A stretch of DNA of 64,000 nucleotides from assembly GCA_021287065.1 (NCBI GenBank), contig JAJTBE010000201.1, positions 7,728 through 71,727 on the forward strand. The letters are read 5' to 3'. Position numbers and translations under genes: made by a program. Below are positions 1 through 64,000 of this stretch, piece by piece; the first letter of the stretch is position 1, and each line of letters starts with the position of its first letter. Origin of the DNA: Bacillota bacterium. Lineage in GTDB: Bacteria > Vulcanimicrobiota > JAJTBE01. The notes below the pieces were generated by a model. The model ran no database searches. It saw only the letters and a program-made list of their open reading frames with translations, and had not been told where the DNA came from.

Positions 1-69
1 ATCAGTTTCCTTCAGTAACAAATAAAATCATTTTTTTCGAAGGATATAAGATTCCCGCAAAGAAAATTC

Positions 70-1098
70 ATGACAAATTTATTGCAATTAAGTCTGAAAG
101 GGGTAAACAAAGTGAAAGCATATAAAGGTGTTGCTTTGATTGCCGTTACAATGGTTTTGATCGCATTTATTGCGTGTTCATTTATGCCCGTTTTTGCCCG
201 GGGAAACGCCTCGGACAGAGAGCGTCACGGCAGACAGGGCCGGGCGGTAATTCTCGAAGATACAAATGACGGGGACGACAGTCCCACTCCGGCAAAGACT
301 GCCGGAAAATCGACTCCCGCTCCGGTAAAAACCGCTGAGACACCGGCTCCTGCAAAAACAGAGCAGGCTCCCGCCAATGATGTTAAAAACACTGATGATC
401 AGGACGATTCAGGTGCACCCACACCGGTTAAAACTGTTATAACTCCCAAACCCGTATCGCCTGACAGCGGAAGCACTTCAACAAAATCAACACCCACACC
501 GGCAAAACCTTCCGCCACCCCGATGAAACCGGTTCCTTCACCGGGTAAGCCCGCAGCTTCACCCACAAAACCGGTTCAGACTCCCAAGGCAAAGGTTTAT
601 ACACCGGCTCCTGAAAAGGAGACTCCGGCTAAGGTTACAGTTCCAACAGTTAAAACCGAACCCGATGAAGCTCCCTACAAAGGAAGCCACTGGGACTATT
701 TCGCCAAAACCGTGAGATTTACAGTTTCTCAGGAGCAGCAGCTCAGAACCATCCTGAAAAAGGAAAGGGAAAGCATTCTCAAACTCAGACAGGATGCAGA
801 AGCCAGAGTTTTCGCAGTGCTTGATGCAAAACAGAAACCGGTATGGGAAAAAGAGAAACAGGCAGCTAAAAAGATGGGTCCTGACGGTTTTTACAAAAAC
901 CAGGCTCTCATCAATCCCCTGTTCCTTAAAACATTCATAAAAATCACTGATGCCCAGCATGCCAGAATCCACAGTATTTTCTGGGAATATACAAGACAGG
1001 TTGGCAAAATCAGAAGAAGCAATCAGGAAAAGATTGAGAAAATTCTAATGCCTGAGCAGCTTGTCAAATGGGAAGCAGCTACAAGGCACAGAAGATGA
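70..1098 (+). CDS. Membrane-anchored/secreted Pro-Thr-Lys-rich protein with C-terminal Spy/CpxP-like LTxxQ-type repeats
   Basis: N-terminal hydrophobic anchor (VALIAVTMVLIAFIACSF) and a long TPAPxKT low-complexity tract. C-terminal helical repeats VSQEQQL / ITDAQHARI / MPEQLVKW resemble the LTxxQ periplasmic family. GTG at 112 after AAAGGGG is an alternative start. Confidence 0.55.
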   Translation: MTNLLQLSLKGVNKVKAYKGVALIAVTMVLIAFIACSFMPVFARGNASDRERHGRQGRAVILEDTNDGDDSPTPAKTAGKSTPAPVKTAETPAPAKTEQAPANDVKNTDDQDDSGAPTPVKTVITPKPVSPDSGSTSTKSTPTPAKPSATPMKPVPSPGKPAASPTKPVQTPKAKVYTPAPEKETPAKVTVPTVKTEPDEAPYKGSHWDYFAKTVRFTVSQEQQLRTILKKERESILKLRQDAEARVFAVLDAKQKPVWEKEKQAAKKMGPDGFYKNQALINPLFLKTFIKITDAQHARIHSIFWEYTRQVGKIRRSNQEKIEKILMPEQLVKWEAATRHRR

Positions 1099-1108
1099 GG
1101 TATCCGGT

Positions 1109-1387
1109 TTGAACAAGGTTCTGTCAAAAATCAATATAGGTCTGACATTTCTCTTTCTTATATTTTTAACCCTTACATTTCTCTATAAAGACATAATAGT
1201 AGCCATGCATCTTACCCAGACAGAGTCGTGGGTGATTCTGATGTCTATGATTTCGCTTATTCTGATGATTTCATTTTTGCAGACACACCTGACTCTTCCC
1301 TGGAGGATTTTCTGTCTGGCTGCATCTTTTGTAACCCTGATTGAATCTATACTCATGCTGGGTGCATGGGAAAAACTCCTGAAATAA
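1109..1387 (+). CDS. Small hypothetical membrane protein (about 3 TM helices)
   Basis: ORF 1061-1387 is strongly hydrophobic. The likely start is TTG 1109, 8 nt after GAGG. No recognisable family. Confidence 0.4.
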   Translation: MNKVLSKINIGLTFLFLIFLTLTFLYKDIIVAMHLTQTESWVILMSMISLILMISFLQTHLTLPWRIFCLAASFVTLIESILMLGAWEKLLK

Positions 1388-1399
1388 ACGAGGGATAAA

Positions 1400-2197
1400 A
1401 TGAGCACTCCACTAACCGACATTTTCAGCTTTATGGAAGAAATCGCTCCTGCATCGGGGGCGCTTCACTGGGACAATGTGGGCTTGCAGATTGGAAACCC
1501 CGCCGGCAGCGCCGACACGGTTCTCCTTGCTCTTGATATTTCGCCGGGAGTGGTGGAAGAAGCCAAGGAAATAGGCGCTCAGCTTATTCTTACCCATCAT
1601 CCCTTTATTTTCAGGCCCTTCTCATCCATCAACTTCAATACCGTTGAAGGAACTCTGGTGAGAAATCTCATTCAGTCCGATATTACACTGTTTTCCGCCC
1701 ACACCAATCTGGACAGAAGCAACGAAGGCACTGGTGTTACGCTTGCAAAGCTCCTTGAGCTTCAGGATATAAAACACTACACCGACGAACCTGCAGACGA
1801 GCTTAATCTCGCCATAACCGGCAGATATGACGAACCTAAATCTTTTAATGAAATATCGGATTTATTCTGCAGGCACTCAGGCTGCAACCACCTGCGGATA
1901 ATAGGCCATCCTGACAGAATCAGTTCTGTGGTGGTTATCCCCGGCAGCGGGGGAAGCCTGATTAATAAAATACGGAAACCCTTCGACCTGATATTTACAG
2001 GCGAACTAACATATCATGATGCGCTGTCCGCCCTTTACCAGGGCAAGTCCATTGCAGTGGCAGGGCACTATTTCTCTGAAAAACCGGTAATGCACCATCT
2101 TAAAAAGCTTATGGAGGAAAAATTTCCGGGACTAAATCTGAAAGTATCAAGCCGTGATGGCGAACCTTTCAGAATGATGTGGCTGGAAAGGCAATAA
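1400..2197 (+). CDS. Nif3-like dinuclear metal center protein (GTP cyclohydrolase 1 type 2 homolog)
   Basis: HWDNVGLQIG and LTHHPFIF motifs plus C-terminal GHYFSE are typical of NIF3/YqfO. GAGGGA RBS lies upstream. Confidence 0.9.
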   Translation: MSTPLTDIFSFMEEIAPASGALHWDNVGLQIGNPAGSADTVLLALDISPGVVEEAKEIGAQLILTHHPFIFRPFSSINFNTVEGTLVRNLIQSDITLFSAHTNLDRSNEGTGVTLAKLLELQDIKHYTDEPADELNLAITGRYDEPKSFNEISDLFCRHSGCNHLRIIGHPDRISSVVVIPGSGGSLINKIRKPFDLIFTGELTYHDALSALYQGKSIAVAGHYFSEKPVMHHLKKLMEEKFPGLNLKVSSRDGEPFRMMWLERQ

Positions 2198-2201
2198 CAA
2201 A

Positions 2202-2774
2202 ATGGAACTACCACACGGAATAACCGGCAAACTGGCGGAACCCATCGAAAAAATACTGTTCACCGAACAGGAAATTCAGGAAAGGGTCAAGGCTCTGGGA
2301 GAACAGCTTACCAGAGATTATCAGGGGAAAGATCTCCTGGTGGTCTGTGTACTCAAAGGCTCCCTCTATTTTACCGCTGATTTGATCCGGCATATCAATA
2401 TGCCCCTTTCCCTCGATTTTATATCTGTTTCCTCTTACGGCGACGCCACCCACACTTCAGGCATCGCAAGGATTACCAAAGACCTCGATGAGGACATCGA
2501 AGACAGGCATGTGGTGATTACCGAGGATATTCTCGACACCGGGCTTACCCTTGATTATCTGGTGAAACTCCTTCAACTGCGCAACCCCAGAGAGATAAAA
2601 ATCTGCACACTGCTCGATAAACCATCAAAACGAATAACAGGCATCAGAGCCGATTACTCCGGTTTTGAAATCCCCAACCTCTTTGTTGTTGGTTACGGTC
2701 TCGATTACAAGCATAAATACAGGCATCTGCCTTTTATCTGTACATTCAGGGATGAATTTATTCCAAAAGACTGA
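2202..2774 (+). CDS. hpt: Hypoxanthine phosphoribosyltransferase
   Basis: PRPP-binding motif VVITEDILDTGLTL, plus KDLLVVCVLKGSLYFTADL and DFISVSSYG. Length is 190 aa. Confidence 0.92.
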   Translation: MELPHGITGKLAEPIEKILFTEQEIQERVKALGEQLTRDYQGKDLLVVCVLKGSLYFTADLIRHINMPLSLDFISVSSYGDATHTSGIARITKDLDEDIEDRHVVITEDILDTGLTLDYLVKLLQLRNPREIKICTLLDKPSKRITGIRADYSGFEIPNLFVVGYGLDYKHKYRHLPFICTFRDEFIPKD

Positions 2775-2788
2775 ACTGGAGAAATACT

Positions 2789-3499
2789 ATGAGTCAATTA
2801 TGGCACATGTACCGTCTGAGCCTGCTGGATCAGGAATCGGACAAAAAGAACGAAGAGCTGAGAAAGCTGAAGGACCCGGCGGAAATTGAAAAAGAGTGTA
2901 AAGATCTCGAAAAAGAGATTGCCAGACTCGATGAAGAATCGAAGAAACTTGTGCTTGCAACGAAAAAACTTGAGCTGGAAAGCGAAAGCATAAAGACTCA
3001 CTGGAAATCCATAGAAAAGAAGCTATACAGCGGAAAAACATCCAACACCAAAGAACTTTCAGGATGGCAGACAGAAGTTGCCACTCTGAAAAAGAAACAG
3101 AACAAGATCGAAGAAGAGATCATTGTTCTGATGGAACAGGCTGAAAGCATTGATGAATCCCTTAAAAATTCCCAAAAACAGCTTGAACTCAAAAAAGCTG
3201 AAGCAGAATCGGCATGGAAAAGTTATAAGGAAACAAAGGTTAATCTGGAAAAAGAAATCGCCGAGCTGAAAGATAAACGAACAAAATTAGTTCCCCCCAT
3301 AGATCAGGCTGATCTGAAAAAATACGAGATGCTCCGCAAGCTGAAAGACGACGGCGTAGCTATAGTAAAAATCGAAGAGAACGTATGCGGCGGCTGCTAT
3401 ATGAGCGTGCCGGATATGATGATTAAAAAGGTTCAGACCCTTCATCTTGTAACCTGCAACAACTGCTCAAGAATTTTATACTGGGAGGATGAAAAATAG
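2789..3499 (+). CDS. COG1579/DUF164 coiled-coil zinc-ribbon protein
   Basis: Long Lys/Glu coiled coil followed by CGGC-x19-CNNC. This family commonly follows nif3. GGAG RBS lies 8 nt upstream. Confidence 0.85.
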   Translation: MSQLWHMYRLSLLDQESDKKNEELRKLKDPAEIEKECKDLEKEIARLDEESKKLVLATKKLELESESIKTHWKSIEKKLYSGKTSNTKELSGWQTEVATLKKKQNKIEEEIIVLMEQAESIDESLKNSQKQLELKKAEAESAWKSYKETKVNLEKEIAELKDKRTKLVPPIDQADLKKYEMLRKLKDDGVAIVKIEENVCGGCYMSVPDMMIKKVQTLHLVTCNNCSRILYWEDEK

Positions 3500-6400
3500 C
3501 CCCTCCATGTCGGACATAAGAAAAATCCTGGAAGAATTCAGAAGCGAAGGTGAACTCGACTCAACGGGATACTTCACCCTTGACAGCAAAAAAGCAAGGG
3601 AAAAAATGAAGAAATACCAGTTGATAGATCCACACTACTATGTTCTTGAACTGGTTCAGGCAGCCTGCGCCGGAAATGCCACATTTATCAATGTTTATGT
3701 TGATTCTGACGACTGCATTGTTACATTTGACGGCGAACCTTACGACAGAGATGATTTTGAAAGCATGTATTCAAGCCTTTTTACATCCCAGCACGACATG
3801 AGGCTTGAAAGATTCCGGGAGCTTGCTATCGCCGTTAATTCAGCCATGGCCCTCAATCCTAAATTTATTGAAATCGTATCGGGAGATGGAAAAAAATCAG
3901 CTTCGCTTAACATAACTTCGCCGGTAAAAGAAGAAATCAAAGAGTATGAAAGTGATTTTGACGGAACACGTATTCACATAAAAGAGAGGCTTACCTGGGA
4001 CACCGCAAAGAGATTTTTCTCAGGCTTTATAGCAAAGCAGCTTCCCACCGAGGGGAAGGTTCTAAACTCCCAATGTATCTACTGCCACATTCCCATCACC
4101 CTCAACGGGGAAATCATAAATCCGCCGGAAAAGCAGAAGCTTCAGGGTGTAATTTTTGATAAGGACATTAAACTGGATCACAGCCGGGGTATGGTAGGGG
4201 TACCCGACTCCCCTTACAAACTTTCACATCTGCAGTTAATGAAATGGGGAGTGATAATAAACAGCCGTTCTATGAAACTGGGGTATCTGCCCATAATCGG
4301 CTATATCGAAGCCAATCGGCTCATCAAAAATGCTTCCCAGACAGACATTGTGGAAAACGAAGTCTATAAAAAACTTATGAAGGATTTGTCCGAGCTTGCT
4401 CCCCAGCTTCTTGACTCAGCCGTTGAAATATTCGGACGGCAGGAGACACAGACCGACGAAAAACTTCTCCTGGCTATGAAAGACATACTGAATCAGGCTC
4501 TGCGGTTTGAATTCAGAGTTGATAATTTTATTAAGGATCCTTCGCCCATTCTTTTAAAAATCGCCCCTCTCCCGATATTTACAACAGTATCAGGCAAACT
4601 GATAAGTTTAAACGAAATTGTGGAGCAGTATAAGAAAACCGGTTTTGTGCCATATTCGCAGCGATGCTTTATTTATGAGCATCCCGATAAGCTGAAGGTG
4701 CTTCTGATTCAGGATAATGATATGAAAAGCCTGATTGACGTGATGTTCAGAAACCGGAAGCGGGATGTTGAAGCTGATTTTGGCAGAAGTATGCTCAGAG
4801 ATCACAATATTGCTCTGTGGAGCACAAGGAGAACAGGGCAGTTAAACCTGCAGCCCGGCACATTTGCCCGGAAAACTTTCACCGACGGCAGCATCACCGG
4901 TTCACTGGGTCTTGCCCAGAGAAACCCCGATGATTTCTGTCGTATATCTTTCCATAAGGAAACAGGTATTATATGCGAAAAATATCTGGATCTGGGCGGA
5001 ATATACTTTGATGCGGTGGTCAACAACGACAGCCTGAGCCCGGTTTATACCTGGGATGATATTGAAACTGACTCCGAATTTGTAAAAACAATTCAGGCTC
5101 TGCTTATGCAGCTCAAACCGGTATATACGGAAATTGCCGCACAATATACAAGCCACCTTGAAAACGGAAAAACCGTAAGCGAATCAAGAAGAGTGCATTT
5201 GATTAGATATATGTCCCTTCTTCTTAAAAACACCGGAGAGGAACAACAGGAATCCTCAGCCACCGGCAAAAAGAAAAAGGCGGCTAAAAGGGTTTTTCAC
5301 TGCAAAACAGGACAGACTCTTTTCGAATCGAGAAAAACAACACCAAAGGACCCAAATGCCATAATAGAAATTCCCGATATGGGCCTTGCAATGCCCGAGG
5401 AATTTATTTATCTCAGGGTTTTCAATACCGTATCAGGTGGAATGGTCAGTCTGAATGATCTGCAGAAAGACCTTGAAAAATACTTCAAAGTTCATTTTTT
5501 AAGAAAAGATATGCCGGGAAAACAGATTGACGACAGACTGATTGTTGTAGTTAAAGACAAGGAAGAGGAGCTTCTCAAAAGATTCTTCGGCTGGTACAAG
5601 GTTGAAGATTACAGCAACGGTTTTACACAGGAACAGGAAGCGCAGAAAAATCTCAGCAGACCGGAGGAACAGCCTGAGATTAAAGAAGATACAATCATTA
5701 AGTTTCCCATAAATATCAGAGAAATCAGAGGCGAATTAGGCCTGCTGAATCGTGATGATATTGACTCCTATGCAGTAAAAATGGTGGAGGGAAAAATAAC
5801 CCAGACAGTAGCTGCTACGGTAAAAGTGTTGAAGATGAACCGGTACATTACCACAATCAAAATGGAATTCCCCATTCATGGAATAGCCGCAGCTCTCAAT
5901 TCTGACAGAATTTCGGTAAACAAATCCTGGGATCAGATCATTGAAAATGAACAGTATAAAGAACTGAGACAGGCAGTAATACAGGGTTTAAAAGAGATAG
6001 CAGCTTTTATAATAGATCAGAATCCTGATCTGAATGTTAGGGAAAACTTCAGACAGAAAAGATTCCTTTTTGAATTTGCAGGATACTGGCTTTGCCGTAT
6101 AGATTATCAGAAAAAGATAAACCCACAGACAAACCCGGATTCTACACTTTCAGACATAATCACAAATACAATCAATGGTTATCTGGAAAGCGTTTCCCTG
6201 AAAAACACCCCGGTAAAAATACCCACTCCTGATGATATACTCAAAGAACGCCTGATGCAGACAAAACTTTTCAGAACCACTGAAAATAGTGTTTATGCAA
6301 GTCTTGAGGATCTATGGGAAAACAAGAGGAAATTCGGCAAAATCGCCTATGTGGGCAAAGAGATTGCCGGCAGGCTTGAAAACGAACGGATGATACCTAT

Positions 6401-8423
6401 CCTCAGCACCATGGAGGAAAACGCAGTTCGTTCGGTTTTAGGCAAAGACTCACTCGAAAATGTGGAGTCTATTCTCAAGGCAAACCAGGCTTTCGAATAC
6501 ATCAAAAACTCAAAGCCCAGACAACAGGCTGTTATTTCCGCTGTTGATCCTCTGGTGAAGTTAAACATAGATGAAGAAGGCATTACAGGGGAAATCGGCA
6601 TTACAGGCACAGGCAGGCTGACTAATAAAGGCGTAGTAGTAATGCTTCTTAAAGAATCCAGAAGTATAAATTCAAGATCATTCGATTATCCTATCCATCT
6701 TGAAGCCTGCATAAACTATGACAAATTAAAGCCTATGTCCAACTGGTCCGATGTGGTGGAAGACGAAAATTACAAAAAAGTGGTGGAATGTCTTAAACGA
6801 CATTCATTCAAAGCTTTAACGACTCTTTTTGAAAAATACAACATTATGAGTATTGAAAACAAGGCAAAGGCGGAAATATACTTCCTTACTTACCTGATAC
6901 ATTCATTCGGAACATATTCGGATGTTGTGAGGAGTAAAAGTGATTCCTTTGTGATGAAGCTTGCATCACTCAGGATTCTTCCAGTTCTCGGAGGGAGAAA
7001 AATAAGTCTGGCGGAGCTTATCGAATACTATAAGGTAAATAATAAAATTCCTTATGTCAATTATGCGGCGGAGCATGATTCCCAGGGAATTGATGAGATT
7101 ATTCTTGTTTTGAACGGTGAAACCCACGGGCTTCTGAAAAAGATGTTCTACAACTTCCGGGAATGCACCCAGGACCTTCAGCTTCGCAAAATTGCAGAGA
7201 AAAATATGGAAAAACCTCCTGTTGAAAAGCTCAGCATTGACAGTGAATATATTTATAAAGTGCAAATTAATAAAGCGGGGATAACAGGCGAGCTTGGCAT
7301 TCCTGCTCAATATCTGTCATCGGAGAAGATACTGTTTACCCGGAAAATGATTCCGGTTGTGGAGAAAAACCTGTATTCCCAGTCCAGAATCTTCGGTATT
7401 CTTGAATCCCCGGAATTCAGGACCGACAAAGCTTTTACCGATGTTACGCTCTTCCAGTCGGAAAAAAGAACGATTCTGGAATATATATACAAACTTTACA
7501 GCGGTCTGGCAGACCTTTATCCCGGAATGGAAGAGGCAATAACCAGAGAAACTGCAAGGCAGTTCCTGCTTAGTTTTTATATTGAACAGAAGTTTCAGGT
7601 TCAGACAGAGTTCAGGATAATGGAATCAAAACTTGAGAAGAAAATCGGTTCGCTGCCCCTTCTGCCCATAAGCGACGGAAGGTATGCAGGGATTGATGTG
7701 GCGTTGAATTCTGCGGAAAGACTGGGTTATATCGGATACATCCATACGGGAGATAAGGTTTATTCTCCTGTGGATGAAATTGTTTTCAGATTTGACGATT
7801 TCGATTTTGACTACAGTTTCTGCAAAAAACTGGCAGGTTCGGATAAAGTCAGGTACCAGAAGGAATTGACAATTCCGCCGGTTCAAATTGAACCCTTATC
7901 TTCACATGAGGAAGGGTTAAAGGCGGAGCATGTGGAAACTGTTCGGGATTCAGCTCCGGCTCCCGAAGGGGAGTCCGTTTCCGTTTCAGATGAAACCGTA
8001 CGGGAAACCGCTGAATCACAGTCATTACGGGAACCGGAACTTACCCCGGATCAGAAACTGCTGTATGCACTCAGACGGGAATTCAGACTAATAAGGGAAA
8101 CAGGTGATTATAAACTGTCCGATGATATTTTACAGAATATGAACATCTGTAGTAAGGAAGGACAACCGCCTGTATTATTTAACGGAAAAACTTCAACACT
8201 TCTGATTAATACGGTCCATCCATTTATCGGGACATTAACCGGAAGACTGGAACAAACTCCTGAAGCCATATATTATCTGCTGTCAGTTATATACAGTACG
8301 ATAAACAGGGAGCTAAAGGAGATAGAGGACAGGGATGAGCTGGCTTTCCAGATGGTAATGCTGGATTATCTGCTCAAACCTGCTAAAATATCAAACAAAA
8401 AACCGGATGCTCTACCGGTTTGA
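3489..8423 (+). CDS. Giant (1644 aa) hypothetical cytoplasmic protein: degenerate GHKL-like N-terminus plus five about 270-aa tandem modules
   Basis: Uninterrupted ORF with no TM or signal peptide. N-terminal ELVQAACAGNATFINVYV resembles a GHKL N-box lacking the Asn. Five repeats carry G-[IL]-[TR]-G-[ES]-[LI]-G-[LI] and W-x-D-[IV]-[IV]-E-[ND]-E-x-Y-K motifs. Overlaps the upstream gene by 11 nt and prs by 4 nt. The exact start is uncertain (ATG 3489 or 3507). Confidence 0.8.
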   Translation: MKNSPSMSDIRKILEEFRSEGELDSTGYFTLDSKKAREKMKKYQLIDPHYYVLELVQAACAGNATFINVYVDSDDCIVTFDGEPYDRDDFESMYSSLFTSQHDMRLERFRELAIAVNSAMALNPKFIEIVSGDGKKSASLNITSPVKEEIKEYESDFDGTRIHIKERLTWDTAKRFFSGFIAKQLPTEGKVLNSQCIYCHIPITLNGEIINPPEKQKLQGVIFDKDIKLDHSRGMVGVPDSPYKLSHLQLMKWGVIINSRSMKLGYLPIIGYIEANRLIKNASQTDIVENEVYKKLMKDLSELAPQLLDSAVEIFGRQETQTDEKLLLAMKDILNQALRFEFRVDNFIKDPSPILLKIAPLPIFTTVSGKLISLNEIVEQYKKTGFVPYSQRCFIYEHPDKLKVLLIQDNDMKSLIDVMFRNRKRDVEADFGRSMLRDHNIALWSTRRTGQLNLQPGTFARKTFTDGSITGSLGLAQRNPDDFCRISFHKETGIICEKYLDLGGIYFDAVVNNDSLSPVYTWDDIETDSEFVKTIQALLMQLKPVYTEIAAQYTSHLENGKTVSESRRVHLIRYMSLLLKNTGEEQQESSATGKKKKAAKRVFHCKTGQTLFESRKTTPKDPNAIIEIPDMGLAMPEEFIYLRVFNTVSGGMVSLNDLQKDLEKYFKVHFLRKDMPGKQIDDRLIVVVKDKEEELLKRFFGWYKVEDYSNGFTQEQEAQKNLSRPEEQPEIKEDTIIKFPINIREIRGELGLLNRDDIDSYAVKMVEGKITQTVAATVKVLKMNRYITTIKMEFPIHGIAAALNSDRISVNKSWDQIIENEQYKELRQAVIQGLKEIAAFIIDQNPDLNVRENFRQKRFLFEFAGYWLCRIDYQKKINPQTNPDSTLSDIITNTINGYLESVSLKNTPVKIPTPDDILKERLMQTKLFRTTENSVYASLEDLWENKRKFGKIAYVGKEIAGRLENERMIPILSTMEENAVRSVLGKDSLENVESILKANQAFEYIKNSKPRQQAVISAVDPLVKLNIDEEGITGEIGITGTGRLTNKGVVVMLLKESRSINSRSFDYPIHLEACINYDKLKPMSNWSDVVEDENYKKVVECLKRHSFKALTTLFEKYNIMSIENKAKAEIYFLTYLIHSFGTYSDVVRSKSDSFVMKLASLRILPVLGGRKISLAELIEYYKVNNKIPYVNYAAEHDSQGIDEIILVLNGETHGLLKKMFYNFRECTQDLQLRKIAEKNMEKPPVEKLSIDSEYIYKVQINKAGITGELGIPAQYLSSEKILFTRKMIPVVEKNLYSQSRIFGILESPEFRTDKAFTDVTLFQSEKRTILEYIYKLYSGLADLYPGMEEAITRETARQFLLSFYIEQKFQVQTEFRIMESKLEKKIGSLPLLPISDGRYAGIDVALNSAERLGYIGYIHTGDKVYSPVDEIVFRFDDFDFDYSFCKKLAGSDKVRYQKELTIPPVQIEPLSSHEEGLKAEHVETVRDSAPAPEGESVSVSDETVRETAESQSLREPELTPDQKLLYALRREFRLIRETGDYKLSDDILQNMNICSKEGQPPVLFNGKTSTLLINTVHPFIGTLTGRLEQTPEAIYYLLSVIYSTINRELKEIEDRDELAFQMVMLDYLLKPAKISNKKPDALPV

Positions 8424-9475
8424 AAGCAGGGAAAATAATGGATTCATCATCCGATCTGATTCAGAACCACTGCAAGAAGGGAATATGGAAAGCAGCTCTT
8501 GAACTTGAAGAGTCCGAACGGATTCCACTAAGAGATGAAAAGATAAAGCTCTTTGCGGGCAATTCCCATCCTGATCTGGCGAGAGCCATTTCAGAATATC
8601 TGGAAGTTCCGCTTTCAAGAGCTACTGTATCCAAATTCACCAATGATGAGACCAGGGTTCAAATTGAGGAGTCGGTAAGAGGCTACGAAGTATTCGTCAT
8701 TCAGTCCATGTGCTATCCGGTAAACGACAGCATAATGGAACTTCTGATTATGGTTGACGCCCTTGCAAGAGCGTCAGCAAGTGTGGTTAATGTAGTGGCG
8801 CCTTACTTCGGATATGCAAAACAGGAAAAGAAGACCGCAGGCAGAGAACCAATCAGCGCCAAACTGGTTGCCAACCTGCTGACAGTGGCGGGAGCCAACA
8901 GAGTGATCACAATGGATCTCCACGCAGCCGCCATTCAGGGATTTTTCGACATCCCTCTGGACAACCTGTTCGCCCTTCCATTATTTGAATATTTTTATAA
9001 AGAGAAGGGAATAGTCGGCAGCGATGTGGTAGTAGTATCACCGGACGCCGGCGGTGTGGCAAGAGCCCGGCATTTTGCGGAAAGACTCAACGCCACAATG
9101 GCAATTATTTTCAAACGCCGCCCTGAGCCTGATAAAAACGAGATAATCGAAATAGTCGGCGATGTCAAGGGAAAACGGGCAATAATCATCGATGACATGA
9201 TCTCCACAGGAGGCACTCTTGTAAAAGGCGCTGAAATGATAAAAAGTATGGGAGCCACAGAAATATATGCGTGCGCCACCCATCCTATTTTAGCGGGAAA
9301 TGCCGTCCAGAGGATCATCGAATCACCCATAGATGAAGTTGCTATGACCGATACAATTCCCATTCCCGATTCGGCACTTCACACAAAATTCTGTAAAATT
9401 TCCGTAGCGGGTATGTTTGGAGAATCGATACGAAGGAATTTCTATAACTTCTCCATGAGTAAAATCTTCTTCTAA
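8420..9475 (+). CDS. prs: Ribose-phosphate pyrophosphokinase
   Basis: KLFAGNSHPDLA, DLHAAAIQGFFDIPLDNL and the PRPP loop IIDDMISTGGTL. TTG 8420 overlaps the previous stop, and ATG 8438 is an alternative start. Either start gives an N-terminal extension of about 40 aa over typical Prs. Confidence 0.9.
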   Translation: MKAGKIMDSSSDLIQNHCKKGIWKAALELEESERIPLRDEKIKLFAGNSHPDLARAISEYLEVPLSRATVSKFTNDETRVQIEESVRGYEVFVIQSMCYPVNDSIMELLIMVDALARASASVVNVVAPYFGYAKQEKKTAGREPISAKLVANLLTVAGANRVITMDLHAAAIQGFFDIPLDNLFALPLFEYFYKEKGIVGSDVVVVSPDAGGVARARHFAERLNATMAIIFKRRPEPDKNEIIEIVGDVKGKRAIIIDDMISTGGTLVKGAEMIKSMGATEIYACATHPILAGNAVQRIIESPIDEVAMTDTIPIPDSALHTKFCKISVAGMFGESIRRNFYNFSMSKIFF

Positions 9476-9489
9476 TATATAATATATTG

Positions 9490-9519
9490 TTGACAGATTG
9501 CCCGTAAATATGGTAAAAA
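9490..9519 (+). promoter_or_regulatory. Sigma-70-type promoter for rplY(ctc)-pth: -35 TTGACA, 18-bp spacer, extended -10 TGgTAAAAA
   Basis: TTGACA at 9490-9495 and TGG-TAAAAA at 9511-9519, about 45 nt upstream of the L25 start, which has an AAAGGAG RBS. Confidence 0.5.
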
Positions 9520-9564
9520 GAGAAAACGGTTTCATGTCATGTCAAGTTCGAAAGGAGAAAATCC

Positions 9565-10194
9565 ATGCATCAGGTTAATCTGAAGGCTAAAATGAGAGAT
9601 AACACCGGCAAAAACTTTTGCAAAAAAGTCAGACAGGCCGGTGGCGTTCCTGCTGTAATTTACGGCAACAAGATGGAAAATGTTCTCGTTTCAGTCGATA
9701 CCTCAGAGTTCGTAAAAGCCATTACTTCAAGCGCAGGCACAAGAATCATCGTAAATCTTAATGTAGAATCAGGCAAAGAGACAAAAGAATACACAACAAT
9801 GATTTCAGAGATTCAGAAAGATGTATTCCAGAAAAAATACTTCCATATCGATTTTCATAAAGTTTCACTGGATGAGAAGACCCACTCAGATGTCCCCGTA
9901 ACATTACGCGGAGAATCAAAAGGCGTCAAAAACGGTGGAATGCTTGATCAGCTGATATGGCGTATACAGGTAGAAGCTCTTCCCCTCGATCTGCCCGAGA
10001 AAATTGAAATTGATATCACCAACCTCGAAGAAGGCCAGTCAATTAGCGTAAAAGACATAGTCCTTCCCGAAGGCGTCCATTCACTGGTAGATGCAAGCGA
10101 AATGATCGCCATCGTACATGCTCCCAAAGTAGCACGGGAAGAAACACCCGCTGAACCAGTAGCTGCAGCCGGCAAAGGCAAAGGCAAAAAGTAG
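9565..10194 (+). CDS. rplY: 50S ribosomal protein L25 / general stress protein Ctc
   Basis: L25 N-domain (GGVPAVIYG) plus a Ctc-type C-terminal extension ending in a GKGKGKK tail. Conserved prs-ctc-pth gene order. Confidence 0.9.
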   Translation: MHQVNLKAKMRDNTGKNFCKKVRQAGGVPAVIYGNKMENVLVSVDTSEFVKAITSSAGTRIIVNLNVESGKETKEYTTMISEIQKDVFQKKYFHIDFHKVSLDEKTHSDVPVTLRGESKGVKNGGMLDQLIWRIQVEALPLDLPEKIEIDITNLEEGQSISVKDIVLPEGVHSLVDASEMIAIVHAPKVAREETPAEPVAAAGKGKGKK

Positions 10195-10211
10195 GAGCTT
10201 AGTGTCGTCAG

Positions 10212-10784
10212 GTGAAGAGAATTCTTATAGCCGGATTAGGTAATCCCGGGCCGGAGTATGCGCTCACCAGGCATAACATCGGGTTTATCATTGTTGACCG
10301 CCTTGCGGAACAACTCAGATTATCCGGCTGGACGAAAGAAAAAAAGTCACATTCGATCCGGGGTGAATATCGAGATAACGAAGTTATCATCATAAAACCC
10401 CGGACGTATATGAACTTGTCCGGCGAGGCAGTAATTGCATATTTGTCACATTACAGAATCCCCCCTGGGGATTTTCTTGCTGTTGTTGACGATTTGGCTC
10501 TTCCATTCGGAAAACTTCGTTTCAGAGCAAGAGGAAGTGACGGCGGACATAACGGACTTTCTTCCATAATCGAAAAAATAGGCTCCCAGGAATTTCCGAG
10601 ACTCAGAGTCGGAATTGATCCCACGCCCGAAGGGACAGACACCGCAGATTATGTTTTATCCAGCTTTACTCCGGAGCAGATTGAAGAACTGCAGAATATA
10701 ACGGAAAAAGCGGTGAAGGGCATCTTATCATTTATCGAATCCGGAATAGAAGATACTATGAACTGCTTTAATAAAAGTTCATAA
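10212..10784 (+). CDS. pth: Peptidyl-tRNA hydrolase
   Basis: GLGNPGPEYALTRHNIGF and DDLALPFGKLRFRARGSDGGHNGL signatures. GTG start. Confidence 0.93.
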   Translation: MKRILIAGLGNPGPEYALTRHNIGFIIVDRLAEQLRLSGWTKEKKSHSIRGEYRDNEVIIIKPRTYMNLSGEAVIAYLSHYRIPPGDFLAVVDDLALPFGKLRFRARGSDGGHNGLSSIIEKIGSQEFPRLRVGIDPTPEGTDTADYVLSSFTPEQIEELQNITEKAVKGILSFIESGIEDTMNCFNKSS

Positions 10785-10926
10785 CATGACATGAATCCGT
10801 ATTTACTTTTCCCGAATTTCAAGTGATAATATTTAAATTATCCCCGATTCTTCATACCTGTTAAAGATACAACCGGTTAAGAAGCATAGAATAATGGAAT
10901 CGGCATCAACTCAAGGGGGAGTATAA

Positions 10927-11823
10927 ATGGAAATCAAAGGCGGTTCGATGTTTCCGGAAATCCCGCAGATAAGGGATGCAAAAGCACCTCAGGAAGCGGG
11001 AAAAGTCGGCTTTAGTCCGGCTGAAAAGCCTGTTAAAGGCGATCTGCTTAACATAGCGGATTTTGGAGGCAGAAATGTAAGACCGGCTGCTATGTATGGT
11101 CTTTTTCAACCTCATACCCCTGAAATGAAAATTGCTTACGGAATTTTTCCGAGGACCGACGATCCCCATATTTATCCGGTTATGGGTCCCACAGAGCCGA
11201 AACAGCCTAAGATAGGACCAATAATGTATGGGATTTTCCCAAAAGAGGATCCTCATATATACCCGATAATGGGACCTACAACACCCAGGCGGCCGGACAC
11301 CGGACCTTTGAAATACGGAATTTTCCCGATAATACCACCCTTTGGGCCTAAGCTTCAGTACGGCATATTTCCTGTGATGCCGCCCTTTGGTCCCAGACCG
11401 ACTACACCGGAGCCTCCTTTCGGGCCTATGCCTCCCTATGGACCGCACCCTTCATTCGGGCCGCATCCGCCTTTCGGACCAATGCCTCCGTTTATGCCTA
11501 TGCCGCCCTTCGGACCCACCACACCCTTCGGACCCCGGCCTCCATTCGGGCCTTTCCCGCCGATGGGACCAGTGCCTCCTCAGGGTATGATGCCTATGTA
11601 TGGCGTTTATCCACCCTTTGGGCCTCACCCGCCCCACGGAATTTCACCTATGTATGGAATTTATCCCATAATAGCGCCGAAACCCCACGACCCGGTTATG
11701 CCTCATTATGGAATTTTCCCTGACAGACCAAAAGATGACATTCGTGACTTAATACTGATGTATGGTGTATATATCAGGGATAAAAGCCCTGATATTACGC
11801 CGATGTATGGAATTTTCAGATAA
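10927..11823 (+). CDS. Proline-rich repeat protein (about ten [MKQ]YG[IV][FY]P and about nine PFGP repeats), function unknown
   Basis: Strong RBS AAGGGGGAG before the ATG and its own rho-independent terminator at 11863-11902. The repeat periodicity is preserved in this frame only. No signal peptide. Confidence 0.65.
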   Translation: MEIKGGSMFPEIPQIRDAKAPQEAGKVGFSPAEKPVKGDLLNIADFGGRNVRPAAMYGLFQPHTPEMKIAYGIFPRTDDPHIYPVMGPTEPKQPKIGPIMYGIFPKEDPHIYPIMGPTTPRRPDTGPLKYGIFPIIPPFGPKLQYGIFPVMPPFGPRPTTPEPPFGPMPPYGPHPSFGPHPPFGPMPPFMPMPPFGPTTPFGPRPPFGPFPPMGPVPPQGMMPMYGVYPPFGPHPPHGISPMYGIYPIIAPKPHDPVMPHYGIFPDRPKDDIRDLILMYGVYIRDKSPDITPMYGIFR

Positions 11824-11862
11824 TTTGTGAAAATATGGTTTGATTAATTACAATATGCAGAC

Positions 11863-11902
11863 GGAGACAAGGCATATTAATGCGTTGTTTCCTTTTTATT
11901 TT
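11863..11902 (+). terminator. Rho-independent terminator of the Pro-rich repeat gene
   Basis: Stem GGAGACAA / TTGTTTCC (one G-U pair) with a 14-nt loop, followed by TTTTTATTTT. Confidence 0.6.
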
Positions 11903-11913
11903 GGAGGAAAAAC

Positions 11914-13023
11914 ATGACAACAGACCTGAACAGAGTCGCAAACAAAGTAGTAAACGACTGCCTCAGAATTAAACCCGGCGAATATTTCTGGATTAGCTGC
12001 GCCGACGACTACTATTTCAAATTCTGTGAGGAAGTGGCAATTGAAGCTGTAAAAGCAGGAGCACACCCCCACATAAGCATTTCTTCCGACCGTATATTCA
12101 TGGAGAATATAAGCCAGACCACAGACTTTCTGAAAGAGCCTGCCAGCTTTGCTTCTGCCATTACAGAAGTGGCTGATGTTCATCTTCAGGTAGTCTTTCC
12201 CAGAAATCCCGGAGTATCCGGAGGCTTAGATCCCCATAAACTGGCGGCAATGTCGTCAGCCGGAAGATCTGTTCAGGAAATTGTTTATAAAAAGAACAAA
12301 GATACTGTGAAACAGCGCAAAGCTTCATTTCTTTACCCCACCCCCGAAGCTGCCGCAAGTTATGGTATTTCCTACGAAATATTTGCCGATATGGTATGGA
12401 GATCCCTTGATATAGATTATGAAGCTCTGAGAATGAGAGCGAAGAAAATCGCCGGTATTATGAAAAACTCGGATAAGGTTTATATAACCAATCCCGAAGG
12501 GACAAATCTGGAGTTTTCGATTAAGGGCAGACCGCCTTTTATAGACGACGGCGTTTTTGACGAAGAGGACTTTGAGGAAAAAATCTATATGATGAACCTG
12601 CCCACAGGCGAAGTCTGCGTTGCTCCCGTGGAAGACTCCGCCAACGGCGTAGCTTATTTCAAATTCAACAGATTTATGGGAAGAGACCTCAAAAATCTGA
12701 AATTTGAATTTAAAAACGGTAAAGTTGTAAATATCGAAGGCGAAGAAGGCGCTGAGTATTATAAGAGCATTCTCGACAACCAGACCGGCAATAAGGATAT
12801 GATAGCAGAACTGGGAATAGGCCTGAATCCGGAAATCAACAGAGTTCTGGGCGAACTTGCCCTTGATGAGAAGATCATAGGCACTATCCACATAGCCACC
12901 GGTGAGAACCGTATGCTCCACGGAAAAGGCGTCTCATCTTTCCATTACGACCTTGTTATGGACAAGCCCACTCTGAAATTTGACAACACCCTTATAATGG
13001 AAAACGGAGAATACAGGGTATAA
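11914..13023 (+). CDS. M29-family aminopeptidase (AmpS/PepS-like)
   Basis: NLPTGEVCVAP and GTIHIATGEN motifs and about 370 aa length. GGAGG RBS. Confidence 0.8.
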   Translation: MTTDLNRVANKVVNDCLRIKPGEYFWISCADDYYFKFCEEVAIEAVKAGAHPHISISSDRIFMENISQTTDFLKEPASFASAITEVADVHLQVVFPRNPGVSGGLDPHKLAAMSSAGRSVQEIVYKKNKDTVKQRKASFLYPTPEAAASYGISYEIFADMVWRSLDIDYEALRMRAKKIAGIMKNSDKVYITNPEGTNLEFSIKGRPPFIDDGVFDEEDFEEKIYMMNLPTGEVCVAPVEDSANGVAYFKFNRFMGRDLKNLKFEFKNGKVVNIEGEEGAEYYKSILDNQTGNKDMIAELGIGLNPEINRVLGELALDEKIIGTIHIATGENRMLHGKGVSSFHYDLVMDKPTLKFDNTLIMENGEYRV

Positions 13024-13093
13024 ATAGAGGAAATTGGAATTCGTTTGAGAATTACCGCAGATACCAATTAAACATGATAACCCGGAGGAAATA

Positions 13094-13345
13094 ATGACCG
13101 ACATTAATGATGTAACCATTGAAATGGTAGCGCAGAAGCTTAAAAATGCGTTCAAAAGAATAAAAGCAATGTGGGACGACAAAAACAAGCAGATCCGCAA
13201 CATCGAGAAAAAGATGGAAAAGCATAACGAACAGCTTTTCGAACTCAAGGAAGAGAGAGAAAATCTGGAAAACGAACTCGAAGGCATCCGCTCAACTTAT
13301 GAAGAGTTCTGCAATCAGACCGGAACCCGTTTCGATCTGAACTAA
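13094..13345 (+). CDS. Small coiled-coil hypothetical protein (83 aa)
   Basis: GGAGG RBS 6 nt upstream, charged heptad-like sequence, terminator immediately downstream. Confidence 0.5.
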   Translation: MTDINDVTIEMVAQKLKNAFKRIKAMWDDKNKQIRNIEKKMEKHNEQLFELKEERENLENELEGIRSTYEEFCNQTGTRFDLN

Positions 13346-13369
13346 GCCTGTAAATAAGACAGTTGATTA

Positions 13370-13427
13370 CGGGGACTGTCCGGAGATTCTGAATTTGTGA
13401 TTCTCAGGACAGCCCCCGTTTTATTTT
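13370..13427 (+). terminator. Rho-independent terminator
   Basis: GGGGACTGTCC ... GGACAGCCCCC stem followed by GTTTTATTTT. Confidence 0.65.
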
Positions 13428-13765
13428 CGGTTAAACAGATAAAAAAAACTTTCAAAAAGCAACATAAATCATTTATATACGAAGGGGATTTCTTTACAAT
13501 ATCGAAGGTATCGGGTCGGGTACAATTTTTACAAACTAACGCTGCAAGAGAACCCACACTGCAAAAAAACTGTTTTCATTTAAGAGTCAACACATAGAGT
13601 AATGCTCAGACCTTGTACTCCGGTCCCTCAACAGTCTGACGAATCCCTGACATCCCGAAAACATCCTGCCACTATATAAAGAAACCCTCTCAGCATCAGA
13701 TTGCAGCAAGTATTTTGTAAATCAGGAAAACGATAATTGATCAACTTTAAGAAGGAGCTAAAAAA

Positions 13766-15985
13766 GTGAAAAACACAGTAAAATTAATTGCTCTTCTTCT
13801 CGTTGTGTTTCTTGCCGCCGGTTTTACTGCCGGATGCGGAAACAGCAGCGATGACGGAGGAGGGGACAATTCCACAGGTTCCGTTGAAGGCTATGTAATG
13901 GACGAGAATAACGAACCCATAGCCGGAGCCGAATGCACAATAACAACAACTGACTCCAGAGGTACGTACGCAACCATTACTGATACCAATGGGTATTATA
14001 GTATCCTCAATGTTCCCGTGGGAACATGGCCGATGTCTGTCGTTTGTTCTGGTTATTCCCCACTTAATTTAAACGTGCAGATAAATCAGGGACAAACAAC
14101 CCAGAATCCCACTTCCACAATGCCTCCTGCAGGCGCCGGCTCTGTCAGCGGCACTGTTTACTCCGAGCTTATCGGCGGCACTGTTATTTCAGGAGCAACA
14201 ATTACAGCAGGTTCAGTTATAGTTACCAGCGCCGCAAACGGCACTTACACAGCAAACGGTGTGGCAGCAGGCAGCCAGACAATAACCGCTACAGCCACAG
14301 GTTATACTCAATACAGCTCTACAGTTACAGTCGCTGCCAGTTCAACAGTTACAAAAGACATAGCAATGACTCCCAGTTCAACTTCATCCCCTACGCCTTC
14401 ACCGGGATACGGAAATGCAACAGGCAAAGTAATCGATGCCAACGGCTCACCTCTTGCTGATGTTACAGTTTCCCTCCAGAAAGGCGACAGATCAACCACT
14501 AATTCAAGCGGTGTTTATATTTTCGAAAACCTCACCCCCGGTGTCAGAACCCTTGCCTTTGCAAAAACAGGTTATGACGACAGAACACAGGATGTTACAG
14601 TTGCAGCTGATACAACAGTAACAGCTCCCACAGTAACACTCACGGAAACCCCCGTAACCGGTGTTACCCTCTGGGTATCAAAAAGAATCAATCTCCCTGA
14701 AGTCGGCGATTCGGGAGAAGCAGATGTTTCATATGACGGCACCAAAGTAGTTTTCACCAGCGTCGGCAATGTAATCGCCGACTGGGGCGGCGGCGTTCCG
14801 GATAATGCCTCCAGAGATGCAGGCAACACTCAGATTTATGTTTGGAACAGAGCAACAGGAACCATAACAAGAGTTTCCAACAACAATCTTGTCCCCGGAG
14901 CAACAGGCGGCTGCAACGGTGATTCAAGATATCCCGCAATCAGCGGAGACGGTAATTTTGTTGTATTCAGATCTCTTGCAAAAAATATTCTCGCCAACGG
15001 TCTTTCAACAACAAACAACCGCGATATCTTTATGGTCAGACTGTCAGACAACAAAACCATAAGAATAAGCAATGACGGAGCTAACGCCAATGCGGGCGGA
15101 AATGCGGCATCGGATATGCCAGATATTAACGGCGACGGCACAAAAGTTGTTTTCTCATCCTTAGCCACAAATATCGGAAACATAAACCACACCGCAACAT
15201 GGAGCCATATTTATTATGTAACGGTTTCAAACATGGTTCCCGGCATCAGAAGAATGATTGACTGTTCAATGGCTTCAGCAGAAGGCGCCGATCAGGTTGT
15301 TGATGATCCCGAATCAGCCAATCCGTCCATATCATACGATGGCAGATACACTGCTTATCAGACAAAAGCAACCAACCTTACCGACGGTGAACAACCCGGT
15401 TCAAACCGTTCAAGAAACGGAGTTCCAGTAAAGATATTCAGAAATGATATCAACACAAGCCCGATTGTGGGTTGGAACCTACTTATATCAAAACATAACG
15501 GTACCGAAGCCAATGCAAACTGCCAGCGTCCTTCCATAAACGGAGACGGCAGCAGAATCGCTTTTGAATCCACATCAACCAACCTCGGCTATTCATCTGC
15601 CACAACTTCAAATATCTACCTCTGGAGCATAAACAGCATAGCGCTGAAGTTCTTAACAATGCCTCTGGAAGGTGCAGTTGGCGAGAATACCTATGCCCAG
15701 CTGGACAAATCAGGCAGATATGTAGCTTTCCGTTCGACAGCAATCGGCCTTGTTTCTGATGTGACCAACGCAACAGCCAGAATCTATGTTAAAGACGCAG
15801 ATTCGGGCAAAAACGAATATACCCTTATGAGAGGCGCTTCAGGTCAGGTGCCTACAAATGACTGCGACGAACCTGCAATGAGCGGCGACGGAAACTATGT
15901 GGCATTCCACACAGCTTCCAAAAATCTCACAAACGACAAATTCACAGCAGGTATTGTTGATACATTTATCCGCAAATGGAAATAA
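13766..15985 (+). CDS. Secreted (possible lipo-)protein: three carboxypeptidase-regulatory-like Ig domains plus 7-bladed TolB/PD40-like beta-propeller
   Basis: GTG start after AAGAAGGAG and a signal peptide ending FTAGC. Three copies of G-x-V-x-D-x-x-G-x-P-[IL]-A-[GD]... modules. Seven [SI]-x-DG-x-x-[VI]-[VA]-F-x-[ST] blades. Confidence 0.75.
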   Translation: MKNTVKLIALLLVVFLAAGFTAGCGNSSDDGGGDNSTGSVEGYVMDENNEPIAGAECTITTTDSRGTYATITDTNGYYSILNVPVGTWPMSVVCSGYSPLNLNVQINQGQTTQNPTSTMPPAGAGSVSGTVYSELIGGTVISGATITAGSVIVTSAANGTYTANGVAAGSQTITATATGYTQYSSTVTVAASSTVTKDIAMTPSSTSSPTPSPGYGNATGKVIDANGSPLADVTVSLQKGDRSTTNSSGVYIFENLTPGVRTLAFAKTGYDDRTQDVTVAADTTVTAPTVTLTETPVTGVTLWVSKRINLPEVGDSGEADVSYDGTKVVFTSVGNVIADWGGGVPDNASRDAGNTQIYVWNRATGTITRVSNNNLVPGATGGCNGDSRYPAISGDGNFVVFRSLAKNILANGLSTTNNRDIFMVRLSDNKTIRISNDGANANAGGNAASDMPDINGDGTKVVFSSLATNIGNINHTATWSHIYYVTVSNMVPGIRRMIDCSMASAEGADQVVDDPESANPSISYDGRYTAYQTKATNLTDGEQPGSNRSRNGVPVKIFRNDINTSPIVGWNLLISKHNGTEANANCQRPSINGDGSRIAFESTSTNLGYSSATTSNIYLWSINSIALKFLTMPLEGAVGENTYAQLDKSGRYVAFRSTAIGLVSDVTNATARIYVKDADSGKNEYTLMRGASGQVPTNDCDEPAMSGDGNYVAFHTASKNLTNDKFTAGIVDTFIRKWK

Positions 15986-16013
15986 ATCAGGAATAACTAA
16001 CCATTAATACAAA

Positions 16014-16116
16014 AATGAGGCTGTCCCCAAAGTAAGATAACTATCTGATAACAGGGATTTCACAAGACACAACCGGATCTGACTGAAGAAATCCTGACTT
16101 TTGGGACAGCCTCATT
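16014..16116. terminator. Long bidirectional terminator hairpin between convergent genes
   Basis: About 19-bp outer stem AATGAGGCTGTCCCCAAAGT / ACTTTTGGGACAGCCTCATT and a nested CAGGGATTTC / GAAATCCTG stem. Flanked by an A-run on the left and a T-run on the right. Confidence 0.6.
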
Positions 16117-16146
16117 TTATTTTGAGATGATAAATGGAATCAGGGA

Positions 16147-16689
16147 TTATTTTCCCCCTGCCTTCCTGATTAATTCCGCAATATCATTATTTCCTCTGGC
16201 AAGGGCTACTCTCAGGGGAGTGGCGCCATTTGCCATTTTCGCATTAACATCCGCGCCGTTTTCGATGAGAATAACCGCTACATCCTTATGACCCTTCAGA
16301 GCTGCTATATGCAGAGGCGTAGCTTTTCCCACCGTTCTTACGGCGTTGACATCGGCACCGCTTTTAAGAAGAAGCCTGGCAGCTTCAGGCTGGCCCTGGG
16401 AGGCTGCAACATGAAGGGGAGTGCCGCCGTCCTTATTTCTGATGTTTATATCCACTTTCAGGGAAATCAGGTATTTCATAACCTCGATTCTACCCCATCC
16501 CGCCGCAAGATGAAGAGGCGTTTTGCCATCCTCATTCTGTGTGGAAATCAATTCGGGATTTTTCGACAGAATTTCCTTAACTTTTGCCAAATCCCCACTT
16601 TTTGCAGCATCGTGAACCTCCCCGCAAAATGCAGGGGTCCAGATACAGACTGCAAGCAAAATTACTGCTGCTGAAAGAAAATATTTCAT
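16147..16689 (-). CDS. Secreted ankyrin-repeat protein
   Basis: Signal peptide MKYFLSAAVILLAVCIWTPAFC. About four ANK repeats (G-x-TPLH-x-AA-x-x-G). Start set at the ATG preceded by AAAGGAGGAAGGG. Confidence 0.85.
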   Translation of the reverse strand: MKYFLSAAVILLAVCIWTPAFCGEVHDAAKSGDLAKVKEILSKNPELISTQNEDGKTPLHLAAGWGRIEVMKYLISLKVDINIRNKDGGTPLHVAASQGQPEAARLLLKSGADVNAVRTVGKATPLHIAALKGHKDVAVILIENGADVNAKMANGATPLRVALARGNNDIAELIRKAGGK

Positions 16690-16910
16690 AACCCTTCCTC
16701 CTTTGTTTATATTCATGTTTTCGCTTTATCCCGAAAACTGCCTTCAGAAGTTTTTTTTGCAAATGTCAACTATTTATTTATACAGCCAATATGAATTTGT
16801 TTTGTAAAGTTCTGTGGAAATGGGAAATTTTGGCTATAATCTGTTTGAAGGGGTGAGAGAGATTGCTGCGTTTTGGTTGGTTTGTTGTTTGAATTTGCGG
16901 TGAAGGCGGA

Positions 16911-17230
16911 CCCAATGCCACTGAATCAGTAAAAACCACTCTAATCCCAATCCCCAATACTCCTGTTTTTCAAGTAAGGAGGTTCGGAGGGTAACCTCGC
17001 TTTTCCAAAAAAGCGTGGTTTCCTCTGACGGTCCCCAAATCCCCCGGTCGGTCCAAAATCCCCGCGGTCCCCGGTCGGTCCCTAATTCCAAAAGTTTTGG
17101 GAAGGCGGGTGCCTGCCCGCAGGGTGGGTGCGAGGAAACTTTTTTCAAAAAGTTTTCTCTGGGAGCAGGGCATGCGGTTGTAATCCTCGTGAGCGATTAA
17201 ATAAATCCATGCCTTAATTCATGGGTATTG
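16911..17230 (-). repeat. Family A MITE-like element, copy 1 (inverted orientation)
   Basis: Alignable end to end with 35404-35695, 53001-53294 and 53337-53622. Terminal inverted repeats are CAATACCCATGAAT / ATTCAGTGGCATTG when read on the minus strand. Confidence 0.8.
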
Positions 17231-17259
17231 CCATCGGAAATGAACAGACATGCCCACTG

Positions 17260-17350
17260 GCAACAAACTCAAACCACCTGCAAACTTTATAACCGCAATA
17301 AATCACCAACGACTGCCGAATCGCAGGCGTCTCGCCTGTCCCCCCCCGGG
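17260..17350. repeat. Diverged inverted partial copy of the family B unit
   Basis: GACTGCCGAATCGCAGGCGTCTCGCCTGTCCCCCCCCGGG is the reverse complement of the B-unit segment CCCGGGGGCAGGCGGGACGCCTGCGATCCGGCAGTC. Confidence 0.6.
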
Positions 17351-17508
17351 AAAACAATCCCGCATCCTCTCTACTATCTCCGGAATGGAATAACTACTCT
17401 AACTGCAGGGTCGGCGCCAATGATCCGACCCGATGTCAAACCTGTCTCCAATACAAATCGAATTATAGTAATGTGCAGCTATCAGCATGATTTTCAAGTA
17501 TGCGAAAT

Positions 17509-18290
17509 ATTTACGGTTTTAGTTTGCATCGTGGGCGGACCTGCGGGTCCGCGTCGAGGTTGCAAACCCCTCCTACGATCGCTGGCCATGCTTGTGGTTG
17601 TGGGGTTTGCTGGCGGTTAGCGGTGGGTTTTGGGACCCGGGGGCAGGCGGGACGCCTGCGATCCGGCATTTGTCGGCGTTTTTTTGCCGCACTTTCGGGG
17701 GAATTAGGGTTTGAGTCTGCGTAGGGGGCGGACCTGCGGGTCCGCGTCGGGGTTGCAAACCCCTCCTACGATCGCTGGCGAAGCTTGTGGTTATTAGGTT
17801 TGCTGGCGGTTGGTGTTGGCTTTTGAGACCCGGGGGCAGGCGGGACGCCTGCGATCCGGCATTTGTTGGCGTTTTTTTGCCGCACTTTCGGGGGAATTAG
17901 GGTTTGAGTCTGTGTCGTGGGCGGACCTGCGGGTCCGCGTCGGGGTTGCAAACCCCTCCTACGATCGCTGGCCATGCTTGTGGTTATGGGGTTTGCTGGC
18001 GGTTGGCGGTGGTTTTTGGGACCCGGGGGGGCAGGCGGGACGCCTGCGATCCGGCATTTGTTGGCGTTTTGTTGGCGCTCTTTTGGGGGATTTGTGGTTT
18101 TAGTTTGCAGCGTGGGCGGACCTGCGGGTCCGCGTCGGGGTTGCAAACCCCTCCTACGATCGCTGGCGGAGCTTGTGGTTATGGGGTTTACTGGCGGTTG
18201 TCCAGAGGTTTTGGGACCCGGGGGCAGGCGGGATGCCTGCGATCCGGCAGTCACTGGCGGAGCTTGTGGTTGTGTGGTTTGCTGGCTGTT
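17509..18290. repeat. Family B tandem array: four about 193-195-bp units, each with three GC-rich hairpins (REP-like)
   Basis: GGGCGGACCTGCGGGTCCGC recurs at 17533, 17726, 17919 and 18114. Each unit carries GT[AG]G + GCGGACC-TGCG-GGTCCGC, GGGGTT-GCA-AACCCC and GCAGGCG-GGA-CGCCTGC. Confidence 0.85.
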
Positions 18291-18447
18291 AAGCAATCCT
18301 ATCGGTATAGCTTATATTTCGGCAAAATGGTATAACATCGGATCTCATGGCTGATTTAACGGGATTACTATATTATCATATTTTAACAAAAGGAATAATG
18401 ACTTGTTGTGGAATGAATAATCATGGTTTTTGAGGGGAGGAGAAAAT

Positions 18448-21400
18448 TTGTCGGAGCATCCGGAATCAAAGCCTGTTGAACAGGCTGAAACTGAGAATCG
18501 GACTGAATCAGCAGAGGGAAATACCTTTTGGGGTAAATTCACCAGCAAAGTCTGGTTCCCGATATTAACTTTTCTGTCAGGAATAATAATAAGGGCTTTT
18601 CTCGTTTTATCCACCGACACCGGAGGGGTTGAGGTGTTCAGAGCGCAGGCGGCGCAGGCTTTTCTTGCCAATGCCGCCAACATGAAATTTGCCCATATTT
18701 TTGCATATTACAAAATAAATTCCTGCACACCCCTGTTGTCATACATTCTGTATGGTGTATTCGGAGCTTTTAAGTTTTTTCAGGAAAAGGCCGCCTTGCT
18801 TGGTTTTACAAGAGAAAAGCTTGAAGCCCTCGGAATCAGACAGGATATCTGGGACAGAATTCTCGGACTGTTTCTGAAATCTCCGATGATACTTGCAGAT
18901 CTTGGTATTGCAATTCTTATTTATATCATTATAAGAAGAAAATTTGACAGCATAAAGCTGGGAACTATTGCCGGCGCACTTTATCTCCTTATGCCGCCTG
19001 TGGTTTTCGCATTTTTCCGCAGACCTGAAACCCTCTCAATAACTCTGTTTCTCATTCTGCTTGCTGTGGTTATAATCAACGGCAAAAACAGATTTGCTGC
19101 CATTTTTGCAGCTATACCGCTTTCACTTGCGCTTCTCAATGAGATTAACCCTCTCATTATGGCAGGAATTATGGGATGGCTGATTTTATCGCAGATAAAA
19201 CGGAAAAGGTTTGTAACCGCCGCATTATCACCGCTTGCAGTTGTGCTTCTGTTTATCCTTATTTCAGCTCCGTTCCACAGCTTCACATTCCAGCCCCCGG
19301 ATGCTCCTCCGGACGACGGGAGAATCCCTCTTGACCAGCTTCATCAGATGAATCTGAAAAGCTCGTCAAACTTAACTATGACCGATGTGATTTACTGGGA
19401 TACATTTATTGAAAGTCTGGCTAAGCCTGAGACTCCGCAGATGATAAAACTGCAGAGCTATCTATCCCCGGGAACGGTGCAGTTTCTGCTATCACATAAG
19501 CCTGAGACACCGCCGGATGTGGCAGGGGTAAAGCAGTTTGTAGCTGAAATTAATCAGGTTCTCTCCCGGAAAGATTTCTACTCACCGGATTTATTTGATG
19601 AATCGTATTTTACCGACGAAGGCAAAGAGCTTCTTGCAAAAGGTATAAACAACCTCAGCGACAATCAGACAAGAAGGCTCAACAAGATAATTCTTGAATC
19701 CCTTTATCCCATGGTGCTGGTGAAAAGCCCGATTCCTCTGCCTGAGGACCAGATGAAGCTTTTCCCGTTCAGGCTGATTTACGAAAATACCTACAGATAT
19801 ACCCAATACAACTCAAACAGTGCCTTTAATATATGGAGCCTTTATTCGATAAAGCTTCCCGACTCCGCCCCTTCGTTTATCGGAGTGCCAAAATTCACAG
19901 CAGGGCTTATTCTGACCATTGCAGTGATGATTCTCCTGTTTGCTCTTTATATAAGAAGCAGAAAAACAGATATAGAGGCAGACTGTCTGTATTTTACACT
20001 GTTTTTCCTTACTCAGTTTATGCTTCCCACAAGATGCTTCGATTATGCCGTAATATCTATTTTTCCCTTTCTTGCGGTTCTGTTCTTCTCTGATTTCAGA
20101 GCAAGACTCCTCACATACGGATTTGGCGTTACCGCATGGGTCAATCTCTATCTGATTGAGCGGTTTGATGTTTCTCCGGAGGCATTCACAACTGTTCCCG
20201 CATTTATGAAACTGTTTTCGCTGATTAACATCCTGATGTTTGCCGGAGCTGTAGCCTGGTATTGGGTGAGATCAGGTGAGGAAAGTCCCGAAGAGGCGGG
20301 ATTGAAGCTGAAAAACCGGATTTTAACATTTTCACCAGCGCTGCGTAAAGTATCGGACTGGTTTCTGGTTCCTGCGAACCAGCAGTTTGTTATGGTATTA
20401 TTCGTCGCTTTCATAATCAGGATATGGAGGCTTGGAATCCCTGACACCACAAATTTCGATGAAAAATACTACACACCCATGGCGAGGGATTATTTCTATG
20501 GAATTAAGGATCCCGTCGAGGGTGCTTCCCATCCTCCCCTTTCCACATACATTATCGGTATCGGAATAGGGCTTCTGGGCGATAATGTAATCGGCTGGCG
20601 TATAATGAGCCTGATTTTCAGCATGCTTATGCTGACTGTATTATACTACTTCGCAAGGGAAGTATTTAAAAACCACGCTCCCGCCCTTATTGCCACAAGC
20701 CTTCTGGCTTTCGACTTTATGCATTTTGTGCATTCCCGTCTGGGTATGCTTGATATCTATTCGTCATTTTTCAACCTTTGCAGTTATTATCTGCTCTACC
20801 TGTTTATTACCAAAGGCAATAACCGCTATCTATGGGGACTGGGGGCAACCCTTGCCCTCGGTGCAGCTTGTAAATGGACGGCGGCGTTTACTATCCTCGG
20901 TGTTGGCACAATTCTTGTTGCGGGAAAAATCGCAGGCATGATATTCAAAGAAAAATTCACATACGGGGAAAACCTCCGAAAGGTGAACATTCTGAAACTC
21001 ATCGCCATTCTTGCGATAATTCCATTTGTTGTTCAGATACTGGTATTTCTGCCTCTCCTTGGAAATGTAAAAGCTGTGGGCAACAAGCTTCAGGAGCTTA
21101 CAAAATACCACGAAAACCTTGTGGGAGAAGATGAAATTGCATCTCCCTGGTGGTCATGGATATTTGTCATCAATCCAATCACATACACAAGAGTAACAGT
21201 AGGCGCTCCGAAATCCCAGCAGGTTTCAGATTTTGAGATCATAAGACTCAAAGAACAGAATGCAGTGGAGCAGACTGCGGTAACAGGAATGGGAAATCCC
21301 ATTGCATGGTGGTTCTCAATACCTGCAATCATCGCCTGTTTCATCATTGCATACCGAAGAAAGGATCTTGGCGGTGTTTATGCGGCAATGCCCTTTATTT

Positions 21401-21660
21401 TCCAGTATTTTCCGTGGGCGTTTATCAAGCGTATAACATATATTTTCTATATGATTGATATTGTGCCTTATATGTGCCTTGCTTTAGCTTATGTTCTTTA
21501 CGCTATTTATGCAAAGGGCAAAATCGGCAGAGTTCTGGTTTATTCATATATGGGACTTATTGTCGCCGCTTTTGTGTTTTTCTATCCGGTTCTCACGGCA
21601 CTGTCGGTAAGTCCGGCAATTTACAGGCTTTATAAGATTTTCAACTTCTGGAAATTCTGA
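18448..21660 (+). CDS. Polytopic membrane glycosyltransferase: N-terminal GT-C-like module fused to a GT39/PMT_2 module
   Basis: More than 20 predicted TM segments. The C-terminal half has the PMT-type loop motif NFDEKYYTPMARDYF and a PMT_4TMC-like end. The N-terminal half (about 640 aa) is a second polytopic module with a soluble loop of about 180 aa. TTG 18448 follows GAGGGGAGGAG. Confidence 0.75.
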   Translation: MSEHPESKPVEQAETENRTESAEGNTFWGKFTSKVWFPILTFLSGIIIRAFLVLSTDTGGVEVFRAQAAQAFLANAANMKFAHIFAYYKINSCTPLLSYILYGVFGAFKFFQEKAALLGFTREKLEALGIRQDIWDRILGLFLKSPMILADLGIAILIYIIIRRKFDSIKLGTIAGALYLLMPPVVFAFFRRPETLSITLFLILLAVVIINGKNRFAAIFAAIPLSLALLNEINPLIMAGIMGWLILSQIKRKRFVTAALSPLAVVLLFILISAPFHSFTFQPPDAPPDDGRIPLDQLHQMNLKSSSNLTMTDVIYWDTFIESLAKPETPQMIKLQSYLSPGTVQFLLSHKPETPPDVAGVKQFVAEINQVLSRKDFYSPDLFDESYFTDEGKELLAKGINNLSDNQTRRLNKIILESLYPMVLVKSPIPLPEDQMKLFPFRLIYENTYRYTQYNSNSAFNIWSLYSIKLPDSAPSFIGVPKFTAGLILTIAVMILLFALYIRSRKTDIEADCLYFTLFFLTQFMLPTRCFDYAVISIFPFLAVLFFSDFRARLLTYGFGVTAWVNLYLIERFDVSPEAFTTVPAFMKLFSLINILMFAGAVAWYWVRSGEESPEEAGLKLKNRILTFSPALRKVSDWFLVPANQQFVMVLFVAFIIRIWRLGIPDTTNFDEKYYTPMARDYFYGIKDPVEGASHPPLSTYIIGIGIGLLGDNVIGWRIMSLIFSMLMLTVLYYFAREVFKNHAPALIATSLLAFDFMHFVHSRLGMLDIYSSFFNLCSYYLLYLFITKGNNRYLWGLGATLALGAACKWTAAFTILGVGTILVAGKIAGMIFKEKFTYGENLRKVNILKLIAILAIIPFVVQILVFLPLLGNVKAVGNKLQELTKYHENLVGEDEIASPWWSWIFVINPITYTRVTVGAPKSQQVSDFEIIRLKEQNAVEQTAVTGMGNPIAWWFSIPAIIACFIIAYRRKDLGGVYAAMPFIFQYFPWAFIKRITYIFYMIDIVPYMCLALAYVLYAIYAKGKIGRVLVYSYMGLIVAAFVFFYPVLTALSVSPAIYRLYKIFNFWKF

Positions 21661-21729
21661 GGGCGAAGGATTTGCCCTTATATTATCGAAGTAAAAATTC
21701 AGACTGATTAAATTGAAGGAGGTTCCCAC

Positions 21730-22986
21730 ATGAAGTTTCTCCGGTTTTTCACCGTAGCACTGACCCTTCTGGCTGCTCTGGCAGGTATAGGTCTGGCGGC
21801 AGAAAAAGACAGAGGTAAGGGTTTTATAAAAACAACCCCGATACCTTCCATCCGCGGCAAGGTTAATGAAGTTAAAGCCGGTGCAGGCATTATCATCGTT
21901 TCAGTTTTTGAAAAGGGCAAGCTCACTTCCAATACAAAAACCATTAAAGTTGGCGAACTTACAAAACTTTATTACAAAAAAGCTCCCGGACAGCTCGACA
22001 TGGGCGTTCTCAGAGCTAAAATCACCGATTTCAAACCCGGCGACACAGTCATCGTAACTTCAAAAAGCGTTGAAGGCAGCACAGTTGATGCCATAGATGT
22101 ATGGGAAATCAAAGCATTTCTGGCTTACACAGGTTCCATAAGTGTGGAAAAAGAGATTAAGGGAAATGTTGACAGCGTCAGCAAAAATGACAAGACTCTC
22201 ACAGTTACCGATATCACCGACAAAAAGCAGTACAGCTTTGTTCTCGACAAAGCAGGACAGGTCTTTATCGACGGTATGGAAGGCAGCCTGGGAGAGATCA
22301 AAAAAGGCACCAATGTTTATGTCAGAGGCCGCTGGAGAGGCTTTGAAGAAGATAAGCCCGCTTTAATTCCGGCTTTCGAAATCAAAGATGCAAAGACCTA
22401 TGTCATCCACGCAATGAGAGATGAATTCGGACCCGTTATCGCACACGGAAAAGCCCTCTCAATCGATATGGCAAGCAAAACCATAAAAGTCGGCGAAGAT
22501 AAGGGTGCAGCAAAGAGTGTTACTTTTGACGGATCAACCAAATGGGTATTTGGAACCGCAAAGGTAAAAAGCCCTGCAGACCTTCAGGGAGCCGTAATCT
22601 ATGTGTTTGGCAATTCAGCCCGTGAAAAACAGGAAAAAGCAAATCAGGTTGTTAACGAAACAGCTCTTCCCGCACTTTTCGACTACCTCGCCAAATCAGG
22701 CGGCAAAGTAGGCGGACAGAGAGCGGTTCTTGCCTTCGGCGAACTTGTCGGAGTTAATTCCAGCAACATTACAGTTATGGCAGCCGGTGGTAAGAAAATA
22801 ACCTGCAAACTTCACGAAGGCGCAATGTTTGTGAAAAGCGGCAAAAAGGTGAAAAGAACCGACATCAGCCCCGGAGAATGGGTAAAGGTGGAAGGTTTCC
22901 TCAGCCAGAGAATGGAAGACAGCATTGCCGTAATCGTAATATCCTTCGGCAGAACCCCTGCCAACCTTAAAAAGGACATCAAATAG
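21730..22986 (+). CDS. Secreted hypothetical protein with repeated small beta-barrel (DUF5666-like) modules
   Basis: GAAGGAGG RBS and signal peptide LTLLAALAGIGLAA. Recurrent [IF]-K-P-G-[DT]-x-V-x-V-x-[GS] segments. Confidence 0.6.
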   Translation: MKFLRFFTVALTLLAALAGIGLAAEKDRGKGFIKTTPIPSIRGKVNEVKAGAGIIIVSVFEKGKLTSNTKTIKVGELTKLYYKKAPGQLDMGVLRAKITDFKPGDTVIVTSKSVEGSTVDAIDVWEIKAFLAYTGSISVEKEIKGNVDSVSKNDKTLTVTDITDKKQYSFVLDKAGQVFIDGMEGSLGEIKKGTNVYVRGRWRGFEEDKPALIPAFEIKDAKTYVIHAMRDEFGPVIAHGKALSIDMASKTIKVGEDKGAAKSVTFDGSTKWVFGTAKVKSPADLQGAVIYVFGNSAREKQEKANQVVNETALPALFDYLAKSGGKVGGQRAVLAFGELVGVNSSNITVMAAGGKKITCKLHEGAMFVKSGKKVKRTDISPGEWVKVEGFLSQRMEDSIAVIVISFGRTPANLKKDIK

Positions 22987-23011
22987 GAAATATCCGGTTT
23001 AAGTATATGGA

Positions 23012-23048
23012 GAGGTTGTTTCAGCAAACGAAACAGCCTCTTTTAATT
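23012..23048 (+). terminator. Rho-independent terminator
   Basis: GAGGTTGTTTC-AGCAAAC-GAAACAGCCTC followed by TTTTAATTT. Confidence 0.65.
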
Positions 23049-23250
23049 TGGGGGAATATATCTCATGCAGGGATAGAATGTCCGGTAAAGAATAATTAAA
23101 CATAGCATTTTCCAAAGGTGAACGCCTCTGATTATCGTCAAAAAAATAGTATTTGTTCTTATCATAGCACTGATTGCCGCTACGATCGGTTTTTATTTTG
23201 CCACGGAAAAACTGGATCAGCAGAGTAAACTATTTAAAAGGGAAAAACTG

Positions 23251-23928
23251 ATGAACATAGGCCAGAAACTTCAGGAACAGGGCGTGGGCTTATGTATTAT
23301 CGAAACCGACAAAGGTTCGTCGGCGGTTGAAAAAGGCAGTGTCATTGTGATGCTGGATTTCTGGGAGAAAGACAATCGGCAGATTCAGAAAAACCTCGAT
23401 AAAATCAAGGAGCTGGCAAAAGAATACATAAGGCTCAACAACGAGGAAATGCAGGCAAAACTCGTGAAATTTGTTACACCTGACGGTTTCAATATCGATG
23501 ATGTAATAGCAGGCAGAGTGGAAATGCAGCCGGGCAATCAGGACAGCGAATATCTTTACAATGTTGAAAAGTTTAATTCGAAACTGGAGGAAAACCTCTG
23601 GAAAGCCCTGGAAGAAGCCGGTTTTCAGAAAACTGACATGCAGATCAAATTTATCTCAGATGTAGCTTATGATGAAACTCTGGATAAATTTTCCGTAAAC
23701 AAGCTCTATTTCTTTGCCAGATTCAACAATCTCGACTCTGAAAAACGGCAGAATATCAGGATTATCTTCAAGAGAATTTCTGATTTCAACCCGGACAGGG
23801 GAGACAGAATATTTTTTAAGAATGTTTCGTCAGAAGAGTTTCTGCTGATAAAACTAATGTCGCGCTATATCAAGCAGACTCAGAGATCGGAAGCCGTCGT
23901 CAGAATGGACGAAATAAGCGATAAGTAG
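23251..23928 (+). CDS. Hypothetical protein, probably with an N-terminal signal-anchor encoded upstream of the first ATG
   Basis: The frame is open back to 23122 and encodes KKIVFVLIIALIAATIGFYFA, but has no ATG/GTG/TTG there. See findings. Confidence 0.6.
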   Translation: MNIGQKLQEQGVGLCIIETDKGSSAVEKGSVIVMLDFWEKDNRQIQKNLDKIKELAKEYIRLNNEEMQAKLVKFVTPDGFNIDDVIAGRVEMQPGNQDSEYLYNVEKFNSKLEENLWKALEEAGFQKTDMQIKFISDVAYDETLDKFSVNKLYFFARFNNLDSEKRQNIRIIFKRISDFNPDRGDRIFFKNVSSEEFLLIKLMSRYIKQTQRSEAVVRMDEISDK

Positions 23929-23935
23929 GCATTTT

Positions 23936-24826
23936 ATGTGGGAACATCTTTCGGAAAATTCAAAACAGATCCTTACAGGAGCATATATAGAAGCCGGTAA
24001 ATTAGGGGTCTCTTACCTCGGCTCCGAACATATAATGCTGGCCATACTCACCCACCGCCATAACACAGCCTGCAGGGAGCTGAAAACTCTTGGGGTTGAT
24101 CTGGCGGAATTCAGGGAAAAGCTGCTGGAAAAAGCAAAAAGACAGGACCGGGAACCTGCAGGTGAAATCACTTTTTCAGCCAGATCCGCAAGAATACTTG
24201 AAATCTCACTGGCTATCGCCATATCACTTGAGAAAAAACTAATCGGAACCGAACATATACTTCTTGCTATGATGAAAGAAGGCATAGGGCTTCCGGCGGT
24301 TATACTCAGAGACTGCTATGCGGTTACAAGCGAAACGATACTTGAGGAACTTTACGGCATCAGGGATCTTGAATCAAAACACTATTCAGCAATAAAAGAG
24401 ATTACCGGCAGCGGAGGACTCCGCAAAGTTGAAGATAAAATAAGAATCGTAAATATCCGGAAAAAAGTAATGGAAGGGAAGATCGAGGAAATAATCCACA
24501 CAACCGATTATCTCGGAGATCTTCTGGAATCCATCGACAGACATGATCTTAAAGACGAACTGGACAAAATCAAAAACAGAATCGTTCAGAGCTACAAAGG
24601 CGCTGTTGAGCAGGCAACCCCGGTCAGCAAAAAGTTGACTGCAGAACAGGAAAACGACTTTTCCGACAGTTATATAGAAACGAAGCCGGGCTTTTCGGAT
24701 TCTGATCAGGGAATAACCGTATCCATACAAATCAGCAAATCAATGCTGAAGGATCTGATTCGTGAAGCTATAGGTGAATCATTGGAAAACAAGAGGGAAA
24801 AACAGGGTTTTACAGAAGAGGATTAA
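23936..24826 (+). CDS. Orphan Clp N-terminal (Clp_N repeat) domain protein with coiled-coil C-terminus
   Basis: Two Clp_N repeats (LGVSYLGSEHIMLAIL, LIGTEHILLAMM) and no AAA+ module. Confidence 0.7.
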   Translation: MWEHLSENSKQILTGAYIEAGKLGVSYLGSEHIMLAILTHRHNTACRELKTLGVDLAEFREKLLEKAKRQDREPAGEITFSARSARILEISLAIAISLEKKLIGTEHILLAMMKEGIGLPAVILRDCYAVTSETILEELYGIRDLESKHYSAIKEITGSGGLRKVEDKIRIVNIRKKVMEGKIEEIIHTTDYLGDLLESIDRHDLKDELDKIKNRIVQSYKGAVEQATPVSKKLTAEQENDFSDSYIETKPGFSDSDQGITVSIQISKSMLKDLIREAIGESLENKREKQGFTEED

Positions 24827-24863
24827 TAACAGAAGGCAATCCTGCCACACAAGGAGGGGGAAA

Positions 24864-25253
24864 TTGGAGGAGAATACCAGCTTACCGTCCAAACATGAAC
24901 TGGAGCAGGAACTGACCAAGATGCGGGAAGTTTCGACCAACATCGACAGGATAACCAAACTTATGGTTACCGGCGAAATCAAGTCGGAATCCGCAAAGCG
25001 GCTGATTGAGGAGAATGTAACGGAACAGACCCGGATAGTTGACAGATTTATTGAACTTTCCGAGGACTGGGATTCGCTCCGCAATTTTGCAAGAATAGTC
25101 AATGACATCGAAGCAAAAAGCGAAAAAATCAAAAATGCCGCAACGCAGGAAGAACATCATCAACTGAAAAAACAGGTGCTTGATCATATGGAAGAATGGA
25201 TCAACTGCCTGGAAATAATAATTGTAGGCGTAATCAGCAGGGCAGCAAATTGA
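24864..25253 (+). CDS. Small helical/coiled-coil hypothetical protein
   Basis: TTG 24864 follows AAGGAGGGGG. The longer ORF from 24774 would overlap the previous gene. Confidence 0.45.
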   Translation: MEENTSLPSKHELEQELTKMREVSTNIDRITKLMVTGEIKSESAKRLIEENVTEQTRIVDRFIELSEDWDSLRNFARIVNDIEAKSEKIKNAATQEEHHQLKKQVLDHMEEWINCLEIIIVGVISRAAN

Positions 25254-26479
25254 CAAATCAGCAAATTTACTCAGGAAAAAGACAACGGGGCAGAGTCCTT
25301 GCCTGGATTCTGATTCTTGTTGTTGCAGCCATTGTAATAGCAGGGGCAATATATGTAAAATCCGGGGCGCTTATCCCCAAACCCAAACCGACGGCAACGG
25401 AAAGCCCTGGGTTTGACGGCAGAATCCTCACCGTCGGTATCGACTCAAGACCGGCCGGAATGCTTTTTTATGCCGTCAACCACTTCATCCCGTCATCAAA
25501 ATTCAGAATTCAGCCAGTTGTAATTGAAGACCCCAACGAACGCTGGGCACGCCTCAAAGCAGGCTCCATAGACATGGCTTTTTCCACATTTCCCGAATTT
25601 GTTCTGGGAGCGGCAAGACATCAACCCGGCAAAATGCTTATGTATATTTCTTCATCCCACGGCTGCGACGGAATAGCAGTAAAAGAAGAAATAACAGGGA
25701 TTGAAGGTCTTGTAGGAAAGAAAATCGCCGTTGTACCCGGAAGCGCCGGACACTATTTCCTGATTAGAGCACTGGACAGCAAAGCAAAATCCACATCCGA
25801 GGTTTTGCTTGCACCGGCTCCAACGGAATCAGGGGTTTTCAACAACTTTATAAACGGGACCATTCTTGATGCAGCGGTTCTTTCACAGCCCCAGCTTGCA
25901 AAATGTAATGGAAACGGCAAAAGAATGCTGATTTCAACACAGAACTTTATTTCAATAGAAGAAGTGCTTGTTGCAGGTGATTTCGCCATAGAAAACCGCT
26001 CTGCAGACATCCAGATGGTAGTCAACGGCTTCTTTAACCTTGTTTATCTTATCAACACAAACCCCGGACTTGCAAAAAGCCTGATTACAAAGAATTCGGG
26101 AAGAAGCGTCGGGGATGTGGATATGCTTTTTTCATCGGTTACATTTAAGGACATAAACGAAAGCAAGGCAATATCAAAGGAAGATGTAATCAAATCAATG
26201 CAGAAAACCCAGCAGATATGGGGTATCGAAGGGCTGCCCAACGCATCCCGGAAAATTGATTTCGATAAGGTCATCGATTATCGTTTTCTCGATAAAGCTT
26301 CTATAGACAAATCACTGTTTGAAAGCGCTCCTCAACCGGAAACAGTATCTCCGACACCTGAGGAAACAACTGATATATCTCCCGTCCCCACAGTGGACTT
26401 CAGCGCCACACCGATAGATGGGGATCCGGCTGAACCCCCTGCAACATCCGCACCCTCCCCCACTGCATCAGCGCCATAA
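25196..26479 (+). CDS. Membrane-anchored periplasmic substrate-binding-like protein (NMT1/SsuA/TauA-like) with Pro-rich tail
   Basis: TM anchor VLAWILILVVAAIVIAGAIYV, an SBP-like core (KIAVVPGSAGHYFL) and a C-terminal P/T/S-rich tail. TTG 25250, overlapping the upstream stop as TTGA, is an alternative start. Confidence 0.55.
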   Translation: MDQLPGNNNCRRNQQGSKLTNQQIYSGKRQRGRVLAWILILVVAAIVIAGAIYVKSGALIPKPKPTATESPGFDGRILTVGIDSRPAGMLFYAVNHFIPSSKFRIQPVVIEDPNERWARLKAGSIDMAFSTFPEFVLGAARHQPGKMLMYISSSHGCDGIAVKEEITGIEGLVGKKIAVVPGSAGHYFLIRALDSKAKSTSEVLLAPAPTESGVFNNFINGTILDAAVLSQPQLAKCNGNGKRMLISTQNFISIEEVLVAGDFAIENRSADIQMVVNGFFNLVYLINTNPGLAKSLITKNSGRSVGDVDMLFSSVTFKDINESKAISKEDVIKSMQKTQQIWGIEGLPNASRKIDFDKVIDYRFLDKASIDKSLFESAPQPETVSPTPEETTDISPVPTVDFSATPIDGDPAEPPATSAPSPTASAP

Positions 26480-26532
26480 ACCCGAAAGGTCGGGGAAACC
26501 CTTTGTTCTCACAAAACTTCCGGCAAATTATA

Positions 26533-28275
26533 TCAGAAATTCAGCTCCGCATTCATCTGTTCTTTGCTTTTTTTCATCAGGGGTATGGTAAAGTAGAAGC
26601 TGCTTCCTTTTCCGTATTCGCTTTCCACCCAGATCCTGCCCTCGTGAAGATCCACAATTTTCTTTGCAATGGCGAGGCCCAGACCTGTGCTGGTTTCTCC
26701 ACCGGTGGGTTTGGAGCTGGTGCGGGAGAACTTCTTGAAAAGCTTGGCTTTTTCTGTTTCCTTTATGCCTACTCCGGAATCACGGACGCATACTTCAACG
26801 GATGAATCGTCAAATTTTGCCTCCATCCTTACTTTTCCGCCTGAAGGAGTGTATTTGACCGCATTTGTAAGCAGATTGTCAATTACTTCGCCCATCTTAT
26901 CTACATCAACTTCAGCTTCAGCCTCCAGACCGTCAAGATCGCATTCAAGTTCGATATTTTTGGAGCGGGCATACGGAGCCACCTGATTATAGTGGTGTTC
27001 AAGAATTCCCCTGATTGAAGTCTGCTTTTTCTTTAAGATAAGGTTTCCGCTTTCGATGACTGAAATATCAAGAATCTGCTCAAGAAGGCTCATCATATGT
27101 TTAGCTTTTACAACGATACCGTCAAGGGCTTCTTTCTTCTCTTCCTCATTCATTTTATCCGCAAAATTCTTCAGAAGCCCTGCGGACAGAAGCATGGCTG
27201 AGAGAGGCGAACGCAGGTCATGGGCGGCAATACCCACCATTTCGTCTTTGAAATCCGAAAGCTCTTTTAATTCCTTGTTGGTATGTTTGAGTTTTTCAAT
27301 GAGTTTTGCATTTTCGATTGCAATGGAAAGCTGGCCCGCTATGACGGAAAGGGTATGGTTTTTCGACTGGGTGAACTCGGATTTGATATCCGCATACACA
27401 AAGATGATTCCGTGCACCTTGTCGCCTGTTCTCAGAAGTGCGGACTGATACTGATTCTGGGTGATTGCCACAGCTTCGGTTGAAACCTGTTTTTCCTTTA
27501 TTACAGCTTTGATATCTTCTGTGTTCAGTTTCACTTTCGAATGGATATAAAAGTCTTTAATCGCCATATGGAGCAGGTTTTTGTGAATACTCTCAGGCAG
27601 GGGGCTGGCTTTGTAAATTTTAAGGAATGATTCCCTTTCATCATAAAGCAGAACGCCCCAGGCGCTTACCTTGAATATCTCATAAATGCCTTCGGTCATT
27701 CTCTCGATAATGTCTTCTACCTGAATTTCAGAAGTGATAAGACGGCTGAGCCGGATGATCCATTCCAGATCATAAACGAGAAGATCGAGGCGGGCGTTGT
27801 TACGGTCCAGATCACGGATCACATTTTTGAGATGGGTGTTTTTTCTGTCCAGCTCATTGATGAGGTTTTCCTTTTCCTTCTGCAGGTGGCTTTTTGTAAC
27901 TGCTCTGGAAACAGCCCGCAAAACATCGCCTATATCGGTGAAAGGTTTTGTAATATAATCAAAAGCGCCCCAGTGGATAGCTTCCTTGGCGTTTTCCAGA
28001 CTCTGGTTTCCTGTGATGAGGATAACGGGAATATCGCCGAATTCATTTCTGACTTCTTTCAGAAGTTCTATGCCGTCTATTCCGGGCATGAGAATATCAG
28101 AAAGAACCATATCAAACTTTTCGTCCACAAGTTTTTTGCGGGCGTCCAGTCCGTTGTCAACGGCGGTAACAGTATAACCATCCGTTTCAAGAAGCCTTTT
28201 TAGGAGTTTTCTTATAGTGTCGTTATCTTCGGCGAGAAGAATTTTTCCGCCTATTCTTCCTGTCAATGAGGGCAC
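26533..28275 (-). CDS. Hybrid sensor: N-terminal receiver + GAF-like region + HisKA/HATPase histidine kinase
   Basis: Receiver (LLAEDND ... SDILMPGIDG ... ITG ... ITKP), H-box AAHDLRSPLSAM, N-box NLLTNAVKYT, G-boxes DSGVGI and GLGLAIAKKIV. Confidence 0.9.
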   Translation of the reverse strand: MPSLTGRIGGKILLAEDNDTIRKLLKRLLETDGYTVTAVDNGLDARKKLVDEKFDMVLSDILMPGIDGIELLKEVRNEFGDIPVILITGNQSLENAKEAIHWGAFDYITKPFTDIGDVLRAVSRAVTKSHLQKEKENLINELDRKNTHLKNVIRDLDRNNARLDLLVYDLEWIIRLSRLITSEIQVEDIIERMTEGIYEIFKVSAWGVLLYDERESFLKIYKASPLPESIHKNLLHMAIKDFYIHSKVKLNTEDIKAVIKEKQVSTEAVAITQNQYQSALLRTGDKVHGIIFVYADIKSEFTQSKNHTLSVIAGQLSIAIENAKLIEKLKHTNKELKELSDFKDEMVGIAAHDLRSPLSAMLLSAGLLKNFADKMNEEEKKEALDGIVVKAKHMMSLLEQILDISVIESGNLILKKKQTSIRGILEHHYNQVAPYARSKNIELECDLDGLEAEAEVDVDKMGEVIDNLLTNAVKYTPSGGKVRMEAKFDDSSVEVCVRDSGVGIKETEKAKLFKKFSRTSSKPTGGETSTGLGLAIAKKIVDLHEGRIWVESEYGKGSSFYFTIPLMKKSKEQMNAELNF

Positions 28276-28356
28276 CTTGTACCTCCCCGATCCTGCAATC
28301 TTTGTTTTTATTTACTTAGTTATGCCCTGATCCTGCATTATTAACACACGCAGTCA

Positions 28357-28920
28357 TCAGTATTTCTGAACCCACTTGCCATCCGGGTTCTGAATCATTG
28401 TTCCCTTAGGCACATATTTTTCTCTTAAATCGCAAAAGTATTTAATCGCAGCCGGAAATTTAGCCTGAAGGTTTTCCTCTGTGAGTTTAAGCCCCTCCGA
28501 TGAAGCCAGAATTTCTGCAACTGCAGTTAAAATAACCAGTCTGTCCCTGTTTTCTTCCTCCATCAGCGCTCTGTCTTTTTCCGGAATGTCCATAAACATA
28601 GTTCTCAGATATCCCAGATTTGACTCCCCCGCCATGCCTGATTTCAGAAATTCGTCAATCTTTTTTTCCCTTTCAGCTCTTCTTCCGAAGGCGTCTTTGG
28701 CGTCCTGACGTGCAAAAAGCTGATCCCGTATCGGTCCCTCACCCCACTGTTCGAGGGCGAATACACCGCTGGAAACCACAAGGGAGCATAAAACCATTAC
28801 AGTCAGTCTGAATAACAAACTGAAACCCATATGCCTTTTTTCCGGTTCAGAAAATAAACCGGAAAACTTTTTATCAACACCGGTATTTTTATATGAAGGC
28901 ATGAAATTTTCGATTTTCAT
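28357..28920 (-). CDS. DUF1318 (YdbL)-like periplasmic protein
   Basis: Hydrophobic signal region and GESNLGYL ... EEENRDRLVILTAVA, resembling the GE-x-GYL / eN-DR motif of DUF1318. ATG at 28830 is an alternative start. Confidence 0.5.
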   Translation of the reverse strand: MKIENFMPSYKNTGVDKKFSGLFSEPEKRHMGFSLLFRLTVMVLCSLVVSSGVFALEQWGEGPIRDQLFARQDAKDAFGRRAEREKKIDEFLKSGMAGESNLGYLRTMFMDIPEKDRALMEEENRDRLVILTAVAEILASSEGLKLTEENLQAKFPAAIKYFCDLREKYVPKGTMIQNPDGKWVQKY

Positions 28921-28930
28921 AAAAAACCTG

Positions 28931-30997
28931 CTATTTTTTCAAAGCATCCAGAATTTCCTGATTTGAATTTGCAGTAGCCATGTCTTTTGATGATGTGCCC
29001 TGATCTTCTTTCAGATCAGGATTTGCGCCTGCATTCATCAGGCTTTCAACCATTCTGACATTACCTGCGGTAACTGCATAATGCAGAGCAGTCCAGCCGT
29101 TCATTCCCTTTACATTGGGATCTGCATTTTTTGAAATGAGATAATCCACCATATCGGGTCTTTCACTGTTTACAGCAGTGATAAGCGGTGTTATGCCATC
29201 TTTTTCCGAGTTTATATCAAAACCTTTGGCAAGAATTTTATCCACCAGTTGTTTATCTTCACCGACAACGGCGCTGATCATGGCATCATGAATATCTATC
29301 TCCCCACTGTCTACGCCTGCATCAATAGCTTTCAAATCTTCTTTGGAAATCTGAAAATCACTGGTGGAAGTAGCTGCAGGAAGAGGGCTTACCTTTATGC
29401 TGGCTTTCTTTTTATCCGTATCAATATTGATTTTCACATTATTGTTGTCCACAGGATGAGTTACGGCATACCAGACGACGAGTGCAATGAAAGTGCCGCC
29501 AACAAGGGCGAGAATTCCCAATACAATCAGAACGGTTTTCCACGCACATGAAGGCTTCTTTCCTGCCTGTGGCTGAACGGGAAGCTTCTGAGCCGGTACT
29601 GCGCCGATGTTGCGATCATAAGCGGGTGAAACAGGAGGAGGCTGCATAATCTGCCCCTGTCCCTGAATTCCGCCTGTGCCTCCGGGTCCTGCCGGAGGGG
29701 GAGCCTGCATACCGCCGGTTCCACCGGGACGTGCCTGTGGAGGTGTCTGCATGCCGCCGGTTCCGCCGGGACGTGCCTGGGGAGGCGTCTGCATACCACC
29801 GGTTCCACCGGGACGAGCCTGCTGTTGGGGCTGAAAACCGCCTGAACCTGCAGGGGGAGCCATTCTTCCCTGCTGGGGAGGGCGCTGTAATCCTCCGCTG
29901 CCTGCGGGAGGAACAACAACAGGGGGAACCTGCTGCTGAGGAGGTAAGGGAATGCCCGTATCTGTCATTTTATTTGTGGGAGCACCGGGTAACGAACCGG
30001 ACCCGGATGCCACGGAAATATCTGCTCCGGGATGCGGAGGCATAACATTGGTTTCCCTGATCTGGCTCAGTGCATAGAGAACTTCATCCACTGTCTGGGG
30101 TCTGTCTTCCTTACGCTGTTTAACCATCCGGAGAATAAGATTATTCAGGGTTTCCGGCACATCATCCCTGTATCCCGAAAGAGGAGGAAAATCGAAAGGA
30201 TCCCTTTCCGCAGGAGGTTCACCTGAAAGCAGGTGGTGGAAAGTTGCTCCAACGCTGAAAATATCAGAAGCCTGCACAGCTCTGCCGGAAAACTGCTCCG
30301 GCGAGGCATATCCGAATGTGCCAACAGAAGTATGGGAGGCTGACTCCGGGCTTATGGTTCTTGCTATGCCGAAATCGAGCATAAAGATTTCGCCTTCGGG
30401 GGTGAGCATCAGATTGGAAGGCTTTATATCACGATGAATGATCGGCGGATTCTGGTTGTGCAGATATCTGAGTATCTCCAGAACCTTCCTCATCCATTTG
30501 AGACCCACTTTAACATCTATACGGTGAGACGGGTGGTCGCTGATAAGTTTGGACAGGTCCTTGCCTTTTACATACTCCATAACAAGATACATATTTGCTT
30601 CCTCAACAAAATAATCGAGGACTTTCGGCAAGCCTGAATGTTTGAGGTTAAAAAGCATCTGCGCTTCCGTAACAAAGCGCTTTTCGAGATACTCCCTGTT
30701 TTCGCCCCTTGCAAGGAAATGGTGCATTTCCTTGATGACTACGGTTCCCTTCATCTTGGTATCCTGAGCAAGAAGGACCCGCCCCATGCCCCCGGCGCCA
30801 AGTTCCCTTTCGATATGATAACGGTCCTGATTAAGAGTAGATTTCTCTTCAAGGGGTTTTGGCATTGGCGGCGCAGAACGGCTTCCCCCCGGAGGCTTCT
30901 GAAGCACAGGGGAGGTTCCGTCAATCATTCTGGCTCCGCAGAATATGCAGAAAGTGGCAGTATCGTGGTTTTCATTTCCACAGGAAGGACAAAACAT
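28931..30997 (-). CDS. Ser/Thr protein kinase: N-terminal zinc ribbon, kinase domain, Pro/Gly repeats, TM helix, C-terminal ankyrin repeats
   Basis: CPSCG-x12-CIFCG, VVIKEM lysine region, HRDIKPSNLM, DFGIA, SPEQ. TM helix VLIVLGILALVGGTFIALVVWYAV. ANK repeats (GITPLITAV, GWTALHYAV). Confidence 0.9.
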   Translation of the reverse strand: MFCPSCGNENHDTATFCIFCGARMIDGTSPVLQKPPGGSRSAPPMPKPLEEKSTLNQDRYHIERELGAGGMGRVLLAQDTKMKGTVVIKEMHHFLARGENREYLEKRFVTEAQMLFNLKHSGLPKVLDYFVEEANMYLVMEYVKGKDLSKLISDHPSHRIDVKVGLKWMRKVLEILRYLHNQNPPIIHRDIKPSNLMLTPEGEIFMLDFGIARTISPESASHTSVGTFGYASPEQFSGRAVQASDIFSVGATFHHLLSGEPPAERDPFDFPPLSGYRDDVPETLNNLILRMVKQRKEDRPQTVDEVLYALSQIRETNVMPPHPGADISVASGSGSLPGAPTNKMTDTGIPLPPQQQVPPVVVPPAGSGGLQRPPQQGRMAPPAGSGGFQPQQQARPGGTGGMQTPPQARPGGTGGMQTPPQARPGGTGGMQAPPPAGPGGTGGIQGQGQIMQPPPVSPAYDRNIGAVPAQKLPVQPQAGKKPSCAWKTVLIVLGILALVGGTFIALVVWYAVTHPVDNNNVKINIDTDKKKASIKVSPLPAATSTSDFQISKEDLKAIDAGVDSGEIDIHDAMISAVVGEDKQLVDKILAKGFDINSEKDGITPLITAVNSERPDMVDYLISKNADPNVKGMNGWTALHYAVTAGNVRMVESLMNAGANPDLKEDQGTSSKDMATANSNQEILDALKK
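29705..29830 (-). repeat. In-frame 42-bp tandem repeat (3 copies) encoding ARPGGTGGMQTPPQ within the kinase linker
   Basis: CTGCATNCCNCCGGTTCCNCCGGGACG... repeats at 29705, 29747 and 29789. Confidence 0.8.
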
Positions 30998-31080
30998 AAA
31001 TAATCCACCCGAAAATATAAATCAACCTTTTTTGCTAAAGAATACTTCTTCCCGCCTTGTTTTCATCCTGCATGATATTA

Positions 31081-32697
31081 TCAATCATGTTGGCTTGTTG
31101 CCAGTTCTTTAAGGAAATCAGATTCTCTTATTTCTTTATAAAGCTTTTCAGCTTTGTCCTTTTTTCCGGTTTTTGAATACATATCGGCAAGGGAAAGGTA
31201 AATCAGGGATTTCTGTGCCGGAACCTGAAGGAGATCCTGAACAAAATCGCCTACAGGCTCAAGATGGCGCTTGCCGATGTATTTTTCGAGATAACCGGCT
31301 GCCCTCTGGTATTTTTTGCTTTCCCTGGATTGAAGATAACCGGAAATGAAACTGTATTCCTGACGGTAACTGTGGTCTGATTCCTTAGCCATGGAATAGA
31401 TGTCCGCAGCCTTCCCGGAATCGAAGGGTTCTTCGCCGGAAAGCTCGAGAAACCATGAAGCCATCTGTGCCATATAGTTTTCACTCTGGCTCGGTGAGTT
31501 GCCTTCGAGAACTCTGGCTACAACAGTTTTGAGATTTTTGATACACTCCGTTTTATTTCCCCGGAGATATTCAAGAAGGGCTATATTATAGATTAGTCTT
31601 GTCTGAATCTGGCGGGAAAACTTCATTTTAAGCATGCTGCGGCACAATTCCACAGCTTTATCATAATTTTTTTCATAAAGGGCAAGATTCATTTCCAGCT
31701 CAGCCTTTGATGTGGGAACATTGGATGTTTCCTTCACAGCTTTACTCAGGTGTTCTCTGATTAGTTTATCTGTTTCTTTTCGTTTTGACGGATTTTTCAG
31801 GTAAATACCAAGATAAACCTGGGCAAGATCGTCATGAACCGATTTTGTACGGCCAAAAGAAGCGGTCTGCTGGTTTACCAGAGGCAATGCTTTTTCAAAA
31901 TCGCCTTCGAGGATATACATATGTTTGAGTTTGTATCTGAGTTTGCTGTTATTGGGTTCAAGGAGTATTGCTTCCATAAAATAAGCTTTGGCAAGGCCCT
32001 CTTCGCCTGTTTCGGAAAACACATCGCCGGCAGTTTCCAGAACCCTGCTGTCCGATGGATTACAGATCACCGCTGTATCTGCCCAGGGAAGAGCTTTTCT
32101 GAACTGTCTTTTCAGGACAAGCTCATTCATATACATCCGGGCTATATTCCCCATTTCCTCCAGTTTGGCGGAGATACGGGAGGTGTTTATATTTCTGAGT
32201 TTGCCGAGCATTTCAGCTTCTCTGTAAAGTTTTGCCGCTTCAGGAAGGAAGTCTTCACCCTGAGTCTCAATTTTATCAGCTTCTTCGGTTTTAAGCCTGA
32301 TTTCTCTCCTGATTGCCTCTGTTGTGCTTTTTTTATATAATTTTGCAAAACCCACGGAATCAAATCTGGGTTTATCCCCGTTCATCACCACATACTTTTC
32401 TCCATAGATGCGGACATACATATCTTCGAGGTTTGAATCGTCATCGCCGTCGGCTGCGTCAACATCATCTTTTCCGGAATCACCGGGTTTTCCGATGTTT
32501 TCCGATGGCGCCGGACTTCCGGTATTTTTCCCCTCCGGAGATACCTCCGGAGAGAACTCAGGCAGAGGTGAAGCTGCAACTGAAGATGAAACAGCAGAAG
32601 GAGCCGGTGATGTTTGGGTCGGAGCTTCCCCACCTTTGCATCCGGCGCATAGAGTGAGGGATATAATAAAAGCTGATGCGAGCCAGCGAAGATTCAT
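31081..32697 (-). CDS. TPR-repeat secreted protein/possible lipoprotein
   Basis: Signal sequence ending LCAGC, an S/P/D-rich linker and multiple TPR-like helical pairs. Confidence 0.65.
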   Translation of the reverse strand: MNLRWLASAFIISLTLCAGCKGGEAPTQTSPAPSAVSSSVAASPLPEFSPEVSPEGKNTGSPAPSENIGKPGDSGKDDVDAADGDDDSNLEDMYVRIYGEKYVVMNGDKPRFDSVGFAKLYKKSTTEAIRREIRLKTEEADKIETQGEDFLPEAAKLYREAEMLGKLRNINTSRISAKLEEMGNIARMYMNELVLKRQFRKALPWADTAVICNPSDSRVLETAGDVFSETGEEGLAKAYFMEAILLEPNNSKLRYKLKHMYILEGDFEKALPLVNQQTASFGRTKSVHDDLAQVYLGIYLKNPSKRKETDKLIREHLSKAVKETSNVPTSKAELEMNLALYEKNYDKAVELCRSMLKMKFSRQIQTRLIYNIALLEYLRGNKTECIKNLKTVVARVLEGNSPSQSENYMAQMASWFLELSGEEPFDSGKAADIYSMAKESDHSYRQEYSFISGYLQSRESKKYQRAAGYLEKYIGKRHLEPVGDFVQDLLQVPAQKSLIYLSLADMYSKTGKKDKAEKLYKEIRESDFLKELATSQHD

Positions 32698-32712
32698 AAA
32701 TTCAACTCCTGA

Positions 32713-33498
32713 TTATTTCTGCTGCATACGGGACAAGAGCCTTATGCCTTCGATCACAAGATCTTCGTCATCAAAATCGGGCTTACTTTTCAGACTTCCT
32801 TTGTTAAACAGGGAGGACAACCCCCCTGTGGAGATTACTTTGGCATCCTCTCCGAGAATCTGCTTCATATCCCCGATTATACCTTCCATCATATGGCCGT
32901 ATCCGATAAAAATGCCTGCCTGCATAGATTCCACAGTGTTTTTACCTATTACGGAGGGGGGCATTTCCAGGGGAATCCGGGGAAGATGGGGAGCAAAGCG
33001 GTATAGAGCTTCACAGGAGATAGCGAGGCCCGGCATTATAGCCACTCCTGCCAGTTCTTTATCCCTGTTGATTGCAGTAACTGTGGTTGCAGTGCCCATA
33101 TCTATAATTATAAGGGGTGTTCCGTATTTTTCAACGCCTGCAACTGCTGCGGCGATAAGATCCGCTCCAAGTTCGGCGGGATTTTCAATAGCCAGTTTGA
33201 TATTCATCCTGTTTTTATGACTGACTTTGAAAGGAGTAACACCAAAATACTCAACGGCGATTCCGTCAAGAAGCCTTGCCATGGAGGGAACGACGCTGGA
33301 AATGGCGACTTCAGTTATGTCGCCTTTTTTAACTCCCTCTTTAGCAAGAAAGGAAGCAATCTGATCCGTGTATTCATCCAGAAGTTTTTTTCTGTCGGTG
33401 TGAATTCTCCAGTGGTGGACAAGTTTATCATCTCTGAAAAGTCCGAGAACAATATTTGTATTGCCTGCATCAATGGTAAGCAGCAGCGACATGGCCAA
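32713..33498 (-). CDS. coaX: Type III pantothenate kinase
   Basis: LLTIDAGNTNIVLGLF, IIIDMGTATT and ISTGG motifs. Length is 261 aa. Confidence 0.9.
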   Translation of the reverse strand: MAMSLLLTIDAGNTNIVLGLFRDDKLVHHWRIHTDRKKLLDEYTDQIASFLAKEGVKKGDITEVAISSVVPSMARLLDGIAVEYFGVTPFKVSHKNRMNIKLAIENPAELGADLIAAAVAGVEKYGTPLIIIDMGTATTVTAINRDKELAGVAIMPGLAISCEALYRFAPHLPRIPLEMPPSVIGKNTVESMQAGIFIGYGHMMEGIIGDMKQILGEDAKVISTGGLSSLFNKGSLKSKPDFDDEDLVIEGIRLLSRMQQK

Positions 33499-33672
33499 AT
33501 CTCCTTATAAATTTATGAAAATTATTATAGCACAACCTTTATAATATCAAAACAAATTTGCCACAGGAGGCAATTTGTTTTATAATTATCAGGACTTAAA
33601 CAGTCCTGCTTGTTTCCGGTGAAAAATAATTTTTACCGGAGCACTATATGAATAACATCAAGGGAAATTTCT

Positions 33673-35388
33673 ATGATCATTAATTTCGATAAAATACCAA
33701 AGACATCCAGGCTTTTCAGCGATTATCTATATAATTACGATAAAGTAAGCGATTTCTACAATTACGCTCCCTACGAAATGGTTGAGTTTACCATGCAGTT
33801 TGAAAAACTGAGAGAGCGGCAGTATAACAGGGACGCCATCGCAGACATATTGATTGAACAGAATAAAAAATACGGCGCCGGGGAGCAGACTCTGAAATCC
33901 ATCGAAAAAATCAGAAACCCCAAAACTTTTGTGATATTTACAGGGCAGCAGGTCGGCATATTCGGCGGTCCTCTTTATACAATCTACAAAGCACTGACAG
34001 CGGCAAATCTTGCCCTTCATCTGTCGGTTCATACCCCTTACACCGTTCTGCCGTTCTTCTGGATTGAAGGTGAAGATCATGATTTTGACGAGATCCGCAC
34101 AGTTTCAATAATTGACAAAAACAACGAACTCCTCGAACTTTCGTGGGAGCCTGAAGAGCCGTTTAAAGGGCAGGTTGTGGGCGAAATGATAATTGACACC
34201 AATATGACCGCTCTTATCGATAAACTTGCAGATGCGGTTTTTGATACTGAATTCAAAGAGGGAATAATAAGCACCCTCAGGGAGTGCTATCAGCCCGGAA
34301 GAAACCTTGCCGATGCTTTTGGATGCTGGATGGCAAAAATGATGGACAGCCATGGCCTGATTATGGTGGATCCCTCAGATCCCCGTTTTAAAAAGATGGC
34401 GCTGCCTGTTTACAAAACCTGCCTTGAGAAACACAGAACGGAAATCAACAAGAGCCTTTCCACTGCCAATGAAAAACTCATTGCCGCAGGTTATCACGCT
34501 CAGGTGGGACACAGAGCCGACACCCTCGATTTCTTCTATCACGCCCCGGCAAGGCTTCCCATTATCCACGACGACGGCTGCTATGCGGTGAAAGGAACTG
34601 ATCTCCGCTTTACACCTGAAGAGCTGGAAAAATTCCTTGAAGAAAATATCTGCGATTTCAGCCCTAATGTGATGCTCAGACCGCAGGTTCAGGATTATCT
34701 ATTCCCCACTGCCGCTTATGTGGCAGGACCCGGAGAAATAGCATACTACGCCCAGTTCAAAGGCATTTACGATGTTTTCGACATTCCCATGCCTGTAATT
34801 TATCCCCGAAAAAGCATTACCATTATGGAAAAGAGAACGGAAAAGCTTCTGAATTCCTATGGTCTTGAATTTACCGATGTTATTGGCGGAAGAGCGGAGC
34901 TGGAGAGGAAAATTATAAAGAAAAGCTGCCCCGACGGGTTGAGGGATGCTCTGGAGAAGACAAGAACCTCCACATTTTCACATCTGGAAACTCTTGAGAA
35001 GGAAGCTGCGGCATTCAATCCCAATCTTCAGCCCATCATCAAAAAGCTGGCGGGCAGAATCGACAGGGAGCTTGCAGCTACTGAAACCAGAATAGCCAAC
35101 GAAATGGAAGAAAAGGGTAAAACCGCAAAAAGCCAGGCAGCTAAGATCCTGATGAACCTTTATCCCGACAACAAACTTCAGGAAAGAAAGCTCAATATTC
35201 TCACCTATCTTTATAAATACGATTTCAAGCTCATTGATGCCATAAGATGCATTTCCTGTGTAGATCAGTCAGGTTTCCACCGTATATGGAATCTTGATAT
35301 GACACAGACAGTATGCCGCTCTTGCCACGAAGCTATGGAATGCGCAAAAAATGCGGAAAAAGGATGTCTTGCTGAAGCAACGGTGTAA
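33673..35388 (+). CDS. bshC: Bacillithiol biosynthesis cysteine-adding enzyme BshC-like
   Basis: FTGQQVGIFGGPLYTIYKALTA and FFWIEGEDHDFDEI match the YllA/BshC N-terminal signature. The Cys-rich C-terminal tail of about 30 aa is extra. Confidence 0.8.
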   Translation: MIINFDKIPKTSRLFSDYLYNYDKVSDFYNYAPYEMVEFTMQFEKLRERQYNRDAIADILIEQNKKYGAGEQTLKSIEKIRNPKTFVIFTGQQVGIFGGPLYTIYKALTAANLALHLSVHTPYTVLPFFWIEGEDHDFDEIRTVSIIDKNNELLELSWEPEEPFKGQVVGEMIIDTNMTALIDKLADAVFDTEFKEGIISTLRECYQPGRNLADAFGCWMAKMMDSHGLIMVDPSDPRFKKMALPVYKTCLEKHRTEINKSLSTANEKLIAAGYHAQVGHRADTLDFFYHAPARLPIIHDDGCYAVKGTDLRFTPEELEKFLEENICDFSPNVMLRPQVQDYLFPTAAYVAGPGEIAYYAQFKGIYDVFDIPMPVIYPRKSITIMEKRTEKLLNSYGLEFTDVIGGRAELERKIIKKSCPDGLRDALEKTRTSTFSHLETLEKEAAAFNPNLQPIIKKLAGRIDRELAATETRIANEMEEKGKTAKSQAAKILMNLYPDNKLQERKLNILTYLYKYDFKLIDAIRCISCVDQSGFHRIWNLDMTQTVCRSCHEAMECAKNAEKGCLAEATV

Positions 35389-35403
35389 TCGATAGGGATT
35401 GGG

Positions 35404-35695
35404 CGGAATGCCACTGAATAAAGGCATGGATTTATCTAATCGCTCACGAGACTTGTGTCCGTTTGCCCAGCTCCCAGAGAAAACTTTTTGAAAAAAGTTT
35501 CCTCCGGACCTCCATCCCAAAACTTTTGAATTGGGGGACCGACCGGAGGGGTTAGGACCGACGGGGATTTGGGAACCGTCAGAGGGAACCACGCTTTTTT
35601 GGAAATGCGAGGTTGCCCTCCGAACCTCCCTCTTTGAAAAACAAGAGTATGGGGTTGGGGATTTGAGTGAATTTTTCTAATGCAATGGTATTAGG
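35404..35695 (+). repeat. Family A MITE-like element, copy 2
   Basis: 5' end AATGCCACTGAAT. The 3' end AATGCAATGGTATT is degenerate. Fills the gap between convergent bshC and the beta-propeller gene. Confidence 0.75.
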
Positions 35696-35725
35696 AGTTG
35701 GGCAGGATGCTTTCAGGAAATTGAA

Positions 35726-36904
35726 TTATCTGCCTGTGAAATATACTTTTCCATCTTCTGATCCTATAACACATTTGCCTTTATATGCTGCGGGGGATGA
35801 AAAGACCGAACCTCCGGGTTTTATTTTCCATCTGATTTCACCTTTGGCGGATATGGCAAAAACCCAGCCTTCCTCTGTAGCGGCATAGACTCCGCCTTCG
35901 TTGTCCGATGAAGCTGATGCGTCGATTTCTCCATCGGCGTGATACTTCCATTTAAGGTTCCCTGCAGTGTCAAAGGCGTAAATGTTTCCATCCCTGCTGC
36001 CGAAAACAATGAGGTTGTCTTTTGTCATTACCGGCGAAGATTCAACTGAGCCCTGAGCCGTGAATTTCCATTTCAGTTTTCCTTCTGTGGAAAGGCAGAA
36101 AAAGCTGCCGTTTACACAACCGGCATAAATGCCATCTTCTCCATCATACAGGGGCGATGAAACAACAGCATCACCGGCGCTGAATTTCCAACGGAGTTTT
36201 CCCGATTTGTCCAGACTGTAAATATTCCCATCATCAGAGCCTATATAGATATTGTCCTGCCTGTCTGCCGCCGGTGATGACATAATTTCCAGATCCTTAT
36301 GATTTATTGGAAATTTCCACTGAAGTGCCAAATCCGGGTTCAGGCAGTAAACATTTCCATCCATAGAAGAAAAAACAATATTGTTGTCGGACAGAATGCA
36401 GGCAGACGAAGCTATGGGACCTTCCGTGAGAAACTTACCGACGACTTTTCCGCTGCTGCTGACCTTATAGAAATATTTATCCTGAGAGCCGGCATAAATG
36501 TTTCCGTCTCCATCTGCAGCAGGGGTTGTTACCGCTTTGTGTCCGATTCTGCATTTCCAAACCACCGATGGGGTTTTTTCCATATTTATGCAAAACAGAT
36601 AGCCGTTCATTGATGTAATAAAGACCCTGTTTCCGACAAATGCAGGAGAACCCATTACAGGCGCTCCCGTATCGACAAACGCAGCTTCTGTTTTTTCAAC
36701 AGGAGGCGAACCGGCATATCCCGTATGGAAAGGGCTGCCGAGAAACATATTCCGGTTTTGCTCAAATCTTTGGGGTTTTGAAGTGCTTTCAGGAGAAAAT
36801 GATAAAGCCGGGGCGGGGGTATGTTTCGTGCCGTTGCCATATCCTCCGCATCCCGGCAATACAAATATCAATAAAAGAACAAGAATAACTCTTGCGGTAT
36901 CCAC
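35726..36904 (-). CDS. PQQ-like (BamB-type) beta-propeller lipoprotein
   Basis: GTG start and lipobox LPGC. Repeated D-G-N-[IV]-Y-[AC]-[LF]-[DN] ... G-x-[LI]-[KR]-W-K-[FY] blades. Confidence 0.8.
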   Translation of the reverse strand: MDTARVILVLLLIFVLPGCGGYGNGTKHTPAPALSFSPESTSKPQRFEQNRNMFLGSPFHTGYAGSPPVEKTEAAFVDTGAPVMGSPAFVGNRVFITSMNGYLFCINMEKTPSVVWKCRIGHKAVTTPAADGDGNIYAGSQDKYFYKVSSSGKVVGKFLTEGPIASSACILSDNNIVFSSMDGNVYCLNPDLALQWKFPINHKDLEIMSSPAADRQDNIYIGSDDGNIYSLDKSGKLRWKFSAGDAVVSSPLYDGEDGIYAGCVNGSFFCLSTEGKLKWKFTAQGSVESSPVMTKDNLIVFGSRDGNIYAFDTAGNLKWKYHADGEIDASASSDNEGGVYAATEEGWVFAISAKGEIRWKIKPGGSVFSSPAAYKGKCVIGSEDGKVYFTGR

Positions 36905-38325
36905 TATTTCAGGAAGCTGAAGAAACCTTTGGATTCCTTCTTTTCATCGGCGGCTTCTTCAATATCTCCATCCTCTTCGTCAGCAGGAGGCGGAGGGACT
37001 CCGGGTTTTACATCTTCAGGAAGATCCACATCACCGAGAATCTCTATCTTCATACCTTTTGTAATTTCTGCAGTGGAGAGAATTCCCAGATGGGGGAAAT
37101 TAAGTTCCGTAAGTTTTCTTACATAAAGGCGGGAAGGGGGATCGCAGAATATTACCTGCGGGTTTTTATAATCTTCGAGGGTCTTTCTGATATTGCGGAT
37201 AATCGCATCAGCTTCTTCCGCCGTAAGGGTGAGCCTGACTCCGAATTTTGTATCTCTTATGCTATACTGGATTTTCTCCTCAAATTTTCTGGAAAGGACA
37301 AGGGCGGGGATTTTCCCTTCCTCATTGAGATAAGTCCAGCAAATCTGCCTTGCCAGAGCCATTCTTACTATTTCAGTCATTTTATCGGTTTTGTGCAGTT
37401 CTTCCTCGTGATCGCCGAGGGTTTCCATAATGGTAACAAGATCCCTTATACTTACCCGTTCGCTCATCAGATTGCGGAGAATCTGTCTTACGAGGCGGAT
37501 TTTCTTTTTATCATTTACAAAATCCTCAACAACAACAGGATGAGACTGCATAAGTTTATCAAGAAGAATTTTCACTTCCTGAAGGCCCAGAAGTTCCTTC
37601 AGGTTTGAAATTACAGCTTCTCTCAAATGGGTTATGATTACATTCAGTGATCCCATCAGTATGCAGCCTGCCACTTCCGCTTCATCTTTCTGGGCGAACT
37701 CAATCCATTTTGCCGGGCTGTTGAAAGCTGGATCCTTTGTGGACCACCCTTTCAACGCAGCAAGGCTTTCAGCAGGTCCCAGAGCAAGAAATCTGTCGAG
37801 GAAAACTTCGCCTGCGGAGATAGGGGTTTCCTTGATGTAAATTACATAATTATTCTGAGGAAGAGTGAGATTGTCGCTGATTCTTATACCCGGCGTGATA
37901 AAACCGGTAACGCGGACTATATCTTTTCTGAGTCCTTTCACCATCTCCACCAGAGGCGCACCCTGTCCGGGATCAACGAGAGGCAGAAGGTTTAAGCCAA
38001 CTTCGAGCCTGATAAGATCTCTTTCGAAAAACTCATCCCCTTCTTCCTTGCCCGTTCCGTCAAATTCCACCGAAACTTCACCCTGTGGACACCATCCGTC
38101 ATTGGTGAGTTTGAAAACAGCTTTCCGCATTTCCGCTTCCAGATCATCTCTTTCACCCATATAAAGAAATGCATTTTCGTTGTTTTTCTGAATTTTCAGG
38201 AAATTCTGGCCGCCCATTTCACCAGCTTCCCATGGTGAAAATTCCGGTTCTTCTCCCGGAGGATGAAAAACGGTCAGTTTTATCTCAGATTTGATAAGTC
38301 TGTTTTTTTTCTCGGTTTTTTCCAT
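36904..38325 (-). CDS. FlhA/FHIPEP cytoplasmic-domain homolog lacking the transmembrane export-gate domain
   Basis: GIRISDNLTLPQNNYVIYIKETPISAGEV, KDPAFNSPAKWI and VSIRDLVTIMETLGDH align with FlhA-C. The N-terminal 110 aa or so is unrelated and soluble. Its stop overlaps the next gene's start (TAGTG). Confidence 0.7.
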   Translation of the reverse strand: MEKTEKKNRLIKSEIKLTVFHPPGEEPEFSPWEAGEMGGQNFLKIQKNNENAFLYMGERDDLEAEMRKAVFKLTNDGWCPQGEVSVEFDGTGKEEGDEFFERDLIRLEVGLNLLPLVDPGQGAPLVEMVKGLRKDIVRVTGFITPGIRISDNLTLPQNNYVIYIKETPISAGEVFLDRFLALGPAESLAALKGWSTKDPAFNSPAKWIEFAQKDEAEVAGCILMGSLNVIITHLREAVISNLKELLGLQEVKILLDKLMQSHPVVVEDFVNDKKKIRLVRQILRNLMSERVSIRDLVTIMETLGDHEEELHKTDKMTEIVRMALARQICWTYLNEEGKIPALVLSRKFEEKIQYSIRDTKFGVRLTLTAEEADAIIRNIRKTLEDYKNPQVIFCDPPSRLYVRKLTELNFPHLGILSTAEITKGMKIEILGDVDLPEDVKPGVPPPPADEEDGDIEEAADEKKESKGFFSFLK

Positions 38326-38351
38326 GCTGCTTTTCCTTTCGGATAATTATG

Positions 38352-39089
38352 TTATTCCGGTTTCCGTGCAACTATGCATATTCGGCGTGAAAAAGTCTGA
38401 AGGGGCTGATCTCCGTCGCCGTAAACATTCAGTATTTCAAAACCCGCTGATTTGAACATTGCAATAAGTTCGTAAGCGGTGTAGCTTCTGTGGTCAAGCA
38501 TCCTCTCGGTAATTCTGCCATCAGGAGAAACAATGGTATGAACGGCACTCATTCTGCCTGTGAGTGGATCGTATTTTCTCTCCTCCACAAACATTGTGCC
38601 GTCTTCAAGCCTTGTAACACATGCAGGCTGGAACTGCTTCAGAATGGCGTCCCGGTTGCCGATGTCGAGAAGGATTCTGCCTCCGGGCTTCAGCACTGTA
38701 AAGAAATTTAACAGTGTCTTCTCATTCTCCTCATCACTGAAATATCCAAAGCTTGTAAAATAATTGAACAGTATGTCAAATTTTTTATCAATGTTCAGAA
38801 AACGCATATCGGCGTGGATAATCTCAAAGGGAGCATTATGTTCAACCATAAGCCTCTCTGCGAAATCGATCTGGGTCTGGCTGTATTCAACACCTGTAAC
38901 CTTATACCCGCGCTTTGTCAGCTCGATGGAGTGCCTGCCGAAGCCGCAGGGTATATCGAGAATATCCAGTTCAGGAGTGAGACCGAGGAGGTGCGTTATA
39001 AGATCCGCATCCCGGGATGTTCTCTCCCAATTGAGATGAGTGTATGTTTTCAGATAGGAATCATCAAAAAAATCATCAAACCAAGCCAT
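38352..39089 (-). CDS. Class I SAM-dependent methyltransferase
   Basis: Motif I ILDIPCGFGRHSIEL, VTGVEYS, and motif post-II ILLDIGN. Confidence 0.85.
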   Translation of the reverse strand: MAWFDDFFDDSYLKTYTHLNWERTSRDADLITHLLGLTPELDILDIPCGFGRHSIELTKRGYKVTGVEYSQTQIDFAERLMVEHNAPFEIIHADMRFLNIDKKFDILFNYFTSFGYFSDEENEKTLLNFFTVLKPGGRILLDIGNRDAILKQFQPACVTRLEDGTMFVEERKYDPLTGRMSAVHTIVSPDGRITERMLDHRSYTAYELIAMFKSAGFEILNVYGDGDQPLQTFSRRICIVARKPE

Positions 39090-39160
39090 AATACCCCCTC
39101 CTTGCGTGGTGTCCTTTAAAACCTATTTCGCTGCACCGTTTAAATACCCTCCGGTACATG

Positions 39161-39188
39161 TAAAAAGAGCCGGAATATCCGGCTCTTT
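39161..39188 (-). terminator. Rho-independent terminator downstream of the NlpC/P60 gene
   Basis: Minus strand reads AAAGAGCCGG-ATAT-TCCGGCTCTTTTT. Confidence 0.65.
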
Positions 39189-39209
39189 GTAAAACGGTTT
39201 GATTCAGTA

Positions 39210-40094
39210 TTAATAACGGGCGGCGCCGCGGTATCTGCTGGTGTAATAAGCTTCACCGAGACAATCGACTCTGACTGCACCCTTGCTGGAAGCGTGGATG
39301 AAGTTGTTGTTGCCGATGTAGATTCCGCAGTGTGAAACGCCTACAGTGTATGTCTCAAAGAATACCAGGTCGCCGGGTCTGAGCTGGCTTTTTGCCACTG
39401 GTGTTCCGGCATAGAACTGGTGGTGCGCCATACGGGGAATTTTGATTCCGTTCTGGGCATAGACATACTGGATAAATCCTGAGCAGTCGAATCCGCTGGT
39501 TGTTGTTCCTCCGAACACATAGGGTACGCCAAGATATCTGAATGCGGTTCTTACGATTGCGTTTCCGCCGGTTTCCATATTGAGGTGGCGGCTTGAATAT
39601 CTGCTTTTATACTTGCTTCTGTAGTTAACAGCTTCACTGCAGTTATATTCGTTTGAAACGCCTGTTCCCGCTGATGAATATGATCTGGGCGCCGAAGGAG
39701 CCAATGCGGTGCGGGGCTGGTATGTGGGAACCTTAATGGTTCTTCCGTCAACAGTCATCACATTTACATTTTTTTCTACAGGGGTCTGGTATTGGGGACC
39801 TGATCCGTGCACAATGAGGGTGTGGGTGCTGTATGAGTTGTTGTCGAGAGGAACTACATCCTCGGAGTCTTCAGGAATCATCAGAACCATACCGGCTTTG
39901 AGATCCTTTTCGTCTTCAAGGTCAGAGTTGGCTTTGAGTATAGCTTCCACGGGCACTTTGAACTCTTTGGAAATTTTCCAGATAGTGTCCTTAGCCTTAA
40001 CAGTATAAACAATTGCGCCGAAGCTGGTTCCGTTAAGCCCGGCAAGGAGCAGGAAGCAGCACGCTGCTATAAACCAGTTGGTCTTTTTCGACAA
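39210..40094 (-). CDS. LysM + NlpC/P60 peptidoglycan endopeptidase
   Basis: Signal peptide, LysM (YTVKAKDTIWKISKEFKVPVEAILKAN) and NlpC/P60 core (PYVFGGTTTSGFDCSGFIQYVY ... SHCGIYIG). Confidence 0.9.
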   Translation of the reverse strand: MSKKTNWFIAACCFLLLAGLNGTSFGAIVYTVKAKDTIWKISKEFKVPVEAILKANSDLEDEKDLKAGMVLMIPEDSEDVVPLDNNSYSTHTLIVHGSGPQYQTPVEKNVNVMTVDGRTIKVPTYQPRTALAPSAPRSYSSAGTGVSNEYNCSEAVNYRSKYKSRYSSRHLNMETGGNAIVRTAFRYLGVPYVFGGTTTSGFDCSGFIQYVYAQNGIKIPRMAHHQFYAGTPVAKSQLRPGDLVFFETYTVGVSHCGIYIGNNNFIHASSKGAVRVDCLGEAYYTSRYRGAARY

Positions 40095-40410
40095 AACTTA
40101 TTTCCTCCCTTGGCGTGTCTGTGTGTGCATATTGTGTCAATGGTGTGTATAAAACCCGGTAGCCAAATTGTAACCGGGGTGTTTCCAATATGTAATATTA
40201 ATTCTTATGAAGTAAATGAAATCCTTCCCAATTATACTTTAGTATAATTTTTTTTCAGACTTTTTACAATCGGCTCATTCAGGCATCAAACCTGAGTTTT
40301 TACCAATTGGCTCTATCCCTGAAGGAGATATGCTTCACATGGAAAAATACTAACATAGGAACAACATTAACATGTAAACCGTTTTTCACTTTTTATTAGG
40401 GAGGACCCAA

Positions 40411-40629
40411 ATGGCAGCAAACGACAGAGGAGTATGCCCCTTTTCACACGACTACAGGCAGTGTTACGAACAGTGCGCCCTTTACGCAGCGGCGATAGGA
40501 AAATGTTCATTCTTTGTTTCCGCCATGCTTCTGGAAGATCTTCAGAAAATAGCAATCGTTTCTTACGAGAAATTTGTAAGGGAAGAAGAAAAAGTTCTCA
40601 GGGAAGCAGTTGAAGATAAAGAAAGCTGA
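40411..40629 (+). CDS. Small Cys-containing hypothetical protein (72 aa)
   Basis: GGGAGGA RBS 6 nt upstream of the ATG. No recognisable family. Confidence 0.4.
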   Translation: MAANDRGVCPFSHDYRQCYEQCALYAAAIGKCSFFVSAMLLEDLQKIAIVSYEKFVREEEKVLREAVEDKES

Positions 40630-40759
40630 TAAAATATCAAATTTTCAATAACTGAATAATTTTATATCGAAAGCATCATGCAAATGAGGTTGGGGCAGAC
40701 GCTTATTCGGGTTGTTTGTATTTGCAAAAAAATATCAGATAAAAAAGGCAGGGAAAATT

Positions 40760-41476
40760 ATGCAAACGGAGCCGATTAAAGATTATATTCCGCCGGAATA
40801 CCCCGAAGCAGATAAAATTAAAGATAAAAAGAAATTTTTAGCCGGATGTATTCCTGACAAATGGAAAAAAGTAATAATTACGGCAGGTGCAGTTGTTTTG
40901 ATTTCCGGAAGTTTAATGCTGCACGATTCGCAGAAAAGCTGCTGCATTAAAGAATCAGCGGGAAGCTGTTTTGTGGAAGCAACACAACAGAATGCAGCAC
41001 ATATATGGGAATCTTTATCGGGAAAGTTTGATTCGATATTCAATAAAAACAAATATGCCGGTATCCTCGGAGACATTGTTCTGCCTGATCAGAAACGGGA
41101 AACTGATGTAAGAAGAGCGGTCGAAGAGGAATTTCTGAAACAGGGCATAGTTTTTGATGACAGCAGCTATAATGCCGGAGATGATAACACACCTCTATAC
41201 CTTGATTCGTTTTCTTCAAAAGACAGAATCGGATATAAATTCATTGATACTGAGAATCGAAGCGAAATCGCAAAATGGGGCAATATCAAGGAAGGCACGT
41301 TGATAACCCTGAAAGATAATGCGGATTTTCTTGAGAAAGAACTACTGAAGCAAAAACAGATAAAATGCGCAGTTATTATTGTTCCTGTAAAACTGAAACT
41401 GCCTGTGTTGTTTTTGCCAAATGCGGATAAAGAGTTGGAAAGTTTTAAGAAAACAATCAGGGTTCCGGAGAAATGA
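40760..41476 (+). CDS. Hypothetical membrane-anchored protein
   Basis: Single TM helix (VIITAGAVVLISGSLML) after a charged N-terminus. Start set at the internal ATG 40760 of ORF 40712-41476. Confidence 0.5.
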   Translation: MQTEPIKDYIPPEYPEADKIKDKKKFLAGCIPDKWKKVIITAGAVVLISGSLMLHDSQKSCCIKESAGSCFVEATQQNAAHIWESLSGKFDSIFNKNKYAGILGDIVLPDQKRETDVRRAVEEEFLKQGIVFDDSSYNAGDDNTPLYLDSFSSKDRIGYKFIDTENRSEIAKWGNIKEGTLITLKDNADFLEKELLKQKQIKCAVIIVPVKLKLPVLFLPNADKELESFKKTIRVPEK

Positions 41477-41484
41477 ATGGGTAT

Positions 41485-41632
41485 CCGGGGGGCAGGCGGG
41501 ATGCCTGCGATCCGGCAGGTGTTGGCGAAGCTTGTGGTTATGAGGGGGGCTGACGGTTGGCGGTTGGTTTTGGGACCTGGGGGCAGGCGGGACGCCTGTG
41601 ATCCGGCAGGTGTTGGTCAAGCTTGTGGTTAT
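41485..41632. repeat. Family B-related partial repeats (2 x about 91 bp; H3 hairpin plus CTTGTGGTTAT arm only)
   Basis: GGGCAGGCGGGA[TC]GCCTG[CT]GATCCGGCAGGTGTTGG..AAGCTTGTGGTTAT occurs at 41490 and 41581 and matches the second half of the 17509-18290 units. Confidence 0.75.
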
Positions 41633-41879
41633 CCGATGTAGCTTTACCCACGATTATATAGTCTTTCCAATTATAGTCTTTCCAATTAACCAACCACAAA
41701 AACACTCTGTCAGGAAATTTGCCTGGCACCGGATTTTATGACCGATTTAATGGGATTACTATAATCGGGCTGGTTTCAGGTTTAATAAAAAACACCAAAC
41801 CAACTATGAAAAGGTCTGGTGTTGCGGGGAATTGTTATTTCACATTCCTTTTACCTGAAATATAGATTTAAAAAGAATG

Positions 41880-42662
41880 TTATATCTGCTTTTCTTCAGG
41901 TCCATCATATTCGTAGTCTTTGGGGTTGATTACGCGCATTGGTTTCTGGCGTTTGCGTTCTTCGGTTATGTGGGCGAGGAGGCCCGGCATTCTTGCCATC
42001 ATGAAGAATGCATTTCCCATTTCGGGGTCGAAGCCCATTTCGCAGAGGATTGATGCTATGGCGCCGTCAACATTGATGGGGAGGGATTTTCCCTTGATTT
42101 TGGCAATGGCGCTTTCCATAGCCCGCATCATTTTCACATAATTACCGTCAAATCCCAGCTCTTCCGCTATTTCATAGAGTTTTTTAGCTCTTGGATCGTT
42201 AGTGTGAACTCTGTGTCCGAAGCCGGGGAGTTTTTTCTTTGCCGCGAAGGCGTCTTCAACCGATTTGAAGCCTGCGTCTTCTATGGAAAGGTTGTTTTCT
42301 TCCTTCAGTTTCATTGCTTCGAGGAGCATTTTCTGACAGTTCTGTATTGCTCCGCCGTGATTCTGGTTTATGGAGAGAATCCCTGTTGCCAGAGCCTGGC
42401 TGAGGTTGCCTCCGGTGGAGACGCATGTCAGGGCTGCGAGGGTTGAGGGTGGTGTTACGCCATGATCGAGGGAGCTTACGAGAATGGTATCCATCATTCT
42501 GCCAAAGTTTGCATGAGGGAGTTCGCCTTTTAACAGGAGGTAAACTCCGTCGGAATAGGAGATTTTTCCCATCAGTTTATCTACGGGATAGCCATGTATC
42601 ATAATTTTGTTGGGTTCTATTTTAGTAACCGCTGTTTTCCATTCTGTGGCTGTTGTATTCAT
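41880..42662 (-). CDS. Citryl-CoA lyase-like protein (citrate synthase-fold, short form)
   Basis: About 260 aa with the citrate-synthase signature GFGHRVHTNDPRA, plus SLDHG and NQNHGGA. The size and layout match the Ccl/ACL C-terminal module. Confidence 0.7.
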   Translation of the reverse strand: MNTTATEWKTAVTKIEPNKIMIHGYPVDKLMGKISYSDGVYLLLKGELPHANFGRMMDTILVSSLDHGVTPPSTLAALTCVSTGGNLSQALATGILSINQNHGGAIQNCQKMLLEAMKLKEENNLSIEDAGFKSVEDAFAAKKKLPGFGHRVHTNDPRAKKLYEIAEELGFDGNYVKMMRAMESAIAKIKGKSLPINVDGAIASILCEMGFDPEMGNAFFMMARMPGLLAHITEERKRQKPMRVINPKDYEYDGPEEKQI

Positions 42663-42678
42663 ATCACACCTCTGCTGA

Positions 42679-43584
42679 TTATAATCCCATTTCTGCCAGT
42701 TTAGCCTTTACGGTTTTGGGTATATCGTCAAATTTATCAACTACTGTTGCGCCAACTTCCAGAAGGCGTTTAACCTTGCCGGCGTGGGTTCCCCTGTTGC
42801 CTTCCACTATAGCGCCTGCATGGGAGAATCTGGTTCCTTCCTTAGCGGCTTTGCCACCGATGAAAGCGACCAGAGGTTTGGTAAATTCTCCTTTTTCGAT
42901 GAGGTCTGCCACCTGTTCTTCCTGAGAACCGCCGATTTCGCCAAACATAACAACAAGTTTGGTTTCGGGGTCTTTTTCAAAGAGTTTTACAACTTCGGGA
43001 TGAGGCAAGCCAACTATGGAATCTCCGCCAACATGAACGATTGTGGTTTGTCCTATGCCTTCCTGATTGAGGTAATATGCCAGTGAGGAGGTCATTCCGC
43101 CTGAGCGGGAAGTAATGCCTACAGGTCCGGGTTTGAACCATTTTTTTGCTGTTTCTGCTCTTCCGCCCATCATGCCCAGCACTCCTTTTCCGGGGCTGAG
43201 AAGTCCGAGGGTGTTGGGTCCTGTAAAAGCTGCACCAGTCTGCTTTGCTCTGTGTGCAATTTCCATTACATCATAAACAGGCACTCTGTCGGGGACGATA
43301 ACCGCAAGTTTGACGCCTGCGTCAAAAGCTTCTATGGTTGCGCCTTTTACAAGGGGTGCAGGGACAAAAATAACACTAATGTCAATTTGTCCTATTTTTT
43401 CCACAGCTTCTTCAACACAGTCGAACACAGGGACGCCTTCAACCTCAGCTCCTCCCCTGCCCGGCGTGCAGCCTGCAACAACATTGGTTCCGTATCCCAT
43501 CATCAGTCTGGTTCTTGCCATGCCTTCTCTTCCGGTGATGCCCTGAACAAGAACTTTTTTGGTTTCATCTATAAGAATTGCCAT
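42679..43584 (-). CDS. Succinyl-CoA synthetase alpha-like CoA-ligase subunit (CcsB/SucD-like)
   Basis: VLVQGITGREG CoA-binding motif, ITSRSGG, phosphohistidine loop SHAGAI. Start set at the ATG after GCAGGAGGAAGAAA. Confidence 0.85.
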   Translation of the reverse strand: MAILIDETKKVLVQGITGREGMARTRLMMGYGTNVVAGCTPGRGGAEVEGVPVFDCVEEAVEKIGQIDISVIFVPAPLVKGATIEAFDAGVKLAVIVPDRVPVYDVMEIAHRAKQTGAAFTGPNTLGLLSPGKGVLGMMGGRAETAKKWFKPGPVGITSRSGGMTSSLAYYLNQEGIGQTTIVHVGGDSIVGLPHPEVVKLFEKDPETKLVVMFGEIGGSQEEQVADLIEKGEFTKPLVAFIGGKAAKEGTRFSHAGAIVEGNRGTHAGKVKRLLEVGATVVDKFDDIPKTVKAKLAEMGL

Positions 43585-43795
43585 TTTCTTCCTCCTGCAG
43601 CGGTTGTTCACATTTGGGTATTTTATAAGCTGGAATGGATTCCTTCCATATTCCTTCTTTATTCTTGCCTTATTTCATCCGTATTCAGCCCGGATTTTTC
43701 TTATATTTCATCCATGCTTTTATGAGAAAACGGGCATTTTCTGCAAGAAAACTGGTATAATAAAAATAGATATATTAAAAAAATGGGAGCGGGAT

Positions 43796-45943
43796 TTGCT
43801 GAACTTGCCTGAAAACACAGAAACAGCAGGAAAGCCTTCAGTGCTTCATATTGATGATGATGAATTTGCGCTGGATTTATTTAAGCTTAAGTATGGAAAA
43901 TGGTTTGATATAACTTCAGCGGAAAAAGGCACCACAGCACTGGAGTTGATAGCGGAAAAACATTTTGAGGTAATCATTACTGATTACGATATGCCTGAGT
44001 TAGACGGTTTGGGGCTGCTTCAGATTATTAATGAAAAGCATCCGGGGATTCCGGTAATTTTTTTCACCGGTCAGGGAAATGAGACTGTAGCCAGAGATGC
44101 TTTTCTCAACGGCGCATTCGATTATTTTGTCAAGGATTTCCATGCTTTTGCCCAGACAGAAAAGCTTATATATGCGGTAAAGAAAGCTCTGGATTCGAGA
44201 AAATCCGCTCAGGCTCTTGCGGAAAAGGATACCAGATACGCAGAGCTTATGGAAATTATCCCCCATGCCATTGTATTCACGGATTCTGAAAGAAATATAA
44301 GACTTGTCAACAGGCAGTTTGAGTCAATAACAGGAAATTCCGGAGATAAGTATTCAGGTGTAAAAATTGAGGAGATTTTCAATGGCGAAGACAGAGAAAA
44401 AATTCTCAGATTGTGGGAAAATCAGGAAAATTCAGGCAATGCCGAAGTTTGTAAAGTTAAACTTCCGGTGAGCTCCGGTGAATTTTACGAAACATTTCTT
44501 AAAATCCGCAAACATGCTTCAGGTTCAGAAAAAACAGAACTGCTATTTGTTTTCTCCCAACAGGAACCTAATGAAGAAAGCAGCACAAGGAAAAATCCGG
44601 AAATATCTACGCCTGAGCAGAAAAAGACAGCGACTCCCAAAACAAAAACGACACATATTGGCAAAATGGAAACCGGCGACAACGATTCAGCTCAGAAAAC
44701 CGCATTCAGAATAGCTCTGATTTATGCTGTTATCGGCGGATTATGGATACTCACATCCGATGGTATTCTTGGACTTTTATTTCAGGATCCGCATACAATA
44801 ACAACAATTTCCACATTCAAAGGATGGTTCTATGTCGGGGTTACAGCCTGGCTTCTGTATCTTTTAATAAGTACAAATGTGAAGCGGGTTTTTGAGACAA
44901 AGGAAATACTTGCAAAAGCTGAAGCAGCTAACAGAGCGATACTCGATTCCATACCGGATCCCATATTCAGGGTTTCCGGCGAAGGCAGGGTTACCGATAT
45001 AAGGGAAGGTAATAATTTTGCCTTGCTCACAGGGGGCAGGAAGCAAATCAAAGATATGTTTCTGGCTGATGCCAGCCCGGATGTGTATAAGGCAGGATGG
45101 GAATTTATCAGGAGGACTCTGGCATCAAATGAGCCTTCAATGTTTGAATTCAGGATGGAGACTCACGGAGGCGGAAAAATCGATTTTGAAGCCCGCATAA
45201 TTCCCGATTCTCATGGTGAAGCTATTCTTATTATACGGGAAATTACACTGCGTAAGGAAATGGAAAACCGTATGCTTGAGCAGAACAGGAGCCTGACTGA
45301 GTTTGCGGGCATAATAACCAATCGCCTGAAAACACCTATCGGGATTATAGGGGGCTTTACTTCAATTATCAGGGAGCAGAGAGAACTTTTTGACAAATAC
45401 TACGACGCCATTGTATCTGAAGTTGAGCGGATTAATGACATGATAAATAATCTGTTGAAAATGTCTTCAAAGGAAAATCCAAAGGAAAACAGAATAAATG
45501 TCCGGTTGAGGGATGCTCTTTCACTTGCTGCGTCTGAAACCGCCGGCGAGGATTTTATACTGAAAGTTGTGGCAGAAGATATAAAGCCGGAGATTTTTGT
45601 GGAACCGGAAGGTTTCACTCAGGCTCTCAAGGGAGTTCTGAGTTTTGCATATAGCCACTGGAAACACCCCGGGGAAGATTTCGCACTTGAAGTTTCGTAT
45701 GTAGTAACATCTGATCACAATTCGGTAATTTTTGATTTTGAAACCCAGGGGCTGACATCAGATTATATAAATCAGCTCTTTGATCCGTCGTTTTCAATTA
45801 AGCAGGGCGAAATGGAGTTTGGCCTTGTTCTTGCCCGGAGTGCCGTGGAGATTCAGGGCGGTAAAATGGACATTAAACTTGACGAATCCACAGGCAGGCT
45901 TACAGTGGATCTATGTTTTGAACCTAAGGATAAAAAATCCTGA
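43796..45943 (+). CDS. Receiver - PAS - 2TM - PAS - degenerate HisKA/HATPase (pseudo-histidine kinase)
   Basis: Intact receiver (DDDE, TDYDMPELDG, FFTGQG, FVKD). The H-box position reads ITNRLKTPI (His replaced by Asn) and the N/G1 boxes are degenerate. ORF-track start 43559 overlaps the divergent gene, so I prefer TTG 43796 after GGGAG (uncertain). Confidence 0.7.
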   Translation: MLNLPENTETAGKPSVLHIDDDEFALDLFKLKYGKWFDITSAEKGTTALELIAEKHFEVIITDYDMPELDGLGLLQIINEKHPGIPVIFFTGQGNETVARDAFLNGAFDYFVKDFHAFAQTEKLIYAVKKALDSRKSAQALAEKDTRYAELMEIIPHAIVFTDSERNIRLVNRQFESITGNSGDKYSGVKIEEIFNGEDREKILRLWENQENSGNAEVCKVKLPVSSGEFYETFLKIRKHASGSEKTELLFVFSQQEPNEESSTRKNPEISTPEQKKTATPKTKTTHIGKMETGDNDSAQKTAFRIALIYAVIGGLWILTSDGILGLLFQDPHTITTISTFKGWFYVGVTAWLLYLLISTNVKRVFETKEILAKAEAANRAILDSIPDPIFRVSGEGRVTDIREGNNFALLTGGRKQIKDMFLADASPDVYKAGWEFIRRTLASNEPSMFEFRMETHGGGKIDFEARIIPDSHGEAILIIREITLRKEMENRMLEQNRSLTEFAGIITNRLKTPIGIIGGFTSIIREQRELFDKYYDAIVSEVERINDMINNLLKMSSKENPKENRINVRLRDALSLAASETAGEDFILKVVAEDIKPEIFVEPEGFTQALKGVLSFAYSHWKHPGEDFALEVSYVVTSDHNSVIFDFETQGLTSDYINQLFDPSFSIKQGEMEFGLVLARSAVEIQGGKMDIKLDESTGRLTVDLCFEPKDKKS

Positions 45944-46092
45944 AAACAAAAAACCGGGGAGTTGACTCTCCCCTAAGGGGATACAATATCTTAAAAATAC
46001 TTACCTGAGAGGTGTCAGGTCCGGTTTCAGTGAGACACCTGAATCCGGAAAGTTTCAGGATAAGTAAATATTTTTGCGGGGAATTGCTGACT

Positions 46093-47436
46093 ATGAGAAT
46101 AGCTGTATTTCTGCTTATTTTTCTGGCATTTCTTCCAGGTATAGCTTTTTGTTCACAATCAGAAGATCTGACTCTTCACGATGCATTAGCCAAAGCATTT
46201 GAAAACAACCGCACCATAGACAGTGCGGGAAAAGCTATCCTCGAAGCGGAGCATAATTTCAGTTCCACTCAGAAAGAAAGACTGCCCAAAGTGAATATGG
46301 GTTATTCATATATGTATCTGGGCAATGATGTTAATCTGACGGATACGGACCCATCCACAGGAGAATCCTATATTTTCCCTCTGGTAACGAAAAACAATTA
46401 CACCTGGAACACCGGCATTAACATGCCTTTATATACAGGGGGAGTTCAGGAGCTTACAGAGCTGATAGCAAAACTGGGGATTGATATTTCAAGAGTCAAG
46501 CTTATTCAGGCGAAGAACGAACTTGCGCTTAATGTTAAATGCTATTATTTCACAGTTTTGCGCAGCGAAAAGCTTATCGATTATTTCGAACAGAACCTGA
46601 AAAGTTATGAAAAGCACGAAGCTCAGAGTGTTTCTTTCAACAAACAGGGGCTTGTCGCAAAGAATGCAGTTCTGGAAGCCCGGGTTGAAAAAGCCAATGC
46701 GGAGCAGGAGCTGACTTCTGCAAGGAATGAAGCTGAAATCTCACGCTGTTCGCTGAACACCGTTATGGGTGTGGAGATTAACTCAGGATTTAATCTGAAA
46801 GACGGTCTGTCAGTAAAACCTCTGGAAATGTCATACGACGACTGTATTTTTTACGCAAAAAAACACAATCCTGATCTATTGGTGTTCTCCTTTGCAAAAC
46901 AACAGGCGCAAAGTGCGGTTAAGCTGGAAAAAGCCCATTATAACCCTACCCTGAATCTCAGCGCCAACTATTATCTTTATGGGGATACGCCGGGACTCAG
47001 GGGTAACGAAATGCTTCCCAACAACCTTCTGGTGGCAATGCTGAGCATAAACTGGGAATTATTCGACTGGGGTCAGAAAAATGAATCGGCAAAAGCCAGA
47101 CAGATGCAGTATGAGCAAGTGGTAAACAGCGAAAAGCTGGCACAGGACAATATCACCCTTAAAATCCGGGAAGCATACTCACAGATAAGAACAGCAGAGA
47201 AAAATGTTGCTACGGCAATAACAGCGCTTGATCTGGCAAAGGAAAACCTCAGAATTTCAAACCTCAGATATTCGGAGCAGGTTACAAATTCCACAGAAGT
47301 TCTGGATGCCATTACGGCGCTGAAGAAAGCGGAGTTCAACCACTGCAGCGCTTTATACAACTACAACATTGCTATGGCAAAACTTGAATATGCCATAGGT
47401 GCAGATATGGAACAGATTATCAAGGCAGGTAAGTAA
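46093..47436 (+). CDS. TolC-family outer membrane efflux protein
   Basis: Signal peptide MRIAVFLLIFLAFLPGIAFC and two OEP repeats (LTLHDALAKAFENN ...). Confidence 0.85.
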   Translation: MRIAVFLLIFLAFLPGIAFCSQSEDLTLHDALAKAFENNRTIDSAGKAILEAEHNFSSTQKERLPKVNMGYSYMYLGNDVNLTDTDPSTGESYIFPLVTKNNYTWNTGINMPLYTGGVQELTELIAKLGIDISRVKLIQAKNELALNVKCYYFTVLRSEKLIDYFEQNLKSYEKHEAQSVSFNKQGLVAKNAVLEARVEKANAEQELTSARNEAEISRCSLNTVMGVEINSGFNLKDGLSVKPLEMSYDDCIFYAKKHNPDLLVFSFAKQQAQSAVKLEKAHYNPTLNLSANYYLYGDTPGLRGNEMLPNNLLVAMLSINWELFDWGQKNESAKARQMQYEQVVNSEKLAQDNITLKIREAYSQIRTAEKNVATAITALDLAKENLRISNLRYSEQVTNSTEVLDAITALKKAEFNHCSALYNYNIAMAKLEYAIGADMEQIIKAGK

Positions 47437-47437
47437 T

Positions 47438-48742
47438 ATGGAATCAAAGAGAATCATTCAGATTATACTGGTTGCTGTTTTCGTAATACTTATCGGAATC
47501 GGCGTAGTTATGTTTTTCAGACATAACAATCAGGTAAAGGAATCATCTGATAAAATCTCAACTTCCGGCAGGATAGAAGGCGATGAATACAATGCTTCGT
47601 CTAAGATAGCCGGAAAGGTGGAAAAAATTTATGTTGAGGAAGGGCAGGATGTAAAAAAGGGCCAGCTCGTCGCCCGGATTCAGTCGCCTCAGCTTGAAGC
47701 GCAGCTTGAATCTGCAAGAAAAGAAGTCAATATATGGCGAAACAGACTTTATCAGGCTGAACTGGCGCTGAGTCAGGCACGACAGCAGGTTGACGCAAAC
47801 ATCAGGCAGGCTGAAGCAAATCTGAATGTTTATTCATCACAGCTTGACAAAGCCCATGCTTCGTACAGACAGAATATGGTGCAGTTTGAGCAGTCGAAGA
47901 TTCAGATAAAGCAGTCAGAGATTGAACATGAGCAGGCTCTTGCCAATCTGAGGAAGTCAAAAGCCAGCCTTGAACTTGCGGAGCTGGAATATAAAAGATA
48001 CGGAAATCTTGCAAGAGAAGATGCGGTTCCCCGGGCAAAATACGACGAAGTCGCCAGTCAGTATAAAACGGCGAAAGCTGATTATAATCTGGCGTTGAGC
48101 GATGTTCAGAAAAGCCTTGTGAATATTGAAAACAGCAAGAAGAATCTTTCGATGATGTATGCGGTAACCCAGACAGGTCAGGCAGGGATCCGTGAAGGGG
48201 AAGCTTATGTTGAATCAGGCAGAGCCGGTTTAAATTCAACAAAAACCGGTATTTTCGATGTCCACCAGAAAGAAGAGGAAGTCAAAAATACCAAAGCTAT
48301 GCTTGATAAATCTGTTGCGATGCTCAACTCAGCCACGGCGGATCTTGAGGATACAAAAATATGCGCTCCCGTTGACGGAACAATAACGGGGAAAATTGTT
48401 GAACCCGGTGAGGTTATAGCCACCGGAACTCCCATTGTAACCCTGGTGAATATGGATACACTCTACCTGCGGGTATTTTTGCCCACTGACAAATATAACA
48501 AACTGAAAATCGGCAATTTTGCGGAAATCATCCCGGATGGTATGCCGGATACAAAAATCGCCGGTTATGTATATAAGATTTCATCAAGGGCGCAGTTTAC
48601 CCCTAAAAATGTTGAGACCAAAGAACAACGGGCGAAGCTTGTGTTTGAAATCAAAATCAAGATAAAAAACAACAGGGAACGGACGCTGAAGCCGGGTATG
48701 CCGGCGGAAACCGTCATTGATATAACAAAGCAGGGAAAATAG
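47438..48742 (+). CDS. HlyD-family periplasmic adaptor
   Basis: TM anchor, lipoyl-like SGRIEGDEYNASSKIAGKVEKIYVEEGQDVKKGQLVARI, long coiled coil and a beta-barrel C-terminus. Confidence 0.85.
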   Translation: MESKRIIQIILVAVFVILIGIGVVMFFRHNNQVKESSDKISTSGRIEGDEYNASSKIAGKVEKIYVEEGQDVKKGQLVARIQSPQLEAQLESARKEVNIWRNRLYQAELALSQARQQVDANIRQAEANLNVYSSQLDKAHASYRQNMVQFEQSKIQIKQSEIEHEQALANLRKSKASLELAELEYKRYGNLAREDAVPRAKYDEVASQYKTAKADYNLALSDVQKSLVNIENSKKNLSMMYAVTQTGQAGIREGEAYVESGRAGLNSTKTGIFDVHQKEEEVKNTKAMLDKSVAMLNSATADLEDTKICAPVDGTITGKIVEPGEVIATGTPIVTLVNMDTLYLRVFLPTDKYNKLKIGNFAEIIPDGMPDTKIAGYVYKISSRAQFTPKNVETKEQRAKLVFEIKIKIKNNRERTLKPGMPAETVIDITKQGK

Positions 48743-48771
48743 CAGAAAGGCGCATCAGGCTGAAATCATTT

Positions 48772-50715
48772 ATGGAATCTGTATTTTCGGTAAAAAGCAT
48801 TTCAAAAAGCTTTAAGAATGTAAACGCTCTGAAGGATGTATCCCTTGAAATCAAACCCGGGGAGATATTCGGTTTGCTGGGACCTGACGGAGCCGGAAAA
48901 AGCACTCTGCTTTATATCGCCGGAGGACTCATGAAACCTGATGCCGGGGAAGCATATCTATTGGGCGCCAATATGCTGAAAAATCCGGATGAGGTGAAAC
49001 CTAAGATCGGTTTTCTGCCTCAGGGCCTTGGGCTTTCACTGGCAGCAGAACTCAGCATCGAAGAAAATATGGATTATTTTGCAAGGATAAATAATGTACC
49101 AAGGCAGCAGAGGGAAAAACTGAAAAATGAGCTGCTCAGTGTTACAAAACTCAGCAAATTCAGGGACAGACAGGCAAAAAATCTGTCAGGAGGTATGAAG
49201 CAGAAGCTGGGGCTCTGCTGCACCCTGATTCATTCACCCCAGCTTGTTTTTCTTGATGAACCGACAACCGGTGTAGATCCTATTTCAAGGCGTGATATAT
49301 GGTATCTCATAAACAAGATAATCAAGGAACGGGAAATCACAATCATACTCACCACTTCGTATATGGACGAGGCGGAAAGATGCCACAGGTCTGCGCTTAT
49401 GCATGAAGGTGAGATTCTTGCCATCGGCGACATGGAGCATCTGACAAAACAGATTGACGGTAAACTTCTGGAAATACATGTAAACGATCAGCAGAATGCT
49501 CTTAATGCAATAAAGAAGATTGACGGTATAAAAGTGGTTTATCCCATGGGACACAGGCTAAATGCCATATACAGCAACGGAAACGGTAGTTCTGCCGGTG
49601 ATTTGCAGAAAAAAGCCATAGCGGCGGGGATTGAGATAAAGGGTGTTGAGGAAGGAATTCCAACCCTTGAGGATATTTTTCTGACAAAGGTTATGAAGGA
49701 GTCGGGAGGATCTGATCTGGAAGCCCTTGAGGAGTTTTTCGGAAAATCAGGAAGTGATGTATCGAAAAACAAAGATGATCTGATGATCGAAGTTAAAAAT
49801 CTTTACAAATACTTCGGAAAATTTGCAGCAGTTGACAATGTGAGTTTTTATGTAAAACGGGGGGAGATTTTCGGATTTCTGGGACCAAACGGAGCCGGAA
49901 AAACAACTACTATCAAAATGCTTTGCGGGCTTTATCCACCATCAAAAGGTACGGGAAAAATAGGCCGGTTTAATTTGATGAAGGAGCAATTCGGCATAAA
50001 AAAGAGCATCGGATATATGTCTCAGAAGTTTTCACTATACAGGGATCTTACAGTGGGAGAAAATGTTGAGCTTTATGCAGGCATATACGGAGTTCCCGGA
50101 AACGAACTGAAAAGGCGTAAGGAACTGATTCTCCGTATTTCGGATCTTTCGGGAAAAGACAGAGTTATGACAGAAAGCCTGCCTATGGGCATAAAGCAGA
50201 GGCTCGCCCTGGGGTGCGCCATTATTCATAAGCCTGAGGTTATATTTCTTGATGAACCGACTTCAGGAGTGGATCCTGTAGCCCGAAGGCTTTTCTGGGA
50301 TAACATTTTCTTTCTTGCGAGGCGAATGGGTGTAACCATACTTGTTACAACCCACTATATGGACGAAGCGGAACACTGCGACAGACTTTCGCTTATGCAT
50401 ATGGGAAAACTGATTGCCCTCGGTTCGCCGGATGAGTTAAAAGACAAAGTCAACGGTGAAATCGGGACAATGTTTGAATTGCTGACCGAATCACCTTTTG
50501 AAACAATGGATTTGCTTGCGGGCAAATTCGGATTCTGCAACATTTTTGGCAGGCGGATCCATCTTTATACCACAGACCACGAAAGAGACAAAATAGTAAT
50601 AAACCGGATTCTTGAAGAAAAGGGAATCACTCTGCTTGATATACGGGAAAAAGCAGTACCTTTTGAAGATGTGTTTGTATATTTCTGTGAAAAAGCTGAA
50701 AGGGAAGCTGTGTGA
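48772..50715 (+). CDS. ABC transporter ATP-binding protein with two NBDs (YbhF-like)
   Basis: Walker A GPDGAGKST and GPNGAGKTT. Signatures LSGGMKQKL and the second-domain equivalent. Confidence 0.9.
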   Translation: MESVFSVKSISKSFKNVNALKDVSLEIKPGEIFGLLGPDGAGKSTLLYIAGGLMKPDAGEAYLLGANMLKNPDEVKPKIGFLPQGLGLSLAAELSIEENMDYFARINNVPRQQREKLKNELLSVTKLSKFRDRQAKNLSGGMKQKLGLCCTLIHSPQLVFLDEPTTGVDPISRRDIWYLINKIIKEREITIILTTSYMDEAERCHRSALMHEGEILAIGDMEHLTKQIDGKLLEIHVNDQQNALNAIKKIDGIKVVYPMGHRLNAIYSNGNGSSAGDLQKKAIAAGIEIKGVEEGIPTLEDIFLTKVMKESGGSDLEALEEFFGKSGSDVSKNKDDLMIEVKNLYKYFGKFAAVDNVSFYVKRGEIFGFLGPNGAGKTTTIKMLCGLYPPSKGTGKIGRFNLMKEQFGIKKSIGYMSQKFSLYRDLTVGENVELYAGIYGVPGNELKRRKELILRISDLSGKDRVMTESLPMGIKQRLALGCAIIHKPEVIFLDEPTSGVDPVARRLFWDNIFFLARRMGVTILVTTHYMDEAEHCDRLSLMHMGKLIALGSPDELKDKVNGEIGTMFELLTESPFETMDLLAGKFGFCNIFGRRIHLYTTDHERDKIVINRILEEKGITLLDIREKAVPFEDVFVYFCEKAEREAV

Positions 50716-51857
50716 TGTTTTCCGTAAAACGAATGTATGAAGTTACTCGCAAGGAAACAAAGGAGCTTATCCGCAACAAGATGGGCTTTATGCTCAGTAT
50801 TATTGCGCCTGTGGTTCTGTATTTTCTCTTTTCATTCGGTATGCCCCTCGAAGTGAAAGATATTCCAATGGCTATTCTGGATGAAGATAATACCCCTGAA
50901 AGCAGACTTCTGGCGGACTCATTAAAAAAGTCAAGAACCTTCAGCCTTGTGCAGCAAGTAAAAAGCTATGCTGAGATGGAAAATATCATGCGGCTGGGAA
51001 ACATCAGAGCTTGTTTTGTAATTCCCCAGGGATTTGCCAAAAAGATAAAACGCTCCGAGCCCCAGACAATTCTGGCACTGATCGAGGCAACTTATCCCGG
51101 CAGGGCGCAGATGTCCGGGGGATACGGCGAAGCAGTCGTTCAGGAATTCAACAGCCGGGTTATGGCAGATTTTCTGAAGAAATATGCAGGAGCCGAAGCA
51201 GGGGGGACAGTTCCTGTAAATCTTTATATCTCTCCCTGGTTTAATCCCACACTGAGGAGTGAGGATTATATTGTACCCGGTGTAATCGGAGTGATTCTTG
51301 TTTTCCTTCCACCGATTATTGCAGCTATTTCAGTAGCCAAAGAAAAGGAAACAGGGTCAATAATCAACATGTTTGTTTCCCCTATCGGAAAAGCTGAATA
51401 TCTGCTGGGAAAGATGATTCCATACATTGTAATTACCTATTTCAATTTCATTCTGTTTTTCATCTTTACCGTTACTATTTTCAAAGTGCCTCTCAGAGGG
51501 GATCCTGTCTTGCTTTTTGCCGTTTCCCTTCTGTATTCGATAGATGTAATCGGAATCGGGCTTCTGGTTTCCGTTCTTGTGAGCAACCAGATTTCGGCAA
51601 TTCTTGTATCTGCAGTTCTTAACCTGATTCCCGCATTTATGTATTCCGGATTTTTCATTCCCCTGATATGTCTTGATGACAGCGCAAAGCAGACTGCTTA
51701 TTCACTGATTACAACATACTACATCGACTTTATCAGAAAACTCATGATTAAAGGCCTGGGACCGGATTATCTGATGGGAAGCATTACTGCTATGCTGATT
51801 TACGGGTTTGCAGTTTATGGACTGTCTATTATTCTCTTTAAAAAGAAGCTGGGATAA
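50712..51857 (+). CDS. ABC-2 type permease (YbhS-like)
   Basis: N-terminal TM, a large periplasmic loop, then 5 TM segments. Start overlaps the upstream stop (GTGATG). Confidence 0.85.
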   Translation: MMFSVKRMYEVTRKETKELIRNKMGFMLSIIAPVVLYFLFSFGMPLEVKDIPMAILDEDNTPESRLLADSLKKSRTFSLVQQVKSYAEMENIMRLGNIRACFVIPQGFAKKIKRSEPQTILALIEATYPGRAQMSGGYGEAVVQEFNSRVMADFLKKYAGAEAGGTVPVNLYISPWFNPTLRSEDYIVPGVIGVILVFLPPIIAAISVAKEKETGSIINMFVSPIGKAEYLLGKMIPYIVITYFNFILFFIFTVTIFKVPLRGDPVLLFAVSLLYSIDVIGIGLLVSVLVSNQISAILVSAVLNLIPAFMYSGFFIPLICLDDSAKQTAYSLITTYYIDFIRKLMIKGLGPDYLMGSITAMLIYGFAVYGLSIILFKKKLG

Positions 51858-51860
51858 TTT

Positions 51861-52988
51861 ATGTCATTCAAACTCTACATACTCATAAAAAAAGAAGTGC
51901 TGCAGTTTTTCAGGAATATCCCGCTGCTGGTGATAGTTCTGTATGCCTGCACCCTTGATGTTTATATGGCAGGAGGCCTTGGCTCGGACCTTCAGAATTA
52001 TCCGATTGCCATTTATGATCTGGATAAGACACCGAAGAGCCAGAAGCTTATAGAGACTATCAGAGAACCGTATTTTAAAATATATGGAATGCTCAATGAC
52101 GAAAAAGAGATTGATGAACTCATCCTCAGAGGAGATGTAGGCGTTGTTCTGGTGATCCCCAAAAATTTTCAGAATGATATAAACAGCCGCAGAGGTGCAA
52201 CGGTTCAGATAATTCTTGATGCCACCAACAGCGGCACTGCAGAGCTGGTTGCAAATTATCTTTATTCCATAACTTCCGATTATTCATCAAAAATAATCGT
52301 GAAGGAATGGAAATACTCAAAAACGGTTTATAAGATGATACCGGTTATGGATGTAAGTTCGAGGTTTGAATATAACGAAACCCTTAAAACGGAATGGACG
52401 ATGTGCCTTCAGGAATTTTTCACCATTCTTACACTTATCGCCATACTTCTGCCGGCTACTGCAATGGTCAACGAAAAGCAATTCGGCACCATAGAGCAGC
52501 TCATGGTTACACCTCTCAGGCCCTGGGAGATTATGCTTGCAAAAGTGCTGCCAATGGTGGGAATATTTATAATAGCGAGCTTTATCTGTATTTACTGTAT
52601 TCTGATTCCCGTTATCGGAGTGCCGCTCAGGGGCAGTATTATTGATTTTCTGATTCTGACGGTTATGTTCTGTTTTGCCTCATCAGGCCTTGGGCTTCTC
52701 ATTTCCACAGTATCAAACAACCTGTCGGAAACGGTTCTTCTCACTCTTCTGACGCTGTTTCCAATTATGTTTCTGTCAGGAGCCACGGTTCCGCCAGAGG
52801 CTATGCCTTCGTGGATGCAGTGGCTTATCCAGCTTTCACCACTCAAATACTATCTCGACATGGGCGTAGCTATATTCCTGAAGGGAAATTCCCTCCTGTT
52901 TATGTGGAAGCAGTTTTTAGGCCTTGTGGCAATAGGTCTGGGTATATTCTGGCTCGGCGCCGTGCGTTTCAAAAAGATGTTCGGTTAA
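51861..52988 (+). CDS. ABC-2 type permease (YbhR-like)
   Basis: Paralogous architecture to the preceding permease. Confidence 0.85.
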   Translation: MSFKLYILIKKEVLQFFRNIPLLVIVLYACTLDVYMAGGLGSDLQNYPIAIYDLDKTPKSQKLIETIREPYFKIYGMLNDEKEIDELILRGDVGVVLVIPKNFQNDINSRRGATVQIILDATNSGTAELVANYLYSITSDYSSKIIVKEWKYSKTVYKMIPVMDVSSRFEYNETLKTEWTMCLQEFFTILTLIAILLPATAMVNEKQFGTIEQLMVTPLRPWEIMLAKVLPMVGIFIIASFICIYCILIPVIGVPLRGSIIDFLILTVMFCFASSGLGLLISTVSNNLSETVLLTLLTLFPIMFLSGATVPPEAMPSWMQWLIQLSPLKYYLDMGVAIFLKGNSLLFMWKQFLGLVAIGLGIFWLGAVRFKKMFG

Positions 52989-53000
52989 GGGGGGTTGGGG

Positions 53001-53294
53001 CAATGCCCATGAATTAAGGCATGGATTTATCTGATCGCTCACGAGAATTGTAACCGTTTGCCCAGCTCCCAGAGAAAACTTTTTGGAAAAAGTTTCCTCC
53101 GGACCTCCTTCCCAAAACTTTGGAATCGGGGGACCGACCGGGGACCGTGGGATCTGGACCGACCAGGGGTTGGGGACCGTCAGAGGGAACCACGCTTTTT
53201 TGGAAAAGCGAGATTACCCTCCGAACCTCCCTCCTTGAAAAACAGGAGTATTCGGGCGGGAATTGGAGTAAATTTTACTAATTCAACGGCATTG
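53001..53294 (+). repeat. Family A MITE-like element, copy 3
   Basis: TIRs CAATGCCCATGAAT / ATTCAACGGCATTG. Begins 12 nt after the permease stop. Confidence 0.8.
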
Positions 53295-53336
53295 GGTAAG
53301 AGCGACCGGGGGATTTTGACCGACGGGGGTTGGGGG

Positions 53337-53622
53337 CAATGCCCATGAATTAAGGCATGGATTTATATAATCGCACACGAGAATTGTAACCGTTTGCCCA
53401 GCTCCCAGAGAAAACTTTTTGAAAAAAGTTTCCTCCGGACCTCCATCCCAAAACTTTTGAATCGGGGGACCGACCAGGGGGGGTGGACCCACTGGGGTTT
53501 GGGGACCATCAGAGGAGACCACGCTTTTCTGGACAAGCGGGTTGCCCTCCGAACCTCCCTCCCTGAAAAACAGGAGTATGAGGTTGGAGATTTGAGTAAA
53601 TTTTACTGATTCAGCGGCATTG
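53337..53622 (+). repeat. Family A MITE-like element, copy 4 (tandem with copy 3)
   Basis: TIRs CAATGCCCATGAAT / ATTCAGCGGCATTG. Ends 3 nt before the sigma factor stop codon. Confidence 0.8.
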
Positions 53623-53625
53623 GGG

Positions 53626-54456
53626 TTAGATCTCCCTGCCTTTTGGAGCGATAATAGTTTCTCTCAGTTTTTCAATCGCTTTTTTAAGCATTCTGGAAAC
53701 TTTTTTCTGCGATAAACCAAGATTGACCGCAATCTGAGACTGAGTAAGATCTTTATAGAAGAACAGATTGATAACGCTTTTTTCGAGTAGTTTGAGTTGT
53801 TCGATAGCCTGCTCAAGGACAATTCTGTCCTCAACGGGAAGGCGGAAGTTTTCGGGTCTGATACTCTTGATTCGATCCAGCATCAGATAATCGTTTGAAG
53901 CTTCGCCATAATCATCAAGGCTTACAACATATCTGGATTTGAGAATCTCAACAATACCTTCACTCTCAATGTTGAGGGCTGTGGAGATTTCCTTTATGGA
54001 AGGAAGGCGTTTTTCATTCTGGAGAAAATCGTCCATAAACTTCGTGACTTCACGATTCAGGCTAGTCAACCAGCGGGGTCTTTTTACGCTTTCTGCCTTA
54101 TCTCTGATGTAATGCCTGATTTCTCCCATAACGCAGTGTGTTGCGTATGTGATGAATTTAACCCCTCTGTCGGGGTCATAGTTATCGACGGCTTTGATAA
54201 GCCCTATGTATCCGACCTGAATAAGGTCTTCCTGATTATCTCTGTTCTGTGTGAACTTTCTTGCAACAGGCACTACTATAGAAAGATTGTCCCTAACCAA
54301 ACGATCTCTGATAGCAGGATCGCGGGATTTTTTCAACTCCCTGAAGTCGTCAGCTTCCTGCGGGTCTGGTTTTTCTTCGGTATCGAGCACCAAATCCGTG
54401 ATGTCGCCAATTACTTCGGGATCAAACTCCTGTTGTTCTGTATTGTTCATTTTCAT
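53626..54456 (-). CDS. RNA polymerase sigma factor, sigma-70 family group 3 (SigB/SigF/SigG-like)
   Basis: Region 2 DLIQVGYIGLIKAVDNYD ... FITYATHCVMGEIRHYIRD and region 4.2 LTQSQIAVNLGLSQKKVSRMLKKAIEKLR. Start uncertain (54456, 54450 or 54483). Confidence 0.85.
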   Translation of the reverse strand: MKMNNTEQQEFDPEVIGDITDLVLDTEEKPDPQEADDFRELKKSRDPAIRDRLVRDNLSIVVPVARKFTQNRDNQEDLIQVGYIGLIKAVDNYDPDRGVKFITYATHCVMGEIRHYIRDKAESVKRPRWLTSLNREVTKFMDDFLQNEKRLPSIKEISTALNIESEGIVEILKSRYVVSLDDYGEASNDYLMLDRIKSIRPENFRLPVEDRIVLEQAIEQLKLLEKSVINLFFYKDLTQSQIAVNLGLSQKKVSRMLKKAIEKLRETIIAPKGREI

Positions 54457-54540
54457 CTCAGTGTGAATCCACCATCCACACAATATTTTCAGTATAAACT
54501 TTTTAGTATGTAATTATAGTGTATCAAATAATTGGGAAAA

Positions 54541-54571
54541 GTAAAAGGGGTACAGTCTTGCGACTGTCCCC
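54541..54571 (-). terminator. Rho-independent terminator after pilC
   Basis: Minus strand reads GGGGACAGTC-GCAA-GACTGTACCCC followed by TTTTAC. Confidence 0.55.
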
Positions 54572-54656
54572 AAATTTTTATCCGCCAGGTTCCGAATCTC
54601 CTTCAAACAAGAAAGTGTATCCGGTTAAGTTATCTTAATTTTCTGCAATCGGCGTA

Positions 54657-55883
54657 TTACTGCAGTTTTCCGATCAACTGGTACAGGGGCAGGAACACTG
54701 ATATAACAATGAATCCTACGATGCCGCCCATACCTACGATCATGATAGGCTCCAGCATCGATGTGAGCGAAGCAAGCAGGTATTCGACCTCAGTATCGTA
54801 AAAGTCTGCAATTTTGGACAACATAGCGTCCAGGTTTCCGGTTTCTTCTCCAACTGCTACCATCTGTGTAACCATCGGAGGGAACATACCGCTGGCGCCG
54901 AGGGGTGAAGCAATTGATTCACCTTCACGGATTGATTCTCTAACCTTTGACACTGTCATTGCCACAATTTCGTTACCGGAAGCTTTACCTACGATTTCCA
55001 GTGCCTGCATAATAGGCACACCGGAAGAGAGGAGAGTTCCGAGGGTTCTGCAGAATCTGGAGATAGACACCTTTTTGTTCAGAAGTCCGAATACGGGGAC
55101 ATTCAGTTTCAGAAGGTCATACTGTCTTCTGCCGAAGGGAGTCTGAACATACCTTTGCAGTGCTATGGCACCTATTACAAGCAGTACAAGTGCAGGTACA
55201 ACGATGAGCGGATTTCTCGCTCCTTCGGTAATAGCCATAAGAATCTGCGTGGGAAGGGGAAGTTCCAGATCCATACCCCTGAACAGGGTAACGAATGTAG
55301 GAAGAATGTAAGTTACAAGGAAGAACACAATGCCCAGCGCCATAATCAGAATTACGACAGGGTAGGTCAATGCCGAAGTCACTTTCTTCTTCAAACTGAA
55401 GTCTTTCTCCATGAAAGAAGCAAGTCGTTCCAGCACTTCGTCGAGAACGCCGCCCATTTCGCCAGCCTTGACCATGCTCACATACAGTGTTGAGAACACC
55501 AGTGGATGCTTGGCAAGGGCGTTGGAAAGGGTGGATCCTCCCTCCACGTCTCTTCTCACCTGAATCAACGTAGCCTGAAGTTTTTTGTCTTCAGTCTGCT
55601 CTGAGAGAATGTCGAGACATCTCACCATTGCGAGACCTGCGTTGATCATTGTGGCGAACTGACGGGAGAAAACTGTAAGTGCCTGTTCCTTAACCTTGCT
55701 GAATTGCTGCAGGAAACCCATGACATCCTGCTGTGCTCCGGGAGTAACCTTTTCCTTAATATTAATTACGGTATAGTGCATCTCCTGGAGTTTCTGAGTT
55801 GCCATTCGCAGGTTTTGTGCAGTAATAGTGTCTCTTCTTAAATTTCCTGCCTGGTCGCGCGCTTCATATTGAAAAACAGGCAT
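54657..55883 (-). CDS. pilC: Type IV pilus assembly platform protein PilC (T2SS F family)
   Basis: Two T2SSF repeats, 3 TM segments, about 408 aa. Adjacent to pilT and pilB. Confidence 0.9.
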   Translation of the reverse strand: MPVFQYEARDQAGNLRRDTITAQNLRMATQKLQEMHYTVINIKEKVTPGAQQDVMGFLQQFSKVKEQALTVFSRQFATMINAGLAMVRCLDILSEQTEDKKLQATLIQVRRDVEGGSTLSNALAKHPLVFSTLYVSMVKAGEMGGVLDEVLERLASFMEKDFSLKKKVTSALTYPVVILIMALGIVFFLVTYILPTFVTLFRGMDLELPLPTQILMAITEGARNPLIVVPALVLLVIGAIALQRYVQTPFGRRQYDLLKLNVPVFGLLNKKVSISRFCRTLGTLLSSGVPIMQALEIVGKASGNEIVAMTVSKVRESIREGESIASPLGASGMFPPMVTQMVAVGEETGNLDAMLSKIADFYDTEVEYLLASLTSMLEPIMIVGMGGIVGFIVISVFLPLYQLIGKLQ

Positions 55884-56004
55884 ACGGCCAAGACCTCCCT
55901 TTTAGATTTTGCTCAGGTTGCCAACAAGGAAAATGGCAAGCGGAATTAACCACCACCACATACATTTCACCCCCTAAAGAAGTTTCCTTCAATAAAATTT
56001 CAGA

Positions 56005-57090
56005 CTACTTTGAACCATCCATCATGCGCCGGAGATCTTCCGGATGCATGGTATGGTTGATTGCGTCTTCATAAGTGATCTGCTTGTTGTCATAAAGATC
56101 AAGCAGGGACTGTTCCATCGTCTGCATACCATGTTTAGAACCGGTTTGCAGTGAATTATAAATCTGATGGGTTTTACCTTCACGGATAAGGTTTCTTACC
56201 GCAGAGGTTGTTATGAGAATTTCAACCGCCGGAACCCGGCTGACGCCTGAAGCGTGGGGAATGAGCTGCTGTGACACAACTGCTTCGAGCACGCTGGCGA
56301 GCTGGATTCTGATTTGCTGCTGCTGATGCGGCGGGAAAACATCGATAATACGGTCGATAGTCTGGGAAGCGTCGGAGGTGTGGAGGGTTGAGAACACGAG
56401 GTGTCCTGTTTCCGCAGCGGTCAGTGTGCCGCCGATGGTTTCCAGGTCTCTCATCTCACCTACCAGAATGACATCCGGGTCTTCACGCAGGGTAGCTCTG
56501 AGGGCTTGCGTCCAGCTCTGAGTATCCTGTCCCAGCTCTCTCTGGTTTACCATTGATTTCTTATGAGGATGGATATACTCAATAGGGTCTTCAATGGTGA
56601 TAATGTGGTTGGCTCTCTCGGAGTTGATCAGATCAAGCATACAGGCGAGGGAGGTTGATTTTCCCATACCTGTTGCTCCGGTAACGAGCACCAGACCGTG
56701 GGGTTTCTTTACGATATCGTCCAGTATCGGGGGAAGATTGAGTTCAGGCCTTGAAGGTATGGAGCTGGGAATAGCTCTGAGAGCTGCACCGACAACTCCT
56801 CTCTGCCTGAAAACATTAACGCGGAAGCGTCCGAATCCTCTAACACCGTGGGAGCAGTCAAGTTCCCAGGTTTTTTCGAATTTTTCCTTCTGTTTATCGT
56901 TCAGAATACTATATATGAGCCTTTTGGTCATATCAGGCATAAGTCTGGGATATTCAGTAGGTACGAGCTTTCCGGCCACACGAAGCATCGGAGGCAGTCC
57001 CACCGTAAGGTGAAGGTCGGACGCTCCCCGGGCAACCGTGGTTTTTAATATTTCATCCATTGTAAATGGAAGCTGTTCCAAAACGGCCAT
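56005..57090 (-). CDS. pilT: Twitching motility ATPase PilT
   Basis: Walker A GATGMGKST, Asp box, His box, and the PilT signature AVRNLIREGKTHQI. Confidence 0.92.
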   Translation of the reverse strand: MAVLEQLPFTMDEILKTTVARGASDLHLTVGLPPMLRVAGKLVPTEYPRLMPDMTKRLIYSILNDKQKEKFEKTWELDCSHGVRGFGRFRVNVFRQRGVVGAALRAIPSSIPSRPELNLPPILDDIVKKPHGLVLVTGATGMGKSTSLACMLDLINSERANHIITIEDPIEYIHPHKKSMVNQRELGQDTQSWTQALRATLREDPDVILVGEMRDLETIGGTLTAAETGHLVFSTLHTSDASQTIDRIIDVFPPHQQQQIRIQLASVLEAVVSQQLIPHASGVSRVPAVEILITTSAVRNLIREGKTHQIYNSLQTGSKHGMQTMEQSLLDLYDNKQITYEDAINHTMHPEDLRRMMDGSK

Positions 57091-57114
57091 TCCTAATCCT
57101 CCAAGTTATTAGTA

Positions 57115-58851
57115 TTAATACTCCTGACCTTCGATGTAAACGACACGCAGACATTCTTCGATGGTGGTTGTTCCGTCGAGAACTTTTCTGAGACCGTCGT
57201 CCTGCATGGTCTTCATACCTTCTTCTACAGCTGCCTGGCGGACTTCTGAGGTTGAAGCTCTCTGAAGCACAAGGCTGCGTACTCTGTCGGTAACATTAAG
57301 CAGTTCGAAGATTCCGGTTCTGCCGCGATATCCGGTCATTTTGCAGTGGTCGCAGCCTCTTCCCCGATAGAAAGAAATTTCAGAATCGGTAAATGCTGCA
57401 AGACCAAACTGCCTGATGGATTCGATAGGCGGAGTATAAGATTCTTTACAGTTCGGGCAAATCAGACGGGCAAGCCTCTGGGCAAGCACGCCGATAACCG
57501 AGGATGCGCACAGGAACGGCTCGACGCCCATTTCCACGAGACGGGTAATGGCGCCGGAAGAGTCGTTGGTGTGAAGTGTGCTTAACACAAGGTGACCTGT
57601 CAAGGCTGCTTCGATGGCGATCTTAGCTGTTTCCGTGTCTCGGATTTCACCGACCATGATGATGTCGGGGTCCTGACGAAGGAAGGAGCGGAGCGCCGAG
57701 GCGAATGTCAGGCCTGCCTTTTCGTTAATCTGCACCTGATTGATGCCCGGAAGCTGGTATTCCACAGGGTCTTCGATGGTAATAATATTTACGCTTTCGG
57801 TGTTGAGTTTGTTGAGACAGGAGTAAAGGGTCGTCGATTTTCCGGATCCGGTAGGACCGGTTACGAGGATCATACCGTAAGGTTTTTCCACGCAGGCTTC
57901 GAAGACTTCCTGAGTGTCTCTGTAGAAGCCGAGTTTGTTGAGACCCAGCAACACCGATGATTTATCAAGAATTCTCATAACCACTTTTTCCCCGTGAACA
58001 GTGGGAATAGTGGATACACGAAGGTCAAATTCGCGGTTGTCGTGTTTAAGGTGGATTTTTCCGTCCTGAGGCACGCGGCGTTCGGCGATGTCGAGGTTGG
58101 CCATAATCTTAATACGGGAAATCATAGGGGCCTGAATGTGTTTGGGCGGGGACATAACATCGTGGAGCACGCCGTCAACGCGGTAGCGGACTCTTACCTG
58201 TTTCATTTCAGGTTCGATATGAATATCGGATGCGCCGTCGTTGATAGCCTGTGAAATAATGAGGTTGACCACGCGGACGATGGGAGCTTCGTCAACCATT
58301 TCCTTGAGTTTGTCGAGAGCGATTTCTTCTTCGACAGCTTCTTCAATTTCCACGGGACCGAAGTCGGTGGCGCTGATGTCCTTCACCGTTTCTTCCACCA
58401 CTGCGATATCCGTAACGCCGAACTGTCTGTTGATTGTTCTGAGAATTGCTTCTTCTGTTGCAATAACAGGATCAATATCAAATCCGGTAATGAGGCGAAT
58501 ATCGTCGATAGCAAGTACGTTGAGGGGATCGACCATTGCAAGGGTCAGGCGGTTGTCTCTCTGTGCAACAGGGATAACTTTGTAGCGCTGAGCGAGATGT
58601 TCAGGTATGGAACGGGCCATTTCCGGTTCCAGGTCTGTGTTTTCGAGGTCAACGAAATCCACGCCCATCTGTTTACCAATAACCTCGGTAATATCTTTTT
58701 CTGATACAAAACCGAGCTGGACGAGAATTTTCTGCAGCGGTTCACTGGAAGAAGCCATCTTTTCGCGGGCTTTTGCCAGCTGGCGTTCGGTGATAAAACC
58801 TCCATCTATGAGAAGTTCACCGATGTCCTTATTCAAAGCACGTGATATCAT
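57115..58851 (-). CDS. pilB: Type IV pilus assembly ATPase PilB (GspE family)
   Basis: N-terminal GSPII_E_N/MshEN-like domain, Walker A GPTGSGKSTT, tetracysteine CPNC ... CDHC motif. Confidence 0.92.
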   Translation of the reverse strand: MISRALNKDIGELLIDGGFITERQLAKAREKMASSSEPLQKILVQLGFVSEKDITEVIGKQMGVDFVDLENTDLEPEMARSIPEHLAQRYKVIPVAQRDNRLTLAMVDPLNVLAIDDIRLITGFDIDPVIATEEAILRTINRQFGVTDIAVVEETVKDISATDFGPVEIEEAVEEEIALDKLKEMVDEAPIVRVVNLIISQAINDGASDIHIEPEMKQVRVRYRVDGVLHDVMSPPKHIQAPMISRIKIMANLDIAERRVPQDGKIHLKHDNREFDLRVSTIPTVHGEKVVMRILDKSSVLLGLNKLGFYRDTQEVFEACVEKPYGMILVTGPTGSGKSTTLYSCLNKLNTESVNIITIEDPVEYQLPGINQVQINEKAGLTFASALRSFLRQDPDIIMVGEIRDTETAKIAIEAALTGHLVLSTLHTNDSSGAITRLVEMGVEPFLCASSVIGVLAQRLARLICPNCKESYTPPIESIRQFGLAAFTDSEISFYRGRGCDHCKMTGYRGRTGIFELLNVTDRVRSLVLQRASTSEVRQAAVEEGMKTMQDDGLRKVLDGTTTIEECLRVVYIEGQEY

Positions 58852-58879
58852 TGAATTTTCACCCCGTTAAATATTTTGC

Positions 58880-58909
58880 ATTGTACGAAATAGCAAAAAC
58901 ATTGTATCA
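58880..58909 (-). promoter_or_regulatory. Candidate promoter(s) for the pilB operon: two TACAAT -10 boxes, the distal one with a TG extension
   Basis: Minus strand reads TGATACAAT (58909-58901) and TACAAT (58885-58880), 30-55 nt upstream of the pilB ATG. No clear -35. Confidence 0.3.
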
Positions 58910-59060
58910 TAAGCCTCAGCGCCCGACAGCAGGCGTATTTGCCGCAAGGCAATGTTTTTCATATAATAGACTGATGTTCATGGTTTTCAACGGAAATTAC
59001 AAATATCCTTTTTTTAATTTAACATGAGAACCATTTTCATGGTGAATTATGTAGGGTCCG

Positions 59061-59681
59061 TTAAATTCCTGCAAGAATGGATTTGATTTTGGAAGTCAGA
59101 ATATCGATAGCTACAGCATTGCTTCCACCCTCAGGCACAATAATGTCTGCGTAGCGTTTTGTAGGCTCCACAAACTGGTTATGCATCGGACGAACCACTG
59201 TTGTATATTGATTTATAACCTCTTCGACATTTCTGCCTCTTTCAACCAGATCTCTCTTTAGTCTGCGGATAAACCTCTCATCGGCATCTGTATCCACAAA
59301 CACCATAATATCAAGAAGATCCCGGATTCTGGCATCTTCAAGAATAAGAATCCCTTCCACAATCATGATATTGGTAGGCTTGACATTTATCGCGTCTGGT
59401 TTTCTGGTATAAGTGATAAACGAATAGATAGGCACTTCTATTGCCTTGCCTTCAAGGAGCGATTTAATATGTTCGATAAGCAGATCGTTGTCAAATGCAA
59501 GTGGATGGTCGTAGTTGATCTTTTTACGGTCTTCAAGAGACATATGACTGCCGTCTTTGTAGTATGAGTCCTGCTGGAGTATAACAAACTTATCACGGGG
59601 CAGTTGTTCGGCTATTTTGCGGACAACCGTTGTTTTACCAGAACCGGTTCCACCCGCAACGCCAATAACCAGTTTATTCAT
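59061..59681 (-). CDS. udk: Uridine kinase
   Basis: P-loop IGVAGGTGSGKTT. Sequence collinear with Udk over the full 206 aa. Confidence 0.92.
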   Translation of the reverse strand: MNKLVIGVAGGTGSGKTTVVRKIAEQLPRDKFVILQQDSYYKDGSHMSLEDRKKINYDHPLAFDNDLLIEHIKSLLEGKAIEVPIYSFITYTRKPDAINVKPTNIMIVEGILILEDARIRDLLDIMVFVDTDADERFIRRLKRDLVERGRNVEEVINQYTTVVRPMHNQFVEPTKRYADIIVPEGGSNAVAIDILTSKIKSILAGI

Positions 59682-59759
59682 ATAGAACCTCCCGGCATTT
59701 TGCCGACATTACTTTTTATTCTCAGTTTTTCACAGCATTTCTTTATTAGTAAAGAAATA

Positions 59760-60869
59760 TTAAGGCACTATTCTGAAAACCCTTATCTCCTTCTGATTCA
59801 CCAAAACCAGTTTATTACCTGTTTTTGAAAAACCGGTTGAATAAGGTTCTTTAAAGGACTGAACCTTTACAGGCTTTGAACCTGAAGCTCCGAGACAGAT
59901 GGAAAAACTTTTTCCGTCTATTACTGCAAGGCCTGTGAGATTGTTGTCCATAATTCTGCCTGCAATAGCTTTGCCTGTAAATATGGTTTCTTTTTTGCCG
60001 TTGATGTAATAGCATATATCATTGGTTTTACTATTGGTGCGGCTGTAAAGAATTCTCACAGGATTGCCATTGTAGTCGAAGGGAAAGATTCTTCCGTTTT
60101 CGTTTTTATCAATAAGATGAAGTTTTTGATTTTCATCCATTGTAAACAGATAATCGGTAAACTTTGCCTGTGAGGGGTATTTGCTTTTAAGGATGAAAGC
60201 CATGGATTTATCGTCAAACAAACGGATATAGTCGATCATGAATTTCCAGTTGCCGGGAACCTTGTCAAAGGCAGCAGCAAGGGCGTTTTTCTTGAGTTCC
60301 TTAAATGAAACCAGTTCCTGAGGGGATGTGGATCCTGTTATAAGAAGAGCGATAAACGAATCGGTGACAAAATGCTCTTTGTCCCACTTATCCATCAGAC
60401 TGAATGCTGTGGTGTTGTTGATAAATACAAGAGGTGAAATAGACAAAATTCCAAGTCCGGGTTTGCCTTCTGCGGGGTTTGAATACATTTTGCTCCAGTT
60501 TCCCGATTTGACATCCAGCCCGGATATTCCCGAAGGATAGCGGGTTGAAACCATCACTTTGCTGCCATCGGGCGAAACCGCATAATCGTTGAAAGCTCTG
60601 AATGAGCAATTGCCTTTTGATATGATTTTGCCTGTTGAAGAGTTGATATAATACCATTCGAGTTTTCTTGTTTTATTATCTCTGGCAAAAATGAAAAGAT
60701 TGCAGTCGATATCTGTAAATTTGGTCATATCCACAGCAACAACCTTATCGCCAAGAAGTGCTTTCAGAGATTTTTCATCAAATGTTTTCTCTTCCTTCAG
60801 ACCTGCTGCGCAGGCAATGCCGGTGAGAAAAACAAAAGCTGCCATCAGGCACATTAAATACTTCTTCAT
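59760..60869 (-). CDS. Secreted hypothetical protein, probably beta-propeller-like
   Basis: Signal peptide MKKYLMCLMAAFVFLTGIACAAG, beta-rich, one PD40-like SPDGSKVMVST segment. Confidence 0.55.
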   Translation of the reverse strand: MKKYLMCLMAAFVFLTGIACAAGLKEEKTFDEKSLKALLGDKVVAVDMTKFTDIDCNLFIFARDNKTRKLEWYYINSSTGKIISKGNCSFRAFNDYAVSPDGSKVMVSTRYPSGISGLDVKSGNWSKMYSNPAEGKPGLGILSISPLVFINNTTAFSLMDKWDKEHFVTDSFIALLITGSTSPQELVSFKELKKNALAAAFDKVPGNWKFMIDYIRLFDDKSMAFILKSKYPSQAKFTDYLFTMDENQKLHLIDKNENGRIFPFDYNGNPVRILYSRTNSKTNDICYYINGKKETIFTGKAIAGRIMDNNLTGLAVIDGKSFSICLGASGSKPVKVQSFKEPYSTGFSKTGNKLVLVNQKEIRVFRIVP

Positions 60870-60929
60870 ATCATTATTCCTCCCATATTATAATGTAAAT
60901 TTTTCTTTATCCTGAAATATCCCTGCAAA

Positions 60930-60957
60930 TGAAAAGGGATCAGCTTCCTGATCCCTT
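60930..60957 (-). terminator. Rho-independent terminator
   Basis: Minus strand reads AAGGGATCAG-GAAG-CTGATCCCTT followed by TTCATTT. Confidence 0.55.
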
Positions 60958-60977
60958 ATATTTAACAAACCTTATGA

Positions 60978-61988
60978 TTATCTTTCCTTACGGAATTTTC
61001 TGGTTTCCATAGTTGCGGGCCACCAGTCCCACATTGTGCGCATTTCGCCTGAGGTTGTTTCGTATTTGCTGACATAGTCTTTGTGGTTTGTTGAGATTCT
61101 TTTTACATTGTAGTCGGCAACATCTTTGAGTTCCGAAGGCTGGCATACTGCATCGTTGTTTTCATCGACCCAGATTTTCACGCCTTCAAGTTCTCTGCCT
61201 TCCACCCAGCCATTGTTGTCTTTGTCGCATACGAGGGCGAGCTTTTCATATCCGTCTTTGTATCCGCCGGCAGTTCCGAAGAGCTGAAGCGCCGTATCAA
61301 CTTTGCCTTCTTCGGGAATGCAGAGAAGGCCGTCTTTAGGTGCGGGCATCATCCATTCACAATAGTCTTTTGTGCCGTCGCCGGTAATATCGAAGAATTT
61401 GGCTGACCATGTGTGGAATTTAGGTGCGTGGGGTCTCCAGTCATTTTTGGCAACATCGATTTTTCCATTGTTATCGAGGTCGAGAACAAGGGGTGAGCTG
61501 TCATAAACTGAAAGTACGAGCTGATAAGATACATCTTTAATTGTGATAATTGTTGTTTCAACTTTTGTGATGATTGTTGTGTATGCGTCCAGTTTTTCAG
61601 TGATATATTCGGTAACAACTTCTCTGCCAACTTCGTATGAAGTATCGGAGAATCCTGAACTTGAAACTACATGGGATGTTACATCGATATACCAGCGTGT
61701 TCCGGCGCTGAGGTTGAGTGTTCCGAGATATGCTCTTTCTTCTGATGAAAGGTTTGACCAGCTTCCTGATTCTGCATAATCCCAGTCGTTACTCAGGAAG
61801 TTTCCCAGTGCCCGGGCTGCGTATCCTGAAACTATATCATGGGTTTCACTTTCGTGGCTTTCCTGGGTTTTTGACCATGTTCTTTCGATGGTCTGGCTCT
61901 GGCGGATGGTTCCGGAAGCAGCAAATGCTCCCATAGCCGTAGCAAAAATTAAGATTGCTACCAATATTGCTGCAAAACCTTTTTTCAT
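60978..61988 (-). CDS. Secreted hypothetical protein with Asp-rich Ca-binding-like loops
   Basis: Start set at MKKGFAAILVAILIFATAMGAFA after AAGAGGGG. Loops DLDNNGKID, DITGDGTKD, DKDNNGWVE and DENNDAV. Confidence 0.6.
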   Translation of the reverse strand: MKKGFAAILVAILIFATAMGAFAASGTIRQSQTIERTWSKTQESHESETHDIVSGYAARALGNFLSNDWDYAESGSWSNLSSEERAYLGTLNLSAGTRWYIDVTSHVVSSSGFSDTSYEVGREVVTEYITEKLDAYTTIITKVETTIITIKDVSYQLVLSVYDSSPLVLDLDNNGKIDVAKNDWRPHAPKFHTWSAKFFDITGDGTKDYCEWMMPAPKDGLLCIPEEGKVDTALQLFGTAGGYKDGYEKLALVCDKDNNGWVEGRELEGVKIWVDENNDAVCQPSELKDVADYNVKRISTNHKDYVSKYETTSGEMRTMWDWWPATMETRKFRKER

Positions 61989-62183
61989 TTCTAACCCCTC
62001 TTTCCAATATTTTTTATTTATATCTACTTTAATTTTAGCACTACATGATGCATGTTTTGTTAACAAATTGTTAACAAACAGTTATTATTCCTTAACAATA
62101 CGTTATTTATATTGTATGAAAGACTTTTTTCATCTATGCAGAATTATGAAACATATAATTATGATCGAAAGCTGTGTGGTTAT

Positions 62184-62681
62184 ATGAATATTATCACATT
62201 AAAACCAATAGGTGTCATACATTCCACATTCACCAGGCAGGATGGCACCCCTATTCAGTCGTCACTTGCAGGGGGTGAGCGGGCGGAAGTTGAGATATTT
62301 CCTGAGTTTCAGGCGGGTTTAAGGGATCTGGACGGATTTGATCGGATTTATCTGATTTATTATATGCATAAAATAAGTGAAGCAAAAATGGAGGTAATAC
62401 CATATCTTGATGATAAGCTTCATGGAATATTTGCAACCCGCTCACCCTGCAGGCCCAATCCCATCGGTTTGTCCTGCGTCAGGTTGATATCCGTTAAAGG
62501 AAACATTCTGGAGATTGAGGGGGCGGATATGCTTGATGGAACTCCCCTGATTGACATGAAGCCTTACAATCCGGATTTTGATGTGTTTGAAGTAAGGAGA
62601 AAGGGTTGGTTTGAAACGGCGGCGTTCAGCAGGGATAAAGCGGATGCAAGATTTGAAAAAAAGCATGAATCCATTTCCTGA
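62184..62681 (+). CDS. trmO: tRNA (m6t6A37) methyltransferase TrmO/TsaA family
   Basis: IGVIHSTFTRQDGTPIQ, RPNPIGLS and DGTPLIDMKPY motifs. Start set at the internal ATG of ORF 62112. Confidence 0.85.
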   Translation: MNIITLKPIGVIHSTFTRQDGTPIQSSLAGGERAEVEIFPEFQAGLRDLDGFDRIYLIYYMHKISEAKMEVIPYLDDKLHGIFATRSPCRPNPIGLSCVRLISVKGNILEIEGADMLDGTPLIDMKPYNPDFDVFEVRRKGWFETAAFSRDKADARFEKKHESIS

Positions 62682-62730
62682 ATTTCACATCTAAATATTA
62701 GAAAAGTTGACAACAGGAGGATCATATTTT

Positions 62731-64000
62731 ATGAGAATGGACAAACTAACCGTTAAAGCACAGGAAGCTCTCTTTGAAGCTAACAATATAGCATCCCAGT
62801 ACAACCACCAGCAGGTGGAAACCGAGCACCTCCTCCTTGCACTGCTGAAACAGGAAGATGGAATTACATCCCCTATTCTGCGAAAAGTAGGGGCAAATCC
62901 GGATACCATAGCGGGCCTCGTTCAGGAAGAACTTTCGAAAATGAGCAAGGTTTACGGCGGCGGAGGAACCAACGGACTATATATTTCCGCAAAAACAAAA
63001 GAAGCTATGGAAAACGCCTGGAAAGAAGCGGAGAGAATGAAGGACGAATTCCTCTCCACCGAGCATCTTCTCATCGCCATTGCTTCCCAGAAGGACACCC
63101 CTTCGGGCAAAATCCTTGCCAGAGAGGGAGTTACGAAGGATTCCATATATAAGGCGCTTGCGGAAATCAGAGGCAGCCAGAGAATAACCGACCAGAACCC
63201 GGAGGATAAATATCAGGCTCTGAAGCGGTTTGCAAAGGATCTCACCGAGCTTGCCCGCAAAGGCAAACTTGATCCGGTCATCGGAAGAGACGGCGAGATA
63301 CGGCGTGTTATTCAGGTTCTTTCAAGAAGAACCAAAAACAATCCGGTTTTAATAGGTGAACCGGGTGTTGGAAAAACCGCCATAGCTGAAGGACTTGCCC
63401 GGAGAATCGTTTCCGGAGACGTACCGGAAGGTTTAAAGAACAAAACCCTTGTGGCTCTTGATCTTGGTTCAATGGTGGCAGGTTCAAAGTTCAGAGGCGA
63501 ATTTGAAGACCGGTTGAAGGCGGTTCTCAAGGAGATTGAAAGCTCGGAGGGGCAGATAATTCTATTCATCGACGAGCTTCATACACTTGTGGGAGCCGGA
63601 GCAGCTCAGGGAGCCATTGATGCTTCAAACATGCTTAAACCCGCCCTTGCAAGAGGCGAATTAAGGTGTATCGGAGCGACAACCCTTGACGAATACCGCA
63701 AGCATATCGAAAAGGATGCAGCTCTTGAGAGGAGATTTCAGCCCATTATCGTCGGAGAACCCGGCGTAGAGGAAACCATAGCTATCCTCAGGGGACTCAA
63801 GGAGCGTTATGAAGTTCACCACGGCGTGAAGATTATGGATTCTGCACTTGTAGCTGCAGCTTGTCTTTCAGACCGATATATTACGGACAGATTTCTGCCC
63901 GACAAGGCAGTGGACCTGATTGACGAAGCAGCATCAAGGCTTCGTATCGAGATTGACAGTATGCCCCAGGAAATTGATGTCGTCGAAAGGCGCATAAGGC
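62731..64000 (+). CDS. clpB: ATP-dependent chaperone ClpB (5' partial; continues beyond the window)
   Basis: AGGAGG RBS, Clp_N repeats, Walker [11 protein letters not shown], Walker B ILFIDELH and the start of the middle coiled-coil domain. Absent from the ORF track because there is no stop in the window. Confidence 0.95.

What the first reader, a model, noticed from the sequence alone, without database searches (positions are those of the whole stretch)
3489..8423. Giant 1644-aa cytoplasmic protein: apparently dead GHKL-like head plus five about 270-aa tandem modules, inside a housekeeping operon
No signal peptide or TM segment. Residues about 50-85 (YVLELVQAACAGNATFINVYVDSDDCIVTFDGEPY) align by eye with the Bergerat N-box region of MutL/Hsp90/sacsin-type GHKL ATPases (ELVxNxxDAGAT-I-V ... 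DNG-G). The Mg-coordinating Asn and the following Asp are replaced, suggesting a non-catalytic scaffold. Five modules follow, each with three elements. (i) G-[IL]-[TR]-G-[ES]-[LI]-G-[LI]: SRGMVGV, ITGSLGL, IRGELGL, ITGEIGI, ITGELGI. (ii) N-x-D-x-L-x(4,5)-W-x-D-[IV]-[IV]-E-[ND]-E-x-Y-K: for example NSDRISVNKSWDQIIENEQYKEL and NYDKLKPMSNWSDVVEDENYKKV. (iii) SG-x-x-[IV]-SL-x-[ED]-[LI] ... K-[IF]-x-Y: TVSGKLISLNEIVEQYKKTGFVPY and LGGRKISLAELIEYYKVNNKIPYV. The gene overlaps the COG1579 Zn-ribbon gene by 11 nt and prs by 4 nt. It therefore sits between the usually conserved nif3/Zn-ribbon and prs-ctc-pth blocks and is probably co-translated with them. I do not recognise the module.
Basis: partly seen in the sequence, partly recalled or inferred. 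Interest (0 to 1): 0.7.

Follow-up and report, generated by a model that had tools for sequence, protein, structure and literature searches.

The report
Giant dead Hsp90 with five middle domains
This 1,640-residue bacterial protein is a previously undescribed relative of the Hsp90 chaperone that has lost its ATP-handling residues and carries five copies of Hsp90's client-binding middle domain. In related bacteria it is encoded next to a small Hsp90-like protein that keeps every ATPase residue, which suggests a chaperone-like machine split between two proteins.

Summary
The ORF at 3489..8423 (+) is real. Homologues start at Met7 (nt 3507).

**Repeats.** Five tandem modules of about 235-285 aa are confirmed by profile-profile comparison (E 1e-11 to 1e-31; reversed-sequence controls give E 0.03 or worse).

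**Fold.** The modules are Hsp90 middle domains. An AlphaFold2 model of head plus module 1 (pLDDT 86.6) matches only Hsp90-family structures over N-terminal plus middle domains (TRAP1, HtpG, Hsc82, GRP94; E to 7e-16). The model of residues 452-1644 also matches only Hsp90, including middle plus C-terminal domains. The architecture is N*-M-M-M-M-M-C.

**Dead head.** The Mg-binding Asn is never present in 175 family members (Ala in 147). The N-box Asp and two lid glycines are gone, and the catalytic Arg is Gln284.

**Partner.** In several relatives a ~545-aa paralogue (N-M-C; Pfam HATPase_c_3/SACS) overlaps the giant gene's start. It keeps every catalytic residue in 120/120 sequences. In two close relatives it lies elsewhere in the genome. 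It is absent from this window.

**Context and spread.** Only the downstream prs-L25-pth linkage is conserved. The claimed 11-nt and 4-nt overlaps depend on start-codon choice. The family has more than 4,000 clusters, no Pfam or NCBIfam model, and no paper found.

The parts
3489..8423 (+). Giant gene, longest ORF 1644 aa. The probable true start is ATG 3507 (Met7), giving 1638 aa.
   Evidence: ORF list and translation. All homologues and the database copy start at Met7. Sequence at the start site.
3507..3629 (+). Conserved N-terminal extension (residues 7-47, motif DSxGxFTLDxxKAREKMxxYQLxDP). It precedes the N-box helix, has no counterpart in the partner protein, and is partly predicted disordered.
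   Evidence: Invariant columns D24 S25 G27 F29 L31 D32 A36 R37 K39 M40 Q44 L45. pLDDT below 50 for residues 20-31. The partner alignment starts only at residue 43.
3507..4130 (+). Head (residues 7-214): an Hsp90-type GHKL (Bergerat-fold) N-terminal domain with a degenerate ATP site.
   Evidence: AF2 model pLDDT 86.6. All top 50 Foldseek PDB hits are Hsp90 family, E to 7e-16. hhalign of head versus canonical partner GHKL, E 1.3e-13.
3639..3743 (+). Degenerate N-box to G1-box region (residues 51-85). Glu54 is kept. The Asn position is Ala58, the Asp position is Ala61, and DxGxG is reduced to D81-G82-E-P.
   Evidence: Profile alignment to partner 'RELIQNSLDAG...DDYGEGM'. Family census of 175 sequences: Asn never present, Ala in 147.
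4131..4841 (+). Module M1 (residues 215-451): Hsp90 middle domain. The catalytic-loop motif is KNASQTDIVEN, with Gln284 in place of Hsp90 Arg380.
   Evidence: HMM alignment to yeast Hsp82 middle domain 1hk7. Foldseek N+M match. Alignment to partner 'TLTRD'.
4842..5669 (+). Module M2 (residues 452-727): Hsp90 middle-domain repeat.
   Evidence: hhalign versus M1 E 1.1e-16, M3 2.7e-26, M4 5.3e-26. AF2 model 2.
5670..6524 (+). Module M3 (residues 728-1012): Hsp90 middle-domain repeat, with a lineage-specific insertion of about 35 aa.
   Evidence: hhalign versus M4 E 1.7e-31. Insertion visible at alignment columns about 950-985.
6525..7226 (+). Module M4 (residues 1013-1246): Hsp90 middle-domain repeat.
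   Evidence: hhalign versus M1 E 2.3e-21, M3 E 1.7e-31.
7227..7928 (+). Module M5 (residues 1247-1480): the most divergent middle-domain repeat.
   Evidence: hhalign versus M1-M4, E 2.4e-11 to 4e-14.
7929..8030 (+). Acidic, Ser-rich linker of variable length (residues about 1481-1514), predicted disordered.
   Evidence: pLDDT below 50 for model residues 1011-1065, which are protein residues 1462-1516. Length is variable in the alignment.
8031..8420 (+). C-terminal domain (residues 1515-1644): resembles the Hsp90 C-terminal (dimerisation) domain. It carries the 'LLINtvHPfi' motif followed by two conserved helices.
   Evidence: Secondary-structure order is helix, three strands, three helices. 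Foldseek aligns about 450 columns with full-length or M+C Hsp90 chains but only about 260 with N+M-only chains. hhalign to partner C-terminus E 1.2e-7, to Hsp82/HtpG E 0.018. HMMER aligns it to 'LEINPDHSIIETL'.
2789..3499 (+). Upstream neighbour: CT398/CdsZ-like coiled-coil Zn-ribbon gene. Its linkage to the giant gene is not conserved.
   Evidence: Pfam CT398_CC and Zn_ribbon_9. Absent upstream of the giant gene in L001, L005 and L006.
8438..10784 (+). Downstream block prs (probable start 8438), ctc/L25 (9565-10194) and pth (10212-10784). This linkage is conserved in the close clade.
   Evidence: Pfam. The same order follows the giant gene in L001, L005, L006 and L007.

Best explanation
**What it is (shown).** The gene encodes a very divergent paralogue of the Hsp90 chaperone with the architecture N*-M-M-M-M-M-C. 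N* is one Hsp90-type GHKL domain whose ATP site is dismantled. M is the Hsp90 middle domain, present five times in tandem. C is an Hsp90-like C-terminal domain.

**How it most likely works (inferred).**
- It cannot bind Mg-ATP in the canonical way or hydrolyse it.
- It probably serves as the non-catalytic scaffold subunit of a two-protein Hsp90-like machine.
- The ATPase subunit would be a ~545-aa 'mini-Hsp90' of the sacsin/HATPase_c_3 type (N-M-C). This protein is a paralogue of the giant's head, first module and C-terminal domain, and it keeps all catalytic residues.
- That partner gene overlaps the giant gene's start in several lineages. In the clade of this window it appears to have moved elsewhere in the genome.
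- The giant protein would associate with itself or with the partner through the shared C-terminal domain, through N-domain pairing, or both. Its conserved N-terminal extension, predicted disordered, could act as the GHKL 'strap' in N-domain pairing.
- The array of middle domains would offer many binding surfaces for clients or cofactors, while the partner supplies ATP-driven conformational work.

Its tight, conserved position just upstream of prs-ctc-pth suggests constitutive, housekeeping-type expression rather than a mobile or defence context.
For: **Fold.**
- AF2 model of residues 7-451: pLDDT 86.6, pTM 0.80.
- All top 50 Foldseek PDB hits for it are Hsp90 family (TRAP1 6d14_A E 7.1e-16, HtpG 9a6t_B, Hsc82, GRP94), with about 490 aligned columns spanning N+M.
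- AF2 model of residues 452-1644 has domain-level pLDDT of about 80-90. All its top 50 hits are Hsp90. About 450 columns align with M+C chains such as 6xlb_A, against about 260 with N+M constructs.

**Sequence.**
- A family profile aligns M1 with the Hsp82 middle domain across the '[15 protein letters not shown]' motif, and aligns the C-terminus with 'LEINPDHSII'.

**Repeats.**
- hhalign between modules gives E 1e-11 to 1e-31. Reversed controls give E 0.03 or worse.

**Dead site.**
- Alignment to the canonical paralogue, E 3.7e-20 over 358 columns, pairs Ala58 with Asn, Ala61 with Asp, R110/A113/A115 with GxxGxG, and Gln284 with Arg.
- Census of 175 family members: Asn 0/175, Arg 9/175.

**Partner.**
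- It lies immediately upstream and overlaps the giant gene in L002, L003, L006/L007, L008 and L010.
- Pfam hits are HATPase_c_3, SACS and HATPase_c.
- E, N, D, DxGxG, GxxGxG and Arg are all conserved in 120/120 sequences.
- Its C-terminal domain is homologous to that of the giant, E 1.2e-7.
- In the two close-relative genomes without adjacency it is present elsewhere in the same genome.

**Context.**
- Giant-prs-L25-pth is conserved in five loci.
- The giant has no PADLOC hit.
Against: - No experiment and no complex prediction supports a physical giant-partner interaction.
- The partner is not in this 64-kb window, so its presence in this genome is only inferred from relatives.
- Some giants (L009, L004) and some partners (L013, L014) have no adjacent counterpart.
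- A C-terminal heterodimer would put the two N domains at very different distances from the dimer interface, so the geometry of any joint clamp is unclear.
- Glu54, Asp81 and Gly82 are retained, so binding of some ligand in the pocket cannot be excluded.
- Sequence-only links to Hsp90 are weak (E 0.02-0.06).
- Inter-module geometry in the second model is uncertain (pTM 0.41).
- Chaperone function is an analogy with Hsp90, not a tested property.
Confidence: 0.55

Rival explanations
1. The giant protein is an autonomous, ATP-independent holdase or scaffold. It would homodimerise through its C-terminal domain and bind clients or other proteins on ten middle domains, with no need for the small ATPase. 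The gene adjacency seen in some lineages would then only reflect their origin by duplication.
For: In this window and in L001, L005, L009 and L004 the giant gene has no adjacent partner. The dead site is ancient and family-wide, which fits a stable non-enzymatic role. Partners also occur alone.
Against: Overlapping partner-giant gene pairs recur in five distant lineages. Both tested genomes without adjacency still encode the partner. The C-terminal domain is shared by the two proteins.
Confidence: 0.25
2. The protein is a component of a conflict, defence or signalling system built on sacsin-type GHKL proteins, analogous to Tiamat TmtA or MORC-like systems, and not a proteostasis factor.
For: The partner's N-terminal ~100 aa gives weak matches to PADLOC TmtA models, E 1e-10 to 1e-6. 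Ser/Thr kinase genes lie near several loci: L008, L010, L011, L013, L014.
Against: The giant has no PADLOC hit, and the TmtA matches cover only the generic GHKL core. The locus is chromosomal, syntenic with prs-L25-pth across relatives, and has the same G+C content as its surroundings. No nuclease, HEPN or other effector domain was found. Kinase genes are abundant in these phyla, so their proximity may be chance.
Confidence: 0.08
3. The head is not dead. It binds a nucleotide or another ligand in a non-canonical way through the retained Glu54, Asp81 and Gly82, and acts as a slow switch.
For: Glu54 is retained in 107/175 sequences, Asp81 in 151/175 and Gly82 in 153/175. The pocket-forming fold is confidently predicted.
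Against: The Mg-coordinating Asn is absent in 175/175 sequences. Two of the three lid glycines are gone. The lid is reduced to a five-residue connection between two helices (model residues 93-97). The middle-domain Arg is present in only 9/175.
Confidence: 0.07
4. One reading: a GHKL-like head followed by five copies of a novel, unclassifiable module, co-translated with the nif3/Zn-ribbon and prs operons.
For: No Pfam, NCBIfam or PDB-sequence hit for the single sequence.
Against: Structure and profile comparisons identify the module as the Hsp90 middle domain. The overlaps depend on start-codon choice. The upstream linkage is not conserved.
Confidence: 0.03

Closest known systems
Hsp90 family (bacterial HtpG, mitochondrial TRAP1, cytosolic Hsp90/Hsc82, GRP94)
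   Same: The N-terminal Bergerat-fold domain is followed by a middle domain of the same fold, and the order is N, M, C. The middle-domain sequence landmarks are shared: the catalytic-loop motif and the '...SLxDYV...IYYI' segment. The C-terminal domain has the 'NPxHP' strand-helix motif and terminal helices.
   Different: There are five middle domains instead of one. The N-box Asn and Asp, the lid glycines and the catalytic Arg are lost, and the lid is very short. A conserved N-terminal extension of about 40 aa is added. The disordered linker lies before the C domain, not between N and M. Identity to Hsp90 structures is 11-16%, and the protein is not detected by Pfam HSP90 or NCBIfam HtpG models.
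The ~545-aa HATPase_c_3/SACS 'mini-Hsp90' partner family (labelled 'ATP-binding protein' by NCBI and 'molecular chaperone HtpG' by JGI)
   Same: It is a direct paralogue. Head+M1 aligns with it at E 3.7e-20 over 358 columns, and the C-terminal domains align at E 1.2e-7. It is often encoded immediately upstream of the giant gene.
   Different: The partner has one middle domain and all catalytic residues in 120/120 sequences. It lacks the N-terminal extension. It is recognised by Pfam, whereas the giant is not.
Sacsin (human ARSACS protein)
   Same: It is a giant protein built from repeated Hsp90-like units. Each sacsin repeat region contains an Hsp90-N-like and an Hsp90-M-like domain with a shortened lid (PMC9880540). 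The partner protein matches the Pfam SACS and NCBIfam sacsin N-terminal models.
   Different: Sacsin repeats the whole N+M unit three times and keeps putative catalytic residues, including the Arg (PMC9880540). The giant repeats only M, five times, after a single dead N. It lacks sacsin's UBL, DnaJ and HEPN domains. The giant itself does not match the SACS model.
MutL / MORC / GyrB-type GHKL ATPases
   Same: They share the Bergerat fold.
   Different: None of the top 50 structural matches is MutL, MORC or GyrB. The domain after the head is an Hsp90 middle domain. No DNA-related domains were found.

Membership tests
Hsp90 family (HtpG/TRAP1/Hsp90) | Bergerat-fold N domain directly followed by an Hsp90-type middle domain (structural similarity) | tested here: met
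   Foldseek with the AF2 model of residues 7-451: all top 50 hits are Hsp90 family, E to 7.1e-16, about 490 aligned columns, TM (query-normalised) 0.55-0.60.
Hsp90 family (HtpG/TRAP1/Hsp90) | Recognition by curated sequence models (Pfam HSP90 PF00183 / HATPase_c; NCBIfam HtpG) | tested here: not met
   No Pfam or NCBIfam family at E up to 0.01. phmmer against PDB sequences found nothing. A family profile reaches Hsp82 only at E 0.022.
Hsp90 family (HtpG/TRAP1/Hsp90) | ATP-binding motifs: N-box Glu...Asn...Asp, G1 DxGxG, G2 GxxGxG lid | tested here: not met
   Glu54 is kept. The Asn position is Ala58 and the Asp position is Ala61. G1 is reduced to D81-G82-E-P. G2 has become R110/A113/A115. Asn is absent in 175/175 family members.
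Hsp90 family (HtpG/TRAP1/Hsp90) | Catalytic Arg of the middle-domain loop (yeast Arg380) | tested here: not met
   Gln284 in M1. By reading the sequences, Trp at the aligned position in M2-M4 (W522, W814, W1086) and no Arg in any module. Arg is present in only 9/175 family members at the M1 position.
Hsp90 family (HtpG/TRAP1/Hsp90) | One middle domain; overall N-M-C architecture of about 600-700 aa | tested here: not met
   Five tandem middle domains and 1638 aa.
Hsp90 family (HtpG/TRAP1/Hsp90) | C-terminal dimerisation domain | tested here: inconclusive
   Fold-level support comes from about 450 aligned columns with M+C chains versus about 260 with N+M chains, and from the helix, three-strand, three-helix order. 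The sequence link is weak (E 0.018 to Hsp82/HtpG). Dimerisation itself was not testable.
GHKL superfamily | Bergerat alpha/beta sandwich fold | tested here: met
   hhalign of head versus canonical GHKL partner, E 1.3e-13.
GHKL superfamily | Mg-ATP binding and hydrolysis | not testable with these tools
   Loss is predicted from the motifs only. It needs biochemistry.
Sacsin-type repeats (Pfam SACS / HATPase_c_3) | Match to the SACS or HATPase_c_3 models; the N+M unit repeated as a whole | tested here: not met
   The giant has no Pfam hit, and only M is repeated. The partner does match: HATPase_c_3 2.8e-11, SACS 2.9e-09.
Tiamat (TmtA) or other known defence systems | Match to PADLOC models | tested here: not met
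   The giant has 0 PADLOC families. The partner gives only weak matches of its N-terminal GHKL core to TmtA.

The most novel reading that the evidence does not exclude
Many bacteria (Vulcanimicrobiota/Eremiobacterota, Myxococcota and others) may possess a second, undescribed Hsp90-type machine in which the two jobs of Hsp90 are split between paralogues. A compact active ATPase (N-M-C, ~545 aa) would provide the motor. A giant, catalytically dead subunit with five or more middle domains would provide the client or scaffold platform. This would be a bacterial counterpart of the eukaryotic 'super-chaperone' sacsin, and possibly an evolutionary relative of it.
Probability: 0.4. Interest if true: 0.85.

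Novelty: new variant of a known kind. Interest (0 to 1): 0.72.

Why it matters
Hsp90 is among the most studied chaperones, and in bacteria the described form is HtpG-type (N-M-C, one middle domain).

- **Size of the gap.** This is a large family: 4,223 clusters at 50% identity with E up to 1e-3, and 1,032 with E up to 1e-30. No curated model detects it, and its members are labelled 'hypothetical protein'.
- **A natural experiment.** The ATPase is switched off and the client-binding middle domain is multiplied, often alongside an intact mini-Hsp90 paralogue. This bears on two open questions: what the middle domain does by itself, and how asymmetric (one active, one inactive) GHKL pairs work.
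- **Link to sacsin.** It provides a tractable bacterial analogue for sacsin, whose mechanism is unresolved.
- **Annotation.** It would allow thousands of giant hypothetical proteins to be annotated.

Tried and rejected
- **Self-BLASTP** of the protein found no internal repeat. The repeats are too old for pairwise search, and profiles were needed.
- **Single-sequence searches** against Pfam, NCBIfam and PDB sequences found nothing.
It also mis-registered the N-box helix, pairing 'KAREKMKKYQLIDP' with 'SDALDKIRYKSLSDP'. I rejected that register in favour of the significant alignment to the canonical partner, which fits the universal GHKL layout of helix, then GAT, then strand.
- **Defence-system reading:** PADLOC gave nothing for the giant.
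- **Heat-shock operators:** CIRCE had no match in the window, and HAIR had one match at chance level far away at 41330.
- **Promoter and terminator scans** were at chance level and uninformative.
- **Search for the partner, the HycI-like gene and other partner-locus genes in the window:** absent.
- **Counting modules across 175 family members** with the five module HMMs undercounts in distant members. I use it only to say that longer proteins (2,250-3,050 aa) show up to 6-7 detectable modules.
- **Literature searches** found no description of this architecture in the held library. Subscription journals are not covered.
- **Not used:** the third fold-search job and the third homologue search.

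Full report
**1. The observation**

The + strand ORF 3489..8423 encodes 1644 aa. Its G+C content (0.40-0.45) matches its surroundings. There is no hydrophobic segment of transmembrane strength: the highest 19-residue Kyte-Doolittle mean is 1.49. The N-terminus is charged.

Self-BLASTP detects no repeat. I therefore collected homologues (36 proteins, 11 of them full-length at 34-42% identity) and aligned them (A1). I cut the alignment at the motif-(i) positions and compared the pieces as profiles.
- All ten module pairs are related, with hhalign E 5.6e-11 to 1.7e-31 over 166-256 columns.
- The head (residues 7-214) and the C-terminal 130 residues are unrelated to the modules.
- Twenty controls against reversed modules give E 0.03 or worse.

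The five-module claim is therefore statistically sound. The module boundaries are 215-451, 452-727, 728-1012, 1013-1246 and 1247-1480. The same head, modules and C-terminus architecture is found in the distant relatives too.

**2. Start codons and operon claims**

All full-length homologues, and the database copy of this very protein (P0001, 1638 aa), begin at Met7. That places the start at nt 3507, 7 nt after the Zn-ribbon stop at 3499. A GGGAGG lies directly against the ATG at 3489 (spacing 0) and 18 nt from 3507, so neither start has an ideal ribosome-binding site.

For prs, the TTG at 8420 is only the longest-ORF start. The in-frame ATG at 8438 has AGGGA 7 nt upstream and gives 345 aa, like its orthologues at 338-346 aa. 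The 11-nt and 4-nt overlaps are therefore doubtful. The genes are nevertheless tightly packed on one strand. Promoter and terminator scans are at chance level.

**3. What the protein is**

The single sequence hits nothing in Pfam, NCBIfam or PDB sequences. A profile of 32 family members gives weak but ordered hits only to Hsp90.
- Module M1 aligns with the yeast Hsp82 middle domain (1hk7, E 0.022). The alignment runs through the '[22 protein letters not shown]' catalytic-loop motif and on to the 'LRYNST...SLTDYV...IYYIT' segment.
- The C-terminus aligns with 'LEINPDHSIIETL...LLYET'.

Structure prediction settles the matter.
- *Model 1 (residues 7-451).* It has pLDDT 86.6 and pTM 0.80. All its 50 best PDB matches are Hsp90-family chains (TRAP1, HtpG, Hsc82, GRP94, HSP90-beta). 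E-values reach 7.1e-16, about 490 columns align, and the TM score is 0.55-0.60, covering N plus middle domain.
- *Model 2 (residues 452-1644).* It has mean pLDDT 79, with most domain blocks at 80-90, and pTM 0.41, so the inter-module geometry is uncertain. It again matches only Hsp90. About 430-500 columns align with full-length chains, and 452 columns with the 406-residue chain 6xlb_A, against only about 260-300 with N+M-only constructs (4ivg, 5hph_B, 4z1i_C). The extra ~190 columns imply that M5 plus the C-terminal domain superpose on Hsp90 M plus C.
- The C-terminal secondary-structure order (helix, three strands, three helices) fits the Hsp90 C-terminal domain.

- Element (i) is the 'RAILFIP' strand.
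- Element (ii) is the catalytic loop.
- Element (iii) is the 'LRYxST...SL..YV...IYYIT' segment.

**4. The head is a dead ATPase, and this is family-wide**

The decisive alignment came from a paralogue found in the neighbourhoods of relatives (section 5). The head+M1 profile aligns with that family at hhalign probability 99.3% and E 3.7e-20 over 358 columns. The pairings are as follows.

| Canonical motif in the partner | Giant protein |
|---|---|
| RELIQ**N**SL**D**AG | LELVQ**A58**AC**A61**G |
| DDYGEGM (G1 box) | FD-GEPY |
| **G**KF**G**I**G**F (G2 lid) | **R110**-E-L-**A113**-I-**A115** |
| TLT**R**D (Hsp90 Arg380 position) | NAS**Q284**T |

The lid is reduced to a five-residue connection between two helices (model residues 93-97).

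Counts across 175 family sequences:

| Position | Residues found |
|---|---|
| N-box Asn | Ala 147, Asn 0 |
| N-box Asp | Leu 97, Ala 49, no Asp |
| Middle-domain Arg | Gln 115, His 23, Leu 14, Arg 9 |
| Glu54 (retained) | 107/175 |
| Asp81 (retained) | 151/175 |
| Gly82 (retained) | 153/175 |

Loss of canonical Mg-ATP chemistry is therefore an ancient, fixed trait. This is inferred from motifs and has not been measured. By reading the sequences, the Arg-equivalent position in M2-M4 is a conserved Trp (W522, W814, W1086).

**5. A catalytically intact partner**

In relatives L006/L007 (P0009), L002, L003, L008 (P0029) and L010 (P0013), a 535-547-aa gene lies immediately upstream and overlaps the giant gene's start.
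- It matches Pfam HATPase_c_3, SACS and HATPase_c.
- It matches the NCBIfam sacsin-N domain, with sub-threshold HtpG and HSP90 hits.
- In 120/120 family members it has E, N, D, DxGxG, GxxGxG and the catalytic Arg.
- Its C-terminus carries 'LxLNxxHPxV' plus the following helices. It is homologous to the giant's C-terminal domain (hhalign probability 94%, E 1.2e-7, 98 columns).

The partner is thus a mini-Hsp90 (N-M-C), and the giant is its dead paralogue with the middle domain multiplied.

The partner is not in this window, nor next to the giant gene in L001 and L005. Both of those genomes nevertheless encode it elsewhere.
- On the 7.6-Mb contig of ERZ21831104, the giant is at 4.05 Mb and partner P0186 at 6.96 Mb.
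- In GCA_021107945.1, the giant is on JAIORV010000187 and partner P0185 on JAIORV010000164.

Adjacency is not universal. L009 and L004 have giants without neighbours, and L013 and L014 have partners without giants.

**6. Context and distribution**

Giant-prs-L25-pth is conserved in the window, L001, L005, L006 and L007. The upstream side varies.
- In the window it is NIF3, a phosphoribosyltransferase and the Zn-ribbon gene.
- In L001 it is AlaDH and saccharopine dehydrogenase on the other strand.
- In L005 it is peptidase M29.
- In L006 it is the partner.

prs is 68-72% identical among these loci, while the giant is only 35-42% identical. The giant therefore evolves comparatively fast.

The named relatives are MAGs of Vulcanimicrobiota/Eremiobacterota, Myxococcota (Myxococcales, Polyangia, Nannocystaceae) and a few others.

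A head+M1 profile finds 4,223 cluster representatives (50% identity) at E up to 1e-3, and 1,032 at E up to 1e-30. Most are 1,450-1,700 aa, and some are 2,250-3,050 aa. The count at the looser threshold may include some partner-family proteins.

There is no PADLOC hit for the giant, and no CIRCE or HAIR operator nearby.

**7. Mechanism**

*Shown:* the fold identity, the five repeats, the missing catalytic residues, the existence of the intact paralogue, its frequent translationally coupled position, and the shared C-terminal domain.

*Inferred:* the giant is the non-catalytic scaffold of a split Hsp90-like machine whose motor is the partner.

The strongly conserved N-terminal extension (residues 7-47, invariant D24 S25 G27 F29 L31 D32 A36 R37 K39 M40 Q44 L45) is absent from the partner. 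It is partly predicted disordered (pLDDT below 50 for residues 20-31). This behaviour is expected of a GHKL N-terminal strap that becomes ordered only in a dimer. That is a suggestion from general GHKL knowledge, not a result.

Whether pairing occurs through N domains, C domains or both is open. A C-terminal heterodimer would leave the two N domains far apart. A chaperone or holdase role is by analogy with Hsp90 and sacsin (PMC9880540).

The rivals are an autonomous holdase, a defence or signalling component, and non-canonical ligand binding. They are listed with their evidence in the rival-explanations section.

**8. Comparison with known families, and novelty**

The protein works like, and descends from, the Hsp90 family. 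It fails most membership criteria: curated models, ATP motifs, the catalytic Arg and the single middle domain.

Sacsin is the nearest architectural analogue. It is a giant protein of repeated Hsp90-like units with a short lid. It differs in repeating N+M units that keep their catalytic residues.

Four full-text searches found no description of an Hsp90 relative with multiplied middle domains, or of this gene pair. Subscription journals are not covered by the library.

I classify the finding as a new variant of a known kind.

**9. Verdict**

- Confidence that this is an Hsp90-fold N*-5xM-C pseudo-ATPase is about 0.9.
- Confidence in the full best explanation, including the partner-dependent scaffold role, is 0.55.
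- Interest is 0.72.

Noticed in passing
L011:9662-10141, L012:8342-8815, L014:8662-9135: In the three genomes where the partner (mini-Hsp90) gene is not next to a giant gene, it is immediately followed by a ~157-aa HycI-family (PF01750, hydrogenase-maturation-protease-like) gene. In L011 and L014 the two genes overlap by 4 nt. This may be an alternative functional pairing of the ATPase with a small protease-like protein.
   Followed up: partly
window 3507-3629 (residues 7-47): The most conserved stretch of the whole protein (DSxGxFTLDxxKAREKMxxYQLxDP) lies N-terminal to the GHKL core. It has no counterpart in the partner and is partly predicted disordered (pLDDT below 50 for residues 20-31). 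Its role is unexplained. It may be a strap or interface peptide.
   Followed up: partly
L005:15880-20923: Directly downstream of pth on the 7.6-Mb contig there are at least three tandem copies of a unit consisting of a 50-aa ORF plus a 442-aa group II intron-type reverse transcriptase (RVT_1 + GIIM), spaced about 2.2 kb apart.
   Followed up: no
L006:3052-3585 and L011:6281-6829 (minus strand): A ~180-aa phosphoribosyltransferase-domain gene, 54% identical between the two loci, lies a few kb upstream of the partner gene both where partner and giant are adjacent (L006) and where the partner is alone (L011). This hints that the partner locus is the ancestral site. The window's PRTase at 2202-2774 is unrelated to it.
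   Followed up: partly
window 13766-15985: A 739-aa ORF has a partial match (E 1.6e-25, three stretches) to the Kustd1514 anammox S-layer glycoprotein family, far below the family cut-off. It is probably a surface protein sharing a repeated domain.
   Followed up: no
window 18430-21660: A 1076-aa protein has a PMT-type (dolichyl-phosphate-mannose protein mannosyltransferase-like) glycosyltransferase region only in its C-terminal ~420 residues. The N-terminal ~650 residues have no Pfam match.
   Followed up: no
window 28931-30997 (minus strand): A Ser/Thr protein kinase has an N-terminal zinc ribbon and C-terminal ankyrin repeats. Ser/Thr kinase genes also lie near the giant or partner loci in L008, L010, L011, L013 and L014, which may be chance in kinase-rich phyla.
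   Followed up: no
window 1-64000: No tRNA or tmRNA gene, and no Rfam family at gathering threshold, in the whole 64-kb window.
   Followed up: yes
P0051, P0060, P0061, P0083, P0139, P0166: Some family members are 2,750-3,050 aa, and a group is about 2,250 aa, with up to 6-7 detectable middle-domain modules. The number of modules therefore varies within the family.
   Followed up: partly

What the first reader, a model, noticed from the sequence alone, without database searches (positions are those of the whole stretch)
17509..18290. Family B: tandem array of four about 193-195-bp units, each carrying three GC-rich hairpins, one with a REP-like GT[AG]G prefix
GGGCGGACCTGCGGGTCCGC recurs at 17533, 17726, 17919 and 18114 (periods 193, 193, 195). 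Each unit contains H1 GT[GA]G-(G)GCGGACC-TGCG-GGTCCGC, H2 GGGGTT-GCA-AACCCC and H3 GCAGGCG-GGA-CGCCTGC. A G/T-rich arm follows (GCTTGTGGTTATGGGGTTTGCTGGCGGTTGG). A conserved GT[AG]G tetranucleotide next to a palindrome is the hallmark of REP elements mobilised by RAYT (IS200/IS605-like Y1) transposases. However, a regular tandem unit of about 194 bp with three different hairpins is not the usual REP/BIME layout. All six frames are open here only because of GC-rich composition.
Basis: partly seen in the sequence, partly recalled or inferred. Interest (0 to 1): 0.65.

Follow-up and report, generated by a model that had tools for sequence, protein, structure and literature searches.

The report
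REP-like hairpin repeat cluster, tandemly amplified
This stretch is a real but fairly ordinary piece of non-coding "selfish" DNA: small hairpin-forming repeats of the REP type, scattered in very many copies through the source community, have been copied four times head to tail between two genes of an uncultured wastewater bacterium.

Summary
Window 17509-18295 is a tandem array of 3.8-4 units of 193-195 bp at 87-89% identity, each with three GC-rich hairpins.

Each unit is two related sub-units. Each sub-unit is a hairpin module ending in GATC plus a roughly 55-nt G/T-rich arm.

It is out of register in unit 2 and variable across the family. The solid REP signature is on the other strand at H2: GTAG-GA-GGGGTT-TGC-AACCCC-GAC. 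This is the format of RAYT-associated GTAG-1 REPs of Pseudomonas.

H1 and H2 form a heads-out inverted pair. The modules are dispersed and mosaic. There are two further sites in the window. In the source metagenome the summed depth is 39,000-48,000x over the hairpin cores, against 22x on the flanks.

Published surveys already describe REP dimers reiterated in tandem together with adjoining DNA, so the layout is not exotic.

No RAYT gene lies in the 64-kb window.

The H3 hairpin plus GATCC recurs exactly in a Gammaproteobacteria MAG and in many other metagenome contigs.

Verdict: a new member of a known kind, of modest interest.

The parts
17509..17701 (+). Unit 1: leader, H1+H2 module, arm b, H3 module, arm d. 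H2 carries one mismatch (A17557).
   Evidence: An exact Logan unitig 17527-17586 at 38.7x carries the unit-1-specific A17557.
17702..17894 (+). Unit 2, the reference unit. Here GTAG lies 3 nt upstream of the register used in the other units. The outer GTAGG/CCTAC stem closes H1+H2.
17895..18089 (+). Unit 3 (195 bp). It has two extra G before H3 and a diverged arm d'.
   Evidence: Exact unitigs 17990-18052 at 20-28x, the single-copy depth of this genome, support its specific G-run.
18090..18295 (+). Unit 4: H1+H2, arm b, H3 with a G-T pair, then a truncated arm b' that ends the array.
   Evidence: The Logan contig of the same strain (L003) starts inside it at 18228.
17535..17552 (+). H1 hairpin GCGGACC-TGCG-GGTCCGC. 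It repeats at +193, +386 and +581 (17728, 17921, 18116). It is preceded by GTGG in units 1, 3 and 4.
   Evidence: The tag is variable in the family.
17556..17580 (-). H2 REP-type element. On the minus strand it reads GATC-GTAG-GA-GGGGTT-TGC-AACCCC. It repeats in all four units (GTAGGAGG found ending at 17576, 17769, 17962 and 18157).
   Evidence: Depth peaks at 47,962x against a 22x flank, and no variant at 10% or more occurs in TCCTACGATC. The format matches Pseudomonas REPs.
17643..17668 (+). H3 module GCAGGCG-GGA-CGCCTGC-GATCC-GGCA. Exact copies also lie at 17836, 18031, 18224, 41492 and 41583.
   Evidence: (7 matches, 0 expected). Depth peaks at 39,218x. The 23-mer is shared with other taxa.
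17577..17631 (+). Arm b, the G/T-rich linker GCTGGCGAAGCTTGTGGTTATGGGGTTTGCTGGCGGTTGG...TTTTGGGA. It repeats in each unit and is homologous to arm d (17664-17722 and equivalents).
   Evidence: nhmmer E 1e-6 to 3e-11. Depth is 2,500-13,000x.
17264..17350 (-). Inverted, diverged copy of the H3 module plus arm. It faces the array from about 160 bp upstream.
   Evidence: (3 mismatches), and (nhmmer: H3 module E 1.3e-10, arm E 9e-4).
41485..41650 (+). Second family-B locus: H3-arm-H3-partial arm, period 91. It starts 9 nt after the stop codon of ORF 40712-41476 and lies between convergent genes.

Best explanation
The array is a BIME-like cluster of REP-type elements. It is non-coding, hairpin-forming, multi-copy DNA that has been locally amplified.

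Shown:
- Each 193-bp unit is two homologous sub-units of the form [hairpin module - GATC - xTGGCG - G/T-rich arm].
- Sub-unit 1 carries two different small palindromes, H1 and H2, 3 nt apart in inverted orientation. Their GTRG/GTAG tags point outward. In the nomenclature of Di Nocera et al. this is an HH heterodimer.
- Sub-unit 2 carries the single palindrome H3.
- H2 has the exact build of RAYT-associated GTAG-1 REPs.
- The hairpin cores are far more repeated than the arms and occur in other combinations elsewhere, so the family is modular and mosaic.

Inferred:
- The modules spread as single-stranded hairpins handled in trans by a Y1 (HUH) REP-associated transposase, or a similar hairpin-specific enzyme, encoded elsewhere.
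- The GATC at the foot of every hairpin module, where other copies switch to different arms, may mark the joining point.
- The four-unit array itself then arose by unequal recombination or replication slippage between neighbouring modules. This is how REP dimers are described as being reiterated in tandem together with adjoining DNA.
- At this site, a 1.76-kb divergent gap also holding a family-A MITE, the array is most likely neutral cargo. At most it acts as a structural or insulating element, or a transcript-end element.
For: The array and its hairpins are real.

Sub-unit homology and anatomy rest on alignment A3 and on nhmmer.

GTAG-GA-stem-loop-stem-GAC on the minus strand is present in all four units. 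It is invariant at the 10% level across the family. It has the same format as Pflu1, Pent and Xcam REPs in Table 1 of PMC2817692 and fits the GTAG-1/-2 description in PMC3733652.

The same papers cover other features seen here. Tags degenerate to GTRG, GYAG and GTGG. Heterodimers with 1-5 bp spacing exist. Clusters are made of dimers reiterated in tandem with flanking DNA.

Dispersal: there are three sites in the window. Words are shared with two other windows of the same genome. In run X1, summed depth is 47,962x at H2 and 39,218x at H3 against 22x on the flanks, spread over 404 unitigs. Long contigs of 18-21x end in the H1/H2 module. Many joints show other module orders.

The stretch is non-coding and not a known RNA: Pfam finds nothing and Rfam finds nothing.

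The H3 stem is kept through compensatory changes in other taxa, GCCGGCG/CGCCGGC and CGGGCG/CGCCCG.
Against: No RAYT/Y1 gene was found in the window or in about 190 kb of related loci. The genome could not be searched.

H3 has no unpaired GTAG tag, because its GCAG is part of the stem. H1's tag is variable.

Hairpin orientation along the array is +,-,- per unit, not strictly alternating as in classical BIMEs.

The 55-nt arms are much longer than BIME linkers and are themselves multi-copy.

The array sits between divergent genes, whereas REPs favour co-directional and convergent gaps (PMC3733652).

The metagenome depth sums all organisms, so the copy number in this genome is unknown. Window density suggests of the order of 10^2.
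Confidence: 0.7

Rival explanations
1. A MITE-type composite. A non-autonomous DDE-transposon derivative would be bounded by long inverted H3+arm ends (17264-17350 inverted, 18207-18292 direct), and its interior would have undergone tandem duplication.
For: An inverted H3+arm copy faces the terminal H3+arm. In other taxa the H3 sequence forms the 27-nt inverted ends of elements of about 120 nt.
Against: No target-site duplication is present at the putative ends here or at the 120-nt elements elsewhere (sequence read directly). The inverted copy is only about 65% similar beyond the hairpin. The hairpin cores are repeated 4-20 times more than the arms and recombine with other arms exactly at GATC or GGCA. 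That pattern fits independent small modules better than one bounded element.
Confidence: 0.13
2. A tandem set of small RNA genes, or one structured RNA (for example a protein sponge displaying GGA and GCA triloops), transcribed from the G-rich strand.
For: The three in-array and locus-2 variants of H3 are C-to-T changes that keep G-U/G-T pairing on the + strand only. Arm b folds only on the + strand (z = -2.7 against -0.5). Each of units 1-3 has a T-run after H3. The metatranscriptome run X2 holds exact H1-H2 unitigs at depth up to 393, while flanking genes are at 0-6.
Against: The promoter scan found no promoter-like site per unit, and the terminator-like stems are weak and not above the number found in shuffles. 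Rfam finds no family. The modules are shuffled in other copies. The RNA:DNA depth ratio at the hairpin core (about 0.07) is not higher than at covered unique stretches (0.13-0.27). The excess over the arms can come from the unitig abundance threshold or from DNA carry-over. No RNA piece spans a unit.
Confidence: 0.1
3. An assembly artefact. The four units would be a mis-assembly of dispersed copies collapsed or chained at this locus.
For: The independent Logan assembly breaks inside the array. Several variable 30-nt bins have no exact unitig.
Against: Unit-specific variants of units 1 and 3 are present as exact unitigs at 20-39x, the single-copy depth of this genome. Both flanks are exact. The units differ from each other by 11-13%, which allows assembly.
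Confidence: 0.04

Closest known systems
GTAG-tagged REP elements, especially GTAG-1 REPs of Pseudomonas and Xanthomonas (Nunvar et al. 2010, PMC2817692; Di Nocera et al. 2013, PMC3733652)
   Same: H2 on the minus strand reads GTAG + GA + a 6-bp G/C-rich stem + a 3-nt loop + stem + GAC. Compare GTGGGAGGGGGCTTGCCCCCGAT (Pflu1) and GTAGGAGCGCGCTCGCGCGCGA (Xcam). Other shared features are extragenic location, multiple copies, pairing with a second, different palindrome with heads outward, and occurrence in tandemly reiterated clusters.
   Different: No cognate RAYT has been shown. H1's tag is unstable and H3 has no unpaired tag.
BIMEs of E. coli (Y and Z REPs with linker motifs; BIME-2 arrays; Ton-Hoang et al. 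2012, PMC3333891)
   Same: Both are mosaics of different palindromic units joined by conserved linker motifs and amplified to variable numbers in one intergenic site.
   Different: Here the compound unit is 193 bp, with 55-nt G/T-rich linkers. Orientations run +,-,- instead of strictly alternating. Three palindrome types are involved rather than two.
REPINs (REP doublets forming hairpins; R0 family of P. fluorescens SBW25, cited in PMC2817692)
   Same: Both have an inverted pair of REPs with tags outward. The 120-nt H3-bounded elements found in other metagenome contigs have exactly this build.
   Different: In the window the two partners, H1 and H2, are unrelated in sequence. Only a 5-6 bp outer stem (GTAGG/CCTAC) forms, not a long REPIN hairpin.
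Modular MITE-like repeats such as pneumococcal BOX, Neisseria Correia and Stenotrophomonas SMAG (own knowledge; SMAG equals GTAG families 6-9 in PMC3733652)
   Same: Both are modular, have internally variable numbers of sub-units, are rich in hairpins, and are non-coding.
   Different: No terminal inverted repeats with target-site duplication were found here.

Membership tests
REP (GTAG superfamily) | A short (20-40 bp) imperfect palindrome with an unpaired GT(A/G)G-type tag at one end. | tested here: met
   H2 on the minus strand reads GTAG-GA-GGGGTT-TGC-AACCCC-GAC in 4 of 4 units, with no variant at 10% or more family-wide. H1 meets the feature only partly, because its GTGG/GTAG tag is out of register and variable. 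H3 does not meet it, because its GCAG lies inside the stem.
REP (GTAG superfamily) | High copy number (more than 100 per genome), extragenic. | tested here: inconclusive
   All window copies are intergenic. Metagenome depth is 39,000-48,000x against 22x, but this sums over all organisms. The genome itself could not be searched.
REP (GTAG superfamily) | Organised as dimers and clusters. | tested here: met
   H1/H2 form a heads-out pair 3 nt apart. There are four tandem compound units, and a second locus has two H3 units.
REP (GTAG superfamily) / REPtron | A cognate RAYT (Y1 HUH transposase) gene flanked by the same REPs. | not testable with these tools
No RAYT was found in the 64-kb window or the fetched loci by Pfam, a motif screen and a rough tblastn probe.
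BIME | [quoted passage not shown] | tested here: not met
   Spacing is regular, but orientation per unit is H1(+), H2(-), H3(-, when read by its GATCGYAG leader), repeated directly.
BIME | Conserved linker motifs between the palindromic units. | tested here: met
   Arms b and d are homologous and recur at locus 2 and in the metagenome.
REPIN | Two near-identical REPs in inverted orientation that fold into one long hairpin. | tested here: not met
   H1 and H2 have unrelated stems, and only a 5-6 bp outer stem forms.
MITE (DDE-mobilised) | Terminal inverted repeats plus a target-site duplication. | tested here: not met
   An inverted H3+arm exists, but no direct duplication flanks 17264 and 18292, nor the 120-nt elements in other taxa.
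Known structured RNA (Rfam 15) | A match at or near a family's gathering score. | tested here: not met
   There were no gathering-level matches in the window. Only chance-level hits occur around the array, the best of them inside the array being 16 bits to a CRISPR repeat model.

The most novel reading that the evidence does not exclude
The H3 hairpin with its GATCC foot (GGCAGGCGGGACGCCTGCGATCC) is one horizontally spreading REP type. It is shared letter for letter by this Xenobia-type bacterium, a Gammaproteobacteria MAG and many other environmental contigs, where it forms REPIN-like doublets of about 120 nt. It would be serviced by a so far unidentified hairpin-specific enzyme that crosses phylum boundaries. 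In this host it has recombined at the GATC foot with a lineage-specific GTAG-1-type dimer and G/T arms to build direct-repeat arrays.
Probability: 0.2. Interest if true: 0.55.

Novelty: new member of a known kind. Interest (0 to 1): 0.3.

Why it matters
It extends REP/BIME-type hairpin repeats, best known from Proteobacteria, to an uncultured lineage, apparently with a heavy load of several mosaic repeat families.

It also explains why short-read assemblies of this organism break at such sites.

The one feature worth following is the exact sharing of the H3 hairpin across unrelated bacteria. This could be used to find the enzyme that recognises it and to test whether REP types move between phyla.

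For gene annotation, the practical message is that the ORFs across 17500-18350 are not genes.

Tried and rejected
- Known RNA families: Rfam with permissive E-values on 16500-19000, and at gathering level on the whole window, found nothing.
- Coding repeats: the three ORFs over the array have no Pfam match, and the 193-bp period breaks the reading frame.
- CRISPR: there are no spacers, and only a 16-bit chance hit to a CRISPR repeat model.
- Plasmid or phage origin: no blastn match for the unit in PLSDB or INPHARED, and no H2 or H3 pattern in IMG/VR.
- G-quadruplex array: the G3+N1-7 x4 motif is present in only 2 of 4 units, so it is not a conserved feature.
- Per-unit promoters and terminators: no promoter-like site was found, and the terminator-like stems are weak and at chance frequency.
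- Orthologous-locus comparison: the ankyrin protein and the 1070-aa form of the PMT protein are not on record. The only PMT relative (71% identity) lies on a 3.7-kb contig without upstream DNA. The Logan contig of the same strain ends inside unit 4.
The best tblastn E-value was 0.38. The second-best hit (L022, E 0.86), when read, looked like a sulfite/nitrite-reductase-type fragment.
- H2 23-mer in JGI metagenomes: 0 hits.
- Orientation bias of H3 relative to neighbouring genes in other taxa: crude ORF calls gave a mixed picture.
- Literature search for the hairpin sequences themselves: 0 papers.

Full report
**Observation**

The window holds a clean tandem array. Tandem Repeats Finder gives 17511-18249, period 193, 3.8 copies, 89% matches and score 1173. 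The repeat finder gives spacings of 193, 193 and 195. The 19-mer GGCGGACCTGCGGGTCCGC sits at 17534, 17727, 17920 and 18115, with none expected by chance.

Aligned, the four units (17509-17701, 17702-17894, 17895-18089, 18090-18295) have 87% mean column identity. The three hairpins lie in invariant blocks and most variation falls in between.

As single-stranded DNA, H1 (GCGGACC-TGCG-GGTCCGC) folds at -9.1 kcal/mol, H2 (GGGGTT-GCA-AACCCC) at -5.0 and H3 (GCAGGCG-GGA-CGCCTGC) at -10.4. H1 and H2 are enclosed by an outer GTAGG/CCTAC stem, giving -19.2 kcal/mol (z = -3.9).

The region is 60-62% G+C against about 45% around it, and is strongly G-skewed on the + strand. ORFs crossing it have no Pfam match, and a 193-bp period changes frame at every unit. 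The array is therefore non-coding.

Aligning what follows H3 with what follows H2 shows that the two tails are diverged copies of one G/T-rich arm (alignment A3; nhmmer). The 193-bp unit is therefore two sub-units of the same design: a hairpin module ending in GATC, then xTGGCG, then an arm of about 55 nt. Sub-unit 1 carries H1+H2 and sub-unit 2 carries H3.

On the minus strand the two hairpin modules share a leader:
- GCCAGC-GATC-GTAG-GAGGGGTTTGCAACCCC for H2;
- GCCG-GATC-GCAG-GCGTCCCGCCTGC for H3.

The array ends with H3 plus a truncated arm.

A second family-B locus at 41485-41650 is H3-arm-H3-partial arm with a 91-bp period. It begins 9 nt after a stop codon and lies between convergent genes. 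A diverged, inverted H3+arm lies at 17264-17350, facing the array. No further copies are in the 64 kb.

**The REP question**

It is GTGG at the stem in units 1, 3 and 4, but in unit 2 that position reads GGGG and a GTAG sits three bases upstream. In the metagenome the T is a C in about 44% of depth.

The robust tag is on the other strand at H2: GTAG-GA-GGGGTT-TGC-AACCCC-GAC. It is present in all four units, and no variant reaches 10% in TCCTACGATC among the hundreds of pieces laid on it.

This is the build of the REPs that flank RAYT genes in Pseudomonas and Xanthomonas. Examples are GTGGGAGGGGGCTTGCCCCCGAT (Pflu1), GTAGGAGCCAGCTTGCTGGCGAA (Pent2) and GTAGGAGCGCGCTCGCGCGCGA (Xcam) (PMC2817692).

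Di Nocera et al. describe GTAG-1/-2 REPs as having a dinucleotide between tag and stem and a 3-nt tail. They also note that tags degenerate to GTRG, GYAG or GTGG. They describe partners 1-5 bp apart with tags outward ('HH' dimers), often with two different palindromes. [quoted passage not shown]

On that basis the H1/H2 module is an HH heterodimer and the array is a reiterated cluster. H3 has no unpaired tag, because its GCAG is part of the stem.

**Dispersal**

The Logan assembly of run X1 (wastewater metagenome) carries the flanks exactly at 21-22x, but it breaks in the repeats.

Laid on unit 4 plus its flank, summed depth rises from 22x to 47,962x over the 3' half of H1 and H2, and to 39,218x over H3. 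The arms stand at 2,500-13,000x, and 404 unitigs are involved. Long contigs of 18-21x, the depth of this genome, end in the H1/H2 module.

Many joints connect modules in other orders. The H3-to-arm join seen at locus 2 is one of them. Loose ends show other arms starting right after GATC or GGCA.

An earlier index of this scan also finds family-B words in two other windows of the same genome.

The family is therefore dispersed, modular and very abundant in the community. Because contig depths sum all organisms, the copy number in this genome alone cannot be given. Window density suggests of the order of 10^2.

**Is the array an assembly artefact?**

Unit-specific variants are present as exact unitigs at single-copy depth. 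These are 17527-17586 at 38.7x with the unit-1 A17557, and 17990-18052 at 20-28x with the unit-3 G-run.

The number and order of units cannot be checked without long reads. X1 may also be the sample the window was assembled from.

**RNA**

The only RNA run (X2) contains exact H1-H2 unitigs (for example 17727-17769 at depth 393), and no piece spans a unit. Flanking genes are at 0-6.

The RNA:DNA ratio at the hairpin core (about 0.07) is not above that of the unique stretches that are covered (0.13-0.27). Low-depth unitig assembly favours conserved cores, and DNA carry-over is possible.

This neither supports nor excludes transcription. It gives no sign of abundant unit-length RNAs. Rfam has no match, and the promoter scan found no promoter-like site per unit.

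**RAYT**

In what could be read, nothing resembling a Y1/HUH transposase appeared. The searches were:
- Pfam on 29 window ORFs;
- a motif screen over all six frames of the window and the fetched loci;
- a rough tblastn with remembered RayT and IS200 sequences;
- a Pfam tally of 114 ORFs from related loci.

Absence from 64 kb says little, so the link stays untested.

**A cross-taxon hairpin**

The H3 26-mer occurs exactly in two intergenic sites of a Gammaproteobacteria MAG, after phoU-like and clpS-like genes. The 23-mer GGCAGGCGGGAYGCCTGYGATCC occurs in 31 JGI/ENA metagenome contigs. Four of those are one conserved coding-region match. The rest are intergenic hairpins.

In many of them H3 forms the 27-nt inverted ends of elements of about 120 nt: ACTGGGATCGCAGGCGTCCCGCCTGCC, then two small hairpins, then GGCAGGCGGGACGCCTGCG(A/C)TCCCAGT. 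These have no target-site duplication, which is a REPIN-like build.

Only the 23-27 nt core is shared with the window. Variants keep the stem through compensatory changes. The H2 23-mer has no hit in JGI metagenomes, so H1/H2 and the arms look lineage-specific.

Published work reports a patchy distribution of tnpA(REP) genes consistent with horizontal transfer (PMC6006769). That would fit a travelling H3 type, but I did not find its enzyme.

**Verdict**

The array is a BIME-like, tandemly reiterated cluster of REP-type hairpin modules belonging to a dispersed mosaic family. The mobilising enzyme is inferred, not shown. I rate this a new member of a known kind, with modest interest.

The rivals are less likely, in this order:
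- a bounded MITE with internal duplication (no target-site duplication; cores more repeated than arms);
- tandem sRNA genes (no promoters, shuffled modules, no RNA support);
- an assembly artefact (unit-specific unitigs at single-copy depth).

Noticed in passing
window 16911-17232 (-), 35404-35695, 52999-53294, 53335-53624: Family A, a repeat of about 300 bp with four copies in the window. One copy lies directly upstream of the array. Its summed depth in run X1 is about 23,000x against a 21x flank.
   Followed up: partly
window 18319-18372 and 41710-41763: A conserved box lies about 30-60 bp downstream of both family-B loci. Its core is CGGATyTyATGrCyGATTTAAyGGGATTACTATAwT, about 85% identical over 40 nt. 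It is single-copy at 90% or more in X1. It contains TATATT/TATAAT and could be a shared promoter or a further module. At the second locus no + strand gene follows.
   Followed up: partly
L001 3377-3402, L002 2929-2954, L004-L034: The H3 hairpin plus GATCC is shared exactly with a Gammaproteobacteria MAG and 27 intergenic sites on metagenome contigs. There it is often the inverted end of REPIN-like elements of about 120 nt without target-site duplication.
   Followed up: partly
window 17380-17500: The apparently unique spacer between family A and the array also has relatives in X1 at 85-95% identity (depth up to 367x against about 32x). The whole 1.76-kb gap may therefore be repeat-derived.
   Followed up: no
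window 41653-41688: A perfect 15-nt tandem duplication, TATAGTCTTTCCAAT x2, lies right after the second family-B locus.
   Followed up: no
window 29662-29842: A 42-bp (14-codon) tandem repeat of about 4 copies lies inside the minus-strand Ser/Thr kinase-ankyrin gene 28931-30997. It is probably a Pro/Gly-rich linker.
   Followed up: no
window 18430-21660: The gene downstream of the array encodes a 1,070-1,076-aa membrane protein whose PMT/PMT_2/PMT_4TMC domains occupy only the C-terminal 430 aa. Only one relative (71% identity) was found among 5.8 billion proteins.
   Followed up: no
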